A stretch of DNA of 64,000 nucleotides, taken from contig JAWCDE010000003.1 of the NCBI GenBank assembly GCA_038861395.1, positions 3,536 to 67,535 of the forward strand, written 5' to 3'. This DNA is from Thermoproteota archaeon (GTDB lineage: Archaea; Thermoproteota; EX4484-205; JAAOZP01). Positions within the stretch are counted from its first letter, which is position 1, and each line of letters opens with the position of its first letter. Below, in pieces: positions 1-64,000 of this stretch. The translations under genes were made by a program, and so were the position numbers. A model generated the notes under the pieces. The model did not search any database. It saw only the letters and a list, made by a program, of their open reading frames with translations, and was not told the DNA's origin.

Positions 1-519
1 AATTTCTACATTGTTTAACCCCATTGAATGTATATTTTTCCTTAAGGTAGTAATCTTTGGAAGGGTTTCAGGCATAAATTCTTGAGCTCCAAAGCCAGGG
101 TTAACAGTCATGACTAACACTATGTCAACTAAGTTAAGCAAGCCGGTAACAGCCTCCACTCCAGTAGCAGGGTTAAGCGAGACCCCTGGTTTTAAATCTA
201 ATTCCCTTATTCTTTTAATCAGATTGAAAGGATGTCGCGTGGATTCTACGTGAATAGTTATTATGTCTGCCCCTGCTTTAGCCATCTCCTCAATAAACCA
301 CTCCGGCTTATCTACCATTAAGTGAGTTTCTAACGGCAGTTTCGTTTCCTTTCTAATGCACTTAACAACAGGAGGCCCTATCGTCATGTTAGGAACGAAG
401 TGGGCGTCCATTACATCAACATGTATAAGGTCAACTCCTGCAGACTCCACCTTCTTAATTTCATCCGCCAGCCTCGCGAAATCTGCAGATAAAATGGACG
501 GGGCGATTTTAATTTTCAT
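1..519 (-). CDS. rpe: ribulose-phosphate 3-epimerase, partial (C-terminus runs off window start)
   Basis: Minus-strand translation from ATG (complement of cat at 517-519) reads MKIKIAPSILSADFARLADEIKKVESAGVDLIHVDVMDAHFVPNMTIGPPVV..., the canonical Rpe N-terminus and metal-binding motif. The ORF is open to position 1. Confidence 0.85.
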   Translation of the reverse strand, partial: MKIKIAPSILSADFARLADEIKKVESAGVDLIHVDVMDAHFVPNMTIGPPVVKCIRKETKLPLETHLMVDKPEWFIEEMAKAGADIITIHVESTRHPFNLIKRIRELDLKPGVSLNPATGVEAVTGLLNLVDIVLVMTVNPGFGAQEFMPETLPKITTLRKNIHSMGLNNVEI

Positions 520-649
520 CCTCAACTCCCATTCCTTCGGGTCTTTAGATTAAAAACAGGCTAATATACTTATCCTATTAATTTCAGACTATTGAACAAC
601 AGTATTTAACCGTATTTTAAAAATACTTATACGGATGAAAGCACTAGGC

Positions 650-1831
650 TTAATTTAAAGCAACATCTGAAAGTTTTTCTGAAAGATATTCCTGAGGCTG
701 TTCTCCGACTTTTTCACGAAGAAATAAAATCTTATTAGCGAGTATTTTAAAAAGCTCTTCAAAACCCCTCCTCTTCTCTGCAGAAATCATACAATAATCT
801 AGGTCATGTATTAAAGAATGGAGTCTTCCAATCCTTGGTTCAGCATCGCCAAAATTCTCAATAAGGTCGCATTTGTTAAATACGACCATCATTCTTCTTC
901 TCTCAATACCTAGGGCATTAAGACAGTCTAAACATGTTTTTACTTTAAGAAACATCAACTCGGGAGGATCGCTGATGTCGACGGTAATAATCACGATGTC
1001 GGAGAATTTAATATCGTCTAAGGTTAAGCTAAAAGATTCGATTAGTCTCGGATCCAGATCCATTACAAAACCTATTGTATCAACAAGGAATATTTTGAGA
1101 TTTCCGTAAGGAAGTAAATAATACTTGCTTGTGAGTGTTGTGAATGGCCTCGGACCCACCGGCTTCCTAAGGTTTGTTAATGCATTGAATAGTGATGTCT
1201 TACCAGCATTGTAATAACCAGTTATGCAAACAGTCGGAATACCTGTTTTTCTTCTCCTTTCAAGCTGTATTAGTTTCTCCCTCCGCATCTTCCCTATTTC
1301 CTTTTCCAGTATCGATTTTCTTTTTAACAGGTTTGCAACAGTTTCGTGATAAGCGTATTCTCCGAGGCTTCGAGGACCAGGGTGCTCTCTACCAGTTTTA
1401 AACCTAATAGAAGCAAGAAGCTTCTGATACGGTATCTCTTTTAAAAGTCTTGCAAGCCTTATTTGGATTTTTGAAGCTTTGTCGGAAGAGGATATTTCAA
1501 ATATTTTAAGAGTCAAATCATATCTGTCAAACACTTCAATATTAAGAGCTCTTTCCAAGTTATACTTTTGCTTGCTCGTCAGCACATTGTAAAAAATAAG
1601 GGCGTCAACATTGTTCTCAGCAACATGTCGCCTGATCTCTTCAAGTTTACCCTTCCCTACTACGAACGAAACGTTCTCCTTCTTATTGACCTGTATTGTT
1701 AAACCCACAACACGATAACCGGCGGCTTGGCTCAATTCCTTAAGCTCCATTATTCTAATCTTGTATAAATGATGATCGTGGGGATTTGTTTTCACCATGC
1801 AGAGCCAAGCCTTTAACCCTTCAGGACCCAC
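650..1831 (-). CDS. hflX: GTPase HflX
   Basis: 393-aa ORF with G1 motif GYYNAGKTSLFNALT, G3 motif DTIGFV and NKCD, plus an HflX-type N-terminal domain. The true start may be an internal Met. Confidence 0.85.
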   Translation of the reverse strand: MGPEGLKAWLCMVKTNPHDHHLYKIRIMELKELSQAAGYRVVGLTIQVNKKENVSFVVGKGKLEEIRRHVAENNVDALIFYNVLTSKQKYNLERALNIEVFDRYDLTLKIFEISSSDKASKIQIRLARLLKEIPYQKLLASIRFKTGREHPGPRSLGEYAYHETVANLLKRKSILEKEIGKMRREKLIQLERRRKTGIPTVCITGYYNAGKTSLFNALTNLRKPVGPRPFTTLTSKYYLLPYGNLKIFLVDTIGFVMDLDPRLIESFSLTLDDIKFSDIVIITVDISDPPELMFLKVKTCLDCLNALGIERRRMMVVFNKCDLIENFGDAEPRIGRLHSLIHDLDYCMISAEKRRGFEELFKILANKILFLREKVGEQPQEYLSEKLSDVALN

Positions 1832-1917
1832 TACCCATTTTTCCTATATTCCCTACTTAATAAAGCTTGATCTTTAAAAGACGAGAACTAGGGAGTTTAA
1901 ATGCATACTGCTTTTTT

Positions 1918-2904
1918 CTATTCCACTTCTATCCTATCCGCCGGATGAGGTGTTGAATATTCCATTAGGGTGAGGTTTTCTAAAGCTGTTATGCTGTGTT
2001 TCTGTCCTGGCCGTATTCTTAAAACATCCCCTTCTTTAACCTGGATTTCTTTATCATCCAGTAGTATTCTTCCCTTGCCTGATACTACATGTATAGATTC
2101 ATCTTTCTCCCTGTGCACATATATGGGAGTGCTAAAGTCTCCCATTATGTATACCCTTCGAACCATGTATTTTTCAGTAAGTACTATCGTTTTCACGAAA
2201 CCCCATGGCATATCTTCCCTATTCAGGAATTCTGACCTAACTGTCTCTAAGTCCTTATGAGAATCTACAGAATACCAGAGGGCGTCTTTTTCAAAATAGT
2301 ATTTTAACAATCCTTCTTTAGCCAATAAGGGGAAAATTAGTTTTTCAGCATCGCCACTCTTAAATGCTAGAAATCTGTCTTTGAGCTTTTTGCTTATTAC
2401 ATATATTCCTGCATTTATGTAATACGGTAATTCTGGTTTCTCCTCGAAGCCGATTATCTTGCTCTCTGAAATATTAACAATGCCGTAAGGAGATTTAAGT
2501 CTTGTAACAGCCATGCTCACAGTATTTTCTTCAGCATTCTTCAACATTCTTAAAAGATTGATATCTGTGACAATATCTCCATTCATAACGAGATAGAAGT
2601 CTGATTCAATATTTCCAAGCAGATTGTTTATAGCATAAATAGTCCCTCCCGGTTCTTCTTCAACAAAATAGTGTATTCTTAACCCATTCCACTCCTCCCC
2701 ATATCTCTCCTTAATCTTTTCATAAAGGTAACCAGCTAAAAGATAAACATCTTTAATTCCTACGTTTTTTAACTGGTTTAACTGTCTGTCCATTATCGTA
2801 TACCCGTTGCTTATCTCTAGCAATACTTTAGGAAGAACGTTTGTTAAGGGCCATAGTCTCTTACTATATCCTCCACACAGTATTCCGCCAACAATACTGT
2901 TCAT
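1918..2904 (-). CDS. sugar-1-phosphate nucleotidyltransferase (mannose-1-P guanylyltransferase-like) with C-terminal cupin domain
   Basis: N-terminal GGYSKRLWPLT (GGxGxRLxPLT nucleotidyltransferase motif). The C-terminal beta-helix/cupin segment is IHVVSGKGRILLDDKEIQVKEGDVLRIRPGQKHSI. Confidence 0.75.
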   Translation of the reverse strand: MNSIVGGILCGGYSKRLWPLTNVLPKVLLEISNGYTIMDRQLNQLKNVGIKDVYLLAGYLYEKIKERYGEEWNGLRIHYFVEEEPGGTIYAINNLLGNIESDFYLVMNGDIVTDINLLRMLKNAEENTVSMAVTRLKSPYGIVNISESKIIGFEEKPELPYYINAGIYVISKKLKDRFLAFKSGDAEKLIFPLLAKEGLLKYYFEKDALWYSVDSHKDLETVRSEFLNREDMPWGFVKTIVLTEKYMVRRVYIMGDFSTPIYVHREKDESIHVVSGKGRILLDDKEIQVKEGDVLRIRPGQKHSITALENLTLMEYSTPHPADRIEVE

Positions 2905-2976
2905 AACACATTTCAGAATTTAACTTAGATGATAATAAATGTTTCTGAAAAGGTATAAAAAGATTTTAGGGAGCGC

Positions 2977-4008
<1,032 letters not shown>

Positions 4009-4055
4009 TCACAGAAAGGAATTTTAAAGGCATTTAAAAACTTTAGTTTTCCATT

Positions 4056-4949
4056 ATGGAAAAAGCTCGAAAAATTTTTATCCATAACATTCTCACTTCG
4101 ACAGGAATGGATGTTAAGAAGATAGTTGAAAAAAGGGTTATGGAAGAGATTAAAAAATACCCTCCTTTTAAGAGGGTTTTAATAGCTCTATCAGGCGGAA
4201 AGGATAGTGCAAGCCTTCTCCATATTATTAAGAACTTCGTGTCAGATAAGGATATTGTGTGTGCTCACTTAAACCTTGGAATAGATGGTTTTTCAGAGAA
4301 GTCTGAAAAGTTTGCCAGGATGCAGGCTGAGGAAAACGGTTTGGAACTCATAGTCTTCAACCTGAAGAAAGAACTCGGCTTCACTATTATGGATGCTAAA
4401 AAACTCTATCCAAAAATATGTAGCGTTTGTGGAGGTATTAAGAGGTATCTTTTGAACAAGATTGCATACGAATCTCGTATCGACATTATTCTGACAGCTC
4501 ACCATTTGGATGATTTTCTAGTAAGGATGCTGAAATCGACTTTGAACGCTAAAGTAGAAGAACTGGTAAGGTTCAAGCCTTATCTTCCTAGGAATGGTAA
4601 TCTAATTGCCAAAGGCAGGCCTTTTTGGAGGGTCTCGGAAAGCCTCATATCGAGATATGCTTCTTTTGAAAGCCTCTCATTCATTACTGAAAGATGCCCC
4701 ATTGGTGTGAAGAAGAATATTGAAAGGCTTAGAAAGGCAATTGATATTCTGGCAACGAATGAAAACCAGAAAAACATCTACTTACTTTCTCTAATGAGAA
4801 TCGCAGAAAGACTCGAGAAAACCGAGGTCAGTATGGGAAAGACGCAATTAAGGCCATGTTCTTCTTGTGGTTTCTTATCATCTAATGTTATATGCTCGTT
4901 CTGCACAAGGGTGAAAAAGATAAGAAGCTTTATTGAAGAAAGAAAATGA
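4056..4949 (+). CDS. PP-loop ATPase, TtuA/NcsA-family tRNA 2-thiolation protein
   Basis: PP-loop SGGKDS, a central CSVCGG zinc finger and a C-terminal CSSCGF...CSFC zinc ribbon. Confidence 0.7.
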   Translation: MEKARKIFIHNILTSTGMDVKKIVEKRVMEEIKKYPPFKRVLIALSGGKDSASLLHIIKNFVSDKDIVCAHLNLGIDGFSEKSEKFARMQAEENGLELIVFNLKKELGFTIMDAKKLYPKICSVCGGIKRYLLNKIAYESRIDIILTAHHLDDFLVRMLKSTLNAKVEELVRFKPYLPRNGNLIAKGRPFWRVSESLISRYASFESLSFITERCPIGVKKNIERLRKAIDILATNENQKNIYLLSLMRIAERLEKTEVSMGKTQLRPCSSCGFLSSNVICSFCTRVKKIRSFIEERK

Positions 4950-4956
4950 ATAAGGC

Positions 4957-6096
4957 TTACTTATTTAAAATCTCGTTATAAGTTTTCAAATATTCTTCGG
5001 CAACCCTGTCCCAGCTGTAATGGTTCTTCACGAATTCGTACGCTCTCTTCCTGATTCTTTCAGCATAGTTCTCATCTTCAAGAAGCTTGATTATAGCGCT
5101 GCTTAATTGCTCAACATTACCAGTTTCTACGAGGATCCCTGTTTCTCCATCCTTAACCACTTCAGAAGACCCTGGAATTTTAGAAGCAATTACGGGTAAA
5201 CCGCAAGCCATGGCCTCCAAAATTGTTAGAGGCATCCCTTCGGTCAGGGATGGACGTACGAAAATGTCACATTGACTCATCACTTCTGGAATGCTTGGAA
5301 CAATGCCTAGAAATTTGAAAGCATGCTCTACATTCAGCCTTTTAACCATATTTCTCAACTCCGCTTCCATTGGCCCTCTTCCAACAATTACAAATTCAAC
5401 ACGAGGATGTTTCGCTAGAACTATAGGTGCGGCTTTAACAAGATATTGAACACCTTTATTGGGAAACAAGCGACCAACGAAAATAATCTTCTCGACTCCA
5501 ATCCTCTTAAATTCTCTCCTTGGTTTAAACTCGTCTAGATCTACACCGTTAGGAATGACCTTTATCTTACTGCTGGCTGCACCTAAGCTGAAAGCGTGTT
5601 TCATTACTGAATTACTAACTGCTATTATCTTATCACTACTCTGAATAATCCACCTAGAAACTGTTTTCTCATATGTGTTGATTAAGAAGTCGAAGAATTT
5701 CCTATTCAGAAGCATCGGTCCTAAATGCAACGTGGTTACAAGCGGCTTACCCATTATTTTTTTCAACAAGGCACCGCAAATAGTCGTAGAAAAAAACCTA
5801 TTGTTAGCATGTATTACATCCGGCTTCTCTGATTTGCATATTTCTACTATTTTTAGCGGCAGGGAAAGTGAAACCGTTAATTGAACCCCAGTAGTCTCAG
5901 TTAAGCTTATTGGCTTATATCTATAAACCTTAATGCCCTCTAAAATCTCAAAACCTTTAGCCATAGCTGTGTTTAGCGTTGCAACTATTATGTCAACACC
6001 CATTCTTACAAGTCTCCTAGATACTTCGAAAACTACTTTTTCAACGCCTCCTCCTACATGCGGATGGAAATAATCTGTTAAAACTAGTATTTTCAA
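4957..6096 (-). CDS. glycosyltransferase family 4 (GT4, GT-B fold)
   Basis: 379-aa ORF starting MKILVLTDYFHPHVGGGVEKVV..., with the C-terminal EGMPLTILEAMACGLPVIAS motif typical of GT4 enzymes. Confidence 0.8.
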   Translation of the reverse strand: MKILVLTDYFHPHVGGGVEKVVFEVSRRLVRMGVDIIVATLNTAMAKGFEILEGIKVYRYKPISLTETTGVQLTVSLSLPLKIVEICKSEKPDVIHANNRFFSTTICGALLKKIMGKPLVTTLHLGPMLLNRKFFDFLINTYEKTVSRWIIQSSDKIIAVSNSVMKHAFSLGAASSKIKVIPNGVDLDEFKPRREFKRIGVEKIIFVGRLFPNKGVQYLVKAAPIVLAKHPRVEFVIVGRGPMEAELRNMVKRLNVEHAFKFLGIVPSIPEVMSQCDIFVRPSLTEGMPLTILEAMACGLPVIASKIPGSSEVVKDGETGILVETGNVEQLSSAIIKLLEDENYAERIRKRAYEFVKNHYSWDRVAEEYLKTYNEILNK

Positions 6097-6539
6097 CTTG
6101 AAATATTCCTAACCTGTTCTAACCCATAGCTCTCAAGTATCTTAGATAATGCTCTTTCATTAACATAAGGGGGGAGAGTACTGTGCAAGAGAATAAAACG
6201 AATAATGGATCCTATTCCCTTAGAAACTATCTTATTGAAAGCCCTCCAGGTTAATACGGATACTGCTAACATTCTTCTCTTATCCACCAGCAGTATCCTC
6301 CATTTTCGGCAAAACCTGGCGGCTTCTTTAATTACCTCGATCCTCTTGACGTGTGTTGCCTTAGCGTACATTCCTCTTCTAGATTTTATTCTTGCTCTTG
6401 AAAGAGCAACCACGAATATGAAATCCCTGTCTTCGGGATTGACCTTCCAGTATTTATCATGTTTGACAGCGTTAATCAGATCTTCCGCTTCCTTCCTCAT
6501 TAACGACCTGAATATGCTTCCTTTCAGACTGCTCGTCAT
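6093..6539 (-). CDS. hypothetical protein (co-transcribed with GT4)
   Basis: 148-aa basic ORF overlapping the GT4 start by 4 nt. I recognise no motif. Confidence 0.4.
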   Translation of the reverse strand: MTSSLKGSIFRSLMRKEAEDLINAVKHDKYWKVNPEDRDFIFVVALSRARIKSRRGMYAKATHVKRIEVIKEAARFCRKWRILLVDKRRMLAVSVLTWRAFNKIVSKGIGSIIRFILLHSTLPPYVNERALSKILESYGLEQVRNISS

Positions 6540-6558
6540 TTATCGAAACATAGAATAT

Positions 6559-7224
6559 TCATGGGCTTTCGATTTTGAATGTAAATATGCATACATCGTC
6601 GCCTTTAGCAACGCATCTTTCTTCCGACAAGGAGATCTTATTCGTCTTTAGAACTTTGCTGATAAAACCTTGGAAGATGCCTCTTACTAACATCTCTAAA
6701 ATTTCATGTAATTGATTATCCTTTGGAAAAGGAATGTTTTTAAACAATATTCTCCCGGAGGAAGTAGCGGGATCGAATTCAGTAAACACTTCTCCAAAAC
6801 CCCTCTCCTTCAAGGCTTTTCTAATAACTATAAAAGCCTCCTCTTTATTGGAAAGCGTTTTTTCATTGGCAATGCTTTGTCCAATTCCAATCCCGGCGTA
6901 GTTTAGAATTATTCCGGAACCAGTTCCAAAAACCCTATTAACCTCGCTTGCTAATCCAGCTATATCGCTTGCCTTAAAAACTATCTTCTTCTCAAACTCT
7001 TTCAAAGATTCTTTAGAGGGAAGCATACTTATGACATCCTCCCTAAGCTTTAATCCGTAATTTAGTATGACTCCCTCATCCATCATCCTTTTCACACGTC
7101 TTTCAACTTCTTCAATAGACACGTCGGCAACGTGAGCAATATCCTCATAAGACGCTTTGGGATTTAAGTTTAATGCTGCAAGTATTTTCAAATCTGTTTC
7201 ATCAAGCGTTGCCAAGGCTTTCAT
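6559..7224 (-). CDS. Lrp/AsnC-type HTH regulator fused to a V4R (4-vinyl reductase-like) ligand-binding domain
   Basis: N-terminal DLKILAALNLNPKASYEDIAHVADVSIEEVERRVKRMMDEGVI (AsnC-type HTH). The C-terminus ends CVAKGDDVCIFTFKI, matching the V4R Cys-x2-KGD-x2-C-x-F signature. Confidence 0.65.
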   Translation of the reverse strand: MKALATLDETDLKILAALNLNPKASYEDIAHVADVSIEEVERRVKRMMDEGVILNYGLKLREDVISMLPSKESLKEFEKKIVFKASDIAGLASEVNRVFGTGSGIILNYAGIGIGQSIANEKTLSNKEEAFIVIRKALKERGFGEVFTEFDPATSSGRILFKNIPFPKDNQLHEILEMLVRGIFQGFISKVLKTNKISLSEERCVAKGDDVCIFTFKIESP

Positions 7225-8444
7225 CCTCCGGTATGAGGCTGCAGCTCTACTACTCTGATTTTATAAAATTCGGCCAGTTCCCTTGCATCTCTTGTAAGCC
7301 TTGGCTTAACTATCAGCGTAGAATCCTTAATCATGTCTGCAACATCATTCCTTTTAGTGTAGAATCTTACTACTGGGGCGACTGTAATACTAGATATGTC
7401 GAAAATGATATCGCATACTATCGGCTTATCTTCACCAAAGACGCCTATGTCGAATTCGTGAGTTATCCCAGAGTTTCCCGTGATTTTAAAATTCTCTTCA
7501 ACCCTTAAACCTATCATTGAAAGGTTTTCTATAAATTGCTTTCTGAAGGCGATACGTTCTTCCTCGTTCTTCTTCATCTCCTGCTCTACAGAAAGAGGCT
7601 TGACAACAACCTCCTCCGGTTGAATCATCCCATTGAACAATTTTTTAAGGGATTGTACAAGCGCATTGCTATTTGTCCAAAGTGCAGTAGCCTCCTTTCT
7701 CTCCATCCTGCTGCTTCCAGGAGGTTTGGTAAACAAGAGGAGTTGCTTGTTGTCGACTATTACAAAATAGGGTGCCGAAAGCCCTGGTGCCGCTACCTCC
7801 ATTATTTCAGCATACTTCTTAAGGTAAGATATTATGCTTGAAGCCCTAGATATTCCGTGAGTGAGTATTTGCACACGAACGTTCTTCCTATTAAGATCTC
7901 TAACTTTGTATAATACTCCAGCATTGTATGCTCTTACGAGGTCTGCTCCAAAGGCTACGATATTAACCTCTTCCTTAGCTCCACTTAACATGTCTGAAAA
8001 CCTAGCATATATCTGCTCCATGCCTTTAAGAAGCTGAAGCTTCTCCCTCTCTTCTAATACTGAGGGTACTTGTACTGTTTTCCAAATTTCTAGTAATTCC
8101 TCCTTACTCTTTTCCATAGCCATAACTTTCCTCCTCTCCGCATCGATCAAAATATCCAGGGCTTTCTCGAAGCCTACCGCAGAAAACTTAGCAGGGCGAT
8201 CTAGACTCGCCTCTATAATACCCTTGTTCTGAAGACTAGTCAAAATATTGTAAACCTCTGTCCTGGAAATTCCCAGTGAACGCCCTATTTCGCTTGCAGT
8301 TATTGGTCCAAGCTTTAGAAGTTGTATGAAGACCTTGGCCTCATTGGGAGTTAAACCATATTCGCCCAGCTCTTCAAAAAGTTTTTCAAAACCTCTTAGA
8401 CTTTTATCAAAAAATGTTTCTCCCTTCTCCATACTGTCTGTCAT
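7221..8444 (-). CDS. TrmB-family transcriptional regulator
   Basis: Winged-helix domain LTPNEAKVFIQLLKLGPITASEIGRSLGISRTEVYNILTSLQNKGIIE followed by a long TrmB-like C-terminal domain. The ORF track extends to 8561; I chose an internal Met (complement of cat at 8442-8444) so it does not overlap the divergent gene. Confidence 0.7.
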   Translation of the reverse strand: MTDSMEKGETFFDKSLRGFEKLFEELGEYGLTPNEAKVFIQLLKLGPITASEIGRSLGISRTEVYNILTSLQNKGIIEASLDRPAKFSAVGFEKALDILIDAERRKVMAMEKSKEELLEIWKTVQVPSVLEEREKLQLLKGMEQIYARFSDMLSGAKEEVNIVAFGADLVRAYNAGVLYKVRDLNRKNVRVQILTHGISRASSIISYLKKYAEIMEVAAPGLSAPYFVIVDNKQLLLFTKPPGSSRMERKEATALWTNSNALVQSLKKLFNGMIQPEEVVVKPLSVEQEMKKNEEERIAFRKQFIENLSMIGLRVEENFKITGNSGITHEFDIGVFGEDKPIVCDIIFDISSITVAPVVRFYTKRNDVADMIKDSTLIVKPRLTRDARELAEFYKIRVVELQPHTGG

Positions 8445-8553
8445 TATTACAACATACTTGTCAGAGTTATTAATTAACTTTTTGGATACGCGTCTAATAT
8501 AGACACGTAGAGTATTTTGGAACTCCATTGAAAAAAGAGCACAAGCCTTAAGT

Positions 8554-9345
8554 ATGAACAATCCCCACCTAGTTAAAATGCTTGGCCTAATCTTGGCCGC
8601 TGGAAAGGGAACTAGGATGCGCCCCTATTCCAATGCAATAAACAAAGAAATGTCATTAATAGGAGAAAGCCCAGTTATAGAGTATAGTGTAAGGGCTCTT
8701 GCAAACGCGGGCGTGAAAAAGGTTTTCATAGTACTCGGGGAGGGGAAGTGGCAAGTACTGGAATATTTGAGGGATGGGAATAGGTTTAACATTTCTATTT
8801 CTTATCTTTATCAAGATATGGGTGAAAAAGGGGAGAACAAAGGCACTGCCAAAGCTATTCAAACAGCTGAAAACTGGATAGAAGAAGATTTTATAGCGAT
8901 CTACGGCGATTCGTTTTTCCATCCTTATGATTTCTTGAAGAGCGAAATCGAGTTCCACTTAAAGGAAGAGGCTGACGTAACCATGGGGGTTTACATGATG
9001 AGGGATCATAAGGATTACGGTGTTGTAGAAGTTAGTAACGATCGGGTTGTAAATATTCTTGAGAAAGCTGCTAAGGAAGATGTTGAGAAGGTTAGAGTAG
9101 ACGACATGTTCGCCGTCAACTCTGGTCCTATAATCTTTACAAAAGAAGTTTTCTACTATATAAAGAAGACGAAGGCTTCCCCTTCAGGAGAATACTGGAT
9201 AACGGATACAATAAAGCTCATGATTGAAGATGGAAAGAAGGTGGTTGCCTATAGGATACCTAAGGAAGTTTTCTGGAGGGACATTGGAAGAATGGAGCAT
9301 AGGATAGAAGCAGAAGCATATCTCTTAAAGAAAATTAACCTTTAA
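8554..9345 (+). CDS. sugar-1-phosphate nucleotidyltransferase (glucose-1-P thymidylyl/uridylyltransferase-like)
   Basis: LILAAGKGTRMRPYS (GxGTRxxP) nucleotidyltransferase signature. The start may be Met9 at 8578. Confidence 0.75.
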   Translation: MNNPHLVKMLGLILAAGKGTRMRPYSNAINKEMSLIGESPVIEYSVRALANAGVKKVFIVLGEGKWQVLEYLRDGNRFNISISYLYQDMGEKGENKGTAKAIQTAENWIEEDFIAIYGDSFFHPYDFLKSEIEFHLKEEADVTMGVYMMRDHKDYGVVEVSNDRVVNILEKAAKEDVEKVRVDDMFAVNSGPIIFTKEVFYYIKKTKASPSGEYWITDTIKLMIEDGKKVVAYRIPKEVFWRDIGRMEHRIEAEAYLLKKINL

Positions 9346-10310
9346 CTCTGGTTTGTCAATGATTTTTCGACAGCATCTTGAATAAGGCTTAAAGCATCTT
9401 TTAGACTAAGATCCGTCTTGAATTGAATACCGCCTATGTTCTCTCTTCCTCCTGCCTCAATTTCTTCTCTTTCTCTAAGCTTTTCGTAAACCTTGTTCAG
9501 ATTAAGGCTTGAACGCGTAGCTATTGTGGCTGACACTGGCTTTCCTTTTCTCAACCCTACGCAAAGGATTACCCCTCTCGTGCTTTCTTCAAGCCTCAGC
9601 ATCAAGACCCTTCTTGCTGCCGATTCTACTTGATCCGTAACATTATAAGTAAAATATGTGATATTGCCGGTAGTCTTTACGGATTCTTTCATCTTTTCAA
9701 TAGCGTCTTCCACAATGCTCCATTTGCTAAGCTCTTTATTAACCCAATTAAAGAGACTGTCCCAATCCATTCTGTATATGGTCAGAGTGAGTTCTTCTCT
9801 AACCTTCTCTTTCATACTGTTTAAGAGGAATGCTTTATTCAAACTATCTGCTATTTCAGATTCTATGTTTCCTGAATCTATTTGATCAATTGCATCTAAC
9901 AATCTTAACCCGTCTTCATCGATTTTAAAATCCTCTTCAAAAACATGATAGACCAGTCTGGAAACGCTCTTAAACCCGCTGTCGAATACTGCTTCATTTA
10001 TTTTTGTCGCACCATTATAAAGCACTATTGAAGGAGAAGACTCGTGATGGTCTATCAGAACGTTATTACCTACGTATGTTAATCCCTTTGTCATGGGAAG
10101 CTCTATTAGTATACTCTTCATTACCCTAAGCGAACTTATTTCGCTATGCTTAGGATACTGTATTCTTGAAATATCGGTTTTTAAAACCCTTGCCAAGATT
10201 GCAGCAGTAAAGATTCCGTCGAGATCAGGGTCGCTCAGTATAGTGTATTCTGGGTGATCTTCTACAAATTGGAAGAGTATTTTCTTTCCCTCTTCGCGTT
10301 CAAAGCTCAA
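9342..10310 (-). CDS. DHH/DHHA1 family phosphoesterase (NrnA-like)
   Basis: Motif I SDPDLDG, motif III LIDHHE (DHH), and a DHHA1-like GGRENIGG near the C-terminus. Confidence 0.7.
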   Translation of the reverse strand: MSFEREEGKKILFQFVEDHPEYTILSDPDLDGIFTAAILARVLKTDISRIQYPKHSEISSLRVMKSILIELPMTKGLTYVGNNVLIDHHESSPSIVLYNGATKINEAVFDSGFKSVSRLVYHVFEEDFKIDEDGLRLLDAIDQIDSGNIESEIADSLNKAFLLNSMKEKVREELTLTIYRMDWDSLFNWVNKELSKWSIVEDAIEKMKESVKTTGNITYFTYNVTDQVESAARRVLMLRLEESTRGVILCVGLRKGKPVSATIATRSSLNLNKVYEKLREREEIEAGGRENIGGIQFKTDLSLKDALSLIQDAVEKSLTNQS

Positions 10311-10447
10311 GCCATCGTCACTTTATATTCTAAAGGGTCTTTCCAGCAACTATATTTAAACTATTTTGTTAACCCCGTTAACTCTAAATTTATTGGGTTG
10401 GAAAAGAGTATTTGAGGAAGCTCCTATTAGCCACGGTTTTAAATCTT

Positions 10448-11299
10448 TCAAGATGATTTCAGAACTCCCAGAAGCAAAATTACTATTCCCATAGTTAGAC
10501 AATAGTATGCAAATCTGTAAAAACTTTGTCTGGCTACATACTTTTTCAAAAGCCTTAAAACCAGAATGCTCACTACAGCGGTAATTACAACGCCGAAAAG
10601 AATATCTAAAAATTCCTTTTCAAAGGAAGCATCGTTAATTTTAAAAATGCACCCTCCTGTAATGCTTAAAACGGACAATAAGAGGGAAAACCTATATGCT
10701 TCGTCATGTTCTAAACCTGAGATTAGGGCTGTTGAAACCGTTATTCCCATTCTGGAAACACCGGGTATAATCGCAAACGCCTGTGCGAACCCTATTAGCA
10801 GTGCATTGGACGCGTTTAACTTACTCCTATGCTTAGAATATTTTGTCAAGTATAGGATTATGCCACTGATTAGCATTGCCACACCTGTTGAAAAAAGATT
10901 CGTGAAAATGTTTTCAAGAAAATCCTTCAGCAATAAGCTTAGTATTACAATAGGAATAGTGCCGAGCACTAAGTATTTTAATATCTTCCCTTCACTACTG
11001 GAAAAGTTTAGTTTAAAAAGTGTTTTAAACAGGGAATGTAGATCCTTCCTAGTGAAGAAGACTACCCCTATAAGAGAGCCTGCGTGAAGCACAATATCAA
11101 ACGCAACTGAAACCTTAATGTTAAGCAACTCTTGGAAGAAAACTAAGTGCCCCGAGCTCGAGATGGGAAACCATTCTGTTAAACCTTGGACAATGCTTAG
11201 AAAAAATACTTCAAGAATATTGTGTTGGAAAACGCTACTAATCAATAGATTGGAAACAACGAAGCATGTAATGAGTAGTTGATATCCAATGTTAAGCAT
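10448..11299 (-). CDS. uppP: undecaprenyl/dolichyl-diphosphate phosphatase (UppP/BacA family)
   Basis: GLTEWFPISSSGHLV signature and 8 predicted TM helices. Confidence 0.85.
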   Translation of the reverse strand: MLNIGYQLLITCFVVSNLLISSVFQHNILEVFFLSIVQGLTEWFPISSSGHLVFFQELLNIKVSVAFDIVLHAGSLIGVVFFTRKDLHSLFKTLFKLNFSSSEGKILKYLVLGTIPIVILSLLLKDFLENIFTNLFSTGVAMLISGIILYLTKYSKHRSKLNASNALLIGFAQAFAIIPGVSRMGITVSTALISGLEHDEAYRFSLLLSVLSITGGCIFKINDASFEKEFLDILFGVVITAVVSILVLRLLKKYVARQSFYRFAYYCLTMGIVILLLGVLKSS

Positions 11300-11349
11300 T
11301 GCCCTTTAATCTTCAACCTATTCTTAAAAAGTTTTTATGGGACATGAAT

Positions 11350-11935
11350 TTATTCTATCTGAAACGCTCTCGCAGGATTGTTCTTAATAATCGTATTTAC
11401 GAGGTCTTGATTAAACCCCTGTTTTTGCATTAGTGGAAGGAAACTTTTTACAAGATACTCGTAGCCTCTAATAATTCCACCACGAGCCTGGCCTATAGAA
11501 TACCACCCAGAGTCTTGAGATAATAGCAATTGATTTTCAAAACCGTGTTCAACCATAGTTTTAATTAGCTTTAAAGTCTTATCGGCAGTTTCGCTGACCT
11601 ATACGATCATATTCTATCCATGCCCCTCTTCTAGCAGCATTTCAAACGGCATTTTAAATTTTCTTCAGAATCCACATGGACAAATATCAACCTACTACCC
11701 CTTCCCTTCTTCAAGAATATCAAGCACAAGCATTGCTGTCTTGCCGCTTTCCATGTGGCATGCTATGACAACCCCCGTGGAGAGGATGCGGCGAGCAGCA
11801 GCTTTTATTGTTTTCTCATAAACAGGTCTTATTTCTCCAGGCTCTACAGCAATTTTAACGTAACCTGCTTTAACCCATATAATCTAGCATCTACAACCTG
11901 CTGTATTTAAGGTGTTTATCATAATCATTTTAACA
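11350..11935 (-). pseudogene. decayed phosphotriesterase-like lactonase / PHP (PTE family) gene, N-terminal half missing, multiple frame breaks
   Basis: The C-terminal ORF reads ...LLLSQDSGWYSIGQARGGIIRGYEYLVKSFLPLMQKQGFNQDLVNTIIKNNPARAF (PTE C-terminal pattern). Upstream out-of-frame fragments read AGYVKIAVEPGEIRPVYEKTIKAAARRILSTGVVIACHMESGKTAMLVLDILEEGKG and LIFVHVD, matching the PTE central region. They are separated by stops and frame changes. Confidence 0.6.
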
Positions 11936-11936
11936 A

Positions 11937-14900
11937 CTAGAGGTTTTCCACGAATTTTCTTGCAGGAAACTCGTGTATATTGCCTTGAGGATCTATAGTC
12001 ACGATGTTCTTATCCAGTCGGATCGCGGCTAGCAGGAGTGCTGAGCTTAAGATTCCGTCATCAGAATCCAGGCAAACAGCATCAACAGACCTAATACTTT
12101 CACAAAGCTTATCGGCAAGTATACTTATATCTCCAAAGTCGAGTCTTCTAACTTCAATAGTCGGGGGCCATACCCCCTCAGACCTAAGTCTCCTACGAAG
12201 TACCTTTAACTTGTCTCCCAACTCCTTCCTTGAATACGCTACCAGAAGCTGGGGGCGATATTTTTTAATAATATTAAAAGCATTTTCCACGGATTCTCCG
12301 ATTGCCATAGCTAAACTAAACTTTAAGGCAGACCATTCCAAGACCAGTTTCCTAACGTGCGTCACAACTTCGTGAACATTTGTCTCAATCAAGGATGCGT
12401 ATACAGATTTTGGCGACGTATACACATACACTGCATAATCCTCAATATCTTTTCTTACTTCAATTGTAGTATGGGCGTTGAACGGCCTGTTCCCTCCCCT
12501 ACCATAATTGAAGCTTATAAGATATGATATGTTACCGTTTTCATCAATTTTCTCTTCACGTTTAACCTCTGATATCACAAGCTCTATTGCAGTACTGCTT
12601 TGGGGAAGTCTTTCGTAAAGATAATTGATGAACATTTCAACTTTCTCCAAAGGAATCCTAAGAGGAACTCGTACTTTCCAAGTTTCTCCGCGGACGGCTT
12701 TTTCTTCAATCTTCCATTTTCTTAAAAGAGATGGCGTTGTTATTCTTGCAGCCTTTAGAGCAGGAGGTACTGAAGCAAATATGGCGGTCAATGACGCGAT
12801 TGTTATTAGGGAAAGCATGTCGATAGGAGAAGTCTTTACGTTAACGGGGAGAACGATATTCAGAATATCCAGTAATCTGAACATGATCATGCTCAATATG
12901 TAGCCGATTCCGCCCCCTATGAAGCCTAATACGCCTGCTTCAACAATGAAAAGACTGGAGATGTGGGTAGGGTTCAAACCGACTGATGAGAACACGAATA
13001 TTTCGTTTCTCCTCTCGTAAATCAGAGTATAGAACATTATTGCGATGTTCAATACCGTTATTGTTATTGGAAAGACTATTAGGGTGCCAAAGATTTCTAC
13101 GTAGCCTCCTCTAAAGTAATATGTCAAGCTTTCGGAACTGGGCAGGGTTGCTACAAAGTAGCCTCCCAAGGACGCTAAGCGTTTAGAAGCCTCTCTTGCT
13201 TGCATATTATTGTTAAACAGACAGTAGACTGCAGAAATACTCCCACCAAGTTTTTTAGAAGTTTGCACGTTCGCAATCAGAAGGTTGTTTCCTGGAACTG
13301 GTTGAGCCCCCGATTGCGAGCCGGGGGGAACATAGAAAGGCGAGAACTCGCTGCCATCAGGTTCCTTTATTTCCCTAATCAAATCACCATCAAATATGCC
13401 TACTACTGCTAGTCTTAACCCTTTGAAATATATTACATTGCCAACTTCTATCCCCAGGCTTTTTGCTAAATGCTTGCTTACAAGCACAGTATTGCTACTG
13501 TTGAAAAGCCTATCCATCGAGTTCTCTGGGTATGTAATGCCTTTAATAAAATGAAAAGAGGGATCGCCCACCGATATGCTCCTAATACCGTATATAGGCA
13601 CTCCATCTACGTAGTCTATGGCACCATATGCTATTGGGCTCACCACCTTGTAATCTAGTGACAATATCTCTTTCTGCGACCCTATGAAAATTAAATCCTC
13701 AGAAGTGAGAAACTCTGACGGCCTACTTACAATAGACATGGGCGGTTTATCCGATGGACATGTTTTCGCAACCGTAAGCGTATTTGTCGCGAGAGATGCT
13801 CTCATTGAGGTTAATGTCGACATTGCAATAGCCATCGTTATTATGGAAATCAGTGTTAACAAGGTTCTAAGCCTTCTTCTCTTTAGATTTCCGATAGAGT
13901 ATGATATCGCAATTGTTAATGCAGGTATTAATGAAACGCCTTTCTCACTCTTTACTTCTCCAAGGAAATAGGGCACTAGGAAAACCGCGAGTATTATGAA
14001 CATCGCTAAATATACTCCAATCATGAGTTCTTGAATGGGGGTCTTCGAAAAACCTGGAAAAGTATGGTAGGATGTGGTCATAAGTATTAAGAAACTGATT
14101 ATTGTAAACGTTGCGTATTGCTCTTTTTTCTCAATAAATATTGCGCCAATTGCTAAGGATAAAGCTACGACTATTGTGAAAACGAGAATCGCATTAGTAT
14201 AGGCTTCTCTCAAAATCCTTTGAATACTTCTGGTTACTTCCTCTCCGGTTACAATAGCTTCTTGTTGATAAGACAATATCTTAAGAGGGTTTGAAGAATT
14301 CAGGGCTTCCGCTCCTAAGGTAATTATCTGATTCAGCCTATAGGCTTCTAAGCCTATGTAAAACCCTAGGCTTCTTGCTTCTTCCACCATCTTCATAGCC
14401 AATTCTATAGTCTTGTTAACAAAAGGCTGGTTTGATCTAGCTTGGGTAAGAGCTGGCTGATCCAGATTGGTTTCACTATTTCTATACAGTTTAACCGGTT
14501 GTTCAACACTACCTATCTCAACCACATTTCTCTTACCCTCTATAGACGTGGAAACCAATAGATGTAACGGGGTATCAGCTGGAACCACTACAATATTTCC
14601 AGTGATGTTTAAAAGATTAAGAAGCGATAGGTTTTCTGAAGAATATTCGAGTATTAACCGTTCCTGAGTTTTATTAAGCATAAGGATTCTTGTCTCTTGA
14701 AGAGGTATTTTCAACGTAGAAATAGAAGGAACGGCTGCTAGAACTCTTGCAACGGCACCGGGACATAGTGTAATCGTAATGTTTCTCTTCTCTCCTAAGG
14801 ATAGTCTTCCTACGGAAATCTTTTGAGGAACATACATTTCTCTCTTGTTTAAGGACGGGCCCACTATTGTTATTTCAGCATTAGACGGTACTCCTACGAT

Positions 14901-17294
14901 TGTTTCATCTAACGCTTTAATGAAAAAATAACTCTCGTTTACAAATATTAGGAAAAACTGAGGTTCCCTAGGCTTCGGATTTAACGATATTCTTAATATG
15001 GAGGCAGGTTTAACGATGAACTGCTTAGAATTATTATCTATCATCCTCCCATCAATAAAATCTAACCTTGTTGAAACCTCAAGCACATGCTCAGTATCCG
15101 TGTAATAAGGTGCTTCAAAAACATATTTTTCGACAAGAATAGCACCGGAGGATAGAGACGGTAATTTTAATTCTACTTTTCTTTCATATAAAATCTTATT
15201 GAAGGTTAAATCCTTTATAGTCCAGTTCAGAACAACACTCAAAGGATCTTCAAAAGCGTCGTTTACGACCCAAAGACTAACCCTTACCGTAGCCCCAGGG
15301 TTAAAACATAAAGATGTAAGATTACTGTAGTAGTCGCCATCTACAAATATTATAACATGCACAGGATTGAACGCATTCTTTATCTCATTATACGTATTCT
15401 TTCTGACCCCGTAGTAATCTATTATCGAGCCACTAGCCTGAGGAAAGTAGTCTGTGAGCGGGAAGATGCTCACTCCCATCGAATAATTATTCTTAAGCAT
15501 CCTAGCCCTATCTATCGAGTGTCTTAAAACAACCGATTGATATTTTTGACTGAGATCTACCAGGCTAAATAAGTCATCAGGCCCTGTTAAACTAGTTGGA
15601 ATAGCTCCGTTGAAACCCTTGTCCTTAAAAGTTTGAGCAACTTGCCAAAGATACGATATTGTCGCATTACTCCAGAAAGGCGAGTTTAAACTGGGGAGTC
15701 CAATTGGACTAATTATATTCGGGAAGGTGCTTCTATACGAGATATAGCCTGTCCAACTGCCAGTACCCCAGCCGTAGTCAAGATACTCATCATAATCTCC
15801 AGAATAGGGTAGGACTATGATGTTCCTATTCAGGTCTTTAGCCAGAGTGCTCAGCTCATAATCTAAGTAAAGGTTGACCCCGTAGCCATAATACGGCGAT
15901 TTCTCGTTAAGCCAACCGGGTAAAGTATGGGGGCAGATAATTACTATCGAAGGATAATTGTATGTTAGCAATATCATTTCAATAAGCTGCTTCTTGACAG
16001 AGTCGGAGTATTTTTTAAAGCGGTCTAGAGCAGGGTAAGACCCTATCAGTGGAAAATCCAATTGAACAAGTAAGCCTTCTACGGATGTCGATTCATAAAA
16101 CTCTTTGGGCTCAACATGTGCGAAAGACCTTAAGAAGTTGACATTCGCATCCTTTAGAAGTCTTACAGTTTCAAACGTTTTCCGAGTTTCTAGCATCGGG
16201 CCGATTCTGGAAAAATATGCTCCTCCTCTTAGAAAAATGCTAGCGCCGTTAACTTTAATATACGACTTTTCCCTTGAAAAACCTCCTTCTAAAAATCTTA
16301 TTCCAAAAATGGTTTTGATAGAACCGGCGTACTGGTTATTTTGATATAGGCTAATATTGGCAAGATAAACAGCAGGGTCTCCAACATCCCATGGGAACCA
16401 GTAGGCGGGATCAGGTATTGAGGCCTCTAGCGTCCTCCATCCTGTTTCCTTCGGAGAAAGCCTTATTCTAAAGGATTGTTCTATTTCCGGTATACTGCTT
16501 GAGTTCAACCTCTTTATCCTCAGCCTTATGTTCAGATTTTCTTCAAAATCTTCTTTATTTTGAACCAAGATTCTGAACTTAACTAAAGCTGGATTTGAAT
16601 ACTTTTCCACATCAACTAGAACAAGATTTACGACAGGGCCCGTGGTTCCAACAAGCACGATATCTCTCCACACTCCGGTGAAAGCATCACGCATGTTTGG
16701 AAACACTTCTGAGAAAGAGTATGCCCCCGCTGGATATATTCTGGATTCGAAGGAACCTTGAATGGGAGATTCTATATGCATTGTTAAAACATTGTTTCCC
16801 TCCCTGTTGATAGCGTCATCCACATCGAAGAAAAAGGGGGAGAAGTAACTTGCGTGCTCTCCCAAATATATCCCATTAAGCCATACTTTTACAATACCCC
16901 AAACCCCGGAGAAAACGATCCTCAGCTTTTGACTCTTCATTCCAATAGGCACTTTAAACGATGTTCTAATCCATATGGAATTGTTTAAACTCGTTGCTTT
17001 AAGTAAGAAAGGTACGTTAATTTTACTCCATGAACTATCGTTGAAAAGAGTGCTATAATAAATGTTAATGTTTCCATTTTTAAAGGAGTCAACCTTGTAT
17101 CTGAATTCTCCGACAAGCCTTTCTCTAGAAAAATAGAAGTAATCAAAAGGTGAAAAATGTTGAGCAACTTCGTTCAAAAAGTTTTCATAAGGTTCTTTAG
17201 AGAAGGTTCTTAAAGCAGGCATGACCAAGGCGGCCAGTAAAATCGATATTGAAACTAGGGTTAGTGGAATTTCAATGCTTCTCTTCAACACCAT
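11937..17294 (-). CDS. giant membrane protein: N-terminal signal anchor, GH2-like (beta-mannosidase/galactosidase-like) ectodomain, FtsX/MacB-type permease TM module, C-terminal cytoplasmic domain of unknown function
   Basis: WIRTSFKVP...LRIVFSGVWGIVKVWLNGIYLGEHASYFSPFFFDVDDAINREGNNVLTMHIE matches the GH2 N-terminal sugar-binding domain. VNFLRSFAHVEPKEFYESTSVEGLLVQLDFPL matches the start of the GH2 TIM barrel. Later, LRTLLTLISIITMAIAMSTLTSMRASL and NEIFVFSSVGLNPTHISSLFIVEAGVLGFIGGGIGYILSMIMFRLL are FtsX-domain signatures. The final ~400 aa have no Walker motifs. Confidence 0.65.
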   Translation of the reverse strand: MVLKRSIEIPLTLVSISILLAALVMPALRTFSKEPYENFLNEVAQHFSPFDYFYFSRERLVGEFRYKVDSFKNGNINIYYSTLFNDSSWSKINVPFLLKATSLNNSIWIRTSFKVPIGMKSQKLRIVFSGVWGIVKVWLNGIYLGEHASYFSPFFFDVDDAINREGNNVLTMHIESPIQGSFESRIYPAGAYSFSEVFPNMRDAFTGVWRDIVLVGTTGPVVNLVLVDVEKYSNPALVKFRILVQNKEDFEENLNIRLRIKRLNSSSIPEIEQSFRIRLSPKETGWRTLEASIPDPAYWFPWDVGDPAVYLANISLYQNNQYAGSIKTIFGIRFLEGGFSREKSYIKVNGASIFLRGGAYFSRIGPMLETRKTFETVRLLKDANVNFLRSFAHVEPKEFYESTSVEGLLVQLDFPLIGSYPALDRFKKYSDSVKKQLIEMILLTYNYPSIVIICPHTLPGWLNEKSPYYGYGVNLYLDYELSTLAKDLNRNIIVLPYSGDYDEYLDYGWGTGSWTGYISYRSTFPNIISPIGLPSLNSPFWSNATISYLWQVAQTFKDKGFNGAIPTSLTGPDDLFSLVDLSQKYQSVVLRHSIDRARMLKNNYSMGVSIFPLTDYFPQASGSIIDYYGVRKNTYNEIKNAFNPVHVIIFVDGDYYSNLTSLCFNPGATVRVSLWVVNDAFEDPLSVVLNWTIKDLTFNKILYERKVELKLPSLSSGAILVEKYVFEAPYYTDTEHVLEVSTRLDFIDGRMIDNNSKQFIVKPASILRISLNPKPREPQFFLIFVNESYFFIKALDETIVGVPSNAEITIVGPSLNKREMYVPQKISVGRLSLGEKRNITITLCPGAVARVLAAVPSISTLKIPLQETRILMLNKTQERLILEYSSENLSLLNLLNITGNIVVVPADTPLHLLVSTSIEGKRNVVEIGSVEQPVKLYRNSETNLDQPALTQARSNQPFVNKTIELAMKMVEEARSLGFYIGLEAYRLNQIITLGAEALNSSNPLKILSYQQEAIVTGEEVTRSIQRILREAYTNAILVFTIVVALSLAIGAIFIEKKEQYATFTIISFLILMTTSYHTFPGFSKTPIQELMIGVYLAMFIILAVFLVPYFLGEVKSEKGVSLIPALTIAISYSIGNLKRRRLRTLLTLISIITMAIAMSTLTSMRASLATNTLTVAKTCPSDKPPMSIVSRPSEFLTSEDLIFIGSQKEILSLDYKVVSPIAYGAIDYVDGVPIYGIRSISVGDPSFHFIKGITYPENSMDRLFNSSNTVLVSKHLAKSLGIEVGNVIYFKGLRLAVVGIFDGDLIREIKEPDGSEFSPFYVPPGSQSGAQPVPGNNLLIANVQTSKKLGGSISAVYCLFNNNMQAREASKRLASLGGYFVATLPSSESLTYYFRGGYVEIFGTLIVFPITITVLNIAIMFYTLIYERRNEIFVFSSVGLNPTHISSLFIVEAGVLGFIGGGIGYILSMIMFRLLDILNIVLPVNVKTSPIDMLSLITIASLTAIFASVPPALKAARITTPSLLRKWKIEEKAVRGETWKVRVPLRIPLEKVEMFINYLYERLPQSSTAIELVISEVKREEKIDENGNISYLISFNYGRGGNRPFNAHTTIEVRKDIEDYAVYVYTSPKSVYASLIETNVHEVVTHVRKLVLEWSALKFSLAMAIGESVENAFNIIKKYRPQLLVAYSRKELGDKLKVLRRRLRSEGVWPPTIEVRRLDFGDISILADKLCESIRSVDAVCLDSDDGILSSALLLAAIRLDKNIVTIDPQGNIHEFPARKFVENL

Positions 17295-17397
17295 GCTTTA
17301 ATCCGATTAGGGAATGTGCGCATATAAGTTTTGTTGAACTCCACTAACGATCAAAACAACATTTATAAAAAACAGCCATTCTCCCTAGAGAAGAAGA

Positions 17398-19746
17398 ATG
17401 GTTGAAAAGCTGCCTAGAATAATTGGAAAAGTAATGAAGGACAATTTTCATTTCCTCTCTTTGATAATTCTACTTATTTACACATTTTTATCTATAAAAA
17501 CCATATTCCTGGAAGGCATGATTCCTGGTGGCGATAATCCCGTACATTATGTTCATTCCTATCTTACAGCAGTATACATGCTTCCAAAACTAGATATTTT
17601 AGGTTGGGATCCGTTTAATCAATTCGGCTGGGTTTTCAACCAGTATTACAACCCCGGCATGAATATTTTCGTTTCCTTCGTATACTACTTGTTCTTAGGA
17701 TTATTAGATTTTCAGGCGGCATATAAAATTGCTTTTTTCCTCACCTATTTTCTGATGGCTCCTGCAGTCTTTATATTCGTATACGCTTTGACAAGTGACA
17801 AAATTGCTACCGTAATCGCTTCCCTCCTTTCCATCACTACATTTGTAGAAGAGAAAGAATGGCTTGATGCAGGATTGAAGCAGATGTATTACATAGGCAT
17901 GGTGCCAGAGAGGCTTGGTTTAATTTTTGCATTCTTCAGCATAGCTTTGCTGATTTACAATTTTAAGTCAAGGTCTTTAAGAGAAACACTGTTCCTAACA
18001 GGAGTTTGCTCTTTATTCTTTTCAATAACAGTATTAACTCATGTAATGATGGGGGTTTTCGCAGCATGTGTAGCAATTCTCATCTGTTTTTTCACTTCAA
18101 TCGAGCTAGTGTTAAGTACTTTCAAAGATTCCGGAAAACAAAGTCTTAAACCCATCCTAAAGAAGGGAGGGTTCCACTTCTTAAAACTTGCTTCAGTAGG
18201 CATGCTTTCCCTAGGGATGACTCTTTTCTGGATAATCCCGTTGTTTCAGACTTTAGATAAATATCACAGTTTCCCAGCGATTACATGGGCATGGGGACCA
18301 TCTGTTCTTCAAGAGATCTTTACTAGCATGCCTTGGTACTTATTAATATTCTACAGTATTGGTGCATTCTCGCCAGTTCTAGCAGAAGAAAAACCCTCCT
18401 TCTCATCCTTAGCCTCATGTAGTACCATACTCATATTACAATTCGTCAGCTTGGTTAATCTTTATGATGGCAATGTTGGGCTGAGACTCATCCTTGCCTT
18501 TATTACGTCGCTAGTGCTTTTCCTCTCGTCTAAAAACTATTCCATATCCTTTTTACTGGCTTCAATATCTATTTTCAGCTTTCTTGCAACAGGCCCAGAA
18601 ACTTATCTTGTATATTTCGGTCCAGTGAAATTAGACCTTCTCAGTATAATTCCCTTTGCTAGAAACTTCGGCTATTCCAAGTTCAGCGCCCCAAGTAGAA
18701 TGCTGATACTTTGTCTATCAGCAATTGGTTTCTCAAGCCTCTCTAGGAAACTATATTCATTATCCGGTAGAATGAAAAAGTTTTCAACGATTCCAATGGT
18801 GTTAGCAGGATTATTAGCTTTCCTAATAATAAACGCTTCCATAACTGCTCAAGCGCAGACTACTGACTTCTACTACCCTTGGTCTAGAGAAAAGGTGTTT
18901 AAGCTGACTTCAGACCACGCGGGCTTCAGCAAGATAAATGCACTTATCAGCTGGGTTAAGAATAACGTACCAGAAAATACTTACACACTGCTTCAAGACA
19001 CGTTGGATTTTGATAAGAATGGGATCCTAGAGAACTCCCACTATGTTTATACGGCATCCCTAATGCTTAAGCCTGTTGTAGGAGGGTGTTTCGGAACCAA
19101 TTATATAACTAATCCATACGCTAATTCTGAAGGCGACTACCTTTTGGGTTTTAAGAAAGATGAATTGTTAAAGGATAGAAGCATCATTCCAAGGCTTATG
19201 GATGAGCTTGGAATAGGGTATATTGCACTACACGACCCCTTATTAATTAACGCTTTAAACTCTTCCAGTGATTTTAGACTTGAATACTACGATGGATTAT
19301 ATGCAGTTTTCAGTAAAAACCCGCTTTCAAAAATAGTTTCTATCGAAGGCGAGGGTACAGTAGAATCTGTTAATTTCACAATAAGCAGGATCGAAGTAAT
19401 CGTATCCGGTGTCTCTGGCAACGAATCCAGCCTGATAATCAGACAAGTAAACTTTCCGGGTTTCACAGCGATTGTTAATAATGAAACTATTCAATTAGAC
19501 ACGTATTACCCTAATATACCTAGTGTGATAGTCAGTTGGCAGGATTATGTTCCAACAGTATACAATTTGAGAATCCCATTCATTAAAATTAGGCTTCCAC
19601 CAGGCTCTAATAAAGTGATACTGGTCTTTAAAATCCAAACTATAGGAAGCACTGTCTCTCAAGTTGCTTGGCTAATATTCTTACTATTAATAATTCTAGG
19701 CACAGTTATGGAAATTATACAGCGGTTTAAGAAGAAATGGAATTAA
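17398..19746 (+). CDS. polytopic membrane protein (>=13 TM) with C-terminal extracytoplasmic domain; GT-C-fold glycosyltransferase-like architecture
   Basis: 782 aa with many hydrophobic helices, then a ~280-aa soluble domain and a final TM (VAWLIFLLLIILGTVMEII). Its stop overlaps the start of the UbiA-family gene. Function is inferred from architecture only. Confidence 0.45.
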   Translation: MVEKLPRIIGKVMKDNFHFLSLIILLIYTFLSIKTIFLEGMIPGGDNPVHYVHSYLTAVYMLPKLDILGWDPFNQFGWVFNQYYNPGMNIFVSFVYYLFLGLLDFQAAYKIAFFLTYFLMAPAVFIFVYALTSDKIATVIASLLSITTFVEEKEWLDAGLKQMYYIGMVPERLGLIFAFFSIALLIYNFKSRSLRETLFLTGVCSLFFSITVLTHVMMGVFAACVAILICFFTSIELVLSTFKDSGKQSLKPILKKGGFHFLKLASVGMLSLGMTLFWIIPLFQTLDKYHSFPAITWAWGPSVLQEIFTSMPWYLLIFYSIGAFSPVLAEEKPSFSSLASCSTILILQFVSLVNLYDGNVGLRLILAFITSLVLFLSSKNYSISFLLASISIFSFLATGPETYLVYFGPVKLDLLSIIPFARNFGYSKFSAPSRMLILCLSAIGFSSLSRKLYSLSGRMKKFSTIPMVLAGLLAFLIINASITAQAQTTDFYYPWSREKVFKLTSDHAGFSKINALISWVKNNVPENTYTLLQDTLDFDKNGILENSHYVYTASLMLKPVVGGCFGTNYITNPYANSEGDYLLGFKKDELLKDRSIIPRLMDELGIGYIALHDPLLINALNSSSDFRLEYYDGLYAVFSKNPLSKIVSIEGEGTVESVNFTISRIEVIVSGVSGNESSLIIRQVNFPGFTAIVNNETIQLDTYYPNIPSVIVSWQDYVPTVYNLRIPFIKIRLPPGSNKVILVFKIQTIGSTVSQVAWLIFLLLIILGTVMEIIQRFKKKWN

Positions 19747-20603
19747 AATATTACTTAATAGAGCTTAGAGTTCAAGAATCATATAAAAACCTGCTAATAC
19801 TTTTAGCACCATTCTTCAGTAAGAAGCTTCTAGATCTTAATTACTATCAAAACCTCCTGCTGGGTTTTGCAGCACTCTTCTTAAACTCCAGCGCCTGTTA
19901 CATATTTAACGATATTAAAGATGCAGGCTTTGATGCCTTCCATCCTCGAAAGAAGAATCGGCCTATTGCAAGCGGCAAGATAAGGAAGTCTTCAGCATTA
20001 TTATTCTCTGTAATGCTTTTAGTATTTTCGTTATTAATCTCCTACTGGATAGGGACCAGTTTCTTGTTACTCTGCCTACTGTTATTTCTGAACTCGGCTG
20101 CATATTCTTTTCTCTTGAGAAACATAGTCTGGCTTGACCTTATCAGCATATCTTTAAACTATGTTTTCAGAACTTTAGCAGGATGCTATTTGGTCGATGT
20201 AGTTCTCTCACCTTGGTTATTAATGGGAGTTTTCTATATTTCTATGCTTCTTGCATTAGTTAAGAGAAGAGAGGAAATAATTATTCTAGACAGACCTGAG
20301 CTTCATCGGAAAACTCTTAAACACTACTCTATAAGCATCATAGATCAAGCTATCACAATACTCTCGACGCTCATATTAATATCCTACTCACTTTATACTC
20401 TTCACTCCCCATACTCTAATAATCTTTTACCATTCACGATTCCACTCGTAACTTTAATAATCCTAAAGTTTATATTTGTTTTGAAGAGCAGTAGAGGAAA
20501 TAATATGATTATAAGGAAGGTATTAACTGACAACATCATAGCAATAAGCTTATTTACATGGCTTGTTGTAACGACTTATTTAATATACTTCAACCAATGT
20601 TAA
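19737..20603 (+). CDS. UbiA-family prenyl-phosphate phosphoribosyltransferase-like protein (decaprenyl-phosphate phosphoribosyltransferase / DPPR synthase subgroup)
   Basis: YIFNDIKDAGFDAFHPRKKNRPIASGKI contains the ND-x2-D-x3-D plus HP-x-K-x2-RPIAsG pattern of DPPR synthases. The protein is 288 aa with about 8 TM helices and a KRREE segment after TM5, as in Rv3806c-type enzymes. Confidence 0.6.
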   Translation: MELKYYLIELRVQESYKNLLILLAPFFSKKLLDLNYYQNLLLGFAALFLNSSACYIFNDIKDAGFDAFHPRKKNRPIASGKIRKSSALLFSVMLLVFSLLISYWIGTSFLLLCLLLFLNSAAYSFLLRNIVWLDLISISLNYVFRTLAGCYLVDVVLSPWLLMGVFYISMLLALVKRREEIIILDRPELHRKTLKHYSISIIDQAITILSTLILISYSLYTLHSPYSNNLLPFTIPLVTLIILKFIFVLKSSRGNNMIIRKVLTDNIIAISLFTWLVVTTYLIYFNQC

Positions 20604-20688
20604 GAAAGTATCCGGTACAGATCCTTATTTTTATATTCTAGAATAAATCAATTAAAGAATAAAAGAATAAAAAAATAGAAAAAGGGTG

Positions 20689-22899
20689 CTACTTCTTGCG
20701 TCTCAGAAGTATTGCTACTACAATCACTATGATAATTATTACTACTACTATTGCGATGATCATTTCTGTTGAGATTCCGGGTGTTGGGGTTGGTGTTGGT
20801 GTTGGAGTTGGCGTAGGTGTTGGTGTGGGTGTTGGTGTTGGAGTTGGTGTTGGAGTTGGTGCAACGCCTGCAGGCTTTAATCTTCTTACGTATTCACGTA
20901 CGTGAGCCTGTGTACTTCCACAGTATGGGCCTGCTGGCAGTAGCGGCTTGTCCTCGTTGGGCCATCCCTCCCAGTATTTCGTGCTGTAGATGTACCAGTT
21001 GGGGTGTCCTCCCTCAGGTATTATCGGAAGCTCTTCGAGGATGATCTCCTGTATGCGCTGAGCAATTCTCCGTCTTTCTGCACCTGTCGCAGTATCAAGG
21101 CTTTCGATGAGCTCTATGAGTTCTGGGTTGACGTAGCTGCCGTAGTGGTTCCAGCAGCCGGAGTATGTTCCGACGAACATCTGCGTGTAGCGCTCATACA
21201 TGTCGTTGTTTATGCCGGCGTGCATGCAGTAGTCTGCGAAGTCGTAGGTGTTGGCATCCATCGCACCAGTGTAACCACCCCAGTCCTTGAAGTCAATGGT
21301 CATAGGTATGCCGAGGTTCCTGCTGACGGACTCTGCCACGGCAAGGTCTATGGCGTTAACGTCAGTCCATCCTACGATATCCATAATGGCCCAAGTGCCA
21401 ATGTCAGATTCGCCGAGCTTCACGTTCACACCAGGCTGGTCGGGAAGCTGGTCCGCGATTGTGAAGCCGTTGGCAAGCCACCATGAAGCCTTCTTCTTAA
21501 CCTTACCGACTACAAGGTCGATATCACCATAGTAGTCCATCATCCTCCTTACCCAATCCATGCTCGGACCATCCTTAGTATACCAGGAATCGCCGACCTT
21601 AATGCAGTGCTCGCTTAATATTGCTATTGCCTGAGCCGCATACTGATACATGTTCTTGCCACTGTAAGTCCCGTACTTCAAGATGTATTCTCTCTCAAGA
21701 GTTGAGTTCACAAGCTCCCTTGCTGCAGCATCCGTCCACGGTAACAGCAATGGGCTAGGATCGAACAGGTACCCCGCGGAAGCGAGGTTAACCTTCTCAT
21801 AGTCTATAACCATGGTTATAGCCTTGCGCAGCCATGGTTCGCATAATGGATACTTTCTATGGTTCGGAACTAGCAGGAGTGTGCTGCTCTCAGGGAAGTA
21901 CGGCGGGTTCTTGAAGTAGGTGTGTAGGAATCCTGGTTTCTGCCACACGTCCGGGGGCACGTAGTTGCCGTCCCAGTCTATCATGCCGGCTTGGAGGTCG
22001 GCGTAAATGGCTTCGTTGCTACCGTAGTAGTTTCCACCCCTGTATCCGAAGAAGTCTGGAGCTGGTTCTCCAAGGACGTTCTTGCCCCACCAGAGCGGGT
22101 TCTTCTTCATGATCGTGTAGGCTTTCCTAACAGGGTCGTGGTACCATGGGAGGTACATTCCTGAGGCTACTCTCCACTCCGCTGGGAAGTCTGGCTTAGC
22201 CCAGTCGTTCGTGAAAGCATTGATGTTATCCCATGAGCCGGCGTAAACTTCCTCCCAAACGTCCTTGGGCAGTATGGGGTAGGCGCGAGTCAGGGTGCGC
22301 CATACTACCGAGCTGTACCTGTACTCATCCTTCAGATGGACTATGAAAGTCCTCTCGTCGACTATCTCGAACTCCCTCATCCTGGTCTTAAGGCCACCCA
22401 TGTAGTATGCTGAAGGAGGAGAGTCTGGGAACGCCCCGTATAGGAAGAAGCTGTACTTAACGTCCTCGGTGGTTATCGGCCTGTACTGCTCTATACCAGC
22501 GGTGCTCACCTCAGTGGTGCCACTCCAAGCACTCCAATCAGTTATCTTAACCCAGTATATGCCGCTTCTCAAAGTAACCTTTACCCCAAGCCCATCGTTT
22601 ATCCACTCAATGCTCTCGCCAAGCTCCTTTATCAACTGGCCGCTTGCAGCATCAACACCGAACATAGGCTCGTACATCAGCACGACATCCCAGCCGCAAG
22701 CACCCTCAAGCTGAGTAACAGGGTTGAAGTTTGACTCGTCAGGCCAATAGCCGCAGCCCCAGACGATCTTGTTCCTTGGGATTTCTCGCTGAGCGCTTGT
22801 CAGCGGAACACCTGCGGGAAGGACTATTGCCAGAAGAAGAACGACAGCAACAGGCAGCGTTTTTATAAAGGAATGTTCTTCCTTACCCATCTTTATCAC
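20689..22899 (-). CDS. ABC transporter substrate-binding protein, family 5 (oligopeptide/dipeptide type), C-terminally anchored by a (TP)15 linker and TM helix
   Basis: Family 5 substrate-binding fold, N-terminal signal peptide, and a C-terminus of PAGVAPTPTPTPTPTPTPTPTPTPTPTPTPTPGISTEMIIAIVVVIIIIVIVVAILLRRKK. This is the last gene of the Opp-like operon. Confidence 0.85.
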   Translation of the reverse strand: MIKMGKEEHSFIKTLPVAVVLLLAIVLPAGVPLTSAQREIPRNKIVWGCGYWPDESNFNPVTQLEGACGWDVVLMYEPMFGVDAASGQLIKELGESIEWINDGLGVKVTLRSGIYWVKITDWSAWSGTTEVSTAGIEQYRPITTEDVKYSFFLYGAFPDSPPSAYYMGGLKTRMREFEIVDERTFIVHLKDEYRYSSVVWRTLTRAYPILPKDVWEEVYAGSWDNINAFTNDWAKPDFPAEWRVASGMYLPWYHDPVRKAYTIMKKNPLWWGKNVLGEPAPDFFGYRGGNYYGSNEAIYADLQAGMIDWDGNYVPPDVWQKPGFLHTYFKNPPYFPESSTLLLVPNHRKYPLCEPWLRKAITMVIDYEKVNLASAGYLFDPSPLLLPWTDAAARELVNSTLEREYILKYGTYSGKNMYQYAAQAIAILSEHCIKVGDSWYTKDGPSMDWVRRMMDYYGDIDLVVGKVKKKASWWLANGFTIADQLPDQPGVNVKLGESDIGTWAIMDIVGWTDVNAIDLAVAESVSRNLGIPMTIDFKDWGGYTGAMDANTYDFADYCMHAGINNDMYERYTQMFVGTYSGCWNHYGSYVNPELIELIESLDTATGAERRRIAQRIQEIILEELPIIPEGGHPNWYIYSTKYWEGWPNEDKPLLPAGPYCGSTQAHVREYVRRLKPAGVAPTPTPTPTPTPTPTPTPTPTPTPTPTPGISTEMIIAIVVVIIIIVIVVAILLRRKK
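20776..20866. repeat. hexanucleotide microsatellite (GGTGTT/GGAGTT)n, about 15 units, encoding the Thr-Pro linker of the substrate-binding protein
   Basis: The plus strand reads gtgttggggttggtgttggtgttggagttggcgtaggtgttggtgtgggtgttggtgttggagttggtgttggagttggt, and the minus strand encodes (TP)n. Confidence 0.9.
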
Positions 22900-22920
22900 C
22901 TTTTACAGTCTTAAATGAAT

Positions 22921-23015
22921 TATAGGTATTTAAAAAGTTTTCTGAATACCAATATAAAAACAGTAATTTCTTCCGAATACTGATACAAAAACATTAATTT
23001 CGGTACCTAAAAGGT
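22921..23015 (-). promoter_or_regulatory. promoter region of the substrate-binding protein gene, with TATA-like box and two tandem 31-bp direct repeats (candidate activator sites)
   Basis: The complement of 22925-22935 gives TTTTTAAATA (TATA-like), about 25-35 bp upstream of the ATG at 22899. Units TTCTGAATACCAATATAAAAACAGTAATTTC (22940-22970) and TTCCGAATACTGATACAAAAACATTAATTTC (22971-23001) are directly abutting, flanked by AGGTATTT on both sides. Confidence 0.5.
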
Positions 23016-23059
23016 ATTTTGCCAGAAATTCAGATGTTTAACAGAAAATGAGTCTATTT

Positions 23060-23863
23060 TTATAACTCTTCAGGCGTCCACTCCCATTTTTCATAGAGTC
23101 TCGGAGCGCTTGCGAGCAGCGTCTTAGTATACGGGTGTTTTGGGTGGGAGAATATTTCGTCAGTCGAACCTTCCTCAACAACCTCGCCCTTGTTCATAAC
23201 AAGTATTCTGTCAGACAGGTATTGGGCTTGCCCAATGTCATGAGTTATGAACAATATTGATAACCCTCTTTCCTCTTTCAAATCCAATAAGAGGTTTAAT
23301 ATTCCTGCACGCGTGGAAGCATCTATCATACTAGTCGGCTCATCGGCTAACAGTAGTTCAGAGCCTACTAATAGAGCCCTTGCCACTAAGATGCGTTGCA
23401 TTTGTCCCCCGCTCAACTGATGGGGGAATCTTCCTAATACTTCGTCAGGGTTTAGCATAACTGTCTTTAGAGTAGACCTTATCAAATCGTTTTTCTCGGT
23501 GGATGAAAGACTATCGCTAACGATGCTGAGTGCCTTATCCAGAATACGGTCGATTCTGTAGAACGGGTTGCAGGCAGAATACGGGTCTTGGAAAACCCCC
23601 TGTACCCGCTTGTAATAATCACGAATATCGTATGAGAATATGCTTTCACCATCCAAGAGAATATCGCCTGACGTCGGTTCGATCAGCCTTAGTATCATTC
23701 TTGCAACCGTTGTCTTACCGCTACCGCTCTCACCGACCAACCCTACTATCTCGCCCCTTCTTATGCGAAAGCTAACGTTTTTCGCACCAACTATCGTCTT
23801 CTTCCTTATAAGGCCGGAGGTGTATATTTTAGTCAGACCCTGACATTCTAATGCTTCCATCAC
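23060..23863 (-). CDS. peptide ABC transporter ATP-binding protein (OppF-like)
   Basis: Walker [10 protein letters not shown], signature LSGGQMQR, Walker [10 protein letters not shown]. Confidence 0.9.
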
Positions 23864-24858
23864 CTACCACCCTTACTATAAAGCCAGCAAGAAACCTCCC
23901 TTTTACCCTTTTCGGAAAATATTACCGGGGGTGCCTCGGTCTTGCATACCTCCATAGCATATGGGCATCTTGGGTGAAACCTGCAGCCAGGCGGCGGGTT
24001 TCTTAAATCCGGATGCTCGCCAGGTATGCTCTTTATGTAACGTCCTCTTCTCCTCCTTCCAGGCTCATAAGATACTATAGAGGAAATCAGCCCCTGTGTG
24101 TAGGGATGGAGCGGGGAACCTATTATGTCCTCCATGCTCCCGGTTTCAACAATCTTGCCAGCATACATAACTACGCATCTGTCGCAAATCTGTCTCAAGG
24201 TGGATATATCGTGAGATATGAATAATATGCTTTGAATAATGCCTTCCTCTTTAAGATCCATAAGCGCTTTCACCATGCGTTTTTGCGAAACCACGTCCAG
24301 CGCTGAAGTAGGCTCGTCTACTATAAGGAGTTTGGGATTCCACAAGGTTGAAATCCCTATTACTACTCTCTGTTTCATGCCGCCGCTTAACTCAAATGGA
24401 TAACGGTCTAGCACCGATGGTTCCAGCCCTAGTTTTTTAAAGTGCTCTGCTGCCATCTTGACGATTTCTTCCTCCTTGGGCTTCTCTCCAGTACGTTCAT
24501 ACATGACATCTAGCAAAAACTTCCTTATTTTCTTCACCGGATTCAGAGACTCCATAGATGCCTGGGGCACATAGGACATCCGTTTACATTTGACCTCTTT
24601 CCTCAAAATTTCAGGATCAATCTTGTATATTTCAAAGCCGTCGACAATAATTCTACCGCCTTCATAATATAAATTTCGCGGTGGGGAACCAGAAACTAAT
24701 TCCGCAAGCGTCGATTTCCCACATCCCGATTCTCCAGCAAGACCAACTACTTCACCGCTTTCTAGCGAAAGCGTAACACCGTCGACGCCATGAACTACGC
24801 CGAAAGCACCCCTGTAGTACCCCTTTAAGTCTTCAACTTCAAGTAGAGCTCCAGCCAT
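23860..24858 (-). CDS. peptide ABC transporter ATP-binding protein (OppD-like) with C-terminal oligopeptide/dipeptide extension
   Basis: Walker A GESGCGKST, LSGGMKQR, and a C-terminal Cys-rich segment CRFHPRCPYAMEVC typical of OppD/DppD. Confidence 0.9.
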   Translation of the reverse strand: MAGALLEVEDLKGYYRGAFGVVHGVDGVTLSLESGEVVGLAGESGCGKSTLAELVSGSPPRNLYYEGGRIIVDGFEIYKIDPEILRKEVKCKRMSYVPQASMESLNPVKKIRKFLLDVMYERTGEKPKEEEIVKMAAEHFKKLGLEPSVLDRYPFELSGGMKQRVVIGISTLWNPKLLIVDEPTSALDVVSQKRMVKALMDLKEEGIIQSILFISHDISTLRQICDRCVVMYAGKIVETGSMEDIIGSPLHPYTQGLISSIVSYEPGRRRRGRYIKSIPGEHPDLRNPPPGCRFHPRCPYAMEVCKTEAPPVIFSEKGKREVSCWLYSKGGR

Positions 24859-24864
24859 TTTCCA

Positions 24865-25761
24865 TCACACCTTGCGTAATCTGGGATTGAACACTTCATC
24901 CATACCAGCATGCATTATGAAGATTGCTGACAAGAGTAGAGTCAATACGACTCCAGGCGGGATGTACCACCACCAAATGTCTCGCCAAGACCTCACCGGA
25001 TTAGTCATACAGTTATAAAGCATGCTTCCCAGCGTAATATGAAGCTGAGGTACTGGACCTACGCCAAGGAGGCTGATTCCTGTTTCAGCCAACATGGCTC
25101 CACCCATGAGTAGTACGAATACCATCGTAACATAAGCCATCATATTTGGCAAAACCTCCTTCAACACTATATCTCTACTTCGCATTCCAGACAATTTTGC
25201 AAGGTTTACAAATTCCCTCTCCTTTAAGCTAAGCACTTGAGACCTTATTGTCCTCGCTGCCCAAGGCCACGAGGTTAATGCTATTAATGAAGCTACGAGT
25301 AAGATTGATCTTCCTTCTTTTTCAACAACTGCTGAGAGAATTAATAATGCCGGGTACACTGGGAAAACCATAATAACATTTGTGATAAAATTAGCAATGT
25401 CGTCAGCTAAACCTCCTTTGTAAGGGCCTAGAGCCCCCACCAAGACAGCGATCAGGGTTCCTAAGCCTCCGCCAACGATCCCGACGAATAGCGAGTTACG
25501 GATCCCGGTGCATAATTGTGCAAATAAATCCTGCCCCCAGGGATCAGTTGTACCAAGCAGATGTCCAGGTGTCAACGGAGGCAATCCTCTTTCTTCATAA
25601 TTGTATTTCAACGGATCTGGGGTTAGGAATGGCCCTACTATTCCCAGCAAGGCTATTGCCATCACAATCGAGAAGCCGATTTTGAATTTTCGATTAAGGA
25701 TTAAGAGTGACCATACTCCTGCAACTCGTTCTAAAAACTGTCCAGAAATCTTCTTCATCAT
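24865..25761 (-). CDS. peptide ABC transporter permease (OppC-like)
   Basis: 6-TM BPD_transp_1 permease with an N-terminal OppC-type extension. It is co-oriented and abutting the other operon genes. Confidence 0.85.
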   Translation of the reverse strand: MMKKISGQFLERVAGVWSLLILNRKFKIGFSIVMAIALLGIVGPFLTPDPLKYNYEERGLPPLTPGHLLGTTDPWGQDLFAQLCTGIRNSLFVGIVGGGLGTLIAVLVGALGPYKGGLADDIANFITNVIMVFPVYPALLILSAVVEKEGRSILLVASLIALTSWPWAARTIRSQVLSLKEREFVNLAKLSGMRSRDIVLKEVLPNMMAYVTMVFVLLMGGAMLAETGISLLGVGPVPQLHITLGSMLYNCMTNPVRSWRDIWWWYIPPGVVLTLLLSAIFIMHAGMDEVFNPRLRKV

Positions 25762-26813
25762 GCTCGACCTCCTATTCGAATCCTCGGGTCCACAAGCCCA
25801 TATAGAACGTCTATTATAAAGTTGCCGACGACTACTACAACCATAACGACTAGAAATGAACCGAAGATCATTGAGTAATCTGGACCACTAACTACTGATT
25901 GATACATCAATCTTCCTACTCCTGGCCATCCGAAAACCATTTCTATTACTGTTGTCTCTCCAATTAAGGCGTTCAAATATAGGTTTAGGCCAGTGAATTG
26001 TGGAAGTATCGCGTTTCTTTGAGCGTAAGACTGCACCTTGTTTTTCCTGAAACCCAATGCTTCAGCATACCTTATATAGCCGGAATCCAGTTCGTGGATA
26101 ACCATAGACCTCATTCCAGTAGCCCATCCTCCTAAGTAGACTATGAATAATGAAAGGAACGGTAGGCAGAAGTAGCGAAGCTTATCTAAGAAGGCTGCGA
26201 GGCTCCAAGTTTTAATGTCCCACCAGAGCATAGGCAGGATTTCTGGAGTACCGTAACCGTAGGGAGGGAATATCTGAAGCCTTATGGCTAAAAGGTATAT
26301 GAGAACCATTCCAAACCAGAAACTCGGTAGCCTGTTTGAGAAGACTGAGAAGAAATATACGAATTCGCTTAATTTGCCTCCTATGTACGCAGCCTTAGCA
26401 CCAATCCAGTTCCCTAACAGAAAACTTATGACAAGCACAGGAATAACCAGTTCGAGGGTATAAGGTATCCTGCTTCCAACAATCTCGGCAACCGAGTTCC
26501 CAGGATAAAGAGTTACTGATATACCCAAGTTTCCTCTTAAAAGATTGTTCCAGAAGAGTATGTATTGTTCCAACGGAGGTTTATCAAAACCGTAGTATTT
26601 CATCAGATCCTCCCTTATTTTTTGCACATCTACTCCGGGAATGTATGTTCCTGGAGGGATTAAACGATCGACTGGATTTCCAGGAATAAGGCGAGGTATG
26701 AAGAATACAAGGGTCACGGCGACGAACATTACAATAGCATAGAAGATTATTTTCTTGATGAGAAACATCACGAATGGGTGTGCAAACGGGTTTTTCAATT
26801 TCAATATTAACAC
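25758..26813 (-). CDS. peptide ABC transporter permease (OppB-like)
   Basis: OppB/DppB-like 6-TM permease, first gene of the operon. The true start may be an internal Met (about 26768). Confidence 0.85.
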   Translation of the reverse strand: MLILKLKNPFAHPFVMFLIKKIIFYAIVMFVAVTLVFFIPRLIPGNPVDRLIPPGTYIPGVDVQKIREDLMKYYGFDKPPLEQYILFWNNLLRGNLGISVTLYPGNSVAEIVGSRIPYTLELVIPVLVISFLLGNWIGAKAAYIGGKLSEFVYFFSVFSNRLPSFWFGMVLIYLLAIRLQIFPPYGYGTPEILPMLWWDIKTWSLAAFLDKLRYFCLPFLSLFIVYLGGWATGMRSMVIHELDSGYIRYAEALGFRKNKVQSYAQRNAILPQFTGLNLYLNALIGETTVIEMVFGWPGVGRLMYQSVVSGPDYSMIFGSFLVVMVVVVVGNFIIDVLYGLVDPRIRIGGRA

Positions 26814-26971
26814 CCGTGTCGGTAGAAAGGACTAGGCTATATAAACTTTATGATTAATATGTTAGAAACTTGTTTGCAACTACCAGATGACTCCTTAAAC
26901 ATGATTCGGAACATTTGCGCCATATTATCAGCGACAAGATTAACTCGTTTCTGGAAATTCACATGTGATTT

Positions 26972-27619
26972 CTATTGCTTCAGCACATTGATTTCAGTTA
27001 CTGCCAAAATTATTTCTTCTGCAAAAAGGTTTATGGCTTCAGGCCCGTTGGCAGTAATAATGTTCCCATCCCTTACTACGCTTCTATGAGTATCCACTAT
27101 GGCTCCATGAGCTTTTAAGTCATTTATCATCCTCTGGTCAGGCCAGCAAGTAATGCTAACCCCATTAACCAAGTCGGCCGCTGCAAGAACCCAGGGACCA
27201 TGGCACATTGCTGCAATAATCTTCCTTTTAGAAAAGCCCTCAGTCAGTATTTTGAAGACTGTCTGATTCTGTTCATGGCGAATCATATTATATGGACCAT
27301 CTCCTCCTGGAATGAAAATAACATGATAATGGGAAACGTTAACCTCGTTGAATGTAATCTCGGGCATACAGCTACCGCCATGGCCTTCAACAATCTCAAC
27401 TTTGAAACTCACAGTGTTTACTTCCGCACCCTCTTTCCTAAGATGGTCAATAACCCCTGTGTATTCAGTGTAATCGAAGCCCTCAGCCACTATAGCCAAG
27501 ACCTTAACTCCCTCTAACCTATGTTTACTTGTTTTTCCGATCCATGAGTAAAGATAGGAACCGATGGCAAAACCTAAAGCAATAGTCAACGCGAATGTTA
27601 AAACATATGCTCTTCTCAT
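26972..27619 (-). CDS. DJ-1/PfpI family protein (class I glutamine amidotransferase-like) with N-terminal membrane anchor
   Basis: AAMCHGPWVLAAADL (nucleophile-elbow Cys), IFIPGGDGP, and an N-terminal TM helix MRRAYVLTFALTIALGFAIGSYLY. The ORF-track start at 27706 would overlap the decayed gene upstream, so I chose Met30. Confidence 0.75.
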   Translation of the reverse strand: MRRAYVLTFALTIALGFAIGSYLYSWIGKTSKHRLEGVKVLAIVAEGFDYTEYTGVIDHLRKEGAEVNTVSFKVEIVEGHGGSCMPEITFNEVNVSHYHVIFIPGGDGPYNMIRHEQNQTVFKILTEGFSKRKIIAAMCHGPWVLAAADLVNGVSITCWPDQRMINDLKAHGAIVDTHRSVVRDGNIITANGPEAINLFAEEIILAVTEINVLKQ

Positions 27620-27714
27620 AGTTAATTCTTCCTTTTTAAACATTTTAAATCTTTTTACAGAAATGTTGGAACCTGTTGAATAAAATCGTTCATTACATCT
27701 GTGCAATTTTTGAG

Positions 27715-27997
27715 TTAAAATCTTGGAAACTTAAGCCTACCAATGTATTCCAATATCCACTTGACAAGCCCATCATAAGCCTCCTCGCCTTTCAGAGTCA
27801 AGTAAACAACGTCTTCAGTATCTATTTCTACGAAACCCTCTCACTCATCTAATCCAAGTTTTCACAAGCCTGTTATAAGCCAAGTCGCATGCAGCGGCTA
27901 AAGCTGTTCTCTTCATACCGTTATTCTCCTTGAGTGTCTTGATGATCCTAGCAGCTACGTAAAGGTCAGGCTTCGAGTCTCGCTCCCTTGAGCTCAT
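27715..27997 (-). pseudogene. small winged-helix transcription regulator disrupted by a frameshift
   Basis: The first frame reads MSSRERDSKPDLYVAARIIKTLKENNGMKRTALAAACDLAYNRLVKTWIR then a stop. Five nucleotides later, in another frame, it reads EGFVEIDTEDVVYLTLKGEEAYDGLVKWILEYIGRLKFPRF then a stop. Together they form one ~92-aa wHTH domain. Confidence 0.5.
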
Positions 27998-28131
27998 TGT
28001 ACAACCATCTCAAATCAATTATAAGGAGGTCAATGGATTCAACATTACGATAAAACTCTCTAACGTTATTCTTATTGATCAACAAAATTATTGGCATAGC
28101 TAAAATAAGCGTAGTTAAGCCAGTTACATTT

Positions 28132-28434
28132 CTATTCGCCCAGAATAAGGGGAAGGGTAGAAAAATGAATAAGAATTGAAAAAATCGGCAGAATTATGAT
28201 AAAGCCGAGAAATAACCAATTAAGCATCTTAATTGCCAGCCACCATTTTATCATCATGATTCCACTAAACAGGGAGTCCCAATCAGTCTCCATAAGAAGC
28301 TTGATTGCAGCAGGAGCTCCCTCTTTAAGAATAGAAGCCCACTCTCTCGTCTTGATCTTTTTTACCTTCATCTCGATGAGGAGTAGGCCAATTAATACTG
28401 TCCATAGAGAAGGCAGTAGGAATAGGAGTTTCAA
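28132..28434 (-). CDS. hypothetical small membrane protein
   Basis: 100-aa ORF with 2-3 hydrophobic helices and no recognisable motif. It lies in a low-density region. Confidence 0.3.
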   Translation of the reverse strand: MKLLFLLPSLWTVLIGLLLIEMKVKKIKTREWASILKEGAPAAIKLLMETDWDSLFSGIMMIKWWLAIKMLNWLFLGFIIILPIFSILIHFSTLPLILGE

Positions 28435-28448
28435 GAAATACTTCTATT

Positions 28449-28838
28449 CTACTGGTTTATCCGTAGAGACGTAGTGTTCACCGTAATAAGCATATAGAGA
28501 GAATTCTCTGGGAAGGACAGTAGTGAAAACATATTCCTCTTCACCCGAGAGGTTAATAATTCCTTTTTCGGTAGTGATAATGTTACTTTACTATCTATAG
28601 TTGGGTGAATACAGACTTCAACTCTTACAAAGAAGCATTCATGCTTAAGCACGATTAGAGTTGCAGGGCTTTCATATATGGGAATGGAACTATGAATTTG
28701 AGATCCTGGTTCGGGCTGATAGATGATGAAATCGAAATCCATATCGTAAAAAAGGTAAAGAAACAAAAACTCGATTACCATAACTGTAAATAACACTGTA
28801 GCAAATAAAGGCTTCACTACGCTTATTTTACTTTTCAC
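28449..28838 (-). CDS. hypothetical protein with N-terminal signal anchor
   Basis: 129-aa ORF, MKSKISVVKPLFATVLFTVMVIEFLFLYLF..., with no recognisable motif. Confidence 0.3.
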   Translation of the reverse strand: MKSKISVVKPLFATVLFTVMVIEFLFLYLFYDMDFDFIIYQPEPGSQIHSSIPIYESPATLIVLKHECFFVRVEVCIHPTIDSKVTLSLPKKELLTSRVKRNMFSLLSFPENSLYMLITVNTTSLRINQ

Positions 28839-28929
28839 ATACTAAGATGGTAATGCTTAGAATATAAAATAAACTCACTCAGAGATAGTATACTTTAAAA
28901 AACAGGATGAAGACAATACTTCGCAGGAA

Positions 28930-29556
28930 TTGATTATTAAAAGTTTCATTGCAGGTCTCTTGGAAACAAACTGCTACCTTGTTGCTTGTCAGGAAACTCT
29001 GAGTGCTATACTAATTGATGCGGGCTTCGATGAAGAAGCTGAAGCAATAACGGTCATTAGAGAAATAGAGAAAAGGAATCTAAAAGTTAAATATGTTTTG
29101 AATACTCACTGGCATCCTGACCACACTGCGGGCAACGAATACTTTAGAGAGAAACTTGGAGCATTGGTTATCATACATAAAGACGATGCGCCTATGCTCA
29201 ATGCTGGAGCTTCCCTATTAGGTTTAAAAGTAAAGCCGCATAGGCCTGACAAGACTGTAACGAATGGGGATTTAATTGAAATAGGGAAAACATGTCTTAA
29301 GATTATTCACACACCTGGTCATACGAGGGGGAGTATATGCGTGTTAGGAAAGGGGGTCGTCTTTACTGGTGATACGCTTTTCGCAGGGTCTATCGGGAGA
29401 ACTGATTTTCCAGGAGGATCCTTTGAGGAGATAATGAGATCCATAAAAGATAAGCTAATGACGCTTTCTGAGGAGACTTTAGTTTATCCAGGTCACGGAC
29501 CTTTTTCAAGCATCGGTAAGGAGAAGAGGACAAACCCGTTTCTAAAAGATATTTAG
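28930..29556 (+). CDS. MBL-fold metallo-hydrolase (hydroxyacylglutathione hydrolase-like)
   Basis: HWHPDHTAGN (HxHxDH), later HTPGHTRGS and GDTLF. TTG start. Confidence 0.85.
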   Translation: MIIKSFIAGLLETNCYLVACQETLSAILIDAGFDEEAEAITVIREIEKRNLKVKYVLNTHWHPDHTAGNEYFREKLGALVIIHKDDAPMLNAGASLLGLKVKPHRPDKTVTNGDLIEIGKTCLKIIHTPGHTRGSICVLGKGVVFTGDTLFAGSIGRTDFPGGSFEEIMRSIKDKLMTLSEETLVYPGHGPFSSIGKEKRTNPFLKDI

Positions 29557-30189
29557 TCAAGTACCGACTTTTGTATTATTTCTGATTTCAAGACAACATT
29601 GTAATTCCTTTAAAACTCTTTTCCATCCCTTGATTTTCCTCGTTTTCATAATTCTAACATAATCCATTATTTTTTGCTTATCGACAATCTCTAATAATTT
29701 CGGCACCATATCTTCTTTTAACGGATAATTGAGATGAATAGTATCTATCAGCGTTTTTTCTGGATCAGAAATTCTTATCCATTCGTCTATTTCTTCCATA
29801 TACTTTAGTTCATACCCGAAGAACATTTTTTCGGAAATTCTTCTTAAGACTATTTTAAAGCCGGAGATCTCCCTTTCTCCAAGCCTGGCTTTTAACGAAG
29901 CATGAGGCGAAAGAACAATTACTCTCGGTACTTGTTCCCAAGCTCCATGGAGAAAGGCGGCGCTCCCCAAGCCGATGTAAGACCTTGGAATTGCTTTGGT
30001 AATCATGTAAGGAGATTTTTTGAAAGTGTAAATTCCTTTAATCAACTCCACAATTTCACCTCTCTTCCTCAAGTTATGTATAAGAATTTTTGCATAACCT
30101 TCTCCAACCCTATTCTCAACAGTCCTGAAAGTAAATAGGCTCGCCTCCCTCAGTTCTTTAAGGAGAGCATCATACTTAACTAATGGCAT
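29557..30189 (-). CDS. AbiEi-like transcriptional regulator / putative type IV antitoxin (wHTH, COG5340-like)
   Basis: N-terminal YDALLKELREASLFTFRTVENRVGEGYAKILIHNLRKRGEIVELIKGIYTF resembles the AbiEi_4 winged helix. It overlaps the upstream nucleotidyltransferase gene by 14 nt. Confidence 0.5.
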   Translation of the reverse strand: MPLVKYDALLKELREASLFTFRTVENRVGEGYAKILIHNLRKRGEIVELIKGIYTFKKSPYMITKAIPRSYIGLGSAAFLHGAWEQVPRVIVLSPHASLKARLGEREISGFKIVLRRISEKMFFGYELKYMEEIDEWIRISDPEKTLIDTIHLNYPLKEDMVPKLLEIVDKQKIMDYVRIMKTRKIKGWKRVLKELQCCLEIRNNTKVGT

Positions 30190-30817
30190 CTTTTTTAATC
30201 CTCCTTACAATAGTTTCGAAACTCGGAGACTTGCCCACTAGAATTAGATCCTGCAACCCCTGAAAATCTTTCGGTTCAGAATTTAAGAAAGAAGATAGCT
30301 TGTCTAAATCTTCACCTACCTTATTCTTGTCGCATAAATCTATTAAATAGAAGATATCATAGAGGTCTTTAGCAGACCTACGGTTTATGAAAGCTTTCAC
30401 TTTCTCTCTCAAGAGGCTTTCAGGCGTAAGCGTAACCACAACCATACTGCTCCCATCCACAAGCCAGAAATTCGCTTCAGTAGTTTCAATATCCTTGGGA
30501 GCGGGCGAAGCCTCTAGCTCGATAATGGCATCGTTACCTATTTTTAAGTAAAGGACTTTAGACGAAGTTATTTTTGATTTAAGTACCTTGAAAATCTTTG
30601 CCGAATAGAAATAATCAGCTAAATCCTCAGGATTATTATGATAAACATCTATATCATAAGAGAATCTTTTCCCGCCGTAAACTCTCCATACCGCCGTACC
30701 ACCGTGAAGGATAAAATCGAAGCTTTTGGAAAGCTCCATCAAGAGTAAATCCTGAAGCTCACCAATACTAAGAAGCTTTCCTTTCAGTATTTTGAATAGC
30801 GGAATCCTATGAAACAT
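30176..30817 (-). CDS. nucleotidyltransferase, AbiEii/DUF1814 family (putative type IV toxin)
   Basis: ILHGGTAVWRVYGGKRFSYDIDVY matches the AbiEii N-terminal GGTAL...RfSeDiDf nucleotidyltransferase motif. Confidence 0.55.
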   Translation of the reverse strand: MFHRIPLFKILKGKLLSIGELQDLLLMELSKSFDFILHGGTAVWRVYGGKRFSYDIDVYHNNPEDLADYFYSAKIFKVLKSKITSSKVLYLKIGNDAIIELEASPAPKDIETTEANFWLVDGSSMVVVTLTPESLLREKVKAFINRRSAKDLYDIFYLIDLCDKNKVGEDLDKLSSFLNSEPKDFQGLQDLILVGKSPSFETIVRRIKKDAIS

Positions 30818-30859
30818 ATATTATTTGTTTACCAAGGTTATATATAAGTATAACCCTGG

Positions 30860-31900
30860 TCAACGTATTAGTGGTATTTTGAAACCACATTTTGGACATG
30901 TGTTGTCAACAGTTATTACATTGCTTACGACTATGAATCCAAAGCGTTTTATTAAAAGTTCTCCACATTGGGGACACCAAGTATTCTCATACCTATGCCC
31001 AGGGACATTACCGATATAGGGGAACAATACTCCCAAAGATCGAGCTAACTCCCTTGCCTTTTCTAAAGTTTTAACAGGTGTAGGGGGTGCATTAAACTTA
31101 TACTCCGGATGATAACGCGTAAAGTGAATCGGCACATCTGGTCCAAGTTCTTTAAGATGCTTTTCTATTAACTGCCTCAGACATTCGTCGTCATCGTTTA
31201 CTCCGGGAATTACGAGATTAACTATTTCTACATGGAGGCCGAGTTCCCTAGCCCTATGAGCATTCCTCCAGACTATTTCAGCCTTAACTCCTCCACAATA
31301 TTTTTCGTAAGCTTCTTCATCACCCTTAACATCGAATTTTATAGCATCTAGGCCAGCTTTTGCAAGAGCCTCCAATGCTTGAACTGTCATATACCCGTTT
31401 GAAACATAAGTATTGTAAAGACCCCGGCTCTTAGCTATTGGAAAAAGATCCAAGCTGTACTCAAGCAAAAGGGTGGGTTCATTAAAAGATATGGAGGTAC
31501 CGCTACAGCCATTACTCCAAGCAATACTCAAAAATTCCTCAGGGCTAACGTAATTAGCCTTCCCAGGGTCTGGTTGGACTTTAGAAATCTCATAATTTTG
31601 ACACCAAGGGCAGGCGAAGTTGCAACTCCATGTACCTACAGTAAGGGCAAAGGTACCGGGATGAAAATGGAAGAAGGGTTTTTTCTCGATAGGGTTTGCT
31701 GAGATAGAAGAGATGTCTCCGTAGACAATCGTGTATAGTTTTCCCTCAACATTCACCCTGGTGCCGCAGAATCCCTGAGAACCTTCTTTAATCCTGCATC
31801 GGCGCTCGCAGGTTAAGCATACTGTCTCGTTTTCACCAATCTCCTCATAGAACCTCGCTTCCTTAACCGTCGAGTACCGCGTAAGCTCAGTCCACTTCAA
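30860..31900 (-). CDS. radical SAM enzyme, AmmeMemoRadiSam-system / PflA-like activase family
   Basis: CNFACPWC (Cx3Cx2C), an N-terminal Cys cluster CLTCERRCRIKEGSQGFCGTR and a C-terminal zinc ribbon CPQCG...CPKCG. Confidence 0.7.
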   Translation of the reverse strand: MKWTELTRYSTVKEARFYEEIGENETVCLTCERRCRIKEGSQGFCGTRVNVEGKLYTIVYGDISSISANPIEKKPFFHFHPGTFALTVGTWSCNFACPWCQNYEISKVQPDPGKANYVSPEEFLSIAWSNGCSGTSISFNEPTLLLEYSLDLFPIAKSRGLYNTYVSNGYMTVQALEALAKAGLDAIKFDVKGDEEAYEKYCGGVKAEIVWRNAHRARELGLHVEIVNLVIPGVNDDDECLRQLIEKHLKELGPDVPIHFTRYHPEYKFNAPPTPVKTLEKARELARSLGVLFPYIGNVPGHRYENTWCPQCGELLIKRFGFIVVSNVITVDNTCPKCGFKIPLIR

Positions 31901-32203
31901 CGTTTTTTAAAAAGCTTCTAGAAGTAAAAGTCTTTCTCTAATGAAACTACTTTTTGGGTAAAAAAGATTGGTTTCTTATAAAGCTTCCTTAATTATAGGA
32001 TACTTAGTTAACTCTGCATCCAGCTTTAAACCCGTCTAATGAAAACCTATATAATGCATCCTTAAAGCTTTTTAAAATAATTATATTATTATGAGAATCT
32101 CTCTGCCTTTTAAGATTCTTTATACAAATATTAACTTTGGAATTTGGAATACCGAAGACTTAAATAGTTGTGTTAATTCTCTTTCTCCTAATTTAGGAAT
32201 AGA

Positions 32204-32665
32204 ATGACGGGAAAACAGATTATTGCTTGCATACTATCTTTGGCAGGAGCAGTTCTAATCCTTTTCAGCGGAATACTTCTGGGAATAATAGCCATTTTAC
32301 TGGGGGTAATTATATCATTTACCAGATGGATACCTATAATTGGGTTACTTTTTGAATTTTTTGGAGAAGAGCTAACATCTTTGGGAATATGGTTGATTAT
32401 AGTGACGAGTATAATCGGGGTATTAATAATTATTGGTGCTGTTATGATCCTCTCAAAAAGTAAGAGCAGAGTTATAAAAGGCTCAATATTAGTCATTGCC
32501 CTTTCTATAATTGCTGTCTTCTTTATTGGGGGATGCTTCTCACCTATGGGCATTGCCTCACTAGAAACTTTATTCTACGTAGGCATCTTACTAGAGATGA
32601 TCGGCGGCACACTCGGTCTTCTCTGGAGGCCTTCAGACCCGTCGCCTCCACCACCCCCTCCTTAA
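32204..32665 (+). CDS. small polytopic membrane protein with C-terminal polyproline tail
   Basis: Four hydrophobic helices and the ending RPSDPSPPPPPP. The antisense ORF 32188-32553 is judged a shadow. Confidence 0.45.
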   Translation: MTGKQIIACILSLAGAVLILFSGILLGIIAILLGVIISFTRWIPIIGLLFEFFGEELTSLGIWLIIVTSIIGVLIIIGAVMILSKSKSRVIKGSILVIALSIIAVFFIGGCFSPMGIASLETLFYVGILLEMIGGTLGLLWRPSDPSPPPPPP

Positions 32666-32746
32666 CAGAATCGTTTCGACTTTTCTATTCTTGGAATTGA
32701 AAATAACCAAAGGCTTGAAAATTTCAAAACGGTTACCGTAAGAAGT

Positions 32747-33253
32747 TTACAAACCCATTAAACACTCTACTTTTTTCTTAAGAGGCTTAAGCTCAGCGCT
32801 TTCGAGCATGCTGAACACCTGTTTTCTAGTTTCCTCTTCTATCCTGGCAAGTTTATGGCCTATCATCATATATCTCCTAGCCTGAATATCTGTAGACAGG
32901 AGATCACATAGTTTTGCTACTTTAGCCTCCTTAGTTTCACCTTTCAGAAATTCTAATATAAGATTCACGATATTGTCTGACTCTATCTCCATTGCAGCCT
33001 CAGTATCGTTCCTAGTTATTCTTGAAGACGTCCACTTCGGAATATCGCCCATCACTGCCTCAGGGAGATCGTGAACGAGAGCCAGTGTAGCAGCCTTCTC
33101 TGGATTTGCACCCACAATCGGGGCTAGCTCTATAGCTAATATCGCAGCCTCGAAAGAATGCCCAGCCACGGTCTCAGCATCAGTCACACCAAGCTGCATC
33201 CAACCGGTTCTCTTAAGGCATTTGACAGCGTTTATCACATCCAATATATTCAT
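32747..33253 (-). CDS. HD-domain phosphohydrolase (YfbR-like 5'-deoxynucleotidase family)
   Basis: HSFEAAILA...LVHDLPEAVMGDIP contains the H...HD...D metal ligands. Confidence 0.75.
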   Translation of the reverse strand: MNILDVINAVKCLKRTGWMQLGVTDAETVAGHSFEAAILAIELAPIVGANPEKAATLALVHDLPEAVMGDIPKWTSSRITRNDTEAAMEIESDNIVNLILEFLKGETKEAKVAKLCDLLSTDIQARRYMMIGHKLARIEEETRKQVFSMLESAELKPLKKKVECLMGL

Positions 33254-33289
33254 AGCCTATGTCTATAATACCCTATAGAAAAACTTTCT

Positions 33290-34945
33290 TTACATTATTC
33301 CCGCATCTATACGGCCAGCCGCACCCCAGAATCTCTCAACTATCTTCTCTAAACCATTTGGTTTTCTTTCCGACAACCAGAGCTTACAATACTTATTAGC
33401 TAGAGAGATGAAGTCTGATGGCTTAACAGCATTATTCAGCCTTTTTAAACATACTTCAATACAACTTCTTATGAATTCAAGATCCTCTGGAAGGGATACT
33501 CTCCTAAATCTTTCTAGAAGATTTTTCCAAGATTCTTTTAAGGATTCTTTTACATCATCTGACATTCTGTAATACCAGAAGTCTGCAAAAAGTACGTGTT
33601 TCAAGATGTCTGAAACTTTGGGTTCTCCAAATGATTTCCTGGCTTCAATTATTTCAAAGGGTTCACCAGTTAATACGCTCCACTTCTCCTCCCACCTCCC
33701 GTCTCCTTCAGCATACTCCATGCATGCAAGTATAAGGGGGTCGAGGAAAGAGAATAAACATTCTTCACCATCATCCCCCCACGCTGTAACCATGAATCCC
33801 TTCAGACCCTCCTCCCTAGCTGCTGTAAGAAAACCCTTCATGTTCTCCAGAGCAGTTCTAAAATTAGGATAATACCTATTCCAGTTTGAAAAACCGGGGC
33901 ATACTACTTGACGCATCTTTTTCTCCCCAAACATGTTTATCTTACTCTCAAAATATTTCTCATCACCCGGATTATAATCCCAGTTAGCAATCACAACGTC
34001 TCCCCATATTGGGCTCTCAACAACCCTTTCCCATTTTGACTTTTCCTCCTCCCTCAAGTACATTCCTGTCAGCATGTCTCCCCACATCACCGGTATCTTC
34101 CCTCTCTCCTTAACTATCTCAACCATCTTCCTATGGTGCTCCTCGTAAAGCCGGGGTCCTTCGAAGCTTCCAGTCTTGTCCAAGCTCCTCCCCCTGCCCA
34201 TTGCCCAAGTTTCATCTCCACCTATGTGTATGTATTTTGAGGGTGAAGCATCTATTGCTTCATTCAGTAATTCGTATGCAAACTTCCTTGCTTCCTCGTT
34301 GCTAACGTCTAAACACCCCTCTCTAGGGTTATGCCACTCACTGAAAACCCAGTACTCGGGTAATGAGAGTATGTGCTCCATGTGACCAGCTAATTCTAGT
34401 GATGGAAAGACCTCTATCCCCAGTTCTCTTCCGTAGTTAACAATCTCCAAATACTCTTGTTTAGAAAGCCTCCCCCTATGGGCACCAATATTCGGATGCT
34501 TCTGCCAGGGAAAGAGGTCCTCGAAATATATTGCGAAATAATTATACTTTAAGAGGAAAAGCCATCTTAAAATTCTTTTAAAAGTTTCAACTTTAGGAAC
34601 TCCTCCACGTGCAATGTCAAGATGGAAGCCTCTAAATGAGAATCTAAACTCCTCTATCACTTTAATTTCTGGAATGTAACCAGGGTTCTGCTTCAGAAGC
34701 TGGATAATCGTCGCATAGCAAACCTTCTCATCGCCCCATATGGCTACTTTTTTATCCTCTCCTCTTACATGTACGCCATTCCCATTTCCTGTGGTTTTTA
34801 TTATCCTCCATGAGCCTTGAGGAATAGCGAACTCCTTGCTGAAAAATTCAGGAAGATCTATCCCATCGAATTCAAACCATTTTCCAGAAAACTCCTGTCC
34901 CCTAGGCTCTGGAACTATTTTCACGCTTTTTCCAGGATGATTCAT
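33290..34945 (-). CDS. glycoside hydrolase family 20 beta-N-acetylhexosaminidase-like
   Basis: FRGFHLDIARGG resembles the GH20 RGxMLDxSR motif, and YIHIGGDETW contains the GH20 catalytic HxGGDE motif. Confidence 0.7.
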   Translation of the reverse strand: MNHPGKSVKIVPEPRGQEFSGKWFEFDGIDLPEFFSKEFAIPQGSWRIIKTTGNGNGVHVRGEDKKVAIWGDEKVCYATIIQLLKQNPGYIPEIKVIEEFRFSFRGFHLDIARGGVPKVETFKRILRWLFLLKYNYFAIYFEDLFPWQKHPNIGAHRGRLSKQEYLEIVNYGRELGIEVFPSLELAGHMEHILSLPEYWVFSEWHNPREGCLDVSNEEARKFAYELLNEAIDASPSKYIHIGGDETWAMGRGRSLDKTGSFEGPRLYEEHHRKMVEIVKERGKIPVMWGDMLTGMYLREEEKSKWERVVESPIWGDVVIANWDYNPGDEKYFESKINMFGEKKMRQVVCPGFSNWNRYYPNFRTALENMKGFLTAAREEGLKGFMVTAWGDDGEECLFSFLDPLILACMEYAEGDGRWEEKWSVLTGEPFEIIEARKSFGEPKVSDILKHVLFADFWYYRMSDDVKESLKESWKNLLERFRRVSLPEDLEFIRSCIEVCLKRLNNAVKPSDFISLANKYCKLWLSERKPNGLEKIVERFWGAAGRIDAGIM

Positions 34946-35123
34946 GATTTAATGACTTTGAATTAGAATATAAAGTTTGTTTTGCGATTTAATTCAACGA
35001 TGTTTTAGACAAGTAATAAACCACGTCTTTTTAATACTGGCTGGCACTATTTTCTCTTGAATGCTTTTTGTTGTATAAAATTCGAATGATGTTTATATAA
35101 CCCAACTATAGAATCATTCGGAA

Positions 35124-36335
35124 TTGAGTTCTCTGGAGAACGTTAGGGAACTTCTCAAATATCATGGAGAAGTAAAAAGAGAAGTTTACTTAGATTTTGA
35201 AAACTCTGCGCCAGTCCCAAACGAGGTCCTTGAGGAAATGCTGCCCTATTTCAATTCTAAGGCTTACGGCAACCCTACGCTCACCCATAAGCAGGGCTGG
35301 GAGGCCTATGAGACTATTATGGAGGCTGCAAGCAGTATCGCCGAATCCATAGGAGCTTCTCCAGAAGAATTGTGTTTCACAAGTGGTGAAACAGAAGCCA
35401 ATAATACTGCAATCCTAGGCTCAGTATCGAACAAAAAGGGGAAGGTCATCGCCTCCGCAATAGACCCGTTGACAATCCTATTACCTCTTGAGATGCTTGA
35501 GAAAAGAGGGTTTACCGTAGTTAAAATTCCTGTAGATTCAGAAGGTTTCGTGAACCTTGAAGAGTTTTCAAAGGCCATTGACAAGGATACCGTGTTGGTA
35601 AGCATGGGCATTGTTAACAACGAGATCGGTACAATACAACCTTTTAAAGAACTAGTGGAGATTGCTAAGGATAAGAATCCCGAAGTAATAGTCCACATGG
35701 ATGCTTCGGATGCTTATGGAAGAATAATGTTTAACGTTAAAGAGCTGGATGTCGATTTACTTACTTTAAGCAGCTATAAGATAATGGGTCCCAGGGGTGT
35801 TGCCGCCTTATACGTTAGAGAAGGAGTGAAGGTTGAGAGGATTATTGAAGGGCCTGTGGGAACTCAAAGCCTCTGGCCAGGTATTGAAAATACTCCTCTA
35901 ATAGTAGGTTTCAAAAAGGCGTCTCAAATCGCTTTCGAAAAATTTGAGGAAAGCGTTAACCATATGAGGAAGTTGAGAGACACGTTAATAAATGGGCTTC
36001 TAAGTATTGAAGACACTCTTATAAATGGACCGCTAGGAGAGAAGAGAGCACCCGACAATGTTAACATAAGCTTCTTACATTGTGAAGGGGAATCGCTAAC
36101 CATAGAGTTGAGTTTGAGAGGGGTATATGTTTCAAGCGGAAGCGCTTGCACCAGGAGGATACTCCAGCCCAGCCATGTGCTGATAGCGATAGGAAGAGAG
36201 TATGAGGTAGCTCACGGAAGCATCCTTATGAAGATCTCCAGGTACCATAGTGTGGATGATGTGGAGTACGTCATAGAGTCTTTTAAACCGGCTGTTGAAA
36301 GAATAAGGTCGATGAGCCCCACGAGGAGGATGTGA
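35124..36335 (+). CDS. iscS: cysteine desulfurase (IscS/NifS family)
   Basis: Class V aminotransferase fold with SSGSACT active-site loop. Confidence 0.9.
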   Translation: MSSLENVRELLKYHGEVKREVYLDFENSAPVPNEVLEEMLPYFNSKAYGNPTLTHKQGWEAYETIMEAASSIAESIGASPEELCFTSGETEANNTAILGSVSNKKGKVIASAIDPLTILLPLEMLEKRGFTVVKIPVDSEGFVNLEEFSKAIDKDTVLVSMGIVNNEIGTIQPFKELVEIAKDKNPEVIVHMDASDAYGRIMFNVKELDVDLLTLSSYKIMGPRGVAALYVREGVKVERIIEGPVGTQSLWPGIENTPLIVGFKKASQIAFEKFEESVNHMRKLRDTLINGLLSIEDTLINGPLGEKRAPDNVNISFLHCEGESLTIELSLRGVYVSSGSACTRRILQPSHVLIAIGREYEVAHGSILMKISRYHSVDDVEYVIESFKPAVERIRSMSPTRRM

Positions 36336-36338
36336 GAA

Positions 36339-36839
36339 ATGTCTAGGTCGCCGTTACCATATAGCCAGAAGATTCTCGAACTATTTAGAAATCCGAAGAA
36401 TCTCGGCAGGATGGAGGATGCTACTGTCTCAGCCAGCGCTGGCAACCCAGCCTGCGGAGACATTATATCCTTCTACCTCAAAATAGATGAGAACATGGTT
36501 ATAACTAAAGCGAGCTTTGAGAGCTATGGTTGTGCTGCCAATATTGCTACGGCAAGCATGCTCACTGAGATAGTGAAGGGCAAGACTTTGGAAGAGGCTT
36601 GGAGAATAAGCTGGAAGGATGTGGCAGATGAGGTCGGAGGATTGCCGTCAGTCAAATTTCATTGCGGGATATTGGCAGTCGGAGCCTTGAGAAGGGCGAT
36701 AAGAGAATTCTTTAAAAAGAAGGGGTTTAAACCTGATTGGATGCCTGAGAAAGAAACTTTTGAAGAAAAACAGGCATTGGAAGAGGAGGAATTAGCAAAG
36801 ATCATCTCCCGAAGATTCATACCAGGTGAGGGAAAGTGA
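36339..36839 (+). CDS. iscU: Fe-S cluster assembly scaffold IscU/NifU-like
   Basis: NPACGDIISFYLKI, SYGCAANIATASMLTE and LPSVKFHCGILAVGAL carry the three conserved Cys. Confidence 0.85.
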   Translation: MSRSPLPYSQKILELFRNPKNLGRMEDATVSASAGNPACGDIISFYLKIDENMVITKASFESYGCAANIATASMLTEIVKGKTLEEAWRISWKDVADEVGGLPSVKFHCGILAVGALRRAIREFFKKKGFKPDWMPEKETFEEKQALEEEELAKIISRRFIPGEGK

Positions 36840-37105
36840 TTGAGGATTACGTGAGCAGGATAGAAGAGGCTTGCGGAGTCGCTAAGACGAAGGATTACGT
36901 AGTGATTCTAAAGCATGAAAAGAGGGGGGAAGCTCTAAAGAAAGTCCTTGATAAGAGCACAATTATCACAGAAATTCGAGGAGTTGCTGTAAAAGCAAAT
37001 TTTAAGGATAGAGAATTCACGCTTTTCATGAACGGGAGGCTGATGTTCAAGTCTCTCAGAGACAAAGAGGAGTTGAACACACTCCTTATGGAACTGCTCG
37101 GATAA
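36836..37105 (+). CDS. hypothetical small protein co-transcribed with iscSU
   Basis: 89-aa ORF overlapping the iscU stop by 4 nt, with no recognisable motif. Confidence 0.45.
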   Translation: MIEDYVSRIEEACGVAKTKDYVVILKHEKRGEALKKVLDKSTIITEIRGVAVKANFKDREFTLFMNGRLMFKSLRDKEELNTLLMELLG

Positions 37106-37168
37106 CCGGTAACTTTTCTACCAGGATTTTCTAAAAACTTTTAAACTCTTTTTAAAAAAGCAGGAGTA

Positions 37169-38028
37169 TTGCCCAATAGAAAGTCAGAATTACTAGGATA
37201 CTTCTATATTTCGGTTGCATCATTAATCTGGGGCTCTAATGGGGTCATCGTAAACAGGGTTCCGTTAGATGCTTTCACGATTGCTTTTCTAAGAGTTCTT
37301 TTCGCAAGCCTCGCCCTTTTCCCCTTTCTTCTCCTGATTAAAAGACGCGAGGTTTTTGAGGCGGCTAAGGCTTGGAAAAGCATTATCGCGTTAGGAATAT
37401 GCTTAAGCCTAGGCTGGGCCCTCTTGTTCCAATCCATGAAGTTGATCAGCATCGCTAGCGCAGTCCTATTGAACTACATCGCTCCAGTTTTCGTAGCGTT
37501 CTTCTCACCGTTTTTCTTGAAAGAGAAAATAGAGGGAATAACTATAATCGCATTATCATTATGCATGATAGGGATGACCGTTATTTCCTACGAGCAGGGC
37601 TTAGGAAGCTTAAATATGCTTGGCGTCGTCCTCGGGCTGCTCGCAGGCCTCTCATACGCCGGTTTCATAATAATATCTAAAGCCACGGTAGCCAACTACT
37701 CCGGTCTGCCGTAGCATTCTACTCATACCTCGCGTGCACACTATTCCTCTCGCCGCTTCTCTTCACTGGCATGAGCCTGCCTGAAGATCCAGAATCATGG
37801 ATACTCATAGTCTTACTCGGATTTTTCAACACTGCATTCGCCGTCACCCTCTACCTGAAGGGGCTTAGCATCGTTAAGGCCCAGAAAGCAATCGTATTCA
37901 CCTACTTAGAGCCTGCTGGCGCAGTCGTATTCGGATACTTTTTCCTAATGCAAAAGCCCACCTTTCTAACGATTACAGGAGGGTTACTCATACTATTCGC
38001 AAGTTATCTTGTAGCCTCTAAACACTAA
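37169..38028 (+). pseudogene. EamA/DMT-family transporter interrupted by a frameshift near 37705-37715
   Basis: The first ORF (to 37714) carries one EamA domain and ends SKATVANYSGLP followed by a stop. A shifted frame continues VAFYSYLACTLFLSPLLFTGMSLPEDP into the second EamA half (37771-38028). This could be a true pseudogene or a sequencing error. Confidence 0.5.
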
Positions 38029-38055
38029 TTGAAAAAAGATGAAAAATATAAGAAA

Positions 38056-39198
38056 CTACATTGAGGAAGCTCTTCCAGAGAATGCCATTAGATAGAGCTT
38101 CTTCATGTCCTCGGGTGTTGGGGGGAAGGGGTGTCTGTTCAAATTCCTCCAGTAGGAGAGCGCGTCTGCAACCATAGCGTCCAATTCAGATTCGCTTACT
38201 CCCAGCTCTCTAAGACTCTTTGGAATCCCAATCTTGTCTGCGATGTACTCGATCTTCTTAACAAGCTCCATCCCATTCTCTAGACCTAGTTTTGAAGCAG
38301 CGTCATCCAGCTTTCCAAAACCCTTCTGAATCTCCAGCTTCATAGCATGGGGAAGCATCATTCCGTTGGCAAGCCCATGGTGCACCTCATGATAATTAGT
38401 AAGATAATAACCCATGGCGTGAACTATTTCAGTGCCAGCGCAGTTAATCGCCACACCAGCAAGCATACTCGCGTAAAGCATGTTCTCCCTGGCTTCCGGA
38501 GAGCCTTCAAAAGCTCCAATAATGTTTCCGAATATTATTTGGAGAGCCTCCAGTGCGAGAAGGTCTGAAAAAGGCGTGGAATCGTTGGAAGTGTATGCTT
38601 CTAGAGCATGGGAGAGGGCGTCGAAACCAGTGTATGCAACAAGCTTCTCAGAGAGGCTGTTTAAAACATCTGCGTCAAGGATTGCAACCCGAGGAACAAT
38701 CGCATCACCCAACAAGACTTCTTTTCTTTTTCTTGAAACATTAGTTAGGACAGCGTACTTAGTGACCTCGCTACCTGTTCCACATGTTGAGGGAATAGCG
38801 ATCACTGGCACGGCTTCCTCAACCTCCTTGGGTGCGAGATTATCCTCAAGCCTCGCATTGCTCTTCAATAGAAAGGCCATGCCCTTTGCAGCATCCATCG
38901 CACTACCGCCCCCAAATGCTACAACGAGATTACAATTGTTTTTCAAACCCTCCTCAGCACCTTTGTAAACAGTCTCTATAGAAGGATTTGGCTCAACCTT
39001 GTCGAAAACCGTTATCTTCAAACCCGGCTCTTCAAGGATTTTAACGAGGGTGTTTAGGTACCCGCTTCTCTTAGCGAAGCTTCTTCCAGTGACTAGTAGA
39101 CACCTGTCTCCAAGCCTGGCTGCTTCATCACCAACTCTGATTAAACCTCCCCTTCCGAAAACGATTTTAGTCCGCAAGCTGAATGTGAACGGCTTCAT
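38056..39198 (-). CDS. iron-containing alcohol dehydrogenase (Fe-ADH family)
   Basis: GGGSAMDAAKGMAFLL NAD/metal-binding motif, with His-rich metal ligands HAMGYYL...HHG. Confidence 0.85.
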   Translation of the reverse strand: MKPFTFSLRTKIVFGRGGLIRVGDEAARLGDRCLLVTGRSFAKRSGYLNTLVKILEEPGLKITVFDKVEPNPSIETVYKGAEEGLKNNCNLVVAFGGGSAMDAAKGMAFLLKSNARLEDNLAPKEVEEAVPVIAIPSTCGTGSEVTKYAVLTNVSRKRKEVLLGDAIVPRVAILDADVLNSLSEKLVAYTGFDALSHALEAYTSNDSTPFSDLLALEALQIIFGNIIGAFEGSPEARENMLYASMLAGVAINCAGTEIVHAMGYYLTNYHEVHHGLANGMMLPHAMKLEIQKGFGKLDDAASKLGLENGMELVKKIEYIADKIGIPKSLRELGVSESELDAMVADALSYWRNLNRHPFPPTPEDMKKLYLMAFSGRASSM

Positions 39199-39283
39199 AA
39201 GTGATCCTTGACTTACAGTCCTGAATACTTATTCTTTTCCCTATGGGTGCCGTATGCTGAACATGCCTGTTTTTGTATTCCTA

Positions 39284-39580
39284 GATTATGATAGACTCTT
39301 GCTTAGCCTCGCAAGGTAAAAGAGTCAGCCTATAGTCTTCCGGAAGAGAATTCATCACACGAGATACAGAGTAGACCCAAACCTCGAAATTAAGCTTCTG
39401 GTAAAGAGCCTTAACTGCTTCCTCAGCAGCCTGGTGGGTAGCAAAACAGGCCTACTCATAATCACCTAAATCAATCGAGCTCCTAGCATGCTCCAAATCC
39501 TTCGAAGCCTGCTTTAGCCACTCTCTGGCGCGGGAAAACACATAAACCACTTGAGAAATATATTTTTGGGAGGCGGAATA
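39284..39580 (-). pseudogene. decayed HEPN-domain gene (in-frame TAG, no start codon)
   Basis: Minus-strand frame reads ...REWLKQASKDLEHARSSIDLGDYE, stop, then ACFATHQAAEEAVKALYQKLNFEVWVYSVSRVMNSLPEDYRLTLLPCEAKQESIII, stop. It has a HEPN-like helical pattern with an internal amber at 39452-39454 and no ATG after the upstream stop. Confidence 0.45.
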
Positions 39581-39794
39581 TTAAACTATCGCAGACTCAT
39601 AAAGACCATTTCAAATACAGCATATTGCCTCCAATCAACTTACTGACGAATACTAAGCTTTCTCGCAGATCTTGTACGCATTAGCATCCGACCTCACATA
39701 CAGCTCCTCCGAAAAGATCTTTCAATACTTGACTCATTAGATTCCCACAAATAGTTCCAAAGAAAAAAAGGGAAAAAAGTATAGGTTACAGGTT

Positions 39795-41081
39795 TTATGA
39801 AGCCTGTTCTCTTCCGCGAAGCTTCCGCCCTAATACTGTTCCCATAGCCAAGCCCGCCGCCAGAGAAACAGGAATCCCTATCATTGCTAACATCCTGTAT
39901 TGACTTGCTTCGCTCCCATATCTCTCAGCTTCATCCTTGTAACGCGATGCAGCTTCTTCAAGCCCTCTCAAATCCTCCAGGGCCTCATTAAACCTATTCA
40001 ATAGACTGCTCATGTTAGATTCCAATTGCGTAATATTGGCTCTCAATTGCCTATTCTCCTCCTCAAGCCGCCTTAGTTCGTTAATCATCTCCTCTAGTTG
40101 TTCATTAAGCTGCTCTTCCTCTTCGCCCACCAGCCTGAAAGCCAACGGCCTAGTGCTCTCAGCCCTAGCTAGTCTCGCAGTACCCGTGAAAACCGCTTTA
40201 AACAATAGCTCGCCACTAATGCTCATTCTTAAGTCGATCGTGAAACGACCCTCGCTGTCTGTAGTAGTGTTAGAAAGATGCAGCCAGGAAGAACCACTGT
40301 CCAAGCTGACGAATATCATTATCGTTGCTCTAATCTCAGGCGCAGGTCTAACACTACCACCCAACCTAACCTGCCTCGGCCCTGACGCCAGCGCGTAAAG
40401 GTCAACTGTAGGCCTCGTCTTAACGTAGAACTCAACCGTATTGCTTGTCGAAGACTTATACTCATTATTCCCAGCGAACTGAGCGTACGCCCTGTACAAC
40501 CCTAAAACATCAGTCGTGAACTCGTAGCGGAACCTCCCTTGAGAATCAGTATTAACCCTAGCTTGGAGAGTCGAGTCGTCAGGCTTTGTCACAACTATCG
40601 TGATTTCAACACTCATAGCCGGAGATATCGATCCCGTTAGGACCACCGGTTCGTTAACATACTCCTCTTTAGAAGCCTCTATCCTTAGACTCGTGGACCT
40701 CTTCTCCGGAGGCGGTGGAGAAGGCGTAGGCGTTGGCGGGGGCGCTGCCTTTAGATGCACATCTATCCTCATCGTTCCCTCTCCAGTTTTAGAAGCACTT
40801 CCGGAGTAACTGCCTTTAGACGCCTTCACGGTTATAGTTACAGGGATTGATGAAACGGTTAGAGTCACTGGACCATACTTACCGTCGTTCCCCGTGGAAG
40901 TGGAGGCAGAGGCTCCTCCACCAGAGATCGAAACGGAAGCACCTGCTGCAGGACTACCGTCAGGCATGTAGACATACCCCCATACAGCCACTGGAACCTG
41001 TGCTTTAACAATATTCGTGAGCGCAGGTGCAAGCATCCATAGGAGAATAACGCAAGCCAAAAGAATGGAGAGCTTCCTCAT
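39795..41081 (-). CDS. cell-surface protein: signal peptide, carboxypeptidase-regulatory-like beta-sandwich domains, Pro/Thr linker, C-terminal coiled coil and TM anchor
   Basis: VWGYVYMPDGSPAAGASVSISG (CarboxypepD_reg-like), APPPTPTPSPPPPEK, and a heptad-rich EEEEQLNEQLEEMINELRRLEEENRQLRANITQLESN followed by AMIGIPVSLAAGLAMGTVLG. The start overlaps the stop of the upstream C25 gene. Confidence 0.65.
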   Translation of the reverse strand: MRKLSILLACVILLWMLAPALTNIVKAQVPVAVWGYVYMPDGSPAAGASVSISGGGASASTSTGNDGKYGPVTLTVSSIPVTITVKASKGSYSGSASKTGEGTMRIDVHLKAAPPPTPTPSPPPPEKRSTSLRIEASKEEYVNEPVVLTGSISPAMSVEITIVVTKPDDSTLQARVNTDSQGRFRYEFTTDVLGLYRAYAQFAGNNEYKSSTSNTVEFYVKTRPTVDLYALASGPRQVRLGGSVRPAPEIRATIMIFVSLDSGSSWLHLSNTTTDSEGRFTIDLRMSISGELLFKAVFTGTARLARAESTRPLAFRLVGEEEEQLNEQLEEMINELRRLEEENRQLRANITQLESNMSSLLNRFNEALEDLRGLEEAASRYKDEAERYGSEASQYRMLAMIGIPVSLAAGLAMGTVLGRKLRGREQAS

Positions 41082-41084
41082 GTG

Positions 41085-44000
41085 TCACCACCCGGGAAAC
41101 TCCACGAGCCTGCGTGGGGAAGTCAGGTATACGAAGTATCCGAAACCCATCTCCATTGGAAAGTCGTCTGAAGGCGGGCTGACACCCGGAACATATCCCT
41201 TAAACTTTTGAGCAGTAGTATCCCAGCTAGCGATAAGAGTAGCCTCAGGCCCTATTGCCCTCGCAAGGCTACTGGCGGAGTATCCTGGCTCAGGATAGTA
41301 GATAAGAGAAATGAGGTTATACCTCCTCGAGAGCTCCCTGATCTCGAAGGGCCGCCCAAGCCACCATGATTCGAAGCCGCCTTCAGCAAAAGCCCTAACA
41401 TCGAGAAAATGCCAACCTAGCGAATGAGAGTATCCGTCTATTTCAATATGAACCGTCTCAACATCCTCGTCGTAAGCCCCATCAATGGGTGCAGGAATAT
41501 CAACCCAGTCTGAACCATCGATACGATACTGGACCATGACTATGTTTAGGCCTGCGTCGTTAGACACGGTGATGTTAACGCTTATAATGCCTTGGACAAT
41601 ATCCCTGTCCTCCACAAAGAGGCTGAAACCTGGTGCTGCCACAACCCTGAAAGTCGCATTCCTGTAAATGGGGACGTAGCCAGGTATGTCGGCCTCCGCC
41701 TCAATCTGGTAGTAGCCAACGGGATACGTGTCAAGTATATCGTAGAGCAAAGTGTAGTTACCATCACCAGCCACATCGTCCCCATGGGTCCCATCATCAT
41801 ACATCGTTAAGCCTGAGACCACTGTGCCATCAGGATAGTAGATGCTCGCCGTCACAGTAATCCCGGGGAGAGGATTGGTACCGTCGAAAAGGCTTGCAAC
41901 AGCCTTAACCGTATAGCCTGGGAGGTAGACTCCCCTGTCGGTGCTCACCTTGAGAACATAGGACGTAGTCAACCATTCGACAGCATTCTCAACCAGAGTG
42001 TTTCTATCGTTCTCGTAAAGATAGTGGAGCGGAAAAGCCACGTACACCACCCTGCCCCCGAAGCCCCAGTAGAGACCGTCGTAAACCACTACCGCAGAAT
42101 ATGGAGTACCCTGGTAGCGGGCGACCTCTTCACCGTTGTTCACAGGCTCAACACCGTCGGGGTAAGGAGGCATTGTTTCAAAGGAGAAAGTTGGAAGACT
42201 GTACACCACGGGGTGCTTGGCTATCGCCACTATCGTATTTTCATCAGCATCATCTACAAGCTGGTAAGCGTGGGCGACCCTCCGCATAAACTCATCTCTA
42301 TCATGATCCCACCCTATGTCCTCACCCTCCAACAGTAGTCTTCCACCGCTTTCGACGAATTGTATGAGGGTTTGCGCATCAACAGGGTCTACAGCCCACC
42401 TAAGGTATGTGCCTGTGTGCCATATAACCGCTTCTACATTCTCGTGTTGAAGAATCTCGAGAGGAGGACGACCATTCTCACTCTCTCTCCAAACAAACAC
42501 GTTGAAACCCATTGAGGTTAGAACGCTCTCAATCTCGCTAGGCCAAACTCCTTCATCCAAATAATAAGAACCATCGTCATCAACTACTAGGAGAATCGTG
42601 TTGGGCGAAAATTCCTGTAGAACCACGTTTTTCTCCATAACGACATGAGGATAGTAGAAAGCTACTCCGCCATAGAAGTCATCCTTAGAAGCTTCGATCA
42701 TGTAGGTTCCGTAAGGCAGGCCAACGAACTCATAGCACCCGTCGGTCTCAACCCCCTCATAGAGAAGCACCCCAGACGTGTAGTTGTAGAGTCTGATCAA
42801 AACGTCGGTAACAGCATGCCCATTTTCGTCTAAAGCGTAGCCGTAAAGCCTTGGAGTAGGCGGGGGAGGCGGAGGGCTTCCGGTACCTGTCAACGGTAGC
42901 ATCGGGTCTCCCAGGAGCGTACCATACTCAACCACGGTGTACCAGTCTAAGACCCATGACCTGCCGAATACACTCAAATAAACAATGATGGTATACGCAT
43001 GCATAAGACCTGGAGTGGGGACATAACCCTCGTCCTCCAGAGCCTTAAATAATGCTAGGAAGACCCAGTCTATCGCGCCGGCGAGACCCTCGGTTACATA
43101 GTACCCTCTATAACCATAGGCTACTTCAGCAGCCCCCAAGTAAGCTATTGCACCACCATCAGGGTGTATCATGAAGGCCTCGCTTATCGCAACATCCGTG
43201 TCTGCGAAGTCGTTGGTTAAACACGCCATCGTAGCCACAATAGGCGTGTTAAAGCCGTTTGTAAGCTGGTAGACGTCTGAATTAAGGAACCAACCTCCCT
43301 CCCCGAAATCCCATAGTCTTGTGTTACCGTGGCCTGCGAAGTTGACTATTCCGTAGCCATTATTAATCTCGTCTTTAACGTTAGTGGGGTTAAGGTTGCC
43401 AAGACCCTCGTACAGCTTCGTCCAAGAGAAGCTCGTTGGGAGCCAGTTTGCTTCCCAGTAGTCCTTCAGTATCTCGCCCTCTGGCCTTAGTCTATTTCCC
43501 AAAGTGACTGTACCCAGCAGGAGGATCCTTCTAAACCATGAGTTATCAGGATTATAGTTCATAAGCTTGTTAACTATCGCATTCGCCTCGCTTAATGTGC
43601 TTGCCGGCAGCCTACCGACTAGAATATCAGGATACCCGTCAACAACATCTTGCATCTCGCCGTAGACATGGTCGTTATCAGTGTCCCATGTGCCGTCTAA
43701 GTCAGCGTAGTAGAGGTCGCTCTCAATCCAAGGATTCTCCGCTAGGTCTTCAAACTCTGATGAATATACTCTCCTCGCAGGAACTTGGTCATCGTCGCCC
43801 AATATTATAACATACCAGGCACCGTAATTGTCTGCAGCGTCTTTCAGGAAGTTCCTTATTTTCTCAGGAGTATCGTAGCCATCGTAGTTTAAACTGATCC
43901 AGTCAACGGTACGTACCCACACGGTATACCCTTGCGAAGACTTCCAGCTTGCTAGAGTTTGAGCAGCTGTTTGGAGGGTTGTGGAGGTTATTATCACCAG

Positions 44001-44654
44001 AAAATCCTGTTGCAACGGTTCAACCTGATTGCTGAGATCCCTGTAATCCACCTTAATCTCCACCTTGGACGCGTAGGTCAAAGACCCTTTCTTCGGAACG
44101 TACTGGACTGGGAAGACCCTTACTATCACGTAGGTTACTCTTTCCCGAGTGGGAGGGTCTATGCCTTTCTTAACCTCGTATTCAAACATTTTCTCCGGAT
44201 ACGGTTTGTCAGACTCGTAGATGCTCGGATCCTCTTCGAACATTTCTACCTTAGGGCGTTCAGGCTTGGATGAGTCTAGTTTCACAGGCTTAGGGCCTGG
44301 GAGTAGCTTGTACTGTCCTTTGAGAGGCCTTGTTTCAATTTCGACTTTAACATTCCTCACCTCGCAGTTGTAGGGTAGTTTGAAAGTGTATACTTTGACT
44401 GGCACTATTGGTGCACCCGGTACTAGGTATAGTCTGGTGTCTGGCATTGAAACGGTGTAGTAATCCTTCACCATGCTTTTGCTTACTTTAGGCTGGTCGA
44501 ATTTTAAGACCGTGCCTTTGGTTAAGACTTCTTCGTCAGCGGGTTTGATGGAAATATACTCCCAAGGCGGGAGCGTATTCGATAATACGAGAACTACCAT
44601 AAGGGAGATGGTGAGCTGTTGCAAAATGTTTTCCAGAAGGGTCTTTTTTCCCAT
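41085..44654 (-). CDS. large secreted cysteine peptidase, family C25 (gingipain-like), with propeptide and multiple Ig/CarboxypepD_reg-like domains
   Basis: DFLVIITSTTLQTAAQTLASWKSSQGYTVWV...YVIILGDDDQVPARRVY...ILVGRLP...GIVNFAGHGNTRLW...IVATMACLTNDFA shows the C25 catalytic His (GHG) and Cys (ACL) in the expected order. RLYGYALDENGHAVTDVLIRLYNYTSG is CarboxypepD_reg-like. N-terminal signal anchor. Confidence 0.75.
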   Translation of the reverse strand: MGKKTLLENILQQLTISLMVVLVLSNTLPPWEYISIKPADEEVLTKGTVLKFDQPKVSKSMVKDYYTVSMPDTRLYLVPGAPIVPVKVYTFKLPYNCEVRNVKVEIETRPLKGQYKLLPGPKPVKLDSSKPERPKVEMFEEDPSIYESDKPYPEKMFEYEVKKGIDPPTRERVTYVIVRVFPVQYVPKKGSLTYASKVEIKVDYRDLSNQVEPLQQDFLVIITSTTLQTAAQTLASWKSSQGYTVWVRTVDWISLNYDGYDTPEKIRNFLKDAADNYGAWYVIILGDDDQVPARRVYSSEFEDLAENPWIESDLYYADLDGTWDTDNDHVYGEMQDVVDGYPDILVGRLPASTLSEANAIVNKLMNYNPDNSWFRRILLLGTVTLGNRLRPEGEILKDYWEANWLPTSFSWTKLYEGLGNLNPTNVKDEINNGYGIVNFAGHGNTRLWDFGEGGWFLNSDVYQLTNGFNTPIVATMACLTNDFADTDVAISEAFMIHPDGGAIAYLGAAEVAYGYRGYYVTEGLAGAIDWVFLALFKALEDEGYVPTPGLMHAYTIIVYLSVFGRSWVLDWYTVVEYGTLLGDPMLPLTGTGSPPPPPPTPRLYGYALDENGHAVTDVLIRLYNYTSGVLLYEGVETDGCYEFVGLPYGTYMIEASKDDFYGGVAFYYPHVVMEKNVVLQEFSPNTILLVVDDDGSYYLDEGVWPSEIESVLTSMGFNVFVWRESENGRPPLEILQHENVEAVIWHTGTYLRWAVDPVDAQTLIQFVESGGRLLLEGEDIGWDHDRDEFMRRVAHAYQLVDDADENTIVAIAKHPVVYSLPTFSFETMPPYPDGVEPVNNGEEVARYQGTPYSAVVVYDGLYWGFGGRVVYVAFPLHYLYENDRNTLVENAVEWLTTSYVLKVSTDRGVYLPGYTVKAVASLFDGTNPLPGITVTASIYYPDGTVVSGLTMYDDGTHGDDVAGDGNYTLLYDILDTYPVGYYQIEAEADIPGYVPIYRNATFRVVAAPGFSLFVEDRDIVQGIISVNITVSNDAGLNIVMVQYRIDGSDWVDIPAPIDGAYDEDVETVHIEIDGYSHSLGWHFLDVRAFAEGGFESWWLGRPFEIRELSRRYNLISLIYYPEPGYSASSLARAIGPEATLIASWDTTAQKFKGYVPGVSPPSDDFPMEMGFGYFVYLTSPRRLVEFPGW

Positions 44655-44917
44655 TTTTACTCGAGAATGGAGCGTTTTACCAGAATATATAGTTTATTTT
44701 TCTTTAAAAAAAAAGGAAATTCGACATTCAACGAATTTTTACTTCTTTTAAATAGGAAAAATACGACGTTTGACTATATAAGTCGAAGAGACGAAGATTT
44801 AAAAAAACTTATTTAAATAAATATTTAACTTATAATTCTCGTTTTTACTTTTTGCCATTATAAAAAATTATATAAGATGGGGCTTATCCTCTTATTTTTA
44901 AAGCTTTTTTAATTGCT
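44655..44917. promoter_or_regulatory. AT-rich divergent intergenic region with TATA/BRE-like elements
   Basis: 263 bp at >75% AT, containing several TTTAAA/TATATAAG boxes between divergent gene starts at 44654 and 44918. Confidence 0.4.
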
Positions 44918-45427
44918 TTAATTCTCTTCTGGGATGGATTCGACTATTAGTCTTGACTTCCCTGCGGTTATCTTTTTACTTTGGAAGAATCCTAGCGGGG
45001 CTTCGATAGCGTACTTGAAGCTTTCATTCGGCGCGTAGAGCCTGTTTGGATCCGGGTCCATCCTCATTATCTCTATTATTCTCCCATCAGCCTTGATGAA
45101 CGCTATGTCTAGGCTTGCCTCAACATTACGCATGTGGAAAAACACGTATCCTTCCTCTGGAAATATGAAGAGAATAAGAGTTTTCTCTACTACGCTTCTA
45201 CTTATGTTTTGGAAGCCTGCTGCACGCTCATCAGGCTCGTCTGCAATCCTTACCTCAAGCTCCAGAATCTTATCCTCATCGTTAACAATTTTTATTTTAG
45301 CCGTCTCCATCTTTCGGAACTCCCTGGTAACCCGCTGGTTAAGTGTTGAGGATATTTGGACTAGAACCAGCACTATGGCGGAGATTAGAAATAAGATTAG
45401 TATAGCCATCTGGCGTTTAACGTTCAT
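44918..45427 (-). CDS. DUF192 (COG1430) domain protein with N-terminal signal anchor
   Basis: KIVNDEDKILELEVRIADEPDERAAGFQN...LILFIFPEEGYVFFHMRNVEASLDIAFIKADGRIIEI matches the DUF192 pattern. Confidence 0.6.
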   Translation of the reverse strand: MNVKRQMAILILFLISAIVLVLVQISSTLNQRVTREFRKMETAKIKIVNDEDKILELEVRIADEPDERAAGFQNISRSVVEKTLILFIFPEEGYVFFHMRNVEASLDIAFIKADGRIIEIMRMDPDPNRLYAPNESFKYAIEAPLGFFQSKKITAGKSRLIVESIPEEN

Positions 45428-45614
45428 AGTAGAAGACGAAAAAACTTTGAATAAAAAGATTTTAGGATTAAAACTAACATCCGAAAAAGGTTTATACTGA
45501 TGTTGAGCAGGAACTTATTGTCTCTCCTAGTCTTGATGCGAATAATTGTTAAAAAGATTGTTAGCCTGCTCCTGAAAGCAGAAGTTTTATATTTTTAAAA
45601 CAAGAAGAAGCAGC

Positions 45615-46616
45615 ATGGAAAAGACGGTTTCAATCATGCTCATATTCTGCGTGATCGTAAACCTGACTCCTATTCTAAAATCAGTTTCATCACCCGGTGA
45701 AACAATACACCTATATTATGATTTTGAAAAACGCGAAGGCCCAACCTACGGATGGGTAGATGTTGACAGCGACGGCGACTACGATTATCGCATAGATATT
45801 TGTAATTGGAACATTAATAGTGCTGAAGGTGGCAGAATCGACATGATGCATAATAAAAGCACGAATACGCTTACGATAGAAACTAATCTCTGGGGGGCTC
45901 AGCCTCAGACTTATGTCAACGGTTATCCAGAAATATACGTTGGGAGAAAACCATGGGATAGACAGTATGCTAATGGTCTTGGGCTTAACTTCCCGTATAA
46001 AGTGTCTGACTTAACGTCTGGCACCGTATCCTTAACAGTGTCTTTTTCAATCGATCTTAAAGATCTCGATCCGAATATGAATTTCAACATAGCTGCAGAC
46101 GCGTGGTTGGTGGATGAAAGACGCGCATTCAACCCTGGCTCAGGGTTGTCGACACCCTATGTTGAAATCATGGTCTGGGTTTTTAGTCACAACCTAGGGC
46201 CCGCAGGGAGCAGGGTGGGCAGAGAGAATATGTGCGAAAGGGCTTGGGAGGTCTGGAGAAGCATTGGAAGAGACAACTCTACATACATCGCTATCATACC
46301 TGACGGTTGGAGCCTTTCAAAGGGTTCTATAAGCTATGATATAGCTGAAGTCATTAAAGTGGTTGAGAAATACGCTCCTTTTAACATATCCAACTACTAT
46401 CTGGTCGGCTGGGAATTGGGGACAGAATGGGGGACAAAGAACTCTAACGGTGTTGCACAATTCCAATGCACCATATCAAACTACACAGTGGCTGCAACCC
46501 CGGCAACCACTTCCACACCATCTTTAGAAGAACCCACGCCATATATTGTACTAGTAGTCATGCCAGCTGTTGCAGCCTTAATAATACTAATCTTCTCGAA
46601 AAGGAAAAGATCATAG
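45615..46616 (+). CDS. glycoside hydrolase family 12 endo-beta-1,4-glucanase-like, C-terminally membrane-anchored
   Basis: YVEIMVWVF matches the GH12 nucleophile motif YE[IL]MIW, and LVGWELGTEWG the GH12 acid/base region. The C-terminus has a Thr/Pro linker then TPYIVLVVMPAVAALIILIFSKRKRS. Confidence 0.75.
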   Translation: MEKTVSIMLIFCVIVNLTPILKSVSSPGETIHLYYDFEKREGPTYGWVDVDSDGDYDYRIDICNWNINSAEGGRIDMMHNKSTNTLTIETNLWGAQPQTYVNGYPEIYVGRKPWDRQYANGLGLNFPYKVSDLTSGTVSLTVSFSIDLKDLDPNMNFNIAADAWLVDERRAFNPGSGLSTPYVEIMVWVFSHNLGPAGSRVGRENMCERAWEVWRSIGRDNSTYIAIIPDGWSLSKGSISYDIAEVIKVVEKYAPFNISNYYLVGWELGTEWGTKNSNGVAQFQCTISNYTVAATPATTSTPSLEEPTPYIVLVVMPAVAALIILIFSKRKRS

Positions 46617-46643
46617 CTGGAGGCTATTATTTTTAGTTAAATT

Positions 46644-47906
46644 CTAGCATAGAGGGTTAACGATTCTTCCCATGAACAAGATGCTCCCTGTCTCCTTTTC
46701 CTGAATTATGAAGAAGAAGGGGCGGTCTGCTCTAAATACCTTAGTTTCTGGTACTGCGGTTATCCCTATTATTACTGCAGTTGCGGCTGCCGCCTCTGTC
46801 CCCTTCTCGTCAACCTTAACGTATGCCTGATGAATAACTTCGCTGATAAACAGGTCTCTTCTGCCAGTCATCCCTGAGAAGTCTGCTGCTCCGCTGAACG
46901 CGGTAGGCATTCCAAGACTGCTTAAAGTTTTCTGCATAGAGTATTTGGTTTCAAGCTCGAATTTAGGCAGGCAGATCTCATCCAGCTTCTCCTCCCTCAT
47001 TTCAGCCTTATACTCGTCCAGCCTCTCCAGCGTTAGTGAGGATTCGAATGCTTCAAGATCCTTCGGCAATATTATTATCATCGACACGTTCTCCCCCTTG
47101 TAGGGCAACTCTATGATCTGCGCATCTCCCGTATCAGCGTAGTTGAATCTTATTGTTTCATTAGGATGCATGCGCATCATCTGAACCTTTACAGTCCTGT
47201 CAGGCTCTATCCAGAAATCCTCCTCGCTTGTGAGAGATTCGTCGAAAGCTATTTTCCAGTCTCCTTTGAAGTATATCGCGTTGGTTAAAACAAGCCTCGT
47301 GTACTCGTCTAGAGCCCCAGGAGGAATCAGATCTTTAATCTTGTGATTAGTCTGCTCCTCTATGAATGTGTTAATCGTTTGCCGCGCTTCCTCAGCCTTA
47401 TGGATAAAGTCTAAAAGTGCTGCCTTTCCACCGTAATACTCCTCAACAGTTTTCAAATAGTCTTCTAGAAATGGATAATCTTTCTGAACCCAAAGAGCAT
47501 TCCCAGTCCTCAACTCGTAATCCTTAGAGGCTTCATTAATACGGTTATATATTGCAGCGAAGTTCGGCCTCAGAATATGGCTCTCAGGGAAGCCGAATAC
47601 TGTTTTCATCTCATCCGCGGTTTCCCCCCTCGCACCCTCATAGGTCATTGCAAGAGCAGAGAAGAGGCTGTAGGGCGAATAGAAAACATTGCCAGTTTCA
47701 GTCTTAACAAGCTCAGAGTAAAGCTTGAAGGCGAATTGATTATTAGCCCTCGCAACCTCCTGAATACCCTGTGGCGTCCAACCTGTTTCATTTGCCTTCG
47801 GAGGTTGAGTAGGCGGATAGGGAAAGAGGAAGAACGCGGCTATAGCTGGCACAAGGGTAATCATGATAAGCGCTATTCCAATCATCCATAATCTCTTCTT
47901 ACTCAT
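46644..47906 (-). CDS. serpin (serine protease inhibitor) with N-terminal membrane anchor
   Basis: Hinge GTEAAAATAVIIGITA, RCL, then FRADRPFFFIIQEKETGSILFMGRIVNP (serpin C-terminal signature). I chose the start at MSKKRLWMIGIALIMITLVPAIAAFF rather than the longer ORF-track extension to 48026. Confidence 0.85.
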   Translation of the reverse strand: MSKKRLWMIGIALIMITLVPAIAAFFLFPYPPTQPPKANETGWTPQGIQEVARANNQFAFKLYSELVKTETGNVFYSPYSLFSALAMTYEGARGETADEMKTVFGFPESHILRPNFAAIYNRINEASKDYELRTGNALWVQKDYPFLEDYLKTVEEYYGGKAALLDFIHKAEEARQTINTFIEEQTNHKIKDLIPPGALDEYTRLVLTNAIYFKGDWKIAFDESLTSEEDFWIEPDRTVKVQMMRMHPNETIRFNYADTGDAQIIELPYKGENVSMIIILPKDLEAFESSLTLERLDEYKAEMREEKLDEICLPKFELETKYSMQKTLSSLGMPTAFSGAADFSGMTGRRDLFISEVIHQAYVKVDEKGTEAAAATAVIIGITAVPETKVFRADRPFFFIIQEKETGSILFMGRIVNPLC

Positions 47907-48249
47907 AGTGATTAAAAACCTACGGCAGATGCTAATTAAAGGTTGTGCTGTTCGACTTATTTTAAAGAAAATATTTTGATTAGAGAACGTGCTGTACAAT
48001 TTTTCGAACAGGAATGAAATAAGCAAAAAGACCCTAAGAATGAGATATTCTTTTACAAGCTTTATTCCTCCAAAACCTTCTTAAGCGATTCTACGTCTAA
48101 CCTTATCTTCTTAAGCCTATTAACAAACCTCTTTTTAGCTTCATCTAGGCTGATCAATTCATACTAATTCTCGAAAATCGCTAAAAGAACCTGTAGGCTA
48201 TCGGTAAATCAAGAAAGCTTCAAACTCCTAAATTTAGGTTTTTAGGATC

Positions 48250-48540
48250 TTAGGTCTCTTTTAAAACTTCTACTTCGAGGTTTTCATAAACGCTTTTTAT
48301 TTTTTCATAATCCTCATCTAAAGTTAGGAGTTTCTCCTTATTATTGGCACAAACAGAAGCGATCAATATGTCAGCATCGCTTACTACTTTTCCAGCTTCC
48401 TTCAACCTAGCCCAGATATAGGAGGCTATTTTAGCATCCTCCAAAGTAAACGGAATTACGTTTAGCTCTGATATCAATGAAAGTATTACGTTAAACTCTC
48501 TATCCCTGCGGCTAGTAATATTAATGTATACATCAACCAT
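48250..48540 (-). CDS. PIN-domain protein (VapC-like), short, no adjacent antitoxin gene
   Basis: DADILIASVCANNKEKLLTLDEDYEKI matches the PIN C-terminal acidic motif. It is only 96 aa, with 52 bp to the upstream gene. Confidence 0.5.
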   Translation of the reverse strand: MVDVYINITSRRDREFNVILSLISELNVIPFTLEDAKIASYIWARLKEAGKVVSDADILIASVCANNKEKLLTLDEDYEKIKSVYENLEVEVLKET

Positions 48541-48592
48541 GTATATAGGCTTTTCTGCACCGCTTCCCTGAAAAAGAAGTAAAAAAATAGAT

Positions 48593-49759
48593 TTAGAATT
48601 CTAGAGTAACTTTTCTCCCGTTTTCGGCAGACTGTAGTATGGCATCCATTATCATGTTGTTCCTGTAGCCGTCTTCGAATGTTGCCCCCAAGGGAGAAAC
48701 ATCCTCGTCTTGAACCACTGTCTTGAGAAAATGATAGATTTCATTTATGAAAGTATGCTCCCAGCCTATGATGTGGCCTGATGGCCAGTACTTGTCGATA
48801 TAAGGATGCGTCTTCTCGGTCACCAAGATGGTGTTCCAACCGCCTATCGAGCCCTTTTCCCAGTCTCTTAAGTATACTCTTAATTCGTTAAGCCTTTCTA
48901 AGTTGAATTCTATCGAGCCCTTTTCTCCGTTTATCTCGAAATTGTTATAGTTCTTCCTGCCGGTTGCGAACCTAGATGCTTCTAAGGTGCCTATTGCTCC
49001 GTTCTCAAGCTCTACGACGGCCTCGAAGGCATCATCGACCGTTACTTTACCCTTCCTACTAGGATCTTCGGGCAATGGCCTTTCCTCGATGAACGTCTTA
49101 ACTATACCGATTACTGATTTGAATTCCCCTACGATGAACCTCCCGAGGTCTATTATGTGGCTTCCAAGGTCTCCTAGGGGTCCGCTTCCAGCCTCCTCCT
49201 TTCTAAGCCTCCAGACTAGCGGGGCATTAGGGTCAACAAGCCAGTCCTGAAGGTATCTTGCTCTGAAATGGTATATTCTTCCAAGCATGCCTGACTGAAC
49301 TATGTTTCTAGCAAGCTGGACAGCTGGCACAAACCTGTAGTTGAAGGCAACCATCGTCTTGACTTTAGCTTTTCTAGCAGCGTCTCTAAGGATTCTAGCT
49401 TCCTCACTGTTTCTAGCAAGAGGTTTCTCGCATAAAACATGCTTGCCTTTTTCGATTGCTTCTAATGTTGGTTCCAAATGCATGCTGTTAGGTAGACAGT
49501 TGTCAACAATTTCAACCCCGGGGTCGTTAACCGCTTCCTTCCAATCAGTAACGTATTTCTTGAAACCGTAGTTCGCAGCGGCCTCTCTGACCTTCTCCTC
49601 AGTCCTGCCATAGACGACAACCAGTTCAGGTATTGCTGGAGGAGGATGGAAGAAGTGCGGCATGCTTTTAAAGGCGTGTGAATGAGCCTTACACATGAAG
49701 GCATAGCCAAGTATCGCGACGCCGACTCTACGCGGGCTGCTCATTTTTCTCACCACCAA
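48593..49759 (-). CDS. Gfo/Idh/MocA-family NAD(P)-dependent oxidoreductase
   Basis: Rossmann N-terminus RVGVAILGYAFMCKAHSHA and the LCEKP motif. Confidence 0.85.
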   Translation of the reverse strand: MVVRKMSSPRRVGVAILGYAFMCKAHSHAFKSMPHFFHPPPAIPELVVVYGRTEEKVREAAANYGFKKYVTDWKEAVNDPGVEIVDNCLPNSMHLEPTLEAIEKGKHVLCEKPLARNSEEARILRDAARKAKVKTMVAFNYRFVPAVQLARNIVQSGMLGRIYHFRARYLQDWLVDPNAPLVWRLRKEEAGSGPLGDLGSHIIDLGRFIVGEFKSVIGIVKTFIEERPLPEDPSRKGKVTVDDAFEAVVELENGAIGTLEASRFATGRKNYNNFEINGEKGSIEFNLERLNELRVYLRDWEKGSIGGWNTILVTEKTHPYIDKYWPSGHIIGWEHTFINEIYHFLKTVVQDEDVSPLGATFEDGYRNNMIMDAILQSAENGRKVTLEF

Positions 49760-50715
49760 GGCTTAACCTCCGGAGGTTCAACCCTTATCAATGGTTTGAG
49801 GAAGAACAATGCTTGCTCAACTCCCGAATCCCTGCTGAAACAAGGGTCTTCATGCTCGACGCTCAAAACATAATTGTAACCTGTCTCGAGCAATGCAGTT
49901 ATCACCCTGCGCCAAGGTACTTGCCCCCATCCTACTGTTCTGAATCTCACAGCTCTAGCAACCTTATTCCAGGGACCTGAGACAAGGACCCCAGTCTTGC
50001 TCGCGGAATGAGGAACTATTTCTACGTCTTTCGCATGAACATGAAATATTCGGTCGTATAATTCGTATATGAAAAGCACAGGGTCCATCTGCTGCCAAAC
50101 GAGGTGCGAAGGATCGTAGTTAAAGCCAAGCGCCCTGTGACCTTCAGCAACATCCACGAGTTTCCTAGCAGTCTCCAGGTTATAGTTTAGCTCCATCGGA
50201 TGTGTTTCAAAAGCGATCTTGACCCCGTGATCCTTGGCGTAATCTAAGATCGGTAGCCACCTCTCCCCGAATATTTTAAAGTTGCTTTCCCAAATCTCCT
50301 CGTTAGTCGGCGGGAAATTATACCATTTCCCCCATTCAGGGACCCCTGTGAAGCCGCATACCACAGAGACGTTTAATGCTTGTGCAGCATCTATGGTTTT
50401 CTTCATCCTGTTTACGCCATACTCAATCTTTTCCTTTGGGGACCCTTTAAACCAGATGTCTGTGGACTCGTCGTGTGGACCAAGTATGAGCTGGCTTTCA
50501 AGATGGTTGCTTAAAGCGGATATTTGAACCCCATACCTGTTTAAAAGACTCCTAAGCTCCCCAGCCTTTCCCGAGGCAACATCATCAATGTTAATATGGT
50601 TTGAACCCTTCCAGCATGCCAGCTCAACAGCCTCATATCCTAGGGCGGAGAGGTATTCCAGTGTCTTGTCCAGCGGTTGGTCGTTATAAAGAACGGTGAA
50701 GATTCCCACTTTCAT
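49750..50715 (-). CDS. sugar phosphate isomerase/epimerase (xylose isomerase-like TIM barrel)
   Basis: MKVGIFTVLYNDQPLDKTLEYLSALGYEAVELA... is a TIM-barrel AP-endonuclease-2/XylA-like fold. It overlaps the oxidoreductase gene by 10 nt. Confidence 0.7.
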   Translation of the reverse strand: MKVGIFTVLYNDQPLDKTLEYLSALGYEAVELACWKGSNHINIDDVASGKAGELRSLLNRYGVQISALSNHLESQLILGPHDESTDIWFKGSPKEKIEYGVNRMKKTIDAAQALNVSVVCGFTGVPEWGKWYNFPPTNEEIWESNFKIFGERWLPILDYAKDHGVKIAFETHPMELNYNLETARKLVDVAEGHRALGFNYDPSHLVWQQMDPVLFIYELYDRIFHVHAKDVEIVPHSASKTGVLVSGPWNKVARAVRFRTVGWGQVPWRRVITALLETGYNYVLSVEHEDPCFSRDSGVEQALFFLKPLIRVEPPEVKPWW

Positions 50716-50911
50716 TTTTTAAACACCGAGTCTTAAATAGTTAATCCATGAATATAAACATACTATTCGGACGGGGATCGTTTTAAGAGAAGGTGAAAAA
50801 TCATAAAATCTTTGGTCAAATTTAAATAAGCTGTTAAATTCTTTTGTCAAAAATAATTTCCGAGTTTAAGGTTAAATAAAGTATTCCAGCAGTATAAACA
50901 GTCTATTACCA

Positions 50912-51472
50912 TTGGAAAGAAAAGTAGAGAACTCGGTGAAAGTATTGTTAATTCCTATTGGAAACATTAACCTTAATGAATTAATATTCCTCCCCGAGGA
51001 ACTTTCCAAAGTATTCAGGATCATACGCTTTACGATAAGTATGGACATTCTTAAACTACCGTTACACACTTATGATAGGGCTAGAAAACAGTATAATTCA
51101 ACACTCCTCTTGGAATACCTTGCCGCAGCCAAGCCTAAAGGCTACGACAAATATTTGGGAATAGCGGATGCAGATCTCTACGCAAGAGGATTAAACTTCG
51201 TATTCGGAGAAGCAATTCTAAACGGTGGGGAAGCTTTAATTTCACTTTACAGGTTAAGGCCAGAGTTTTACGGGGACCATCCTAACGAAAAACTATTCAA
51301 GGAAAGGATATTAAAGGAGGCTGTTCACGAACTGGGGCATACCTTCGGCCTAACGCACTGTGGAAATCCTGAGTGTGTAATGCATTTCAGTAACTCTATA
51401 ATGGATACCGATTATAAGAGCGCCCAACCCTGCTTAGCCTGCCAAACCAAGCTTTTTGGCAGGCTGCTTTAA
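50912..51472 (+). CDS. amzA: archaemetzincin (peptidase M54)
   Basis: HELGHTFGLTHCGNPECVMHFSNSIMDTDYKSAQPCLACQ carries HExxHxxGxxH plus the four-Cys second zinc site. Confidence 0.85.
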   Translation: MERKVENSVKVLLIPIGNINLNELIFLPEELSKVFRIIRFTISMDILKLPLHTYDRARKQYNSTLLLEYLAAAKPKGYDKYLGIADADLYARGLNFVFGEAILNGGEALISLYRLRPEFYGDHPNEKLFKERILKEAVHELGHTFGLTHCGNPECVMHFSNSIMDTDYKSAQPCLACQTKLFGRLL

Positions 51473-51635
51473 GACTTCTAAAAGTTCCTTATAATTCATC
51501 CGAACAACTTCTGGGTTTTAATTCGTGAGCAAAATAATATTTCACAAGTATTTGCAAAATAGGGCAAAGGATTGAGCAGTACGATTAAAGGTAAATTCTT
51601 ATTAAGGATTAACCATCTAGGGAAACGGGTTATTA

Positions 51636-51965
51636 ATGACCGAGATGCGTATACCGGTTAAGGTGAAGTATGCAGAAGACTTCGTGAGAATCTATGCGAC
51701 GGGCGCGATCGGGGGCTTTAACGGCTATGATTTCAGAATAGCATTCTTCAACGATATTGTGAACCATCCGGAAGGACCATCCCAGCCTCCGACTGTTACG
51801 AGGGAGATCAAGGTTGAGATAATTCTCTCGCCAGTAGCTTTAAAACAGCTCACAAGATGGTTAAACCAGCACCTGACTGAGCTTGAGAAAATAATAGGGG
51901 AGATCAAAGACCAGTATCCGCAGCAACCGGGTCGAAAGGAAACCCTATCAGGATACTATGTTTGA
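51636..51965 (+). CDS. hypothetical protein
   Basis: 109-aa ORF overlapping the next gene by 4 nt, with no secure motif. Confidence 0.4.
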   Translation: MTEMRIPVKVKYAEDFVRIYATGAIGGFNGYDFRIAFFNDIVNHPEGPSQPPTVTREIKVEIILSPVALKQLTRWLNQHLTELEKIIGEIKDQYPQQPGRKETLSGYYV

Positions 51966-53317
51966 CAATCAAAAAGTGTCGAATCTTGAAAGCAGTAAGC
52001 CGAGACGCTCCTAAGGTCGGCATCCTAGGCGGGGGACTCTCCGGTATAGCTTACGCTTACTTCTCCTCTAGAATGGGTTACGATGTGACTGTTCTTGAAA
52101 AGGAAAATGTTTTAGGAGGCTTGATGAGAAGCATCAATGAAGACGGCTTTACATTCGACATTGGAGGATCGCATGTTATCTTCTCTAAGGATGCTGAAGT
52201 CCTTGACTTAATGCTGAAGCTCTTAGGTGAGAACAAGGTTAGAAACAGGAGAAATACCGCGATATTATACAAGGGGCGGCTTGTCAAATATCCTTTTGAA
52301 AACGGCTTATCCGATCTTCCTTTAACAGAGAATGTTTCCTGCCTAATCCATTTTTTACTCGCAAGAATTAAGAAAGGGAAAAAGCATGGAAATCTTAAAG
52401 AGTTCTTCTATAACTCCTTTGGAAAAGCTATCTCTGAAAAATACCTGATACCTTATAATGAGAAAATCTGGAAAATGAAAGTGGAGGATATTTCTCTAGA
52501 TTTTGTTGGAAGACTTCCTAACCCTAAGATCATCGATGTTATCAAGGCTTCTCTCGGAATCGGCTCTGAGGGATATGTGCACCAGCTTTACTTCTACTAC
52601 CCGAGGAAAGGCGGCATACAGTATCTTGTAGAATCGTTAAGAGAGAAAACCATAGGAAAAATAGTGACCGGTTTTGAAGTTAAAAATGCAAAAAACGAGT
52701 CTGGGAAATGGATTGTTTCAAACGGTTCTAAAGAAATGTTTTTTGACCATGTTGTTTCAACCATACCTTTACACGATGCCGTGAAGATTTTCGATACGCC
52801 TCGAGAAATCAGTAGCAATATTAATCACTTAAAGTATAATTCTCTTATTACTGTCGCAATAGGCTTGAGCAAGCTGGAAAGCAAGAATTTGAGTTGGCTT
52901 TATATTCCGGATAGGGATGTGCATCCTCATAGAATCAGTTTCCCGTCTAACTTCAGCCCTGAAAACGCTCCTGAGGGAAAAGCCTCAATACTCGCCGAGA
53001 TAACCGTTAAACCTGATGACCCGCTTTTCAACAAGAATGGTGAGGAAATTGTCGACATTGTGGTTGAAGAATTGGATAAGCTTAAGATATTCTCTAGAGA
53101 AAATGTTGTTTATAGCCGCGTTTTTAAAATAAAGTATGCTTACCCGTTGCTGGATTCCTATTATCGGGAAAACATCGGTAGGATTAAATCATTCTTCAAC
53201 GGGATTGGCGTTAAACTAGTCGGCAGGTTTGCCGAGTTCAAATATATCAACATGGATGATGCAATTAGAAACGCTGCAACACATTTAAACATATTAAACT
53301 TAAGAGGATATGAATAG
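51962..53317 (+). CDS. FAD-dependent oxidoreductase, UDP-galactopyranose mutase (Glf)-like
   Basis: FAD-binding VGILGGGLSGIAYAYF...VLEKENVLGG, FDIGGSHVIF, and the C-terminal KLVGRFAEFKYINMDDAI resembling the UDP-galactopyranose mutase GRLA.YKY.NMD tail. Confidence 0.55.
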   Translation: MTIKKCRILKAVSRDAPKVGILGGGLSGIAYAYFSSRMGYDVTVLEKENVLGGLMRSINEDGFTFDIGGSHVIFSKDAEVLDLMLKLLGENKVRNRRNTAILYKGRLVKYPFENGLSDLPLTENVSCLIHFLLARIKKGKKHGNLKEFFYNSFGKAISEKYLIPYNEKIWKMKVEDISLDFVGRLPNPKIIDVIKASLGIGSEGYVHQLYFYYPRKGGIQYLVESLREKTIGKIVTGFEVKNAKNESGKWIVSNGSKEMFFDHVVSTIPLHDAVKIFDTPREISSNINHLKYNSLITVAIGLSKLESKNLSWLYIPDRDVHPHRISFPSNFSPENAPEGKASILAEITVKPDDPLFNKNGEEIVDIVVEELDKLKIFSRENVVYSRVFKIKYAYPLLDSYYRENIGRIKSFFNGIGVKLVGRFAEFKYINMDDAIRNAATHLNILNLRGYE

Positions 53318-53373
53318 AAATGGATTGCTAACAAAAGGATATTAGGTAGTTCATCTTTTTATTAACCGCGAAA

Positions 53374-54207
53374 ATGGATAAAAACAGATTTGTTCCAAGA
53401 TTAGATTTAAAGCCCTTAGACCTCTCTCGTATGATAATGGACCCGAATTCTAACACGTATTTTATTTCCGTAACACTAGTTAATAAAAGCGGCGTATTAG
53501 CTTCTTTTCTCGACGTGCTTAAGAATTATAATTTCAACATAATTGGAATCATAGGTGAAGCCGTTACAAGAAAAGAAGAAATGGAGGTCTCTATTTTCTT
53601 AGAAACCCCTGTAAAAATGGATCGGACGGAGCTTGAAATAATTATTAAAAAGGAGACGAATAGAATGAAAGTAGTGAAGGATGTAAGAATCTTCGACCAT
53701 TTTCTAGAAGGGTTTGATGCAGATGTTTACCATTTCCCCCTCACTGTAGAAAAGGCGAGGGTGGCGATTTTTCCATTAACCGTCCTAGAGGGCTTTATAA
53801 AGACGGTGAGAAATGCTTTCGACAAGCCGATTTCTCAGACAATCCTGTGGTATCAAGGTAGAGAAGTTGGAAGAACAATATTCGAATCTTATGAAAGGGT
53901 TTTTGGATTGAAAGGAGCCCGCGCCCTCGAATTCTTAAGAGTAAGGGCTCTGCTTTTCGGATGGGCATACATGGAAACATCTAAATTCGAAGAGTTGAAG
54001 AAGACTGCGACAATAAGGCTTTTCGACAACTGGGAATGCGAGTTGTTTAAGGGCAGTAAAGAACCTCAGAATCACTTTATGAGGGGCATTTTAGTTGGGT
54101 TCCTCACTGGTCTCTTTGGAGTTGAGACGGAGGCTGTTGAAACCAAATGTATAGCAAAAGGAGATGCTTTTTGTGAATTTGTAGTAAGGGAGAAGGTGAG
54201 GCACTAA
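53374..54207 (+). CDS. V4R-domain protein with N-terminal ACT-like domain
   Basis: C-terminus CIAKGDAFCEFVVREK has the V4R signature. It is a paralog of the C-terminal domain of the 6559-7224 product. Confidence 0.55.
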   Translation: MDKNRFVPRLDLKPLDLSRMIMDPNSNTYFISVTLVNKSGVLASFLDVLKNYNFNIIGIIGEAVTRKEEMEVSIFLETPVKMDRTELEIIIKKETNRMKVVKDVRIFDHFLEGFDADVYHFPLTVEKARVAIFPLTVLEGFIKTVRNAFDKPISQTILWYQGREVGRTIFESYERVFGLKGARALEFLRVRALLFGWAYMETSKFEELKKTATIRLFDNWECELFKGSKEPQNHFMRGILVGFLTGLFGVETEAVETKCIAKGDAFCEFVVREKVRH

Positions 54208-54764
54208 AAGATGTCGATGTTGCTGAATCATGTTGTCAAATACTTTATGTTACGAGTTTAACAATGTTGCAGAAAGGCTTCTAATACTTCAACATAAGCT
54301 TTGAACAAGAACTATGAGGAAAGAAAATGCAACAGTAATTATTGCAGAATACGGGATTCTGAAAACAGCTTCGACAAGCATTGGTTTACTATCATTTCTC
54401 TAGCAATAGTCATTGGATAAGATGTTGAGAAAAACTAGATTACAAGCCTAAGGGCTAATGGCATCGTTTTAGGATTACAGTAAAGTATGAGAAGGAAAGG
54501 CATTATAACAGTATCAATTCCACATTCCATGATTAAGCGAAACTGAGATTTTGTAAGCTTTAAGCTTTTCACAATTAATAGTAACGGTCTAACAACGGAT
54601 GTTTGATTCAAAATATTTTTAATTATCTATCAAATATAGTAATTTTTAAGGAGTGTTAAAATACTATTTAAAGTCCAAAAGTCGAGAATTATATTTTATA
54701 AACATTAAAAAATCTTTTTATAGTGATAAATAACTACTATAATGCGGTGAAACGGTGACACGAG

Positions 54765-56084
54765 ATGGCGGTAAAAATTAAACCGATTTATGCTGTTATC
54801 ATCGCCGTAGTTATCACTGCAGTGGTCGTAGGGGCAGCGGTGTATTTTCTAATACCCAGGGCGCCTCCGAAAGCAAACATAGTTGAGGTTTACCACTGGT
54901 GGACTTCGGGAGGAGAAAGGGCTGCCATAGACGCTCTTGTCAGAGTGTTTGAAAGCAGGTATCCTGATGTAGCTGTGATTCAAAGCCCCGTGGCTGGTGG
55001 AGCAGGCTATGTCATGAAAGCAGCTATGAAATCCATGGTTGCAGCAGGAGAGGCCCCTGACGCATTCCAGCTGCATGCAGGTTACGAGATGAAGCCCTAT
55101 TTGGATGGCGGGTACTTAGAGCCTATCGATGACCTTTGGAGAGAAGAGAGATGGGAAGAAGTATTCCCAGCTGTCGTGAGAGACATGGTGAACTGGGGAG
55201 GACATTACTATGCTGTGCCAGTTAACATTCATAGAGCTAATGTACTATGGTATAATAAAAAGATACTTGATGCGCATGATATTGATCCTGGGACGCTCAA
55301 GACTTGGGACGGTTTCTTCGCAGCATGCCAGAAACTGAGGGCTGAAGGCGTTAGCAATCCTATAGCGATGGGTGGTAAGGGCAAGTGGGAAATTGCACAT
55401 GCCTTAGAGCAGATATTCGCAAGCGTTGGAATAGACTTCTATGAAGACCTTGTAAATGGAAGGGTAAATGACCCCAACAATCCGAAGCTCGTACAGGCTT
55501 TCCAGATTTTCAGCAGATACCTAGAATACGTTAACCCTGATTACGCAACCCTAACGTGGGACGAGGCTGTTGCAAAGGTGATAAGGGGCGAGGCGGCATT
55601 CAACATAATGGGCGATTGGGCTAATGGGGAATTCTTCGTAGCAGGCAAGGAGTTTGGCGTTGACTATGGTGCTATGCCCGTACCTGGAACAGAAGGCGTT
55701 TACGGCTTAGTTATCGACTGCTTTGAGCATCCTAAGGGTGTTGAACATCCTGAGAACTCCATAAAATGGCTGAGGGTTGTCGGGTCTAGAGAAGGACAGG
55801 ACGCGTTTAACCCGATAAAAGGCTCGATTGCAGCACGTATAGATGCTGATATAAACAAGTACGGGCCGTACCAAAGAGCAGCTATCGCAGACTTTAAGGC
55901 AGCTACGCACATGTTTCCAAGCATCGTCCATGGAAGTGGTGCACCGGAAAAGTTTGCTAGCGCTCTCAACGACATTGCTTCTAACTTCGCAGTAAACAAA
56001 GATGTTTCAGCAGCATGCAGAGCTATTGTTGACGCCATAGCTTCGGCAAGTGCGGACTACGTTAAAACGTGGTCGCTCCGCTAA
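54765..56084 (+). CDS. sugar ABC transporter substrate-binding protein (family 1, MalE-like) with N-terminal TM anchor
   Basis: N-terminal anchor IYAVIIAVVITAVVVGAAVYFLI, then VEVYHWWTSGGERAAIDALV and the family 1 fold. Confidence 0.85.
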   Translation: MAVKIKPIYAVIIAVVITAVVVGAAVYFLIPRAPPKANIVEVYHWWTSGGERAAIDALVRVFESRYPDVAVIQSPVAGGAGYVMKAAMKSMVAAGEAPDAFQLHAGYEMKPYLDGGYLEPIDDLWREERWEEVFPAVVRDMVNWGGHYYAVPVNIHRANVLWYNKKILDAHDIDPGTLKTWDGFFAACQKLRAEGVSNPIAMGGKGKWEIAHALEQIFASVGIDFYEDLVNGRVNDPNNPKLVQAFQIFSRYLEYVNPDYATLTWDEAVAKVIRGEAAFNIMGDWANGEFFVAGKEFGVDYGAMPVPGTEGVYGLVIDCFEHPKGVEHPENSIKWLRVVGSREGQDAFNPIKGSIAARIDADINKYGPYQRAAIADFKAATHMFPSIVHGSGAPEKFASALNDIASNFAVNKDVSAACRAIVDAIASASADYVKTWSLR

Positions 56085-56118
56085 ACGTAAATACCCCCTT
56101 TCTTTTTCTATATTCATT

Positions 56119-57012
56119 ATGGTGAAATCGGTGAGGATTCCAAGAGAACAAATCATCACCTTCCTCATATTCTTACCATCCGTCATACTTGTCGGCTACT
56201 TTGTCCACGGTTTAATAGCATGGAACATATTTGTATCATTTACTGACTGGAGAGGATTAGCGCCGCAGTACAATATTATCGGATTCAAGCAGTATGAAAG
56301 AATGTATTCTGATAATGTTTTCTCAGTATCCTTAACCAATAACATTCTTCTGATAGTTTTATTCATACCTGGTAGCATGGCTCTCGGCCTTTTTCTAGCA
56401 ATACTCCTCGATATAATTGGAGGCAGGGCTGAGGGCATTTTTAGAGCGATATACTTGCTCCCGTTCTCTCTTTCCTTCGTCGTTACGGCGGCGATGTGGG
56501 CATGGATGTACAATTTCTCACATGGTGTTGTAAACAGTTTATTCAGCATGCTTGGATTGAATTTCCTTAGGCTAAACTGGATAGGCGACCCTAATATAGC
56601 GATGTATTGCATAATCGTAGCTTTAATATGGCAATTCTCTGGTTACACGATGCTGATTTTCCTCGCCGGAATAAAATCAGTGCCTGAAAGCCACATAATG
56701 GCTGCTAAGATAGACGGGGCATCCTACTTTAAGCTGTATACTCACATAGTTATTCCACAGTTGAAGTACTGGGCTTTCGCAGCCTTCGTAGTCCTTACAG
56801 TTTTTGCACTGAAGGCATTCGATTTCGTCTATGTCTTGACTAACGGTGGGCCAGGCATTTCAACCTACGTCCTCGGACTGATGATGTTTAGAAGAGCCTT
56901 CTTCGAGACGGATTTCTCGTATGGAGCATCTATAGCGACAGTTCTATTTACACTCACGATGCTTGTGGTAGTTCCATACCTAATTGTTTCTCTGAGGGCG
57001 AGGTCTAAATGA
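56119..57012 (+). CDS. sugar ABC transporter permease (MalF-like)
   Basis: EAA-loop AAKIDGASYFKLYTHIVIPQLK and 6 TM helices. The start is taken at ATG 56119 to avoid overlap with the substrate-binding protein gene. Confidence 0.85.
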   Translation: MVKSVRIPREQIITFLIFLPSVILVGYFVHGLIAWNIFVSFTDWRGLAPQYNIIGFKQYERMYSDNVFSVSLTNNILLIVLFIPGSMALGLFLAILLDIIGGRAEGIFRAIYLLPFSLSFVVTAAMWAWMYNFSHGVVNSLFSMLGLNFLRLNWIGDPNIAMYCIIVALIWQFSGYTMLIFLAGIKSVPESHIMAAKIDGASYFKLYTHIVIPQLKYWAFAAFVVLTVFALKAFDFVYVLTNGGPGISTYVLGLMMFRRAFFETDFSYGASIATVLFTLTMLVVVPYLIVSLRARSK

Positions 57013-57830
57013 TCACAACAAGGATAACATACGTTGCGATCTGCATCATTCTTGCATTTTTCGCATTCGTATATCTCCTCCCATTCTGGACTGTTCTAAC
57101 CACAGCCCTGAAGGATGATGTGTCTGTGATTCTCACAAACCCGATAGAGCCCCCGCCTTCGCCAACCTTAGAGCCTTTTGTTAAAGCCTTCAACGAGATA
57201 AAACGGGCACTTTACAACAGTCTCATGTTTACAACTTTCGCCACAATATTCTCAAGCATAATAGGATCGTTAAACGGATACATACTTTCTAAAATCAGGT
57301 TTAAACACTCCGATATATTTTTCTTACTCTTTTCAATCGGAATATTTATTCCGTATCAGGCTGTAGTCATACCTCTAATCGTAACTATGAGCAGATTGGG
57401 AATTTACAATACTATTCCAGGGATGATACTTACGCATACTGCATACGGAATCCCTATTTGCACACTTTTCTTCAGAAACTTTTACGACGACCTGCCTGAA
57501 AGCCTTACAATGGCTGCTAAGATAGATGGAGCAGGAGCTTGGAGAATCTACAGAAATATCGTGCTCCCACTTTCCTGGCCTGCATTCGTAGTTACGGCAG
57601 TTTTTCAGTTTACAAGCATATGGAACGATTTTCTTTTTGGCGTCGTTCTTACAGCTGGCTTAGGGCAACCTGCTTCAGTTGTTCTCGCTAATCTTCTTGG
57701 TACAACGACTGCAACTTGGAACATACAGATGGCAGGGACATTCATTTATGCGTTGCCGGTTGTGGCAGTCTACTTAATAATGGGAAAGTATTTGATAAAA
57801 GGATATTTGTCAGGAGCAATAAAGGGGTAG
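57009..57830 (+). CDS. sugar ABC transporter permease (MalG-like)
   Basis: EAA-loop AAKIDGAGAWRIYRNIVLPLS, with 4-nt overlap with the previous gene. Confidence 0.85.
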   Translation: MITTRITYVAICIILAFFAFVYLLPFWTVLTTALKDDVSVILTNPIEPPPSPTLEPFVKAFNEIKRALYNSLMFTTFATIFSSIIGSLNGYILSKIRFKHSDIFFLLFSIGIFIPYQAVVIPLIVTMSRLGIYNTIPGMILTHTAYGIPICTLFFRNFYDDLPESLTMAAKIDGAGAWRIYRNIVLPLSWPAFVVTAVFQFTSIWNDFLFGVVLTAGLGQPASVVLANLLGTTTATWNIQMAGTFIYALPVVAVYLIMGKYLIKGYLSGAIKG

Positions 57831-57838
57831 TGGAAAAA

Positions 57839-58942
57839 ATGGTCAGCGTAAGAATTAGGAATCTAACCAAAGTCTACGGCAAGATTGCAGCAGTAAAGGA
57901 TGTAAACTTAGATGTCAATGATAAGGAGTTCTTCATTCTACTCGGTCCATCCGGTTGCGGAAAGACTACTCTACTACTCTGTATCGCGGGCCTGTTGAAG
58001 CCCGAAAAAGGAGAAATCTGGCTCGGTGATAAACTGGTGACTTCTGGCGACCGCAATATATTCCTACCACCCCAAGAAAGGAAGCTTGCCATGGTTTTTC
58101 AGGATTATGCTTTATACCCACATATGACTGTTTTCAAAAACATAGCCTTTCCCCTTGAAGTCGGAGGCATCAGTAAGGATAGTATTCGTGAGAGAGTCTT
58201 AAAAGTAGCGAGGTTCCTAGGTATAGAACACCTTTTAGATAGGAAGCCTAAGCAGTTGAGCGGTGGAGAGAAGCAGAGGGTTGCGCTGGGGAGAGCTATC
58301 GTTAAGGAGCCTGCGCTACTACTTATGGACGAGCCTCTTGCCAATTTAGATGCTAAGCTGAGAGTCTTAATGAGGGTTGAGTTGAAGAGACTACAGAGAG
58401 AACTTGGGACAACCATAATATACGTGACTCACGACCAGGTTGAGGCGATGTCCATGGCTGATAGAGTGGGAGTTATGTCAGCCGGAGTATTGCAGCAAGT
58501 AGGTGAACCGTTGGAGATATACGATAAGCCTAGGAACACTTTTGTAGCAGGATTTATTGGAAGCCCGCCGATGAACATGTTTGAAGGAAGCGTTATAGAT
58601 GTTAATGGCCGGCTTGCAATAGACCTAGGATTTTCCGTTATCTACCTCGCCAGCTGGATGGAGGAGCTCTTAAGAAAGAATAATGTTGAGGAAGTTGTTC
58701 TTGGAGTTAGGCCGGAAAACGTGTTATTTGCAAAAGAAGGAGAGGTCAATGCGTTTAAAGCTAAAGTAAGCTACGTTGAACTACTTGGGAAAGAACTTAA
58801 CATACACCTTGCAGCAGGAGACAAGAGGCTCGTGATGACGGCAGAACCCACATTAAAACCTGAAGGAGAACTATGGATCAGATTTAATGAAAACAAGATT
58901 TACCTATTTGATAGAAAAACTGGAAACAGTTTGATACTTTAA
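57839..58942 (+). CDS. sugar ABC transporter ATP-binding protein (MalK-like) with C-terminal TOBE-like domain
   Basis: Walker A GPSGCGKTT, LSGGEKQRVALGRA, Walker B LLLMDEPLANLD. The start is taken at MVSVRIRNLTKVYG (57839), not the upstream extension. Confidence 0.9.
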   Translation: MVSVRIRNLTKVYGKIAAVKDVNLDVNDKEFFILLGPSGCGKTTLLLCIAGLLKPEKGEIWLGDKLVTSGDRNIFLPPQERKLAMVFQDYALYPHMTVFKNIAFPLEVGGISKDSIRERVLKVARFLGIEHLLDRKPKQLSGGEKQRVALGRAIVKEPALLLMDEPLANLDAKLRVLMRVELKRLQRELGTTIIYVTHDQVEAMSMADRVGVMSAGVLQQVGEPLEIYDKPRNTFVAGFIGSPPMNMFEGSVIDVNGRLAIDLGFSVIYLASWMEELLRKNNVEEVVLGVRPENVLFAKEGEVNAFKAKVSYVELLGKELNIHLAAGDKRLVMTAEPTLKPEGELWIRFNENKIYLFDRKTGNSLIL

Positions 58943-59193
58943 TTCTATCTTCTTTAGGTATAAAAGAAACAATTCTTTGCTTCTTATCATGTTAGAAATA
59001 ATGGAGAGAAAATAACCACCGTCAATATCATGCTCACCTTAGTTTAAAAGGTTTTGCAATCGCCTAATTGATAGGATATACGGGATTGCAGATATAAGAC
59101 ATGTGGTGAAAAAGAACAGTTTGTAAATAAATTTGCGACGGCTATGATGAGATTATTCTTAAATATTACTTATTTTATTTAAGGCAAATTAGG

Positions 59194-59913
59194 TTGGATG
59201 CTAAAAAAATATCTGTAGTCATCCCAACATTCAATGAAGAAAAGTATGTGGAAAGACTACTCGTCTCACTCTGCCAGCAGACAATACCTAGAGAAGATTA
59301 CGAAATAATAATTGTAGACGGGGGGAGTATTGATGGAACTGTTGAAATATGCAGAAAATATGCTGATAAGATAGTCATGCAAGAAACACCGACTGTGGGC
59401 GGTGCTAGGAATGATGGTGTTAAACACGCTGATGCGGAGCTTATTTTCACAACGGATGCTGACTGTATAGTTGCACCAAACATCCTTGAAAGGATTATTA
59501 GAATCTTCGATTCTCATCCCGAAGTCGTTATGGTTTACGGGATTGTAACACCATTGGAGAAAAGATTCAGATATGCATTTCTACTAGAGCTCAACAATGC
59601 TTTCGTCAAGATTCTCTACAGATTAAGGATATACTTGAGTGTGGGCTCGAGCATAGCATTTAGGAGGAAACATTTCAAATGGGTTAGGGGCTTTCCAACG
59701 GTTGGAGCAGGCGACGATTATGGCTTCTCTTTCCGTATGAGGAGGGTAGGCGAAGTAATGCTGGACGAAGGCTTAAGAGTATACTTCTCTATGAGGAGGT
59801 ATGAAAAATACGGTTTTGCAAGAAGCTTCTACGAGTGGTTATACAACGTGTTCAGCGAGTTGTTGAAGAGAAGAATACCGGCCGAAAAAATATATCATAG
59901 AAAGACGTATTAA
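59194..59913 (+). CDS. glycosyltransferase family 2 (dolichyl-phosphate sugar transferase-like)
   Basis: ISVVIPTFNEE, IIIVDGGSIDGT and TTDADCIV (DxD). TTG start. Confidence 0.8.
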   Translation: MDAKKISVVIPTFNEEKYVERLLVSLCQQTIPREDYEIIIVDGGSIDGTVEICRKYADKIVMQETPTVGGARNDGVKHADAELIFTTDADCIVAPNILERIIRIFDSHPEVVMVYGIVTPLEKRFRYAFLLELNNAFVKILYRLRIYLSVGSSIAFRRKHFKWVRGFPTVGAGDDYGFSFRMRRVGEVMLDEGLRVYFSMRRYEKYGFARSFYEWLYNVFSELLKRRIPAEKIYHRKTY

Positions 59914-60013
59914 AACGACGGGTTCTTGATTATAAAGTTGATGTCACAGCCATGTTTAAACAATTATAGTAATTTAGAAAGGTTTTTAACTCTCCGCATA
60001 TGAGGAAAACTGC

Positions 60014-60361
60014 ATGCTGCCAGTAGAGGTCCCGGAGGCTTTCCTTGGTACAACTCAGTTAGTAGCAGTATTCTGGTTTTACGATAAGGCTACACGGATA
60101 GTTCTTGAAAAGATTAGGAGTAGAGGATTCAAATACTCTGTAAAAGGCCTTAGAATACACCACTGGTTTGTTGGGATTATGATTACTTTCATCGGTCTTC
60201 TAATGCTTCCGTTTCAAAACATTATGGTCCTTCTCTACGATGCTGGACCCATAGGTCTTCCAATGAAGCTGAGCTCTGGGGCAATAACGATGGGTTTCAG
60301 AATTTTCATAGATGATTTGAAAGATCTAAAGAGACAGCTTAAAAGCCTGTTTAAAAGATAA
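60014..60361 (+). CDS. hypothetical small membrane protein
   Basis: 115 aa with two hydrophobic helices and no motif. Confidence 0.35.
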   Translation: MLPVEVPEAFLGTTQLVAVFWFYDKATRIVLEKIRSRGFKYSVKGLRIHHWFVGIMITFIGLLMLPFQNIMVLLYDAGPIGLPMKLSSGAITMGFRIFIDDLKDLKRQLKSLFKR

Positions 60362-60383
60362 GTTTAAAGCCTTTTTTTAGGGT

Positions 60384-61364
60384 TTGAAAAACGGGTTGAG
60401 CGTAATCCTTGGAATAGACATTGGAGCGACGAATACTAGGGTTGCAGTTGCAGATTTAAATGGAAGCATTCTCTTGAAGCATAGCGAGAAAACTGTTAGA
60501 GAATCCGGAATAGGAGTAGTGAATCAGGTGATCAGGATAAGCGATGCTATTCTAAGCTCACTCAGGCTCCGGAGGGAGGATGTTAAAAGTATTGGTGTAG
60601 GCTCGATAGGGCCGCTTGATTTGAAAAAAGGGATGATAGTTAATCCTCCTAATCTTAAAGTAGGTATAATACCAATAGTCGAAGAGATTGGAAAATATTT
60701 CAACGTTCCCGTTAGGCTGTTGAACGATTGCGTTGCAGCAGTCCTAGGTGAAAAAAGATTTGGAGCCGGGAGGAATTTGGAGAACATAGTCTACATCACT
60801 ATAAGTACAGGGATAGGATGTGGAGCGATTGTAGACGGGCACCTCCTCCTAGGTAAGGATGGTAATGCGCACGAGATAGGACATACAGTAGTTGATAAAG
60901 ACGGTTTGCTTACATGCGGTTGCGGAAAGCGAGGACATTGGGAAGCATATTGCAGTGGAAGAGGTATTGTAAACTATTCTAAGGTTCTCCTAGGAGAATG
61001 GGGCATAAAGTTCGATAATTGTTCCCTAAGAAAATACTCTCAGAGCGATGTTTCTAAATTAACCTCTGAAATGCTTTTTAAAGCAGCTAAGGAAGGAGAC
61101 GAGATTGCATTAAAAATCATAGATAAAGTTGGGTTGCTCAATGCAATTGGTTTCGCCAATGCTATAGAGGTTTATGATCCGGAGCTCATAACAGTTGGAG
61201 GGTCAGTGGCTTTTTACAATAGCGAGCTCATACTTAAACCGGTTAGAGAAAAAGTTTCAGAATACGCTATGAATAGACTACCCGAGATAGTTATAACGCC
61301 TCTAGGAGAAGACGTAGTACTCTACGGTGCATTGGCTGCCGCAATAGAAGCCTTTTCCAACTAG
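60384..61364 (+). CDS. ROK-family sugar kinase (glucokinase-like)
   Basis: LGIDIGATNTRVAV (ATP-binding), GIGCGAIVDG, and the zinc motif HTVVDKDGLLTCGCGKRGHWEAYCSG. It has no N-terminal HTH, so it is a kinase rather than a repressor. Confidence 0.85.
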   Translation: MKNGLSVILGIDIGATNTRVAVADLNGSILLKHSEKTVRESGIGVVNQVIRISDAILSSLRLRREDVKSIGVGSIGPLDLKKGMIVNPPNLKVGIIPIVEEIGKYFNVPVRLLNDCVAAVLGEKRFGAGRNLENIVYITISTGIGCGAIVDGHLLLGKDGNAHEIGHTVVDKDGLLTCGCGKRGHWEAYCSGRGIVNYSKVLLGEWGIKFDNCSLRKYSQSDVSKLTSEMLFKAAKEGDEIALKIIDKVGLLNAIGFANAIEVYDPELITVGGSVAFYNSELILKPVREKVSEYAMNRLPEIVITPLGEDVVLYGALAAAIEAFSN

Positions 61365-62857
61365 CGTTTCATAATTCTAAGAGATTTTAAAGTAGATTTT
61401 AAAAATCCTCTAAACTTGTTGTCGATAGCAAGCAGCACAGTAAAATAAACAATGATGCCAAGCAGGATTACTGGCATCAGCGAAACCATAACAATAAATA
61501 TCTGCCCACTTTTAGCTGATTCAGGATATAGAATACAGAGCGTAATAGACATCACTATTCCAGATATTAAAAATCTGAAGATTCTAGAAACATTGAAATG
61601 AAACTTGATGAGCTTTTTAGATGCTTTGAGATAATATGATGTAATAACAATATTTATTAATAAGAAGCAAACCATTGATACCAGAGATATTAGAACGTGC
61701 GAGCTGCCGATATCATGGAGAATTTTAACAGTTAAAGACAGTAATATAATGTAAAAAAGAGAACCCGCAACCTCGATAAGAGGTATCTTCATGAGATATG
61801 ATTCGGCAATCTTTCTCAGAGCGATTTCTTCGTCAGCGTCAACTTTTTCAATGCCTTGGATAACTGCAGAAAAAATTCTTTTAAACACAATAATTGCATA
61901 ACATAGTGAAGCCGCTCTAAGAACATCGTATAATTGTCCGTATTCTCTCCTTAATAAGTATAACATAGGCTCGGCAAGAACAAGCTGTCCAAGCACCATG
62001 GGTATAAGGAACATCAAAACAAGCTCTACAGAATCCTCAATGTCTTTACCTGTTCCACCTGAGAGAAGTTTCGGATAAAGACCTATTGCTAATGCTTCAG
62101 AGAAGCATATCACCATGGCAAAAGTATTTGCTGCTTTGACGTAAGCTACTGGCAGGATAGATCCGGTTATAAATGTTAAAACTAGGACGTCCAACATTTT
62201 TATAAATCCCGGTGCTCTTGAAATTAACGGTACCAAACTCATTTTAAACCATCTGCGTAAATCCTCTAATGAAAAACTCCCCTTTAAGTATTCGGAGAGA
62301 TTAAGAGAATAGTATAGCAATTGTATAAGCAACGCCAAGTCTACCGAAAGAACTGCGCCAAGAAGCAGAACTCTCATATAGCCCATTAATATCGCTCCAA
62401 TAATTACCTTAGAGAATTCGAAAACAAGGATTCCGTAACCAATTACCTGCGGCTTCATCCCTTGGAAAACAGATTCGAGGCTTGAGGTATGGTACATGAT
62501 AACGATCCAAAGCATGAGTGAAAATATCACAGGAATGTCAATGAACACTTGTGAAGAGAAAAGCGGAGAAAGGATTAGAAATAACAATGTTGAAATGATG
62601 GACATAGTGCTATTGAAGAATACTCCAGATTTTACAACCTGTCTTCCTCTTCTCAAATCCCTTACAAGCCAGTAATTTACTATGCACGAAGGAATTAAGA
62701 AATAGGAAATAAGATCGGAGTAGAACTGCCAAGTTCCGAAAGCTTCCTCGCTGAGCCTCCTAGTAACTATTATTGTGAATAATAATCCTGTTACAACTGA
62801 CAATATTTTGGATGCAAAGTTAACCAGCCCCGAGTATCTAAGCCGGATATCTTTCAA
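61361..62857 (-). CDS. oligosaccharide flippase, MOP/Wzx-like polysaccharide biosynthesis protein
   Basis: 498 aa with about 14 TM helices, an N-terminal Wzx-type basic loop, and 4-nt overlap with the ROK kinase stop. Confidence 0.6.
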   Translation of the reverse strand: MKDIRLRYSGLVNFASKILSVVTGLLFTIIVTRRLSEEAFGTWQFYSDLISYFLIPSCIVNYWLVRDLRRGRQVVKSGVFFNSTMSIISTLLFLILSPLFSSQVFIDIPVIFSLMLWIVIMYHTSSLESVFQGMKPQVIGYGILVFEFSKVIIGAILMGYMRVLLLGAVLSVDLALLIQLLYYSLNLSEYLKGSFSLEDLRRWFKMSLVPLISRAPGFIKMLDVLVLTFITGSILPVAYVKAANTFAMVICFSEALAIGLYPKLLSGGTGKDIEDSVELVLMFLIPMVLGQLVLAEPMLYLLRREYGQLYDVLRAASLCYAIIVFKRIFSAVIQGIEKVDADEEIALRKIAESYLMKIPLIEVAGSLFYIILLSLTVKILHDIGSSHVLISLVSMVCFLLINIVITSYYLKASKKLIKFHFNVSRIFRFLISGIVMSITLCILYPESAKSGQIFIVMVSLMPVILLGIIVYFTVLLAIDNKFRGFLKSTLKSLRIMKR

Positions 62858-62923
62858 GACACCTAGGATGGAATAAACCTATTTAAAAACTTATTTTGTT
62901 TTTTTCGCGTTTGCGATAATCAT

Positions 62924-63727
62924 TCAATAACAAAAAACCGTTTCAAGACCCATTTCTTTAGCTGTTTTCAAGACGTTTCTCTTGACTTCATCGTAATATG
63001 GGGATTTTGAAAAAAGTATTCTTTTCCACTCTTCGTAGAGATCAGGATACTTCTGTAATATGACTTTAGAAACCATGCTCCAAACCATTGGCCTAAGGTT
63101 TAGCCTATCCACGTAAACATAGTCCACCCTGGCTTCTTTAAATTTCAAAAACAAGTCTTCAACATTACTATCTGAAAGGAGTGGAAGAACCGGGCCGAAG
63201 AAAACATATGTTCTTAACCCGTTACTTTTCGCAACCCTAATTGCCTCAATCCTTTCCTCAGGCTTTGATGAAAAAGGTTCAAAATCCCTACTTATCTTCT
63301 CATCCATAGTTACTATCGTAACCCCAACTTCATTAGACTTATTCTTACTCAAGAGGTCTAAATCCCTCGTAACCAAGTTTGATTTAGTCTGAATTATTAG
63401 TGGAAAGCTATTTTGAACAAGCATTTCGACTATTCTCCTAGTTAATTCATATTTCTTTTCCATTGGTTGATAGGGGTCTGTCAGAGAGCTCAAATAGACT
63501 CTTCCTATCCTCTTGTTCTTCACCTCTTTGGAGAGGATGCTTACGGCATTAATTTTAACATCTAAGAATTCTCCCCACTCTTCTTTTCTCCCCCTAAGCC
63601 TAAAAGTAATTCCTGCAGCGTAACAATAACGACATCCATGCTGACAGCCAACGTAAGGATTAATGCAATAGTCAGCTATCGCGCTCTTATTGAGAAGCGA
63701 CTTGCACTCTACTTCTCTAACTATCAC
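62924..63727 (-). CDS. radical SAM protein, SplB/COG1533 (spore-photoproduct-lyase-like DNA repair) family
   Basis: GCQHGCRYCYA (Cx3Cx2C) near the N-terminus, and the size and layout of COG1533 proteins. Confidence 0.6.
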   Translation of the reverse strand: MIVREVECKSLLNKSAIADYCINPYVGCQHGCRYCYAAGITFRLRGRKEEWGEFLDVKINAVSILSKEVKNKRIGRVYLSSLTDPYQPMEKKYELTRRIVEMLVQNSFPLIIQTKSNLVTRDLDLLSKNKSNEVGVTIVTMDEKISRDFEPFSSKPEERIEAIRVAKSNGLRTYVFFGPVLPLLSDSNVEDLFLKFKEARVDYVYVDRLNLRPMVWSMVSKVILQKYPDLYEEWKRILFSKSPYYDEVKRNVLKTAKEMGLETVFCY

Positions 63728-63778
63728 TATTATGCAGAAGGCTTTAAATCTTATAAGCTTTCCACGGTCTTTTCTTTC

Positions 63779-64000
63779 TCATAAAAAATCCGGGTCTAGA
63801 ACTTTTCCAGCTAAGAGGTTGAGGCCCGTAGTCTTGATGAGCGTGAGGAAAAACGGTTTCCTCCTAATCAGGTTAAAAAATCCTCTCATCCAGAGCCCTT
63901 TTCTCAATGCTCTTCCAATAGTCTTCTTCCATTTGGAATCGTAAACCTCAGCAAGAAAACCCTCTTCAAAAAAGCCTTCTTCAAGAGCTTTTACGCATGC
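63779..64000 (-). CDS. hypothetical protein, partial (N-terminus beyond window end)
   Basis: The minus-strand frame is open from the window edge and reads ...LEEGFFEEGFLAEVYDSKWKKTIGRALRKGLWMRGFFNLIRRKPFFLTLIKTTGLNLLAGKVLDPDFL before a stop. I prefer it to the antisense 84-aa plus-strand ORF. Confidence 0.35.
   Translation of the reverse strand, partial: ACVKALEEGFFEEGFLAEVYDSKWKKTIGRALRKGLWMRGFFNLIRRKPFFLTLIKTTGLNLLAGKVLDPDFL

Follow-up and report, generated by a model that had tools for sequence, protein, structure and literature searches.

The locus and its large gene

The 64-kb stretch of archaeal DNA analysed here, hereafter the window, contains a large gene whose product combines a hydrophobic N-terminal segment, a GH2 β-mannosidase-like ectodomain, a membrane module of the FtsX/MacB type and a two-domain cytoplasmic tail. 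All these features, along with those of the neighbouring genes, are collected in Table 1. The window protein is identical to MEM2641269.1 from a Candidatus Brockarchaeota MAG and has 26 near-full-length orthologs (identity 37–100%), the conservation being uniform from end to end; the other members sharing the architecture cover a range of 1715–2091 aa. The concern of the original prediction—made from the sequence alone—that the ORF might prove to be a chimera of separate genes interrupted by in-frame stops was not borne out, there being no such stops and the 26 orthologs coming from independent samples and assemblers. The unusual length is all that speaks in favour of a chimera created during assembly or a fused pseudogene, whereas the independent orthologs of the same architecture and the identical MAG protein rule it out, so that this explanation is already refuted and retains practically no probability. 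The ORF is real, and its architecture is real and conserved in the orthologs.

Table 1. Features of the large gene and of its surroundings (positions are those of the window)
Feature	Residues (aa)	Position	Strand	Basis or remark
Whole ORF	1785 in total	11937–17294	minus	ATG start
N-terminal hydrophobic segment	7–25	17220–17276	minus	hydropathy scan; signal anchor or signal peptide
GH2 β-mannosidase-like region	~66–648	15351–17099	minus	Pfam, NCBIfam, PDB alignments
'CPHTLPGW'	454–461	15912–15935	minus	in place of GH2 acid/base motif; Glu position = L458
'FPNIISPIGLPS'	524–535	15690–15725	minus	in place of nucleophile motif ('SEFGFQS' or 'EFGAQSLPS')
Two β-sandwich domains	645–872	14679–15362	minus	= GH2 domains 4 and 5
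Small α/β domain and helical stalk	886–1035	14190–14639	minus	AF2 secondary structure
Three extra TM helices before FtsX module	1036–1111	13962–14189	minus	hydropathy scan, AF2
FtsX TM1	1141–1161	13812–13874	minus	'KRRRLR' just before; hydropathy, conservation, AF2
MacB-like periplasmic core domain	1163–1400	13095–13808	minus	
FtsX TM2–TM4	1404–1519	12738–13085	minus	includes coupling helix CH1 ('YERRNEI...GLNPTH')
CTD1	~1530–1657	12324–12707	minus	α+β; KA1, BamC-N or Bet v1-like topology
CTD2	1658–1785	11940–12323	minus	CARF-fold six-stranded Rossmann-like domain
BacA/UppP polyprenyl-diphosphate phosphatase		10448–11299	minus	intact; conserved downstream partner
Phosphotriesterase-homology (PTE) remnant	C-terminal ~65	11350–11556	minus	between big gene and BacA
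782-aa polytopic membrane protein and UbiA-family enzyme		17398–20603	plus	divergent pair
Importer operon with two Opp/Dpp-type ABC ATPases		20689–26813		
UgpC/MalK-type ABC ATPase		57716–58942		

Domain architecture of the protein

The presence of a GH2-like ectodomain, as originally predicted, is confirmed by Pfam matches over the cut-off to Glyco_hydro_2_N and N2 (aa 102–179), by a match to the Pfam Glyco_hydro_2 Ig domain (aa 233–333) and by the alignment of aa 105–648 with solved β-mannosidases in the PDB sequence search (E 1e-17 to 5e-19). The GH2 region itself consists of a sugar-binding β-sandwich, an Ig-like domain and a TIM-barrel-like domain, and the GH2 architecture—the sugar-binding β-sandwich, the Ig-like domain, the (β/α)8 barrel and the C-terminal β-sandwich—is present in the window protein.

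The catalytic glutamate motifs, described earlier as divergent, turned out on alignment to be lost, three alignments agreeing that both glutamates are gone in 26 of the 26 orthologs. The acid/base motif, reading 'CGNNE' in BtMan2A and 'HNEPPW' in catalytically intact relatives, has no Glu in any of the orthologs. The nucleophile motif ('SEFG' or 'EFGAQS') is aligned opposite 'IISPIG', its Glu falling, according to the alignment used, on I527 or P530, while no ortholog possesses an Asp or Glu at positions 527–533; the nucleophile position is thus found within 'FPNIISPIGLPS' and not in 'PYSGDYDEY', the segment formerly proposed. The WDW sugar-site motif has been replaced, too, from 'GWDWG' to 'SEVFP', again in all 26. 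A sister clade retains both glutamates ('HNEPPW' and 'EFGAQS'), and the catalytically dead clade is monophyletic. Because both catalytic glutamates are missing from every member of the clade, its ectodomain is assigned, as judged from the alignments, as a conserved pseudo-glycosidase under strong purifying selection. The −1 sugar subsite appears heavily remodelled, which makes carbohydrate binding by the ectodomain uncertain.

These replacements also bear on the idea of an active membrane-anchored exo-glycosidase, i.e. a β-mannosidase or β-galactosidase serving the use of extracellular polysaccharides. It would be in accordance with the GH2 homology spanning five domains, with both catalytic glutamates being kept by the sister-clade members and with the richness of Brockarchaeota in extracellular CAZymes (PMC8065059). 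The acid/base, the nucleophile and the WDW motif are, however, replaced throughout the orthologs, and for the window clade such an activity is largely refuted by the missing residues, leaving it very improbable.

Concerning the membrane part, the FtsX/MacB-type permease module has been corroborated by the Pfam FtsX match at aa 1405–1518 (E 1.4e-13), by the alignment of aa 1401–1521 with LolC and MacB in the PDB sequence search and by the AF2 model of the FtsX/MacB fold (pLDDT 84.7), which exhibits a mixed α/β domain at aa 1163–1400. The Pfam MacB_PCD match at aa 1149–1302 stays just under the cut-off (23.3 bits against 27); the domain is found in several orthologs and relatives, with 35.5 and 36.4 bits for P0060 and P0071, respectively. 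The full type VII fold can be followed from TM1 over the periplasmic core domain, TM2, the coupling helix and TM3 to TM4, TM1 and TM2 being long, with the extracytoplasmic core domain (porter and SABRE) inserted between TM1 and TM2. This extracytoplasmic part counts about 240 aa instead of the ~300 aa originally estimated, and with regard to the two clusters of TM helices recognized at that time, the FtsX helices stand, but the three helices preceding TM1 had been missed. The residues of the coupling helix CH1, 'ERRxEI...GxNP', as well as the segment following TM4, are invariant family-wide, the conserved 'TPSLLRKW' being found just after TM4. The conservation is highest before TM1 (aa 1101–1150) and in the TM2-CH1-TM3 segment (aa 1401–1450). 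The closest structural matches—YtrEF, FtsEX, MacB, LolCDE and HrtBA—are all ATPase-dependent.

The cytoplasmic tail starts straight after TM4 and comprises about 266 aa (1520–1785), instead of the ~400 aa assumed before, divided into the KA1-like CTD1 and the CARF-fold CTD2. CTD1 is present throughout the FtsX-CTD family, directly after TM4 in every member. Searches with the tail sequence yielded no match in Pfam (E up to 10), no Pfam CARF family being hit, and none in the PDB; structure comparison and PADLOC were the only approaches by which the tail was identified. The AF2 model of the tail (pLDDT 82.7) has Csa3 and Can2 as its top Foldseek matches, Cam1 being also seen among the structural matches. 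The CTD2 profile, run against 1.84 billion proteins, retrieved only 56 cluster representatives, in all of which the matching domain is C-terminal; every long one examined has the FtsX core, the short ones are fragments, and no canonical Cas-associated CARF protein was matched. CTD2 lacks the canonical basic residue that follows strand 4 in the motif [DN]X[ST]XXX[RK], the corresponding loop being acidic, 'CLDSDDG' ('C-L-D-S-D-D-G-I-L-S'), and both features argue against a cyclic-oligoadenylate ligand. What is conserved there is C1741 and, farther along the chain, K1762. Strand 1 ends with S1668 in 'GES', which hardly varies within the close set and, as the majority residue, is found in 50–80% of 50 non-redundant family sequences. 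One lineage (P0020-22) has lost CTD2 and kept the rest of the protein together with the BacA link, so that the CARF-like domain is dispensable for the core function.

Gene neighbourhood and family record

In the original prediction, the neighbours were confined to a decayed PTE gene and a divergent GT-C/UbiA pair. The PTE remnant is real, its place between the large gene and BacA being specific to the window genome, but past it there is an intact BacA/UppP gene. In the window clade, the large gene is located directly upstream of BacA/UppP; in two other lineages, BacA overlaps it by 38 nt or follows after a 17-nt gap. As far as the divergent pair is concerned, the UbiA assignment holds, the enzyme being decaprenyl-phosphate phosphoribosyltransferase-like, but the label 'GT-C' for the 782-aa protein is not endorsed, since it is supported only by about 12 predicted TM helices and an extracytoplasmic C-terminal domain; the protein matched nothing in Pfam, NCBIfam, PDB or PADLOC. 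The pair occurs in some orthologous loci only and is missing from one orthologous lineage. Of these neighbours, it is BacA/UppP and not the GT-C/UbiA pair to which the large gene has a conserved link. The conserved synteny covers housekeeping sugar and lipid-carrier genes, namely BacA, NTP-transferase, TrmB, GT4 and GAPDH. A syntenic neighbour of 322 aa exhibits DHH-like motifs with a sub-threshold Pfam match and none in the PDB. Neither Rfam nor the tRNA scan gave a match in the window.

The ORF contains neither a Walker A nor an ABC signature motif, in agreement with the tail having been described as devoid of Walker motifs. The lack of an adjacent ABC ATPase partner, also predicted originally, is seen beyond the window as well: a search of the contig neighbourhoods of 12 family loci (the window and 11 others; 4–10 kb flanks) found a MacB-type ATPase adjacent in none of them. 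The ABC_tran genes near the family loci belong to Opp/Dpp importers (the window and locus L004) and to an ABC-2 pair (locus L008). Among the three ABC ATPases of the window, those of the Opp type were rejected as partners, since they have oligo_HPY domains and their operon encodes an entire Opp/Dpp importer; so was the MalK/UgpC-type ATPase at 57.7 kb, as it belongs with an SBP_bac_1 sugar importer.

The family has to be regarded as catalogued but uncharacterised, since this very architecture is covered over its full length by a PADLOC-DB profile, PDLC01990 'CARF_m8--CARF_Beta-galactosidase_LolE_TM', positions 6–1787 of which (out of 1791) match aa 7–1782 with 1201 bits. On the window protein, the scores of the CARF_m8 profiles are 1201 and 573 bits, a related entry being PDLC01991 'CARF_m8--CARF_LolE_TM'. 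The window protein, combining the same GH2 ('beta-galactosidase'), LolE/FtsX TM and CARF parts, is a member of PDLC01990, an entry with no function attached. The CARF_m8 names presumably go back to the nomenclature for minor families in the CARF census of Makarova et al. (2020). The literature search, outside of which that census lies, found no paper pairing CARF with FtsX and none naming CARF_m8; the supplementary files to the 2025 CRISPR classification have no mention either, and the protein is not discussed in the Brockarchaeota paper (PMC8065059). With the architecture already catalogued, the value of the present analysis lies in characterisation and not in discovery: it adds to the catalogue entry the loss of the GH2 catalytic residues in the window clade, the synteny with BacA, the KA1-like nature of CTD1 and the missing CRISPR linkage. 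Neither cas genes nor CRISPR arrays, nor any type III association (cas10 or type III loci), were found in the 64-kb window or at 14 related loci.

Proposed role and comparison with known systems

With its KA1-like and CARF-fold tail, the protein is, in mechanistic terms, to be seen no longer as an orphan permease but as a membrane device coupled to a sensor. A putative carbohydrate-binding surface module joined to an FtsX-type transducer, as proposed originally together with a possible part in sensing or remodelling envelope glycans, is still the most reasonable reading, albeit one that had overlooked the C-terminal sensor domain. With a probability of roughly 0.4, the protein may be an NBD-less allosteric coupler of the FtsX fold, connecting a cytoplasmic ligand sensor with a surface glycan-binding module. 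It would probably form a homodimer, by analogy with other MacB/FtsX proteins, and the long stalk helices TM1 and TM2 may, again by analogy, serve for sending a conformational change and not for transporting a substrate. The CARF-like pair, with CTD1 docked below the coupling helices, could stand in for the regulatory ATPase dimer. A small ligand, perhaps derived from a nucleotide, would on binding shift the surface module from one state to another, and this module may bind, and no longer cleave, an envelope glycan of the β-mannoside type. The tight operon link to BacA/UppP suggests a role in the polyprenyl-diphosphate-linked glycan cycle, conceivably in N-glycan or envelope glycan assembly or recycling, and not in nutrient uptake or defence. 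A more elaborate version is, taken as a whole, rather unlikely: a second-messenger-gated, ATPase-free MacB/FtsX machine, in which a CARF-fold dimer, in place of an NBD dimer, closes on a cytoplasmic small molecule and, via CTD1 and the coupling helices, switches the conformation of a surface domain that is a glycosidase in the sister clade and a pseudo-glycosidase in the window clade. The CARF fold would then serve housekeeping control of the archaeal envelope glycan/polyprenyl-diphosphate cycle and not CRISPR defence.

It should be pointed out that CH1 is conserved to the same degree as in the ATPase-dependent relatives, so an unlinked ATPase fits equally well. The protein might then be a conventional type VII ABC permease with an unlinked MacB/LolD/FtsE-like ATPase, an accessory regulator in its CTD and a GH2 ectodomain as the cis-fused counterpart of the hydrolases controlled by FtsEX. 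Such an arrangement, consistent with the invariance of CH1 and of the post-TM4 segment, with the ATPase dependence of all the nearest structural matches and with an ATPase search directed at contig neighbourhoods, has a limited chance of being correct, given that no such ATPase accompanies any of the 12 loci within their 4–10 kb flanks and that, in every member, CTD1 comes straight after TM4, on the cytoplasmic face where CH1/CH2 would meet an NBD. Somewhat less probable still is a static role at the surface or in the envelope, without transmembrane signalling, with the FtsX part and the tail as an anchor and the pseudo-GH2 as a lectin, adhesin or scaffold. An ectodomain strongly conserved despite the lost catalysis would suit it, as would the interchangeability of ectodomains in the family (CarboxypepD_reg, DUF5005/DUF4185, GH2) and the lineage doing without CTD2; for an anchor, however, there would be no need for an eight-helix FtsX fold with a core and two cytoplasmic domains kept across Thermoproteota and Asgard, and the conservation peaks just before TM1 and around CH1. 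A type III CRISPR ancillary effector—a toxic or abortive-infection membrane device triggered by Cas10-made cyclic oligoadenylate bound to the CARF domain—is improbable. The CARF fold of CTD2, the inclusion of the family profile in a defence-system database and the existence of membrane CARF effectors, such as the structurally matching Cam1, might be taken in its favour, but it is contradicted by the lack of cas genes and CRISPR arrays from the window and 14 related loci, the housekeeping sugar/lipid-carrier synteny, the acidic loop in place of the basic CARF motif and the CTD2 profile matching no canonical Cas-associated CARF protein.

If the reading as an allosteric coupler is true, the MacB/FtsX fold would function as a transmembrane allosteric coupler that needs no ATP hydrolysis, a CARF-type sensor would control an extracytoplasmic domain beyond any CRISPR context, and the family would represent an archaeal cis-fused analogue of the bacterial FtsEX-hydrolase control. 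The intact clade and the monophyletic dead clade together offer a natural experiment on the way from a glycosidase to a binding module, and the BacA/UppP link points to an unstudied step of the archaeal lipid-linked glycan cycle.

In comparison with the CARF sensors Csa3, Can2/Card1, Crn1, Csm6 and Cam1, CTD2 lacks the basic motif, has the acidic 'DSDDG' loop and is without a Pfam or PDB sequence match, while the output domain of the window protein is extracytoplasmic and its neighbourhood is not that of CRISPR-Cas. The ADOP 'orphan' duplicated FtsX permeases are FtsX-domain proteins, too, and the window protein matches their family TIGR03434 weakly (31.5 bits at a cut-off of 622); they are, however, bacterial, with two FtsX domains and neither a GH2 nor a CARF-like domain. 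To our knowledge, ADOP members typically have no adjacent ATPase gene. The GH2 β-mannosidases (BtMan2A, 2je8/7op6; DtMan, 5n6u) share the five-domain architecture, domains 4 and 5 being superposable, but the window protein differs from them in being catalytically altered and membrane-integrated. With MacB, LolCDE and FtsEX, it has in common the 4-TM FtsX fold, TM1 and TM2 being separated by the periplasmic core domain. Unlike these systems, it has no NBD, either fused or adjacent, and adds three TM helices, an N-terminal ectodomain of ~1000 aa and the KA1-like and CARF-like tail, a combination found in Archaea only. Whereas the bacterial FtsEX controls extracytoplasmic hydrolases, the window protein carries a hydrolase-derived domain on the same polypeptide.

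Domain architecture and the cytoplasmic tail

The GH2-FtsX-CARF gene is, as originally predicted, a single uninterrupted ORF of 1785 codons starting with ATG, and its product is identical to MEM2641269.1, an "FtsX-like permease family protein" from a Thermoproteota MAG, the 90% cluster of which contains Candidatus Brockarchaeota entries. The possibility of an assembly chimera, a worry already voiced at that stage, or of a pseudogene was ruled out by the ortholog search: 26 orthologs of 37-100% identity from independent samples (JGI, ENA, NCBI, Logan), 21 of them full-length and five truncated at one end, cover the whole length, with an even column identity of 0.58-0.81 across all 50-aa blocks. 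A chimeric origin is thus practically inconceivable.

Features of the 1785-aa protein and of its genomic neighbourhood
Feature	Position	Strand	Remark
Hydrophobic anchor or signal	aa 7-25		N-terminus
GH2-homologous region	aa ~66-648
GH2 acid/base region	aa 453-461		'ICPHTLPGW', Glu position = L458; BtMan2A 'WCGNNE', intact relatives 'IHNEPPW'
GH2 nucleophile region	aa 524-535		'FPNIISPIGLPS'; BtMan2A 'SEFGFQS', intact relatives 'FPTEFGAQSLPS'
GH2 substrate-site motif			'SEVFP' in place of 'GWDWG'
Small alpha/beta domain	aa 886-944		AlphaFold2 model
Helical stalk, continuous with a TM helix	aa 946-1035		AlphaFold2 model
Two additional TM helices plus amphipathic helix	TM aa 1057-1078, 1087-1111		AlphaFold2 model
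FtsX TM1	aa 1141-1161		AlphaFold2 model
Extracytoplasmic mixed alpha/beta domain of FtsX module	aa 1163-1400		AlphaFold2 model
FtsX TM2	aa 1404-1427		AlphaFold2 model
Short coupling helix (CH1)	aa 1429-1437		AlphaFold2 model
FtsX TM3	aa 1442-1477		AlphaFold2 model
FtsX TM4	aa 1490-1519		AlphaFold2 model
CTD2	aa 1658-1785		six-stranded Rossmann-like, beta5-beta6 hairpin; AlphaFold2 model
ManC-like nucleotidyltransferase	1918-2904	-
GT4 glycosyltransferase	4957-6096	-
TrmB regulator	7221-8561	-
Sugar nucleotidyltransferase	8554-9345	+
DHH-motif protein, 322 aa	9342-10310	-
BacA/UppP, intact	10448-11299	-
Phosphotriesterase-homology (PHP/PTE) relic, 68 codons	11350-11556	-	1bf6, E 2.4e-6
GH2-FtsX-CARF ORF	11937-17294	-
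782-aa polytopic protein	17398-19746	+	no family match
UbiA enzyme	19737-20603	+	nearest decaprenyl-phosphate phosphoribosyltransferase (DPPR synthase); NF008977 E 1.7e-56; PDB 8j8j E 3.8e-23
Opp/Dpp-type importer	20689-26813	-

The GH2-like and FtsX domains first recognised from the sequence alone have both been corroborated. The Pfam GH2 sugar-binding and Ig-like domains score above threshold, the NCBIfam GH2 models give E-values of 1e-15 to 5e-23, and the solved beta-mannosidases DtMan (5n6u) and BtMan2A (2je8/7op6) can be aligned through the TIM barrel with E-values down to 5e-19. The AlphaFold2 model of aa 640-1530 (pLDDT 84.7, pTM 0.69) shows a complete MacB/FtsX fold. Eight TM segments are predicted, three of them between the ectodomain and TM1, where the topology requires an odd number. 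Invariant are the E, R and E of 'ERRxEI' and the subsequent G and P of 'GLNP' in the coupling helix, as well as a Pro-Ser pair after TM4 (consensus 'TPSLLRRWK').

The cytoplasmic tail starts immediately after TM4 and comprises about 266 residues (aa 1520-1785) instead of the ~400 estimated at first; as anticipated, it is without Walker A, it also lacks an ABC signature, and the Pfam and PDB sequence searches with it returned zero matches. Its AlphaFold2 model (pLDDT 82.7) consists of two domains, the KA1-like CTD1 and CTD2, the latter ranking Csa3 and Can2 at the top in Foldseek. Scored against the published CARF definition (PMC4012209), CTD2 has the CARF fold, and the Ser that follows its first strand (S1668) is partly conserved. 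Behind strand 4 it lacks the basic residue and has an acidic loop instead ('CLDSDDG'), which argues against a cyclic oligoadenylate as ligand. The CARF assignment is corroborated by PADLOC-DB, where 'CARF_m8--CARF_Beta-galactosidase_LolE_TM' matches end-to-end (aa 7-1782, 1201 bits), followed by 'CARF_m8--CARF_LolE_TM' (aa 962-1772, 573 bits). The CARF_m8 names presumably follow the 2020 CARF census. The original interpretation was partly right and missed the decisive element, i.e. the CARF-like tail seen by Foldseek and PADLOC-DB.

The GH2 catalytic site

The catalytic positions were mapped by pairwise phmmer against BtMan2A and DtMan, by MAFFT addition of both references to the family alignment, and by an L-INS-i alignment including distant family members; in all three, the GH2 catalytic residues fall on non-acidic positions, the nucleophile Glu corresponding to I527 or P530 by alignment. 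Positions 527-533 are free of acidic residues in all 26 orthologs, among which the substitute motifs are almost invariant. The divergence of both glutamates suspected from the sequence thus holds in 26/26 orthologs; the acid/base region had been located correctly, the nucleophile region not, since it is aa 524-535 and not 'PYSGDYDEY'. Both 'NE' and 'EFG' are retained in the distant members P0060, P0063, P0067, P0074 and P0079 (1777-2069 aa), recovered with the tail profile. In the neighbour-joining tree of the FtsX+CTD1 core, the dead clade (the window protein, P0024 and P0053) forms a monophyletic group, with the intact clade as its sister, from which it follows that an ancestral membrane-integrated glycosidase lost catalysis once and has since been kept under purifying selection. 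The GH2 domain of the window clade is, judging by these alignments, a conserved pseudo-enzyme; an active glycosidase, as the intact relatives may be, is highly improbable here.

Family distribution and genomic context

The CTD2 profile found only 56 proteins among 1.84 billion cluster representatives, always matching at the C-terminus; by length, the long ones group at ~1050-1146, 1715-1818 and 2069-2091 aa, and the remainder are shorter proteins or fragments. Pfam scans of seven long members identified every one as an FtsX protein, with ectodomains of GH2 (three), CarboxypepD_reg (one) or no recognised type (three). The constant unit is the FtsX+CTD1 core, which bears DUF5005/DUF4185 in P0045 and occurs without CTD2 in P0028 and P0045-P0048; CTD2 has been lost also in P0020-22, inside the GH2 clade. 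In the archaeal P0139-P0141 (loci L013, L014; ~411-421 aa) the match is limited to TM2-TM4 and CTD1, with an adjoining ATPase also absent, and these may represent a minimal form of the lineage. Wherever a source is named, it is an uncultivated archaeon (Brockarchaeota/Thermoproteota, Bathyarchaeia, Nitrososphaerota, Hermodarchaeia). In other lineages, a three-gene module recurs in L003 (13896-20576) and L010 (1065-7912), both GH2-FtsX-CARF, and in L006 (5736-12520; CarboxypepD_reg-FtsX-CARF, P0043). One partner is a DUF6785 polytopic membrane protein, additionally carrying PF20580 in L006 and L010; the other is a further very large FtsX-family protein, 1526-1550 aa long. The module is not present in the window.

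Concerning the neighbourhood, the decayed PTE gene noticed originally is indeed a relic, situated in the 637-nt gap to BacA, a separation found in the window genome only. In orthologous loci, BacA overlaps the large gene by 38 nt (P0013) or lies 17 nt downstream (P0021). Since BacA is kept while the 780-aa/UbiA pair varies, being present at the P0013 locus and missing at that of P0021, BacA is the robust partner; the large gene is operon-linked to this polyprenyl-diphosphate phosphatase. The pair itself, which L001 and L002 have and L004 and L005 lack, is a divergent two-gene unit with overlapping reading frames. About 12 TM helices are predicted in the 782-aa protein, besides a C-terminal anchor and a C-terminal part that is extracytoplasmic and rich in beta structure; the protein has no match in Pfam, NCBIfam, PDB or PADLOC. 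The unit suggests an archaeal pathway to a polyprenyl-phospho-pentose donor. The 322-aa protein keeps its syntenic place downstream of BacA, with a length of 316-321 aa in L001 and L004. Its motifs DPDLDG, DHH and GG..GG resemble those of DHH phosphoesterases; the Pfam DHH match is sub-threshold, and PDB gave none. It is pure speculation that, were it a nucleotide phosphodiesterase, it might have to do with what the CARF-like domain binds.

Elsewhere in the window, there are an AbiEi-like antitoxin/AbiEii-like nucleotidyltransferase toxin pair (29557-30817, minus strand; type IV TA/abortive infection) and a secreted-protein cluster (39795-48026) of a 1189-aa Peptidase_C25 (gingipain-like) with MG2, a CarboxypepD_reg/Big-domain protein, a GH12 enzyme and a serpin. 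The GC content of 0.50 over 40-44 kb, versus about 0.39 elsewhere, means that this stretch may have been acquired horizontally. A 12-nt periodic (GGTGTT)n-type repeat (20768-20863) in the 3' part of the SBP_bac_5 gene (minus strand) probably encodes a low-complexity linker ahead of the C-terminal anchor.

Possible mode of action and relation to known systems

MacB/FtsX-fold proteins are dimers that, instead of conducting substrate, transmit conformational changes between their cytoplasmic side and their periplasmic domain (PMC8277102), and CARF domains are dimeric ligand sensors governing a fused output (PMC4012209). These roles, together with the lack of an NBD in the protein, lead us to propose, by analogy and tentatively (probability about 0.4), an allosteric coupler that works without an ATPase: CTD1 and CTD2 together would stand in for the NBD dimer at its regulatory site and switch the surface module, which in the window clade would bind, rather than cleave, a putative beta-mannoside-type envelope or N-glycan structure, the binding being possibly tied to lipid-carrier recycling.

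The main rival, an ordinary type VII permease whose ATPase is encoded at an unlinked site, is rather doubtful; the conservation of CH1 agrees with it, and the survey covered contig neighbourhoods. Within these, no MacB/LolD/FtsE-type ATPase was found near any of the 12 family genes (the window gene, P0013, P0021, P0024, P0043, P0045, P0046, P0048, P0060, P0067, P0130 and P0139), in line with the partner's absence originally reported, the ABC_tran genes nearby being parts of Opp importers or an ABC-2 pair. A static anchor or lectin, dispensing with transmembrane signalling, is unlikely. Still less probable is a CRISPR-linked effector, as CARF domains might suggest: neither cas genes nor CRISPR arrays occur in the window or in any family locus examined.

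The full-length PADLOC-DB profile makes the protein an additional member of a family that is catalogued but has no functional characterisation, and thus not a new kind of system. The GH2-FtsX-CARF architecture, noticed before and with its mechanism inferred, is striking and testable. The following points appear to be new: catalysis was lost once, and long ago, in the Brockarchaeota clade; ATPase and CRISPR neighbours are both consistently missing; the gene is syntenic with BacA; and the KA1-like CTD1 constantly accompanies this FtsX lineage.

Follow-up and report, generated by a model that had tools for sequence, protein, structure and literature searches.

An overlapping GT-C/UbiA gene pair as a candidate module for glycosylation with lipid-linked pentofuranose in an archaeon

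Introduction

In a Brockarchaeota-like archaeon, the gene for a UbiA-fold enzyme overlaps that for a large integral membrane protein, which raises the question of whether Archaea decorate external acceptors with pentofuranoses carried on lipids. PRPP-derived lipid-linked pentofuranose donors are used in mycobacterial arabinan, in Pseudomonas pilin glycosylation and in enterobacterial O-antigen side chains; for Archaea, the searchable literature yielded no account of one. A sequence-only reading of the 64-kb stretch of DNA analysed here (the window) had proposed that the pair belongs to a furanose or pentose surface-glycan pathway rather than to membrane-lipid synthesis. Here, we ask what the two proteins are, how constant their association is and which sugar they would handle.

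Results

The upstream gene (17398..19746, plus strand) encodes a 782-aa protein that, based on the ORF and its predicted structure, is a GT-C-fold integral membrane glycosyltransferase of an unclassified family, and the downstream gene (19737..20603, plus strand) encodes a 288-aa UbiA-fold protein that by homology resembles polyprenyl-phosphate 5-phosphoribosyltransferases of the PPPRS/DPPR-synthase type. As had been claimed, the two ORFs overlap: the GT-C gene ends with AAG AAA TGG AAT TAA and the UbiA gene begins with ATG GAA TTA AAA, so that the stop of the former and the start of the latter share the 10 nt ATGGAATTAA (19737..19746, plus strand) when the sequence is read directly. This overlap is consistent with translational coupling. 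Because homologs of both proteins are many, we consider the two ORFs to be real genes and not chance ORFs.

The top NCBIfam matches of the UbiA protein are three decaprenyl-phosphate phosphoribosyltransferase models (191.8, 133.4 and 97.4 bits) together with a HAD-fused UbiA model. The best of them, NF008977 (DPPRS, Rv3806c type), is matched below its curated equivalog cutoff of 234 and leads by 150 bits the other UbiA-subfamily models (DGGGP synthase, UbiA/MenA, MqnP, heme-o, chlorophyll synthase and prenyltransferases), all of which score at most 41 bits. The alignment of the protein with Rv3806c is full-length (8j8j; E=3.8e-23, 24% identity), whereas DGGGP synthase reaches only 2e-4. Structural and mutagenesis data have defined 13 residues of Rv3806c that bind Mg, PPi, ribose, the 5-phosphate and the lipid phosphate (PMC10994848), and 11 of the 13 are identical in the alignment with the archaeal protein. 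The Mg site N73/D77 corresponds to N58 and D62, the former opening the motif block NDIKDAGFDAFHPRKKNRPIASG (residues 58-80) that had been singled out from the sequence; the PPi-binding residues R22, K87, R90, Y138 and K208 correspond to R11, K72, R75, Y123 and K192, and K143 of the PPi cluster is conservatively changed to R128. Across the 37-member clade of this UbiA protein the Mg-site and PPi-cluster positions are fixed with the exception of K208, which is variable. The 5-phosphate and lipid-phosphate contacts K28, Y70, Y157 and K191 are retained as K17, Y55, Y142 and K176 and are invariant in the clade; K28 and Y70, both contacts of the 5-phosphate, are not shared by ordinary UbiA enzymes (PMC10994848). 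The ribose-O3 contact Q135 is not kept (Ser120), and since most non-mycobacterial members of the family have N, T, S or I there, this contact may not define the wider DPPRS family. As in Rv3806c, the second Asp-rich motif (DxxxD) on which UbiA prenyltransferases rely is absent after residue 120 in this protein and in 37 of 37 clade members.

A match to the general UbiA Pfam model (PF01040, 78 bits) and the label 4-hydroxybenzoate polyprenyltransferase that JGI gives to homologs would also fit an ordinary membrane-lipid enzyme (DGGGP synthase) or quinone prenyltransferase whose position beside the GT-C gene is incidental. The gap between the model scores, the missing second Asp-rich motif and the conserved phosphoribose-specific residues make this alternative highly improbable. 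These data support, at the level of sequence, the assignment of the 288-aa protein as a predicted phosphoribosyltransferase-type enzyme and not a lipid or quinone prenyltransferase, and its earlier separation from DGGGP synthase, UbiA and MenA thus stands.

In the 782-aa protein, about 12-13 hydrophobic helices are joined by an extracytoplasmic soluble domain of alpha/beta and beta-sandwich structure (residues ~490-745), and one additional TM helix (749-781) follows at the C terminus, in agreement with the many TM helices and C-terminal extracytoplasmic domain proposed before. In a Foldseek search with the predicted model (pLDDT 88.6), the top 24 matches were all GT-C enzymes, supporting the GT-C-like architecture that had been suggested, i.e. 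a predicted GT-C fold of many TM helices whose first loop is extracytoplasmic. The best structural matches are to STT3B and AglB (AglB, 3e-9), Pmt4, AftA (6.5e-5) and AftD score almost equal to STT3, and AftB is also among the structural relatives. The rank of STT3B and AglB could indicate a divergent AglB/STT3 oligosaccharyltransferase paralog that functions in N-glycosylation with Dol-PP-oligosaccharide. We regard this as very implausible: the WWDYG motif (WWD[YWF]G) is found in 0 of 27 family members, no member matches an STT3 Pfam model at E up to 1, identity to STT3/AglB/PglB (GT66) is 11-15%, Pmt4 and the two Aft enzymes fit nearly as well as STT3, and the C-terminal domain is followed by the additional TM anchor.

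The HMM searches gave no named family for the 782-aa protein, which matches none of the Pfam families PMT, PMT_2, ArnT-like, Emb/Aft, PF10131 and DUF6541; one member of its family reaches PF10131 at E=0.089, and significant matches to PF10131 or DUF6541 are confined to distant superfamily relatives. The family consists of about 38 sequence clusters and lies in a superfamily of more than 600 representatives without any annotation. Two acidic residues in external loop 1, between TM1 (~17-37) and the next TM helix, are conserved (D46 in 26 of 27 members, D71 in 27 of 27) and may have a catalytic role. From its gene context, the enzyme is predicted to use a polyprenyl-phosphate-linked sugar donor.

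The pair is transcribed divergently from a gene for a 1785-aa giant membrane protein (11937..17294, minus strand), as had been noted for this GH2-FtsX gene. Domain matches (GH2-like/MacB_PCD/FtsX) give a layout of an N-terminal anchor, a GH2 beta-mannosidase-like module (5n6u, 8e-19), a long beta-rich region, a MacB_PCD and FtsX-type membrane module and a cytoplasmic tail of about 250 aa of no known type. In alignments, both GH2 catalytic Glu motifs of the TIM barrel are lost, PHTL replacing the acid/base motif HNE and ISPIG the nucleophile motif (T/S)EFG; all giants of the Brockarchaeota clade have PHTL and ISP(I/V)G, whereas the Thermofilaceae-type orthologs keep HNE and TEFG. By these motifs, the GH2-like module is predicted to be catalytically dead in Brockarchaeota. 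The 103-nt spacer between the divergent genes (17295..17397) contains, on reading the sequence, a pair of TATA-like boxes set back to back: TTTATAAAA lies some 30 nt 5' of the start codon of the GT-C gene, and CTTATATG, on the minus strand, lies 5' of the ATG of the giant. Both may function as promoters.

Among related loci, the GT-C and UbiA genes abut or overlap in 14 of 15 informative Brockarchaeota-clade loci, and the clade member L020 has no UbiA gene downstream of the GT-C gene. The pair recurs in one distant Thermoprotei lineage (L026) with a 4-nt overlap and with proteins that are 37% and 34% identical to those in the window. The giant divergently adjoins the GT-C gene in 18 of 24 informative loci and is its commonest neighbor, ahead of UbiA. 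The Thermofilaceae-type GT-C orthologs (34-40% identity) all have the giant and no UbiA gene within 8-10 kb, so that either the GT-C family does not depend on a UbiA product as donor in every case or the gene for its synthesis lies elsewhere. GT-C relatives at a greater distance have GH57 giants as partners, and in locus L039 such a GT-C gene sits between a GT2 gene, in place of UbiA, and an LPG_synthase_TM gene. It appears that the gene adjoining this GT-C superfamily sets the lipid-linked donor.

The wide occurrence of the giant, the partners of the distant relatives and the beta-mannosidase-like character of the GH2 module would also fit a functional unit of GT-C and giant that uses a hexose donor (Dol-P-Man or Dol-P-Glc), with UbiA as a clade-specific passenger feeding another process. 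We consider this unlikely. Two UbiA lineages, not supported as sisters (11 of 100 bootstraps), both retain the overlap between the GT-C stop and the UbiA start, and two loci (L019 and L023) hold GT-C and UbiA without the giant. Even the Thermofilaceae-type loci hint at a link to PRPP, since a PRPP synthase gene lies there at most about 5 kb from the genes for GT-C and giant, in either of two arrangements. On balance, we think it probable, although by no means certain, that GT-C and UbiA constitute an operon whose products glycosylate acceptors outside the cytoplasm with a pentofuranose drawn from a lipid carrier.

Three further genes in the window could relate to such an operon. A BacA/UppP-type polyprenyl-diphosphate phosphatase (10448..11299, minus strand; PF02673, 217 bits; NCBIfam UppP models at most 169 bits and under their cutoffs) is syntenic in most Brockarchaeota-clade loci; the enzyme could supply or recycle the polyprenyl-phosphate acceptor and is a putative member of the module. 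A 322-aa DHH/DHHA1-fold phosphoesterase (9342..10310, minus strand), assigned from a weak DHH match and from structure, is encoded 7 kb from the pair and syntenic in the Brockarchaeota clade. It carries the invariant motif D87-H88-H89, and its AF2 model (pLDDT 91.6) matches PggH, archaeal pAp phosphatase, NrnA and RecJ in Foldseek. As a candidate for the 5'-phosphatase step it is speculative, a housekeeping nanoRNase or pAp phosphatase being equally plausible. The protein is confined to Brockarchaeota: its homologs are almost all labelled Brockarchaeota/Thermoproteota or are unlabelled, and the lone bacterial label (WOR-3) is probably due to misbinning. A 263-aa sugar-1-phosphate nucleotidyltransferase (8554..9345, plus strand; PF00483, 135 bits; Arch_glmU and RmlA-like models under cutoff) is also syntenic with the cluster in the clade. 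Neither the phosphatases that known systems employ (PAP2, HAD-PRP or PHP) nor flippases of the MATE, GtrA/SMR or LPG_synthase_TM type were found beside the pair, in the window or in the Brockarchaeota loci.

The ORF at 51962..53317, which had been taken for a Glf-like UDP-galactopyranose mutase, exists but does not behave as a Glf: it reaches 59 bits with TIGR00031 (cutoff 303.75), over the N-terminal FAD-binding part only, does not match PF03275 and is best matched by PRK07208 'hypothetical protein' models. Judged by these matches it is a generic PRK07208/amine-oxidase-type flavoprotein, 31 kb from the gene pair, and there is consequently no evidence for galactofuranose. A genome-wide search for DprE1/DprE2-like epimerases had been proposed; in the window, a search for such enzymes (FAD_binding_4; short-chain dehydrogenase) returned none among ORFs of at least 150 aa, a scan that covered the 64 kb apart from three Opp-type ABC-transporter ORFs (23860-26813), and a single epimerase query from a haloarchaeal locus had no match in the window or in related loci. 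In the absence of such an epimerase, arabinofuranose is without support here and ribofuranose is the default.

These results bear on a mycobacterial-style route, toward which the sequence-only reading leaned. On this route the UbiA product would lose its phosphate and be epimerised to polyprenyl-P-arabinofuranose by DprE1/DprE2-like enzymes whose genes lie elsewhere, and the GT-C would act as an arabinofuranosyltransferase. The proximity of the UbiA protein to DPPR synthase and the presence of AftA, AftD and AftB among the structural matches of the GT-C agree with it; however, besides the outcome of the epimerase searches and the loss of the Glf candidate, the Aft enzymes fit the GT-C model no better than STT3, Pmt and AglB do, and we judge this route improbable. 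In total, the proposal of a furanose or pentose pathway distinct from membrane-lipid synthesis is upheld in its enzyme type, the UbiA protein being of the phosphoribosyltransferase type, and not in its references to galactofuranose or arabinofuranose. Neither of the two outcomes named beforehand as refuting it occurred: the UbiA protein did not group with DGGGP synthases or quinone prenyltransferases, and the 782-aa protein did not lack a GT-C fold.

Discussion

Combining these data, we lean toward a model in which the synthase of a ribofuranose-type lipid donor and an unclassified GT-C make up a variant, in Archaea, of the pentofuranose systems that bacteria build from a PPPRS and a GT-C. At the cytoplasmic face, the UbiA-fold enzyme would move 5-phosphoribose from PRPP onto a polyprenyl phosphate, probably of the dolichyl type, and homology and residue conservation suggest polyprenyl-phospho-5-phosphoribose as the product. 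Subsequently, the 5-phosphate would be removed, for which the DHH/DHHA1 phosphoesterase is the only, speculative, candidate nearby; in other archaea, this is likely done by a PHP phosphatase encoded right after UbiA. The resulting polyprenyl-P-ribofuranose would be flipped to the outer face, where the GT-C would add the pentofuranose, most simply ribofuranose since no epimerase is encoded nearby, to an external acceptor by means of D46 and D71. As acceptor, the best candidate would be the 1785-aa surface protein of the divergent gene, or else a glycan bound by its dead GH2-like module.

More tentatively, and doubtful as a whole, the GT-C and the giant of ~1800 aa may constitute an archaeal envelope machine, not recognised before, in which the GH2-like module holds the glycan or is the acceptor, the MacB/FtsX-type module couples to the membrane, and the donor-synthase gene is interchangeable, with a PPPRS giving ribofuranose here and a GT2 in relatives. 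If so, it would give Archaea their first example of glycosylation with a lipid-linked pentofuranose and be part of a wider GT-C and giant-GH partnership, because GH57 giants accompany the more distant relatives. If the preferred ribofuranose model is correct, ribofuranose-type sugars and a new GT-C family would join archaeal surface glycobiology, and that family of about 38 clusters would gain a function and a tie to the unexplained giant GH-like/FtsX surface proteins of thermophilic Thermoproteota.

The module is not an unprecedented pathway: the PPPRS and GT-C logic has been characterised in bacteria, and fuller, uncharacterised versions are present in genomes of cultured haloarchaea. In Halosolutus (L035), genes for a PMT-type GT-C, an NAD epimerase, UbiA, PHP and LPG_synthase_TM lie together, and the Thermoprotei locus L026, also uncharacterised, combines the giant, a GT-C of the same family, the overlapping UbiA gene and PHP-NDT. 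In both, UbiA is of the same DPPRS-like subfamily (33-38% identity) and linked to a GT-C gene. Both carry the PHP phosphatase directly after UbiA, and haloarchaeal and Methanocella loci also carry LPG_synthase_TM, whereas the window and its clade have neither; moreover, the haloarchaeal GT-C is of the PMT/PMT_2 type, unlike that in the window.

With the mycobacterial decaprenyl-phospho-arabinose pathway (Rv3806c, Rv3807c, DprE1/DprE2 and Emb/Aft), the locus shares the full-length alignment to Rv3806c with 11 of 13 functional residues and the structural kinship of its GT-C to AftA, AftD and AftB; it differs in the low identity and sub-cutoff score of its UbiA protein and in the change of Q135 to Ser, and searches of the window recovered neither a PAP2 phosphatase nor DprE1/E2 nor a transporter of the GtrA/SMR type. 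A GT-C that modifies a protein encoded next door, as TfpW does in the pilin system of Pseudomonas aeruginosa, offers a model for the GT-C/giant pairing. In that system, a PPPRS and a dedicated GT-C encoded beside the target pilin carry out pilin O-arabinofuranosylation (PMC11127046), and a PPPRS-type donor synthase is likewise predicted in the archaeal locus. The pilin system has DprE1/E2 homologs and a separate phosphatase, and the putative target in our case would be a protein of about 1800 aa.

PPPRS and GT-C systems are experimentally established in several bacteria (PMC11127046). The three-component system of Citrobacter youngae O1/O2 consists of the PPPRS-PRP ORF15, the MATE flippase ORF14 and the GT-C ORF12, the founder of GT136, and in systems of this type undP-ribofuranose serves as donor by default, with epimerases as optional additions (PMC11127046). 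In comparison, the archaeal locus is without the fused HAD phosphatase domain, the MATE gene and an epimerase; its GT-C is probably of a different, unclassified family; and it adds a C-terminal TM anchor on the GT-C, a giant GH2-like/FtsX partner and an archaeal host without LPS. Of the three components, the PPPRS-like enzyme and the GT-C are present and coupled here, and both systems place a UbiA-fold polyprenyl-phosphate phosphoribosyltransferase, a predicted one in the archaeal case, beside a GT-C with a C-terminal beta-rich external domain.

The UbiA and GT-C gene pair

Read directly from the window, an ORF of 782 aa (17398..19746, + strand) and a UbiA ORF of 288 aa (19737..20603, + strand) overlap by 10 nt: the former ends in AAG AAA TGG AAT TAA and the UbiA start, ATG GAA TTA AAA, lies within this end. 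A 1785-aa ORF (11937..17294, - strand), referred to as the giant, lies divergently upstream, and the 103-nt spacer between it and the GT-C gene contains two TATA-like boxes arranged back to back, which we infer to be promoters. The ORFs, the motif block and the gene arrangement are as the sequence-only reading had described them. In database searches the 782-aa protein has its nearest homolog (94% identity) in a protein labelled Candidatus Brockarchaeota, and the host is therefore a Brockarchaeota-like member of the Thermoproteota.

In Pfam the 288-aa protein matches only the general UbiA family (78 bits). In NCBIfam it reaches 191.8, 133.4 and 97.4 bits with the three models for decaprenyl-phosphate phosphoribosyltransferase and 129.5 bits with a HAD-fused UbiA model; because the top score falls below the curated cutoff of that model (234), the protein is not an automatic equivalog. 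Among solved structures, Rv3806c of Mycobacterium tuberculosis (8j8j; E=3.8e-23) aligns with it along its entire length, and the first hit to any other protein is to a DGGGP synthase (2e-4). Overall identity to Rv3806c is only 24%. Structure determination and mutagenesis have defined 13 functional residues in Rv3806c: (i) the Mg ligands N73 and D77, (ii) R22, K87, R90, Y138, K143 and K208 in pyrophosphate binding, (iii) Q135 in contact with the ribose, (iv) K28, Y70 and Y157 in contact with the 5-phosphate, and (v) K28, Y157 and K191 in contact with the lipid phosphate (PMC10994848). The phosphoribose contacts are absent from UbiA prenyltransferases (PMC10994848). When the window protein and Rv3806c were aligned together with 37 clade members and 81 more distant relatives, the two proteins shared 11 of the 13 residues; one further position is conservatively changed (K143 to R128), and Q135 corresponds to Ser120, where most non-mycobacterial relatives have N, T or S. 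Like Rv3806c, the window protein and 37/37 clade members lack the second Asp-rich motif that true prenyltransferases possess.

Identity as a DGGGP synthase or quinone prenyltransferase was ruled out by model scores and motifs: the quinone, heme-o, chlorophyll, EboC and DGGGP-synthase models of NCBIfam all give at most 41 bits, and the separation from DGGGP synthase and UbiA/MenA paralogs proposed from the sequence alone therefore holds. In total, we conclude that the 288-aa protein is quite probably a polyprenyl-phosphate 5-phosphoribosyltransferase (PPPRS), an activity predicted here from its relationship to Rv3806c.

For the 782-aa protein, sequence searches gave no match in Pfam, NCBIfam or PDB, nor did any of the 27 aligned family members match when scanned at E up to 1, and structure prediction alone was informative. 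The AlphaFold2 model, built with good confidence from the 27-sequence alignment (pLDDT 88.6, pTM 0.90), has ~13 TM helices followed by an external alpha/beta and beta-sandwich domain (about residues 490-745) and, after this domain, an unusual additional C-terminal TM anchor. When the model was compared with PDB using Foldseek, the first 24 places were all taken by GT-C enzymes, including AglB (3e-9), yeast and human STT3, the DPY19 C-mannosyltransferase, AftA (6.5e-5), PglB and Pmt4, after which the match probability collapses; the GT-C architecture first proposed from the sequence is thus borne out. The first external loop contains the conserved charged residues D46, H50 and D71, and E152, D157, R172 and H215 come further on; they occupy the positions of GT-C catalytic and phosphate-binding residues, suggesting corresponding roles. 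We conclude that the protein is very probably a GT-C glycosyltransferase. Oligosaccharyltransferase was considered as a more specific identity and ruled out, as the WWDYG motif, the usual criterion, is missing in 27 of 27 members.

The family is a small one of 38 clusters, all from Thermoproteota and none annotated. A profile search of 1.84 billion representatives yielded a wider GT-C superfamily of 624 proteins at E<=1e-3 (192 at E<=1e-10), some distant members of which match DUF6541 and PF10131 (PTPS_related), a family that we take to belong to Pfam's GT-C clan.

Conservation of the locus

Homologs of the window proteins were placed by tblastn in 26 loci from species-representative genomes and in contigs from protein look-ups. 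In the Brockarchaeota clade (GT-C identity of at least 57%), the GT-C and UbiA genes abut or overlap each other in 14 of the 15 loci with readable downstream sequence, locus L020 being the sole exception. Among ten more distant loci (34-40% identity), UbiA was present, within the contig flanks available, only in L026, a Guaymas Thermoprotei MAG in which the two genes again overlap, by 4 nt, although they encode proteins only 37% and 34% identical to those of the window. In a neighbor-joining tree the Brockarchaeota UbiA proteins are monophyletic in 100/100 bootstraps; the L026 protein appears as their sister in 11/100 and is not placed so. The pairing may therefore be ancestral or may have arisen twice, both origins being compatible with the tree, and either would argue for a functional link.

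The giant adjoins the GT-C gene divergently in 18 of 24 informative loci, including all Thermofilaceae-type loci lacking UbiA, and is missing from two loci (L019 and L023) that keep GT-C and UbiA. The core of the sequence-only reading, a GT-C protein paired with a UbiA protein that is neither a DGGGP synthase nor a quinone prenyltransferase, came through both of the refuting tests set for it; what it overlooked is that the giant accompanies GT-C more constantly than UbiA does. Downstream of the giant in the Brockarchaeota clade, genes for a BacA polyprenyl-diphosphate phosphatase (10448..11299, - strand, in the window), a 322-aa protein (9342..10310, - strand) and a sugar-1-phosphate nucleotidyltransferase are usually syntenic. 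The 640-nt gap that separates the giant from BacA (11300-11936) holds only short ORFs, one of which (68 aa, 11350-11556, - strand) resembles the C-terminal remnant of a larger enzyme and may be a decayed gene.

In Thermofilaceae-type loci without an adjacent UbiA gene, a PRPP synthetase gene lies less than ~5 kb from the GT-C/giant pair in one of two arrangements, either ~2.5-3 kb downstream of GT-C (L001/L031, L030, L033 and L003/L027) or directly downstream of the giant (L002/L028), and the paralogs of the two arrangements share only 36% identity. In L002, small Pribosyltran and Nuc_deoxyrib_tr genes also lie beside GT-C. The proximity of PRPP synthetase is a suggestive hint of a link to PRPP, not proof.

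A giant partner with a GH2-like module

Residues 105-648 of the giant align with GH2 beta-mannosidases (5n6u, 8e-19; BtMan2A, 4e-17). Thermofilaceae-type giants retain the acid/base HNE and nucleophile TEFG motifs of clan GH-A; in the window giant and in every ortholog of the Brockarchaeota clade, PHTL and ISP(I/V)G replace them, and both GH2 catalytic glutamate motifs are likewise lost in the L006 and L024 giants. These motifs suggest that the module is probably an active enzyme in the Thermofilaceae-type orthologs and a pseudo-glycosidase in the Brockarchaeota clade, so that in the window it is predicted to bind sugar rather than cleave it. The C-terminal half consists of MacB_PCD and FtsX followed by a cytoplasmic tail of ~250 aa of no recognised type, in which Pfam and NCBIfam detected no ABC ATPase domain.

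Distant GT-C relatives adjoin large GH57 proteins (814 to at least 1167 aa) in three of four contexts examined (L037, 8319-11468; L038, 281-2725; L039, 11257-12846), which suggests a general partnership between GT-C proteins and giant glycosidase-like proteins. In L039 (1789-7783), the GT-C relative is grouped with a GT2 gene, an unknown 640-aa gene and an overlapping gene for LPG_synthase_TM, a three-component layout that resembles Gtr. Combining this layout with the GH57 neighbors, we suggest as a rule that members of the GT-C superfamily pair with a big GH-like surface protein and that the neighboring synthase sets the lipid-linked donor. A second type of giant, of 1495 aa with Peptidase_M28, MacB_PCD and FtsX, lies near the locus in the Thermofilaceae MAG L002 (17763-18292); these archaea may make general use of such fusions between extracellular enzyme-like modules and membrane domains of the FtsX type.

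Phosphatase, flippase and epimerase candidates

Known pentofuranose systems depend on a 5-phosphatase together with a flippase, and sugars other than ribose additionally call for an epimerase (PMC11127046). Pfam scans of window ORFs of at least 150 aa, other than three obvious Opp-type ABC-transporter ORFs at 23860-26813, detected no DprE1- or DprE2-like enzyme, no PAP2, HAD-PRP or PHP phosphatase, and no MATE, GtrA or LPG_synthase_TM protein; similarly, tblastn with a haloarchaeal PHP, LPG_synthase_TM and epimerase gave no match in the window or the Brockarchaeota loci. As no epimerase came to light, the sugar is most simply predicted to be ribofuranose, like that of the Citrobacter O1 prototype, and the leaning towards arabinose in the sequence-only reading finds no support. 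The ORF at 51962-53317, which that reading had linked to the pathway as a Glf-like mutase, was rejected as Glf by HMM scores, and the link fails.

Other archaea have fuller sets of candidates for these functions. In L026, UbiA is overlapped at its end by a gene whose product is a PHP phosphoesterase, homologous to the haloarchaeal PHP by tblastn, fused to a nucleoside-deoxyribosyltransferase-like domain. In the cultured haloarchaeon Halosolutus gelatinilyticus (CP095491.1; L035, 5200-10524), the gene order is PMT-type GT-C, NAD-dependent epimerase, DPPRS-like UbiA (DPPRS, decaprenyl-phosphate 5-phosphoribosyltransferase), PHP and LPG_synthase_TM, apparently a complete module for archaeal pentofuranose glycosylation that would offer a tractable experimental entry to this process. 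LPG_synthase_TM also follows a DPPRS-like UbiA gene in Methanocella (L034). Because homologous PHP proteins adjoin UbiA in both Halosolutus and L026, PHP is the likely archaeal 5-phosphatase; LPG_synthase_TM, recurring in L034, L035 and L039, is a recurrent candidate for the archaeal flippase.

In the clade of the window, the 322-aa protein is the only phosphoesterase near the pair. Its homologs, in which the DHH motif is invariant, are restricted to Brockarchaeota except in one MAG whose bacterial label is probably due to misbinning. It has no sequence match in PDB, and its confidently predicted fold (pLDDT 91.6) is DHH/DHHA1, similar to pGpG phosphodiesterase, archaeal pAp phosphatase and NrnA. 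On this model the protein could be the missing 5-phosphatase; alternatively, it could be a housekeeping nanoRNase or pAp phosphatase, and the fold fits both.

Other features of the window

Immediately downstream of UbiA, a 736-aa family-5 solute-binding protein (20689-22899, - strand) carries a C-terminal (TP)n stalk (~25 repeats) that leads into a TM anchor. Archaeal surface proteins are typically O-glycosylated on Thr-rich stalks of this kind, and this protein is therefore another possible acceptor. Directly past the UbiA stop, the GC content rises abruptly from ~0.38 to 0.45-0.47 over an Opp-like ABC transporter operon (about 20600-27000), and tblastn found no homolog of the solute-binding protein in related loci, including the 94%-identical L008. 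This region is non-syntenic with relatives and may reflect an insertion or rearrangement. Pfam also identified an AbiEi antitoxin/AbiEii nucleotidyltransferase toxin pair (type IV toxin-antitoxin; 29557-30817, - strand). Finally, a cluster of secreted-protein genes unusual for an archaeon (39795-48026) encodes a gingipain-like Peptidase_C25 (1189 aa), a CarboxypepD_reg/Big protein (428 aa), a GH12 glycosidase and a serpin of 460 aa, which Pfam matches very strongly (417 bits).

Relation to known systems

We lean, by a small margin, towards the view that the 782-aa GT-C protein and the UbiA protein act in one pentofuranose pathway, in which the PPPRS would make polyprenyl-P-phosphoribose and the GT-C enzyme would then transfer the pentofuranose outside the cell. 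This logic is established in three bacterial systems, i.e. mycobacterial arabinan synthesis, Pseudomonas pilin glycosylation and the three-component system of Citrobacter on which GT136 was founded (PMC11127046). That account covers bacteria only, naming archaea once, in a reference title; our literature searches found no report of an archaeal precedent, and the paper describing the Brockarchaeota does not mention the GT-C/UbiA genes. NCBI labels many archaeal homologs of the UbiA protein "decaprenyl-phosphate phosphoribosyltransferase", so that, at the level of annotation, this enzyme family is already known to occur in archaea. What is new is (i) the unclassified GT-C family, (ii) its tight coupling to PPPRS in Brockarchaeota and one Thermoprotei lineage, (iii) the conserved giant GH2-like/FtsX partner, with an active site that is dead in the Brockarchaeota clade, and (iv) the difference from the bacterial PPPRS/GT-C systems that their usual accessory genes are missing from the window and the Brockarchaeota loci. 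The prediction is testable and overturns nothing; it carries a bacterial paradigm over to archaea and gives an annotation to a hitherto unknown GT-C family.

Follow-up and report, generated by a model that had tools for sequence, protein, structure and literature searches.

AbiE systems, of which those of L. lactis pNP40 and S. agalactiae are compared here (Dy et al. 2014, PMC3985639; Arrowsmith et al. 2026 preprint, 10.64898/2026.01.19.700257), consist of two overlapping genes in a bicistronic unit with an inverted-repeat element at the promoter. The toxin AbiEii is a DUF1814/COG2253 nucleotidyltransferase (NTase) with an R-x-S/T-x-D-x-D acceptor motif. Its motifs I–IV (hGG; R-x-(S/T)-x-D-h-D; K..A..R; +DxxD) are all needed for toxicity. 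The antitoxin AbiEi is a COG5340 protein with an N-terminal winged HTH and a C-terminal neutralising domain; it acts on inverted repeats to repress the promoter from which it is itself expressed. The MenAT systems of M. tuberculosis (MenT1/MenA1; MenT3, which is TglT, with MenA3, which is TakA; and MenT4) have tRNA acceptor ends as their target. In MenAT the antitoxin gene comes first. The same order is found in canonical AbiE, where "a regulator precedes the NTase" (Dy et al. 2014, PMC3985639). There is a bacterial precedent for the opposite order, since the preprint, in its part on RlegTA, places the antitoxin gene downstream of the toxin (10.64898/2026.01.19.700257). The same part presents RlegTA, SdenTA and SanaTA as validated toxin-antitoxin (TA) modules, some of them with anti-T7 effects (Sberro et al. 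2013, cited through 10.64898/2026.01.19.700257). As described there, these pairs combine a DUF1814 toxin with a COG5340-like antitoxin, as does the locus presented below; unlike it they are bacterial.

We have studied one such locus in a window of 64,000 nt, by which we mean the whole stretch of DNA analysed. The host is an uncultured Brockarchaeota-type archaeon. From its sequence, positions 29557–30860 are best explained, with a probability of about 0.8, as a self-contained 1.3-kb AbiE-family toxin-antitoxin (abortive-infection/addiction) cassette of an archaeal toxin-first clade, which would have been inserted at this site and later exchanged. The features of the region are the following:

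26972–27706, minus strand: DJ-1/PfpI gene (ORF call)
27715–27997, minus strand: winged-helix (wHTH) remnant of an HTH_45 regulator of 94 aa, now a pseudogene with its break between residues 46 and 54
27969–28413, minus strand: pseudogene pieces of a 233-aa membrane protein (small ORF 28132–28434), from alignment to the sister lineage L005
28447–28841, minus strand: pseudogene fragment of a 190-aa protein (small ORF 28449–28838), from tblastn
28930–29556, plus strand: small MBL-fold (glyoxalase-II-like) hydrolase (PF00753, 3.6e-36)
29557–30189, minus strand: AbiEi-type (COG5340) putative antitoxin/autorepressor, 210 aa, cassette gene 2 (PADLOC, fold)
30176–30817, minus strand: AbiEii-type DUF1814/COG2253 nucleotidyltransferase, putative toxin, 213 aa, cassette gene 1 (PF08843, PADLOC, fold)
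30200–30206, minus strand: Shine-Dalgarno-like AAGGAGG within the 3' end of AbiEii, 10 nt ahead of the AbiEi ATG
30831–30860, minus strand: 30-bp dyad, putative cassette promoter and AbiEi operator (conservation, position)
30860–31900, minus strand: AmmeMemoRadiSam-type radical SAM gene (TIGR04337)
29505–31404, no strand: high-identity tract of ~1.9 kb, probably from recent homologous recombination (sliding-window identity to L005)

All the ORFs of the original prediction are found where it had placed them, and the sequence also contains the 14-nt overlap of the two AbiE genes (30176–30189) and the motif HGGTAVWRVYGGKRFSYDIDVY that it quoted. The cassette lies between the convergent radical SAM and MBL genes: 42 nt separate the radical SAM stop codon from the AbiEii start codon, while the stop codons of AbiEi and MBL abut, 0 nt apart. 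The radical SAM gene is of the AmmeMemoRadiSam type, as had been proposed, but it does not follow the pair: in the direction of transcription it is upstream.

The assignment of the first cassette gene to AbiEii agrees with all our comparisons. It scores 44.2 bits against PF08843 (cut-off 22.5) and matches 24 AbiEii models of PADLOC, the best at 3e-16. In an alignment of 23 diverse homologues the motifs G39-G40, R51-F-S53-x-D55-x-D57, K139..A142..R146 and D151-L-Y-D154 are invariant. This is also the case for the Ser/Thr acceptor position (S53 in R51-F-S53-Y-D55), two positions ahead of the first catalytic Asp, a trait of Type VII TA systems, in which, as in AbiE and MenAT, the antitoxin induces the toxin to phosphorylate itself. 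S53 corresponds to T65 in the R63-x-T65-x-D67 of AbiEii and to the phospho-acceptors T39 of MenT1 and S78 of MenT3. The protein keeps all the residues known to be critical for toxicity or phosphorylated in characterised AbiEii. The AF2 model (pLDDT 94.7) has JHP933, MenT1 and TglT/MenT3 as its top Foldseek matches, with 8AN4 and 6J7N among them. JHP933 of Helicobacter pylori (PDB 4O8S/4OK0), a bacterial DUF1814 protein which is also compact (~230 aa), is the closest solved structure both by sequence profile (4.9e-8) and by fold (3.6e-7, TM 0.62–0.67), with an identity of only 20%. Identity to the solved proteins is only 16–20%, and the MenAT matches are distant: MenT4 (6Y56) matches the family profile with an E-value of 0.004. 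The putative toxin is also short, 213 aa as compared with roughly 290 aa in canonical AbiE and ~290 residues in the structures of MenT3 and MenT4; it is ~30% shorter than characterised AbiEii/MenT3. Its dN/dS is 0.17 versus L005 and 0.09 versus the closer relative L085.

The second gene had been described as a wHTH protein resembling AbiEi, and it matches 17 AbiEi models of PADLOC, the best at 1.7e-18; one match, at 4.8e-16, spans the full length of the profile. The Pfam scores are below threshold (AbiEi_4 23.6 bits, cut-off 25; AbiEi_1 17.2 bits) and a sequence-level search of the PDB gave no match. The model (pLDDT 91.4) has an N-terminal winged HTH (helices 7–15, 21–28 and 30–42, wing 47–55) and a C-terminal domain. 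Its best match in the PDB is 6Y8Q, the AbiEi of S. agalactiae (E 2e-7), and the next one is chain B of the MenAT1 complex. The dN/dS of this gene is 0.16. Profile searches (Pfam and PADLOC) place both proteins in AbiE families. The AbiEi start codon is preceded by the AAGGAGG at 30200–30206, inside the 3' end of AbiEii; SD-like 5-mers occupy this position in 48% of the family loci and in 12% of background windows.

The reversed order of antitoxin and toxin, which had been considered a possible sign of a variant, is real but not unusual. Each of the 78 informative loci found in other species has the toxin first and AbiEi directly downstream, and the adjacent, overlapping and co-oriented layout is seen in 82 of the 82 loci with downstream sequence. 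The hosts are TACK, DPANN, some Euryarchaeota and a few CPR bacteria. From these sequences it appears that the compact toxin-first clade is mainly archaeal, with an order fixed across the subfamily, and RlegTA offers a precedent outside it. The canonical rule of a regulator before the NTase (Dy et al. 2014) does not hold in any member of the clade, where the toxin gene always leads; gene order is a descriptive trait of AbiE and not a mechanistic one. Searches for relatives on viral contigs and, with tblastn, in a plasmid collection found none. Two loci, L030 and L037, have a disrupted toxin with an intact antitoxin, while the reverse was never seen among the loci surveyed; the counts are small and sequencing errors are possible in these MAGs.

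The pair is accessory, as had been suggested. The related genomes L086, L087 and L088 lack it at this site, and in L086 the site is empty. The GC content of the cassette is 37.1%, versus 41–43% in its flanks. In the tract 29505–31404, which runs from the 3' half of the radical SAM gene through the entire cassette into the final ~50 nt of the MBL gene, identity to L005 is 92–100% (about 96%), versus a background of roughly 62–88% (about 80%). The dS values are 0.09–0.12 for the cassette genes and 0.45–2.1 for the flanking genes. This tract points to a recent recombinational exchange of the cassette.

Both cassette genes are constrained (dN/dS 0.09–0.17) while the adjoining operon decays. The low coding density and the decay which had been noticed are real: there is no intact gene in 27707–28929, and the same disruption is found in four independent MAG assemblies, so it is not an assembly error. 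The two small ORFs had been taken as orphan membrane ORFs. Neither is an orphan: both are pieces, as is the wHTH remnant, of a single operon of three genes, which is intact in L005 (190 aa, 233 aa and 94 aa HTH_45). The 190-aa pseudogene has one frameshift and has lost its C-terminus in a ~360-bp deletion; tblastn with the intact L005 protein finds residues 12–108 and 107–148 in different frames. In the membrane pseudogene residues 1–85 are deleted and there is one frameshift; the intact 233-aa gene is at 8293–8994 in L005. The regulator remnant was correctly recognised as frameshifted: an ORF at 27845–27997 (minus strand) is followed by a frameshifted tail which extends as far as 27715. Its intact L005 orthologue scores 37 bits against PF14947, and the HTH_45 gene has been frameshifted independently in L085 and L086.

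A typical defence island had been proposed, but the flanking genes (GH20, HD, radical SAM, MBL, DJ-1 and Opp) are all housekeeping genes, the neighbours include no defence or mobile-element genes, and around the cassette there is no integrase, tRNA gene or Rfam element. A cassette which stands alone among housekeeping genes could be a purely selfish addiction module, serving to stabilise itself or the DNA around it, without any action against viruses. Selfish spread would agree with the recombination tract, plasmid stabilisation is also known for AbiE systems, and the S. agalactiae AbiE gave E. coli no protection against 32 coliphages. However, the AbiE of L. lactis and RlegTA do act on phage, and in DPANN archaea without CRISPR or RM AbiE is enriched, in agreement with a role in defence. 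Addiction and antiviral roles are not mutually exclusive either, sequence data do not tell one from the other, and we consider a purely selfish module a possible but rather unlikely description of this pair.

The dyad at 30831–30860 has the sequence ACCAGGGTTATA-CTTATA-TATAACCTTGGT, with the TATA-box-like CTTATATA as its spacer. Its first base is also the last one of the radical SAM stop codon, and its centre is ~28–29 nt upstream of the AbiEii ATG. Its core, GGTTATA-N6-TATAACC, occurs only once in the 64-kb window when up to 2 mismatches are allowed. It is found within 60 nt upstream of AbiEii in half of the loci (39/78), and elsewhere only 3 times in 844 kb. A relaxed search gave 67 non-redundant loci, with the centre at 25–29 nt upstream in 51 of these. 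The symmetry is preserved by two-sided changes at 12 of the 15 positions, and none of 500 shuffles reaches the observed covariation score. At the empty site of L086 there is no such dyad. These features suggest a cassette promoter combined with an AbiEi operator. It would consist of a single TATA-centred dyad, whereas S. agalactiae has two 23-bp inverted repeats over the −35/−10 region; it would also be an archaeal promoter, in contrast to canonical AbiE, with a first gene that is probably leaderless.

Covariation alone does not tell a DNA operator from an RNA hairpin, since it keeps base-pairing potential and suits both alike, and in the window the inserted DNA begins, on its left, exactly with the palindrome. 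It might then be a terminator or processing site in the RNA, or a recombination site which mobilises the cassette, instead of an AbiEi operator. We find this quite improbable. The centre of the palindrome is a TATA-box consensus (TTTAAATA or TTTATATA) which stays at 25–29 nt from the start codon whichever gene is upstream, as in a promoter. It lacks the oligo-T run expected of an archaeal terminator, the far end of the cassette has no further copy of it, and there is no recombinase gene, while binding to inverted repeats at its own promoter is what canonical AbiEi does.

Purifying selection on both genes, retained over substantial divergence, could also be expected if the nucleotidyltransferase were not toxic and its partner simply regulated it, as might be the case for a modifier of RNA or small molecules with a housekeeping or stress function, and some DUF1814 proteins are known without a linked antitoxin. 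Yet the pair is patchy, present or absent among close relatives; such strict pairing, with overlapping genes and an autoregulatory layout, is characteristic of TA modules; the residues critical for AbiEii toxicity are all conserved; and the disruptions limited to the toxin also fit a TA system. We consider a non-toxic pair very improbable.

The radical SAM and MBL genes had been suggested as parts of a variant module. The radical SAM protein scores 265.8 bits against TIGR04337 (AmmeMemoRadiSam, cut-off 220) and has over 6,400 homologues at E ≤ 1e-60; the GH20-HD-radical SAM synteny is kept with or without the AbiE pair, the MBL gene is present without it in L086 and L088, and PADLOC gives only weak generic matches for both proteins. 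They are syntenic core neighbours, outside the AbiE module. Joint action of the pair with these two enzymes is extremely unlikely: the packing is tight (42 nt and 0 nt) and the arrangement is shared by L005 and L085 (the latter retrieved via the radical SAM gene, outside the 80 loci from other species), but among those 80 loci only L005 has the pair flanked by both genes, the sole further radical SAM match is ~5 kb away in L068, in L086 the two genes adjoin with the pair missing, the radical SAM enzyme is a standard one with thousands of orthologues, and the cassette has its own putative promoter/operator.

Our preferred reading is thus the toxin-antitoxin cassette. It would have been inserted between the convergent radical SAM and MBL genes in an ancestor of a few Brockarchaeota lineages, and swapped later between lineages by homologous recombination. 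The TATA box centred in the dyad, as its sequence and position suggest, would drive a leaderless bicistronic mRNA. From the layout of the genes, AbiEii would be translated first, and AbiEi from the SD-preceded ATG in the last 14 nt of AbiEii. The winged HTH of AbiEi may bind the dyad and block the access of TBP/TFB, a negative autoregulation, and its C-terminal domain would neutralise AbiEii, probably by induced auto-phosphorylation of Ser53 in R-x-S-x-D-x-D, by analogy with S. agalactiae AbiE and MenAT. Should the antitoxin run short, for instance because the cell is infected or has lost the locus, unbound AbiEii would nucleotidylate tRNA acceptor ends, as in MenAT, and translation would halt. 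Defence/addiction modules of this kind are well known, and for the archaeal subfamily to which the cassette belongs the reversed gene order is the norm.

The DNA comes from an uncultured Thermoproteota archaeon of Brockarchaeota type. An identical AbiEii protein and the same gene arrangement are found in four NCBI MAG contigs of this species (L001–L004). The nearest different lineage is the sister 'Candidatus Brockarchaeota archaeon JZZ.bins.4' (L005), with a protein identity of 96%. All the ORFs named in the original prediction were found at their coordinates, and the 14-nt overlap of the two AbiE genes was confirmed. In public sources the pair appears as 'AbiEii/AbiGii toxin family protein' and 'predicted transcriptional regulator of viral defense system'. 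The GC content is about 35–39% across 27250–31000, compared with 41.6% in the whole window. The features of the locus are the following:

30860–31900, minus strand: radical SAM gene
30831–30860: dyad ACCAGGGTTATA-CTTATA-TATAACCTTGGT, a 30-bp palindrome centred 28–29 nt 5' of the AbiEii ATG
30176–30817, minus strand: AbiEii-type toxin gene
30200–30206: Shine-Dalgarno-like AAGGAGG, 10 nt before the AbiEi ATG, within the last codons of the toxin
29557–30189, minus strand: AbiEi-type antitoxin gene
28930–29556, plus strand: MBL-fold hydrolase gene

The 213-aa protein, an AbiEii-type toxin, scores 44.2 bits with Pfam PF08843 (cut-off 22.5) and matches 24 PADLOC AbiEii models, the best at 3e-16. Standard defence-finder profiles recognise the pair, with PADLOC AbiE models for both proteins, in line with the families proposed from the sequence. 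In an alignment of the toxin with 22 diverse homologues (33–76% identity) the invariant residues are G39-G40, R51-F52-S53, D55, D57, K139, A142, R146 and D151-L-Y-D154, the counterparts of motifs I–IV. Mutagenesis by Dy et al. demonstrated that AbiEii toxicity and GTP binding need these motifs (G49, R63, D67, D69, K173, R180 and D192; PMC3985639). AbiEii of S. agalactiae is auto-phosphorylated at T65 upon AbiEi binding, with equivalents at T39 of MenT1 and S78 of MenT3 (10.64898/2026.01.19.700257); the position of T65 is exactly that of S53 in our toxin. The AlphaFold2 model has a pLDDT of 94.7. Its best matches among solved structures are JHP933 (3.6e-7), MenT1 and TglT/MenT3, and a profile search of PDB sequences agrees with them.

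The 210-aa protein is its AbiEi-type partner. It matches 17 PADLOC AbiEi models (best 1.7e-18), one of them over the full profile length, while Pfam AbiEi_4 and AbiEi_1 are slightly below threshold. By sequence we found no PDB match even at E ≤ 10; the S. agalactiae AbiEi structure 6Y8Q was recovered by the fold search alone. It is the top match (2e-7) of the AlphaFold2 model (pLDDT 91.4), and chain B of the MenAT1 complex comes next. Conservation in the N-terminal domain peaks in a predicted helix at residues 30–42 (Y32, K34, H38, L40). A recognition helix is expected here, and a conserved one would agree with the conserved operator core.

A scan of one genome per species gave 466 relatives, from which we kept 80 loci of other species (L005–L084). 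Most of them are archaeal: Thermoproteota, Nitrososphaerota, the Korarchaeota-like Methanodesulfokora, Aenigmatarchaeota, Nano-, Woese-, Pace- and Micrarchaeota, Hadarchaeota, Thermoplasmatales, Methanosarcinales, Methanocellales and Altiarchaeales. The few bacterial loci belong to CPR (Saccharibacteria, Paceibacterota). The toxin-first order of the window is opposite to that of textbook AbiE, and the original prediction saw in it a possible sign of a variant module. The order is real, but it is the rule of the clade: an AbiEi homologue lies directly 3' of the toxin on the same strand in all 78 loci with downstream sequence, never upstream, and the overlap is usually 13–14 nt. Three full-length cases which appeared 'far' are ORF-start artefacts and two with no partner are contig ends. 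L001–L004 have the same layout. Several apparent truncations, at the N-terminus of AbiEi (L013, L014, L017) or in AbiEii (L074), were start-codon artefacts, as the genes are intact by tblastn. There is also an experimental precedent for toxin-first DUF1814/COG5340 pairs, since a 2026 preprint describes RlegA as 'encoded downstream from' RlegT, its DUF1814 toxin, and counts SdenTA and SanaTA among the related systems that have been validated (10.64898/2026.01.19.700257). A tblastn search of PLSDB gave no plasmid relative, so at this sensitivity neither bacterial plasmid AbiE nor RlegTA could be linked to the clade. The scan of viral contigs gave no relative either. The cassettes in CPR-binned contigs are found in three Saccharibacteria MAGs (L047, L054, L069) and one Paceibacterota MAG (L049); the first three have TATA-rich palindromes 5' of the toxin. 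They correspond either to cross-domain transfer or to mis-binned DPANN contigs.

Only 42 nt separate the radical SAM stop codon from the AbiEii ATG. The core of the dyad, GGTTATA-N6-TATAACC with up to two mismatches, has a single copy in the 64-kb window. Of 78 other loci, 39 have it within 60 nt 5' of AbiEii, and the 844 kb of flanking DNA contain only three further copies. A more tolerant search found the dyad in 67 non-redundant loci with the consensus naTaaACcAAaGTTATAttTATATATAACcTtgGTtaATn, its centre lying 25–29 nt before the start codon in 51 of them. The spacer, TTTAAATA or TTTATATA, follows the consensus of archaeal TATA boxes. With such a box centred about 26–27 nt before the transcription start, this start would fall at or beside the ATG, so that the predicted toxin mRNA would be leaderless. 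The symmetry of the dyad is under selection: 83% of cells are complementary, versus 74% in column shuffles and 30–39% when one arm is slid. Changes on both arms are found at 12 of 15 positions, in 115 cells versus 51 ± 8 in shuffles. The covariation score was equalled by none of 500 shuffles; the six inner pairs are part of the search pattern, yet the nine outer ones, which are not, hold most of the covariation. Before AbiEi, Shine-Dalgarno-like 5-mers occur at the position of AAGGAGG in 48% of family loci, versus 12% of background windows.

The insertion site was studied in contigs holding close homologues of the radical SAM gene.

Gene order in relatives reached through the radical SAM gene (radical SAM identity in brackets)
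L085 (82%): GH20-HD-rSAM-AbiEii-AbiEi-MBL
L086 (79%): GH20-HD-rSAM, then convergent MBL after a 57-nt spacer; neither AbiE pair nor dyad
L087 (78%): AbiE pair absent; interval with URO-D and other genes
L088 (79%): AbiE pair absent; interval with URO-D and other genes

The pair is present at this site in L085 and missing from the same interval in L086, L087 and L088. This makes it a discrete insertion, about 1.3 kb long and flanked by conserved core genes, and bears out its accessory character. It was either gained in the sub-clade of the window, L005 and L085, or lost outside it. The idea that the radical SAM and MBL genes form a variant module with the pair is rejected on synteny: among the 80 species loci both flank it in L005 only (L068 has an extra radical SAM hit about 5 kb away), and they persist without it in L086. 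The radical SAM protein is an ordinary AmmeMemoRadiSam enzyme (TIGR04337, 265.8 bits, cut-off 220) with over 6,400 homologues at E ≤ 1e-60. One of them, the 502-aa P0128 from a Brockarchaeota MAG, has 81% identity over 71% of the query and a precomputed Pfam intein-splicing match (PF14890), which suggests an intein-interrupted gene. We found no integrase, tRNA gene or Rfam element at the cassette, and hence no RNA-gene integration target. Comparison of filled and empty junctions gave no target-site duplication or terminal repeat, and the repeat search gave no flanking pair.

The pairless relatives have paired URO-D-family genes (PF01208) after the radical SAM gene, in positions 8995–11478 of L086, 8139–13554 of L087 and 8203–10401 of L088; L087 also has a transaldolase-like gene and an AP-endonuclease-2 gene there. 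Since such genes fill the pairless relatives, the interval from radical SAM to VIT1 varies within this group. The same core genes adjoin another small variable spot at 31905–32700, a segment of about 0.7 kb which is common only to L001–L004 and appears as a gap in the pairwise alignment with L005. It holds an ORF (32204–32665, plus strand) between the HD and radical SAM genes, which codes for a predicted 153-aa membrane protein ending in a PPPPPP tail. In L088 another ORF, of 94 aa, occupies its position.

The other side of the MBL gene is decayed. In L005 it adjoins three intact, co-oriented, overlapping genes, which code for a 190-aa protein (p190), a 233-aa membrane protein (p233) and a 94-aa HTH_45 winged-helix protein (p94). 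In the window p190 keeps residues 12–148 with one frameshift, p233 keeps residues 86–233 with one frameshift, and p94 is kept but disrupted between residues 46 and 54. The C-terminus of p190 and residues 1–85 of p233 were lost in a deletion of some 360 bp. The winged-helix remnant noticed originally is indeed broken, but the two 'orphan membrane ORFs', together with an extra 43-aa ORF, are pseudogene fragments, because they map to the operon intact in L005. L085 and L086 have independent lesions of the operon, at other positions, and L087 and L088 lack it altogether: it is decaying repeatedly, not through one accident. The p233 and p190 fragments contain a 21-nt inverted repeat (28101–28121 and 28810–28830; 20 of 21 nt complementary, 688 nt apart), present in L001–L004 and absent in L005, L085 and L086. 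None of 200 shuffles of the 5.5-kb region yields such a repeat. Its p190 arm is strongly unlike L005 at the same position, as if the other arm had been copied over it as its reverse complement, perhaps in a templated (quasi-palindrome) mutation.

Beyond the winged-helix remnant, at about 27700, there is a synteny breakpoint. The window continues with a DJ-1/PfpI gene (26972–27706) and the Opp ABC transporter operon, whereas L005, L085, L086 and L088 continue with VIT1 and a methyltransferase. The DJ-1/PfpI ORF has 244 aa from a TTG, whereas the gene callers of the four MAGs start at an ATG further in (215 aa). The extra N-terminal part, which overlaps the end of the winged-helix pseudogene region, is probably untranslated. 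In L005 an overlapping pair of 76 and 135 aa (10846–11483), 3' of the methyltransferase, has the appearance of a VapBC-type (PIN-domain) toxin-antitoxin; L085 and L086 have no counterpart at the same place.

Both genes of the cassette are under purifying selection, with dN/dS values of 0.16–0.17 against L005 and 0.09 for AbiEii against L085. Synonymous divergence from L005 is 0.09–0.12 in the cassette, 0.45 in the radical SAM gene and 1.1–2.1 in the HD, GH20 and MBL genes. A sliding window shows a sharply bounded block of 92–100% identity from about 31404 to about 29505, on a background of roughly 62–88%. Within it lie the cassette, the 3' half of the radical SAM gene and about 50 nt at the end of the MBL gene. 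Such a block is what a recent exchange of the cassette by homologous recombination between lineages leaves behind, with putative crossovers in the flanking core genes. Elsewhere in the family the toxin gene is broken by a stop codon or frameshift with the antitoxin intact in L030 (8001–8609) and L037 (7995–8632), and both genes are disrupted in L025 (8001–9249). No locus examined has an intact toxin with a broken antitoxin. The counts are small, and this toxin-biased disruption would be the asymmetry expected of a toxin-antitoxin pair.

By analogy with characterised relatives, AbiEi would occupy the dyad and repress the promoter, while its C-terminal domain would neutralise AbiEii, probably through induced auto-phosphorylation of S53. 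Free AbiEii would nucleotidylate tRNA 3' ends and halt translation; the growth arrest may serve abortive infection, addiction or both. The pair belongs to an already known kind, AbiE, which profiles recognise. AbiE is a validated system with a prevalence of over 3% in a survey of 7,747 archaeal genomes, enriched in DPANN, and archaeal AbiEii cluster apart from the bacterial ones (PMC12988326). Our literature search found no experimentally characterised archaeal AbiE and no description of the fixed toxin-first order, the compact proteins or the TATA-centred dyad shared across phyla and a few CPR genomes. These clade-level traits are clear experimental handles, not very surprising to a toxin-antitoxin specialist.

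Family and fold membership, conserved catalytic and acceptor residues, operon geometry and the conserved, symmetric, position-specific dyad over the TATA box are established, and so are the accessory distribution, purifying selection and recombinational exchange. A stronger reading takes the compact toxin-first clade as a mechanistically distinct variant adapted to archaea, and present in CPR, with a single dimer-type TATA operator, obligatory coupling, self-sensing and spread as a package across phyla and domains. We consider it unlikely, with a probability of about 0.15. If it were true, coupled translation of toxin and then antitoxin would tie the antitoxin supply directly to ongoing translation of the toxin ORF, the cassette itself would sense when a virus shuts off host translation or transcription, and a 1.3-kb package of promoter, operator and toxin-antitoxin genes would spread across phyla, even domains.

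For annotation, a real 1.3-kb mobile toxin-antitoxin cassette is told apart from the core genes around it and the decayed operon nearby, and an 'inverted' AbiE order is no reason to flag an archaeal locus as anomalous. The 1.9-kb tract is a clean small example of the exchange of such a cassette among archaeal lineages by homologous recombination in core genes. At the level of the clade we predict a TATA-centred dyad operator kept from TACK to DPANN archaea and CPR bacteria, a neutralising phosphorylation at Ser53, and expression of a leaderless toxin with an SD-coupled antitoxin. The compact clade would be a convenient model for archaeal AbiE.
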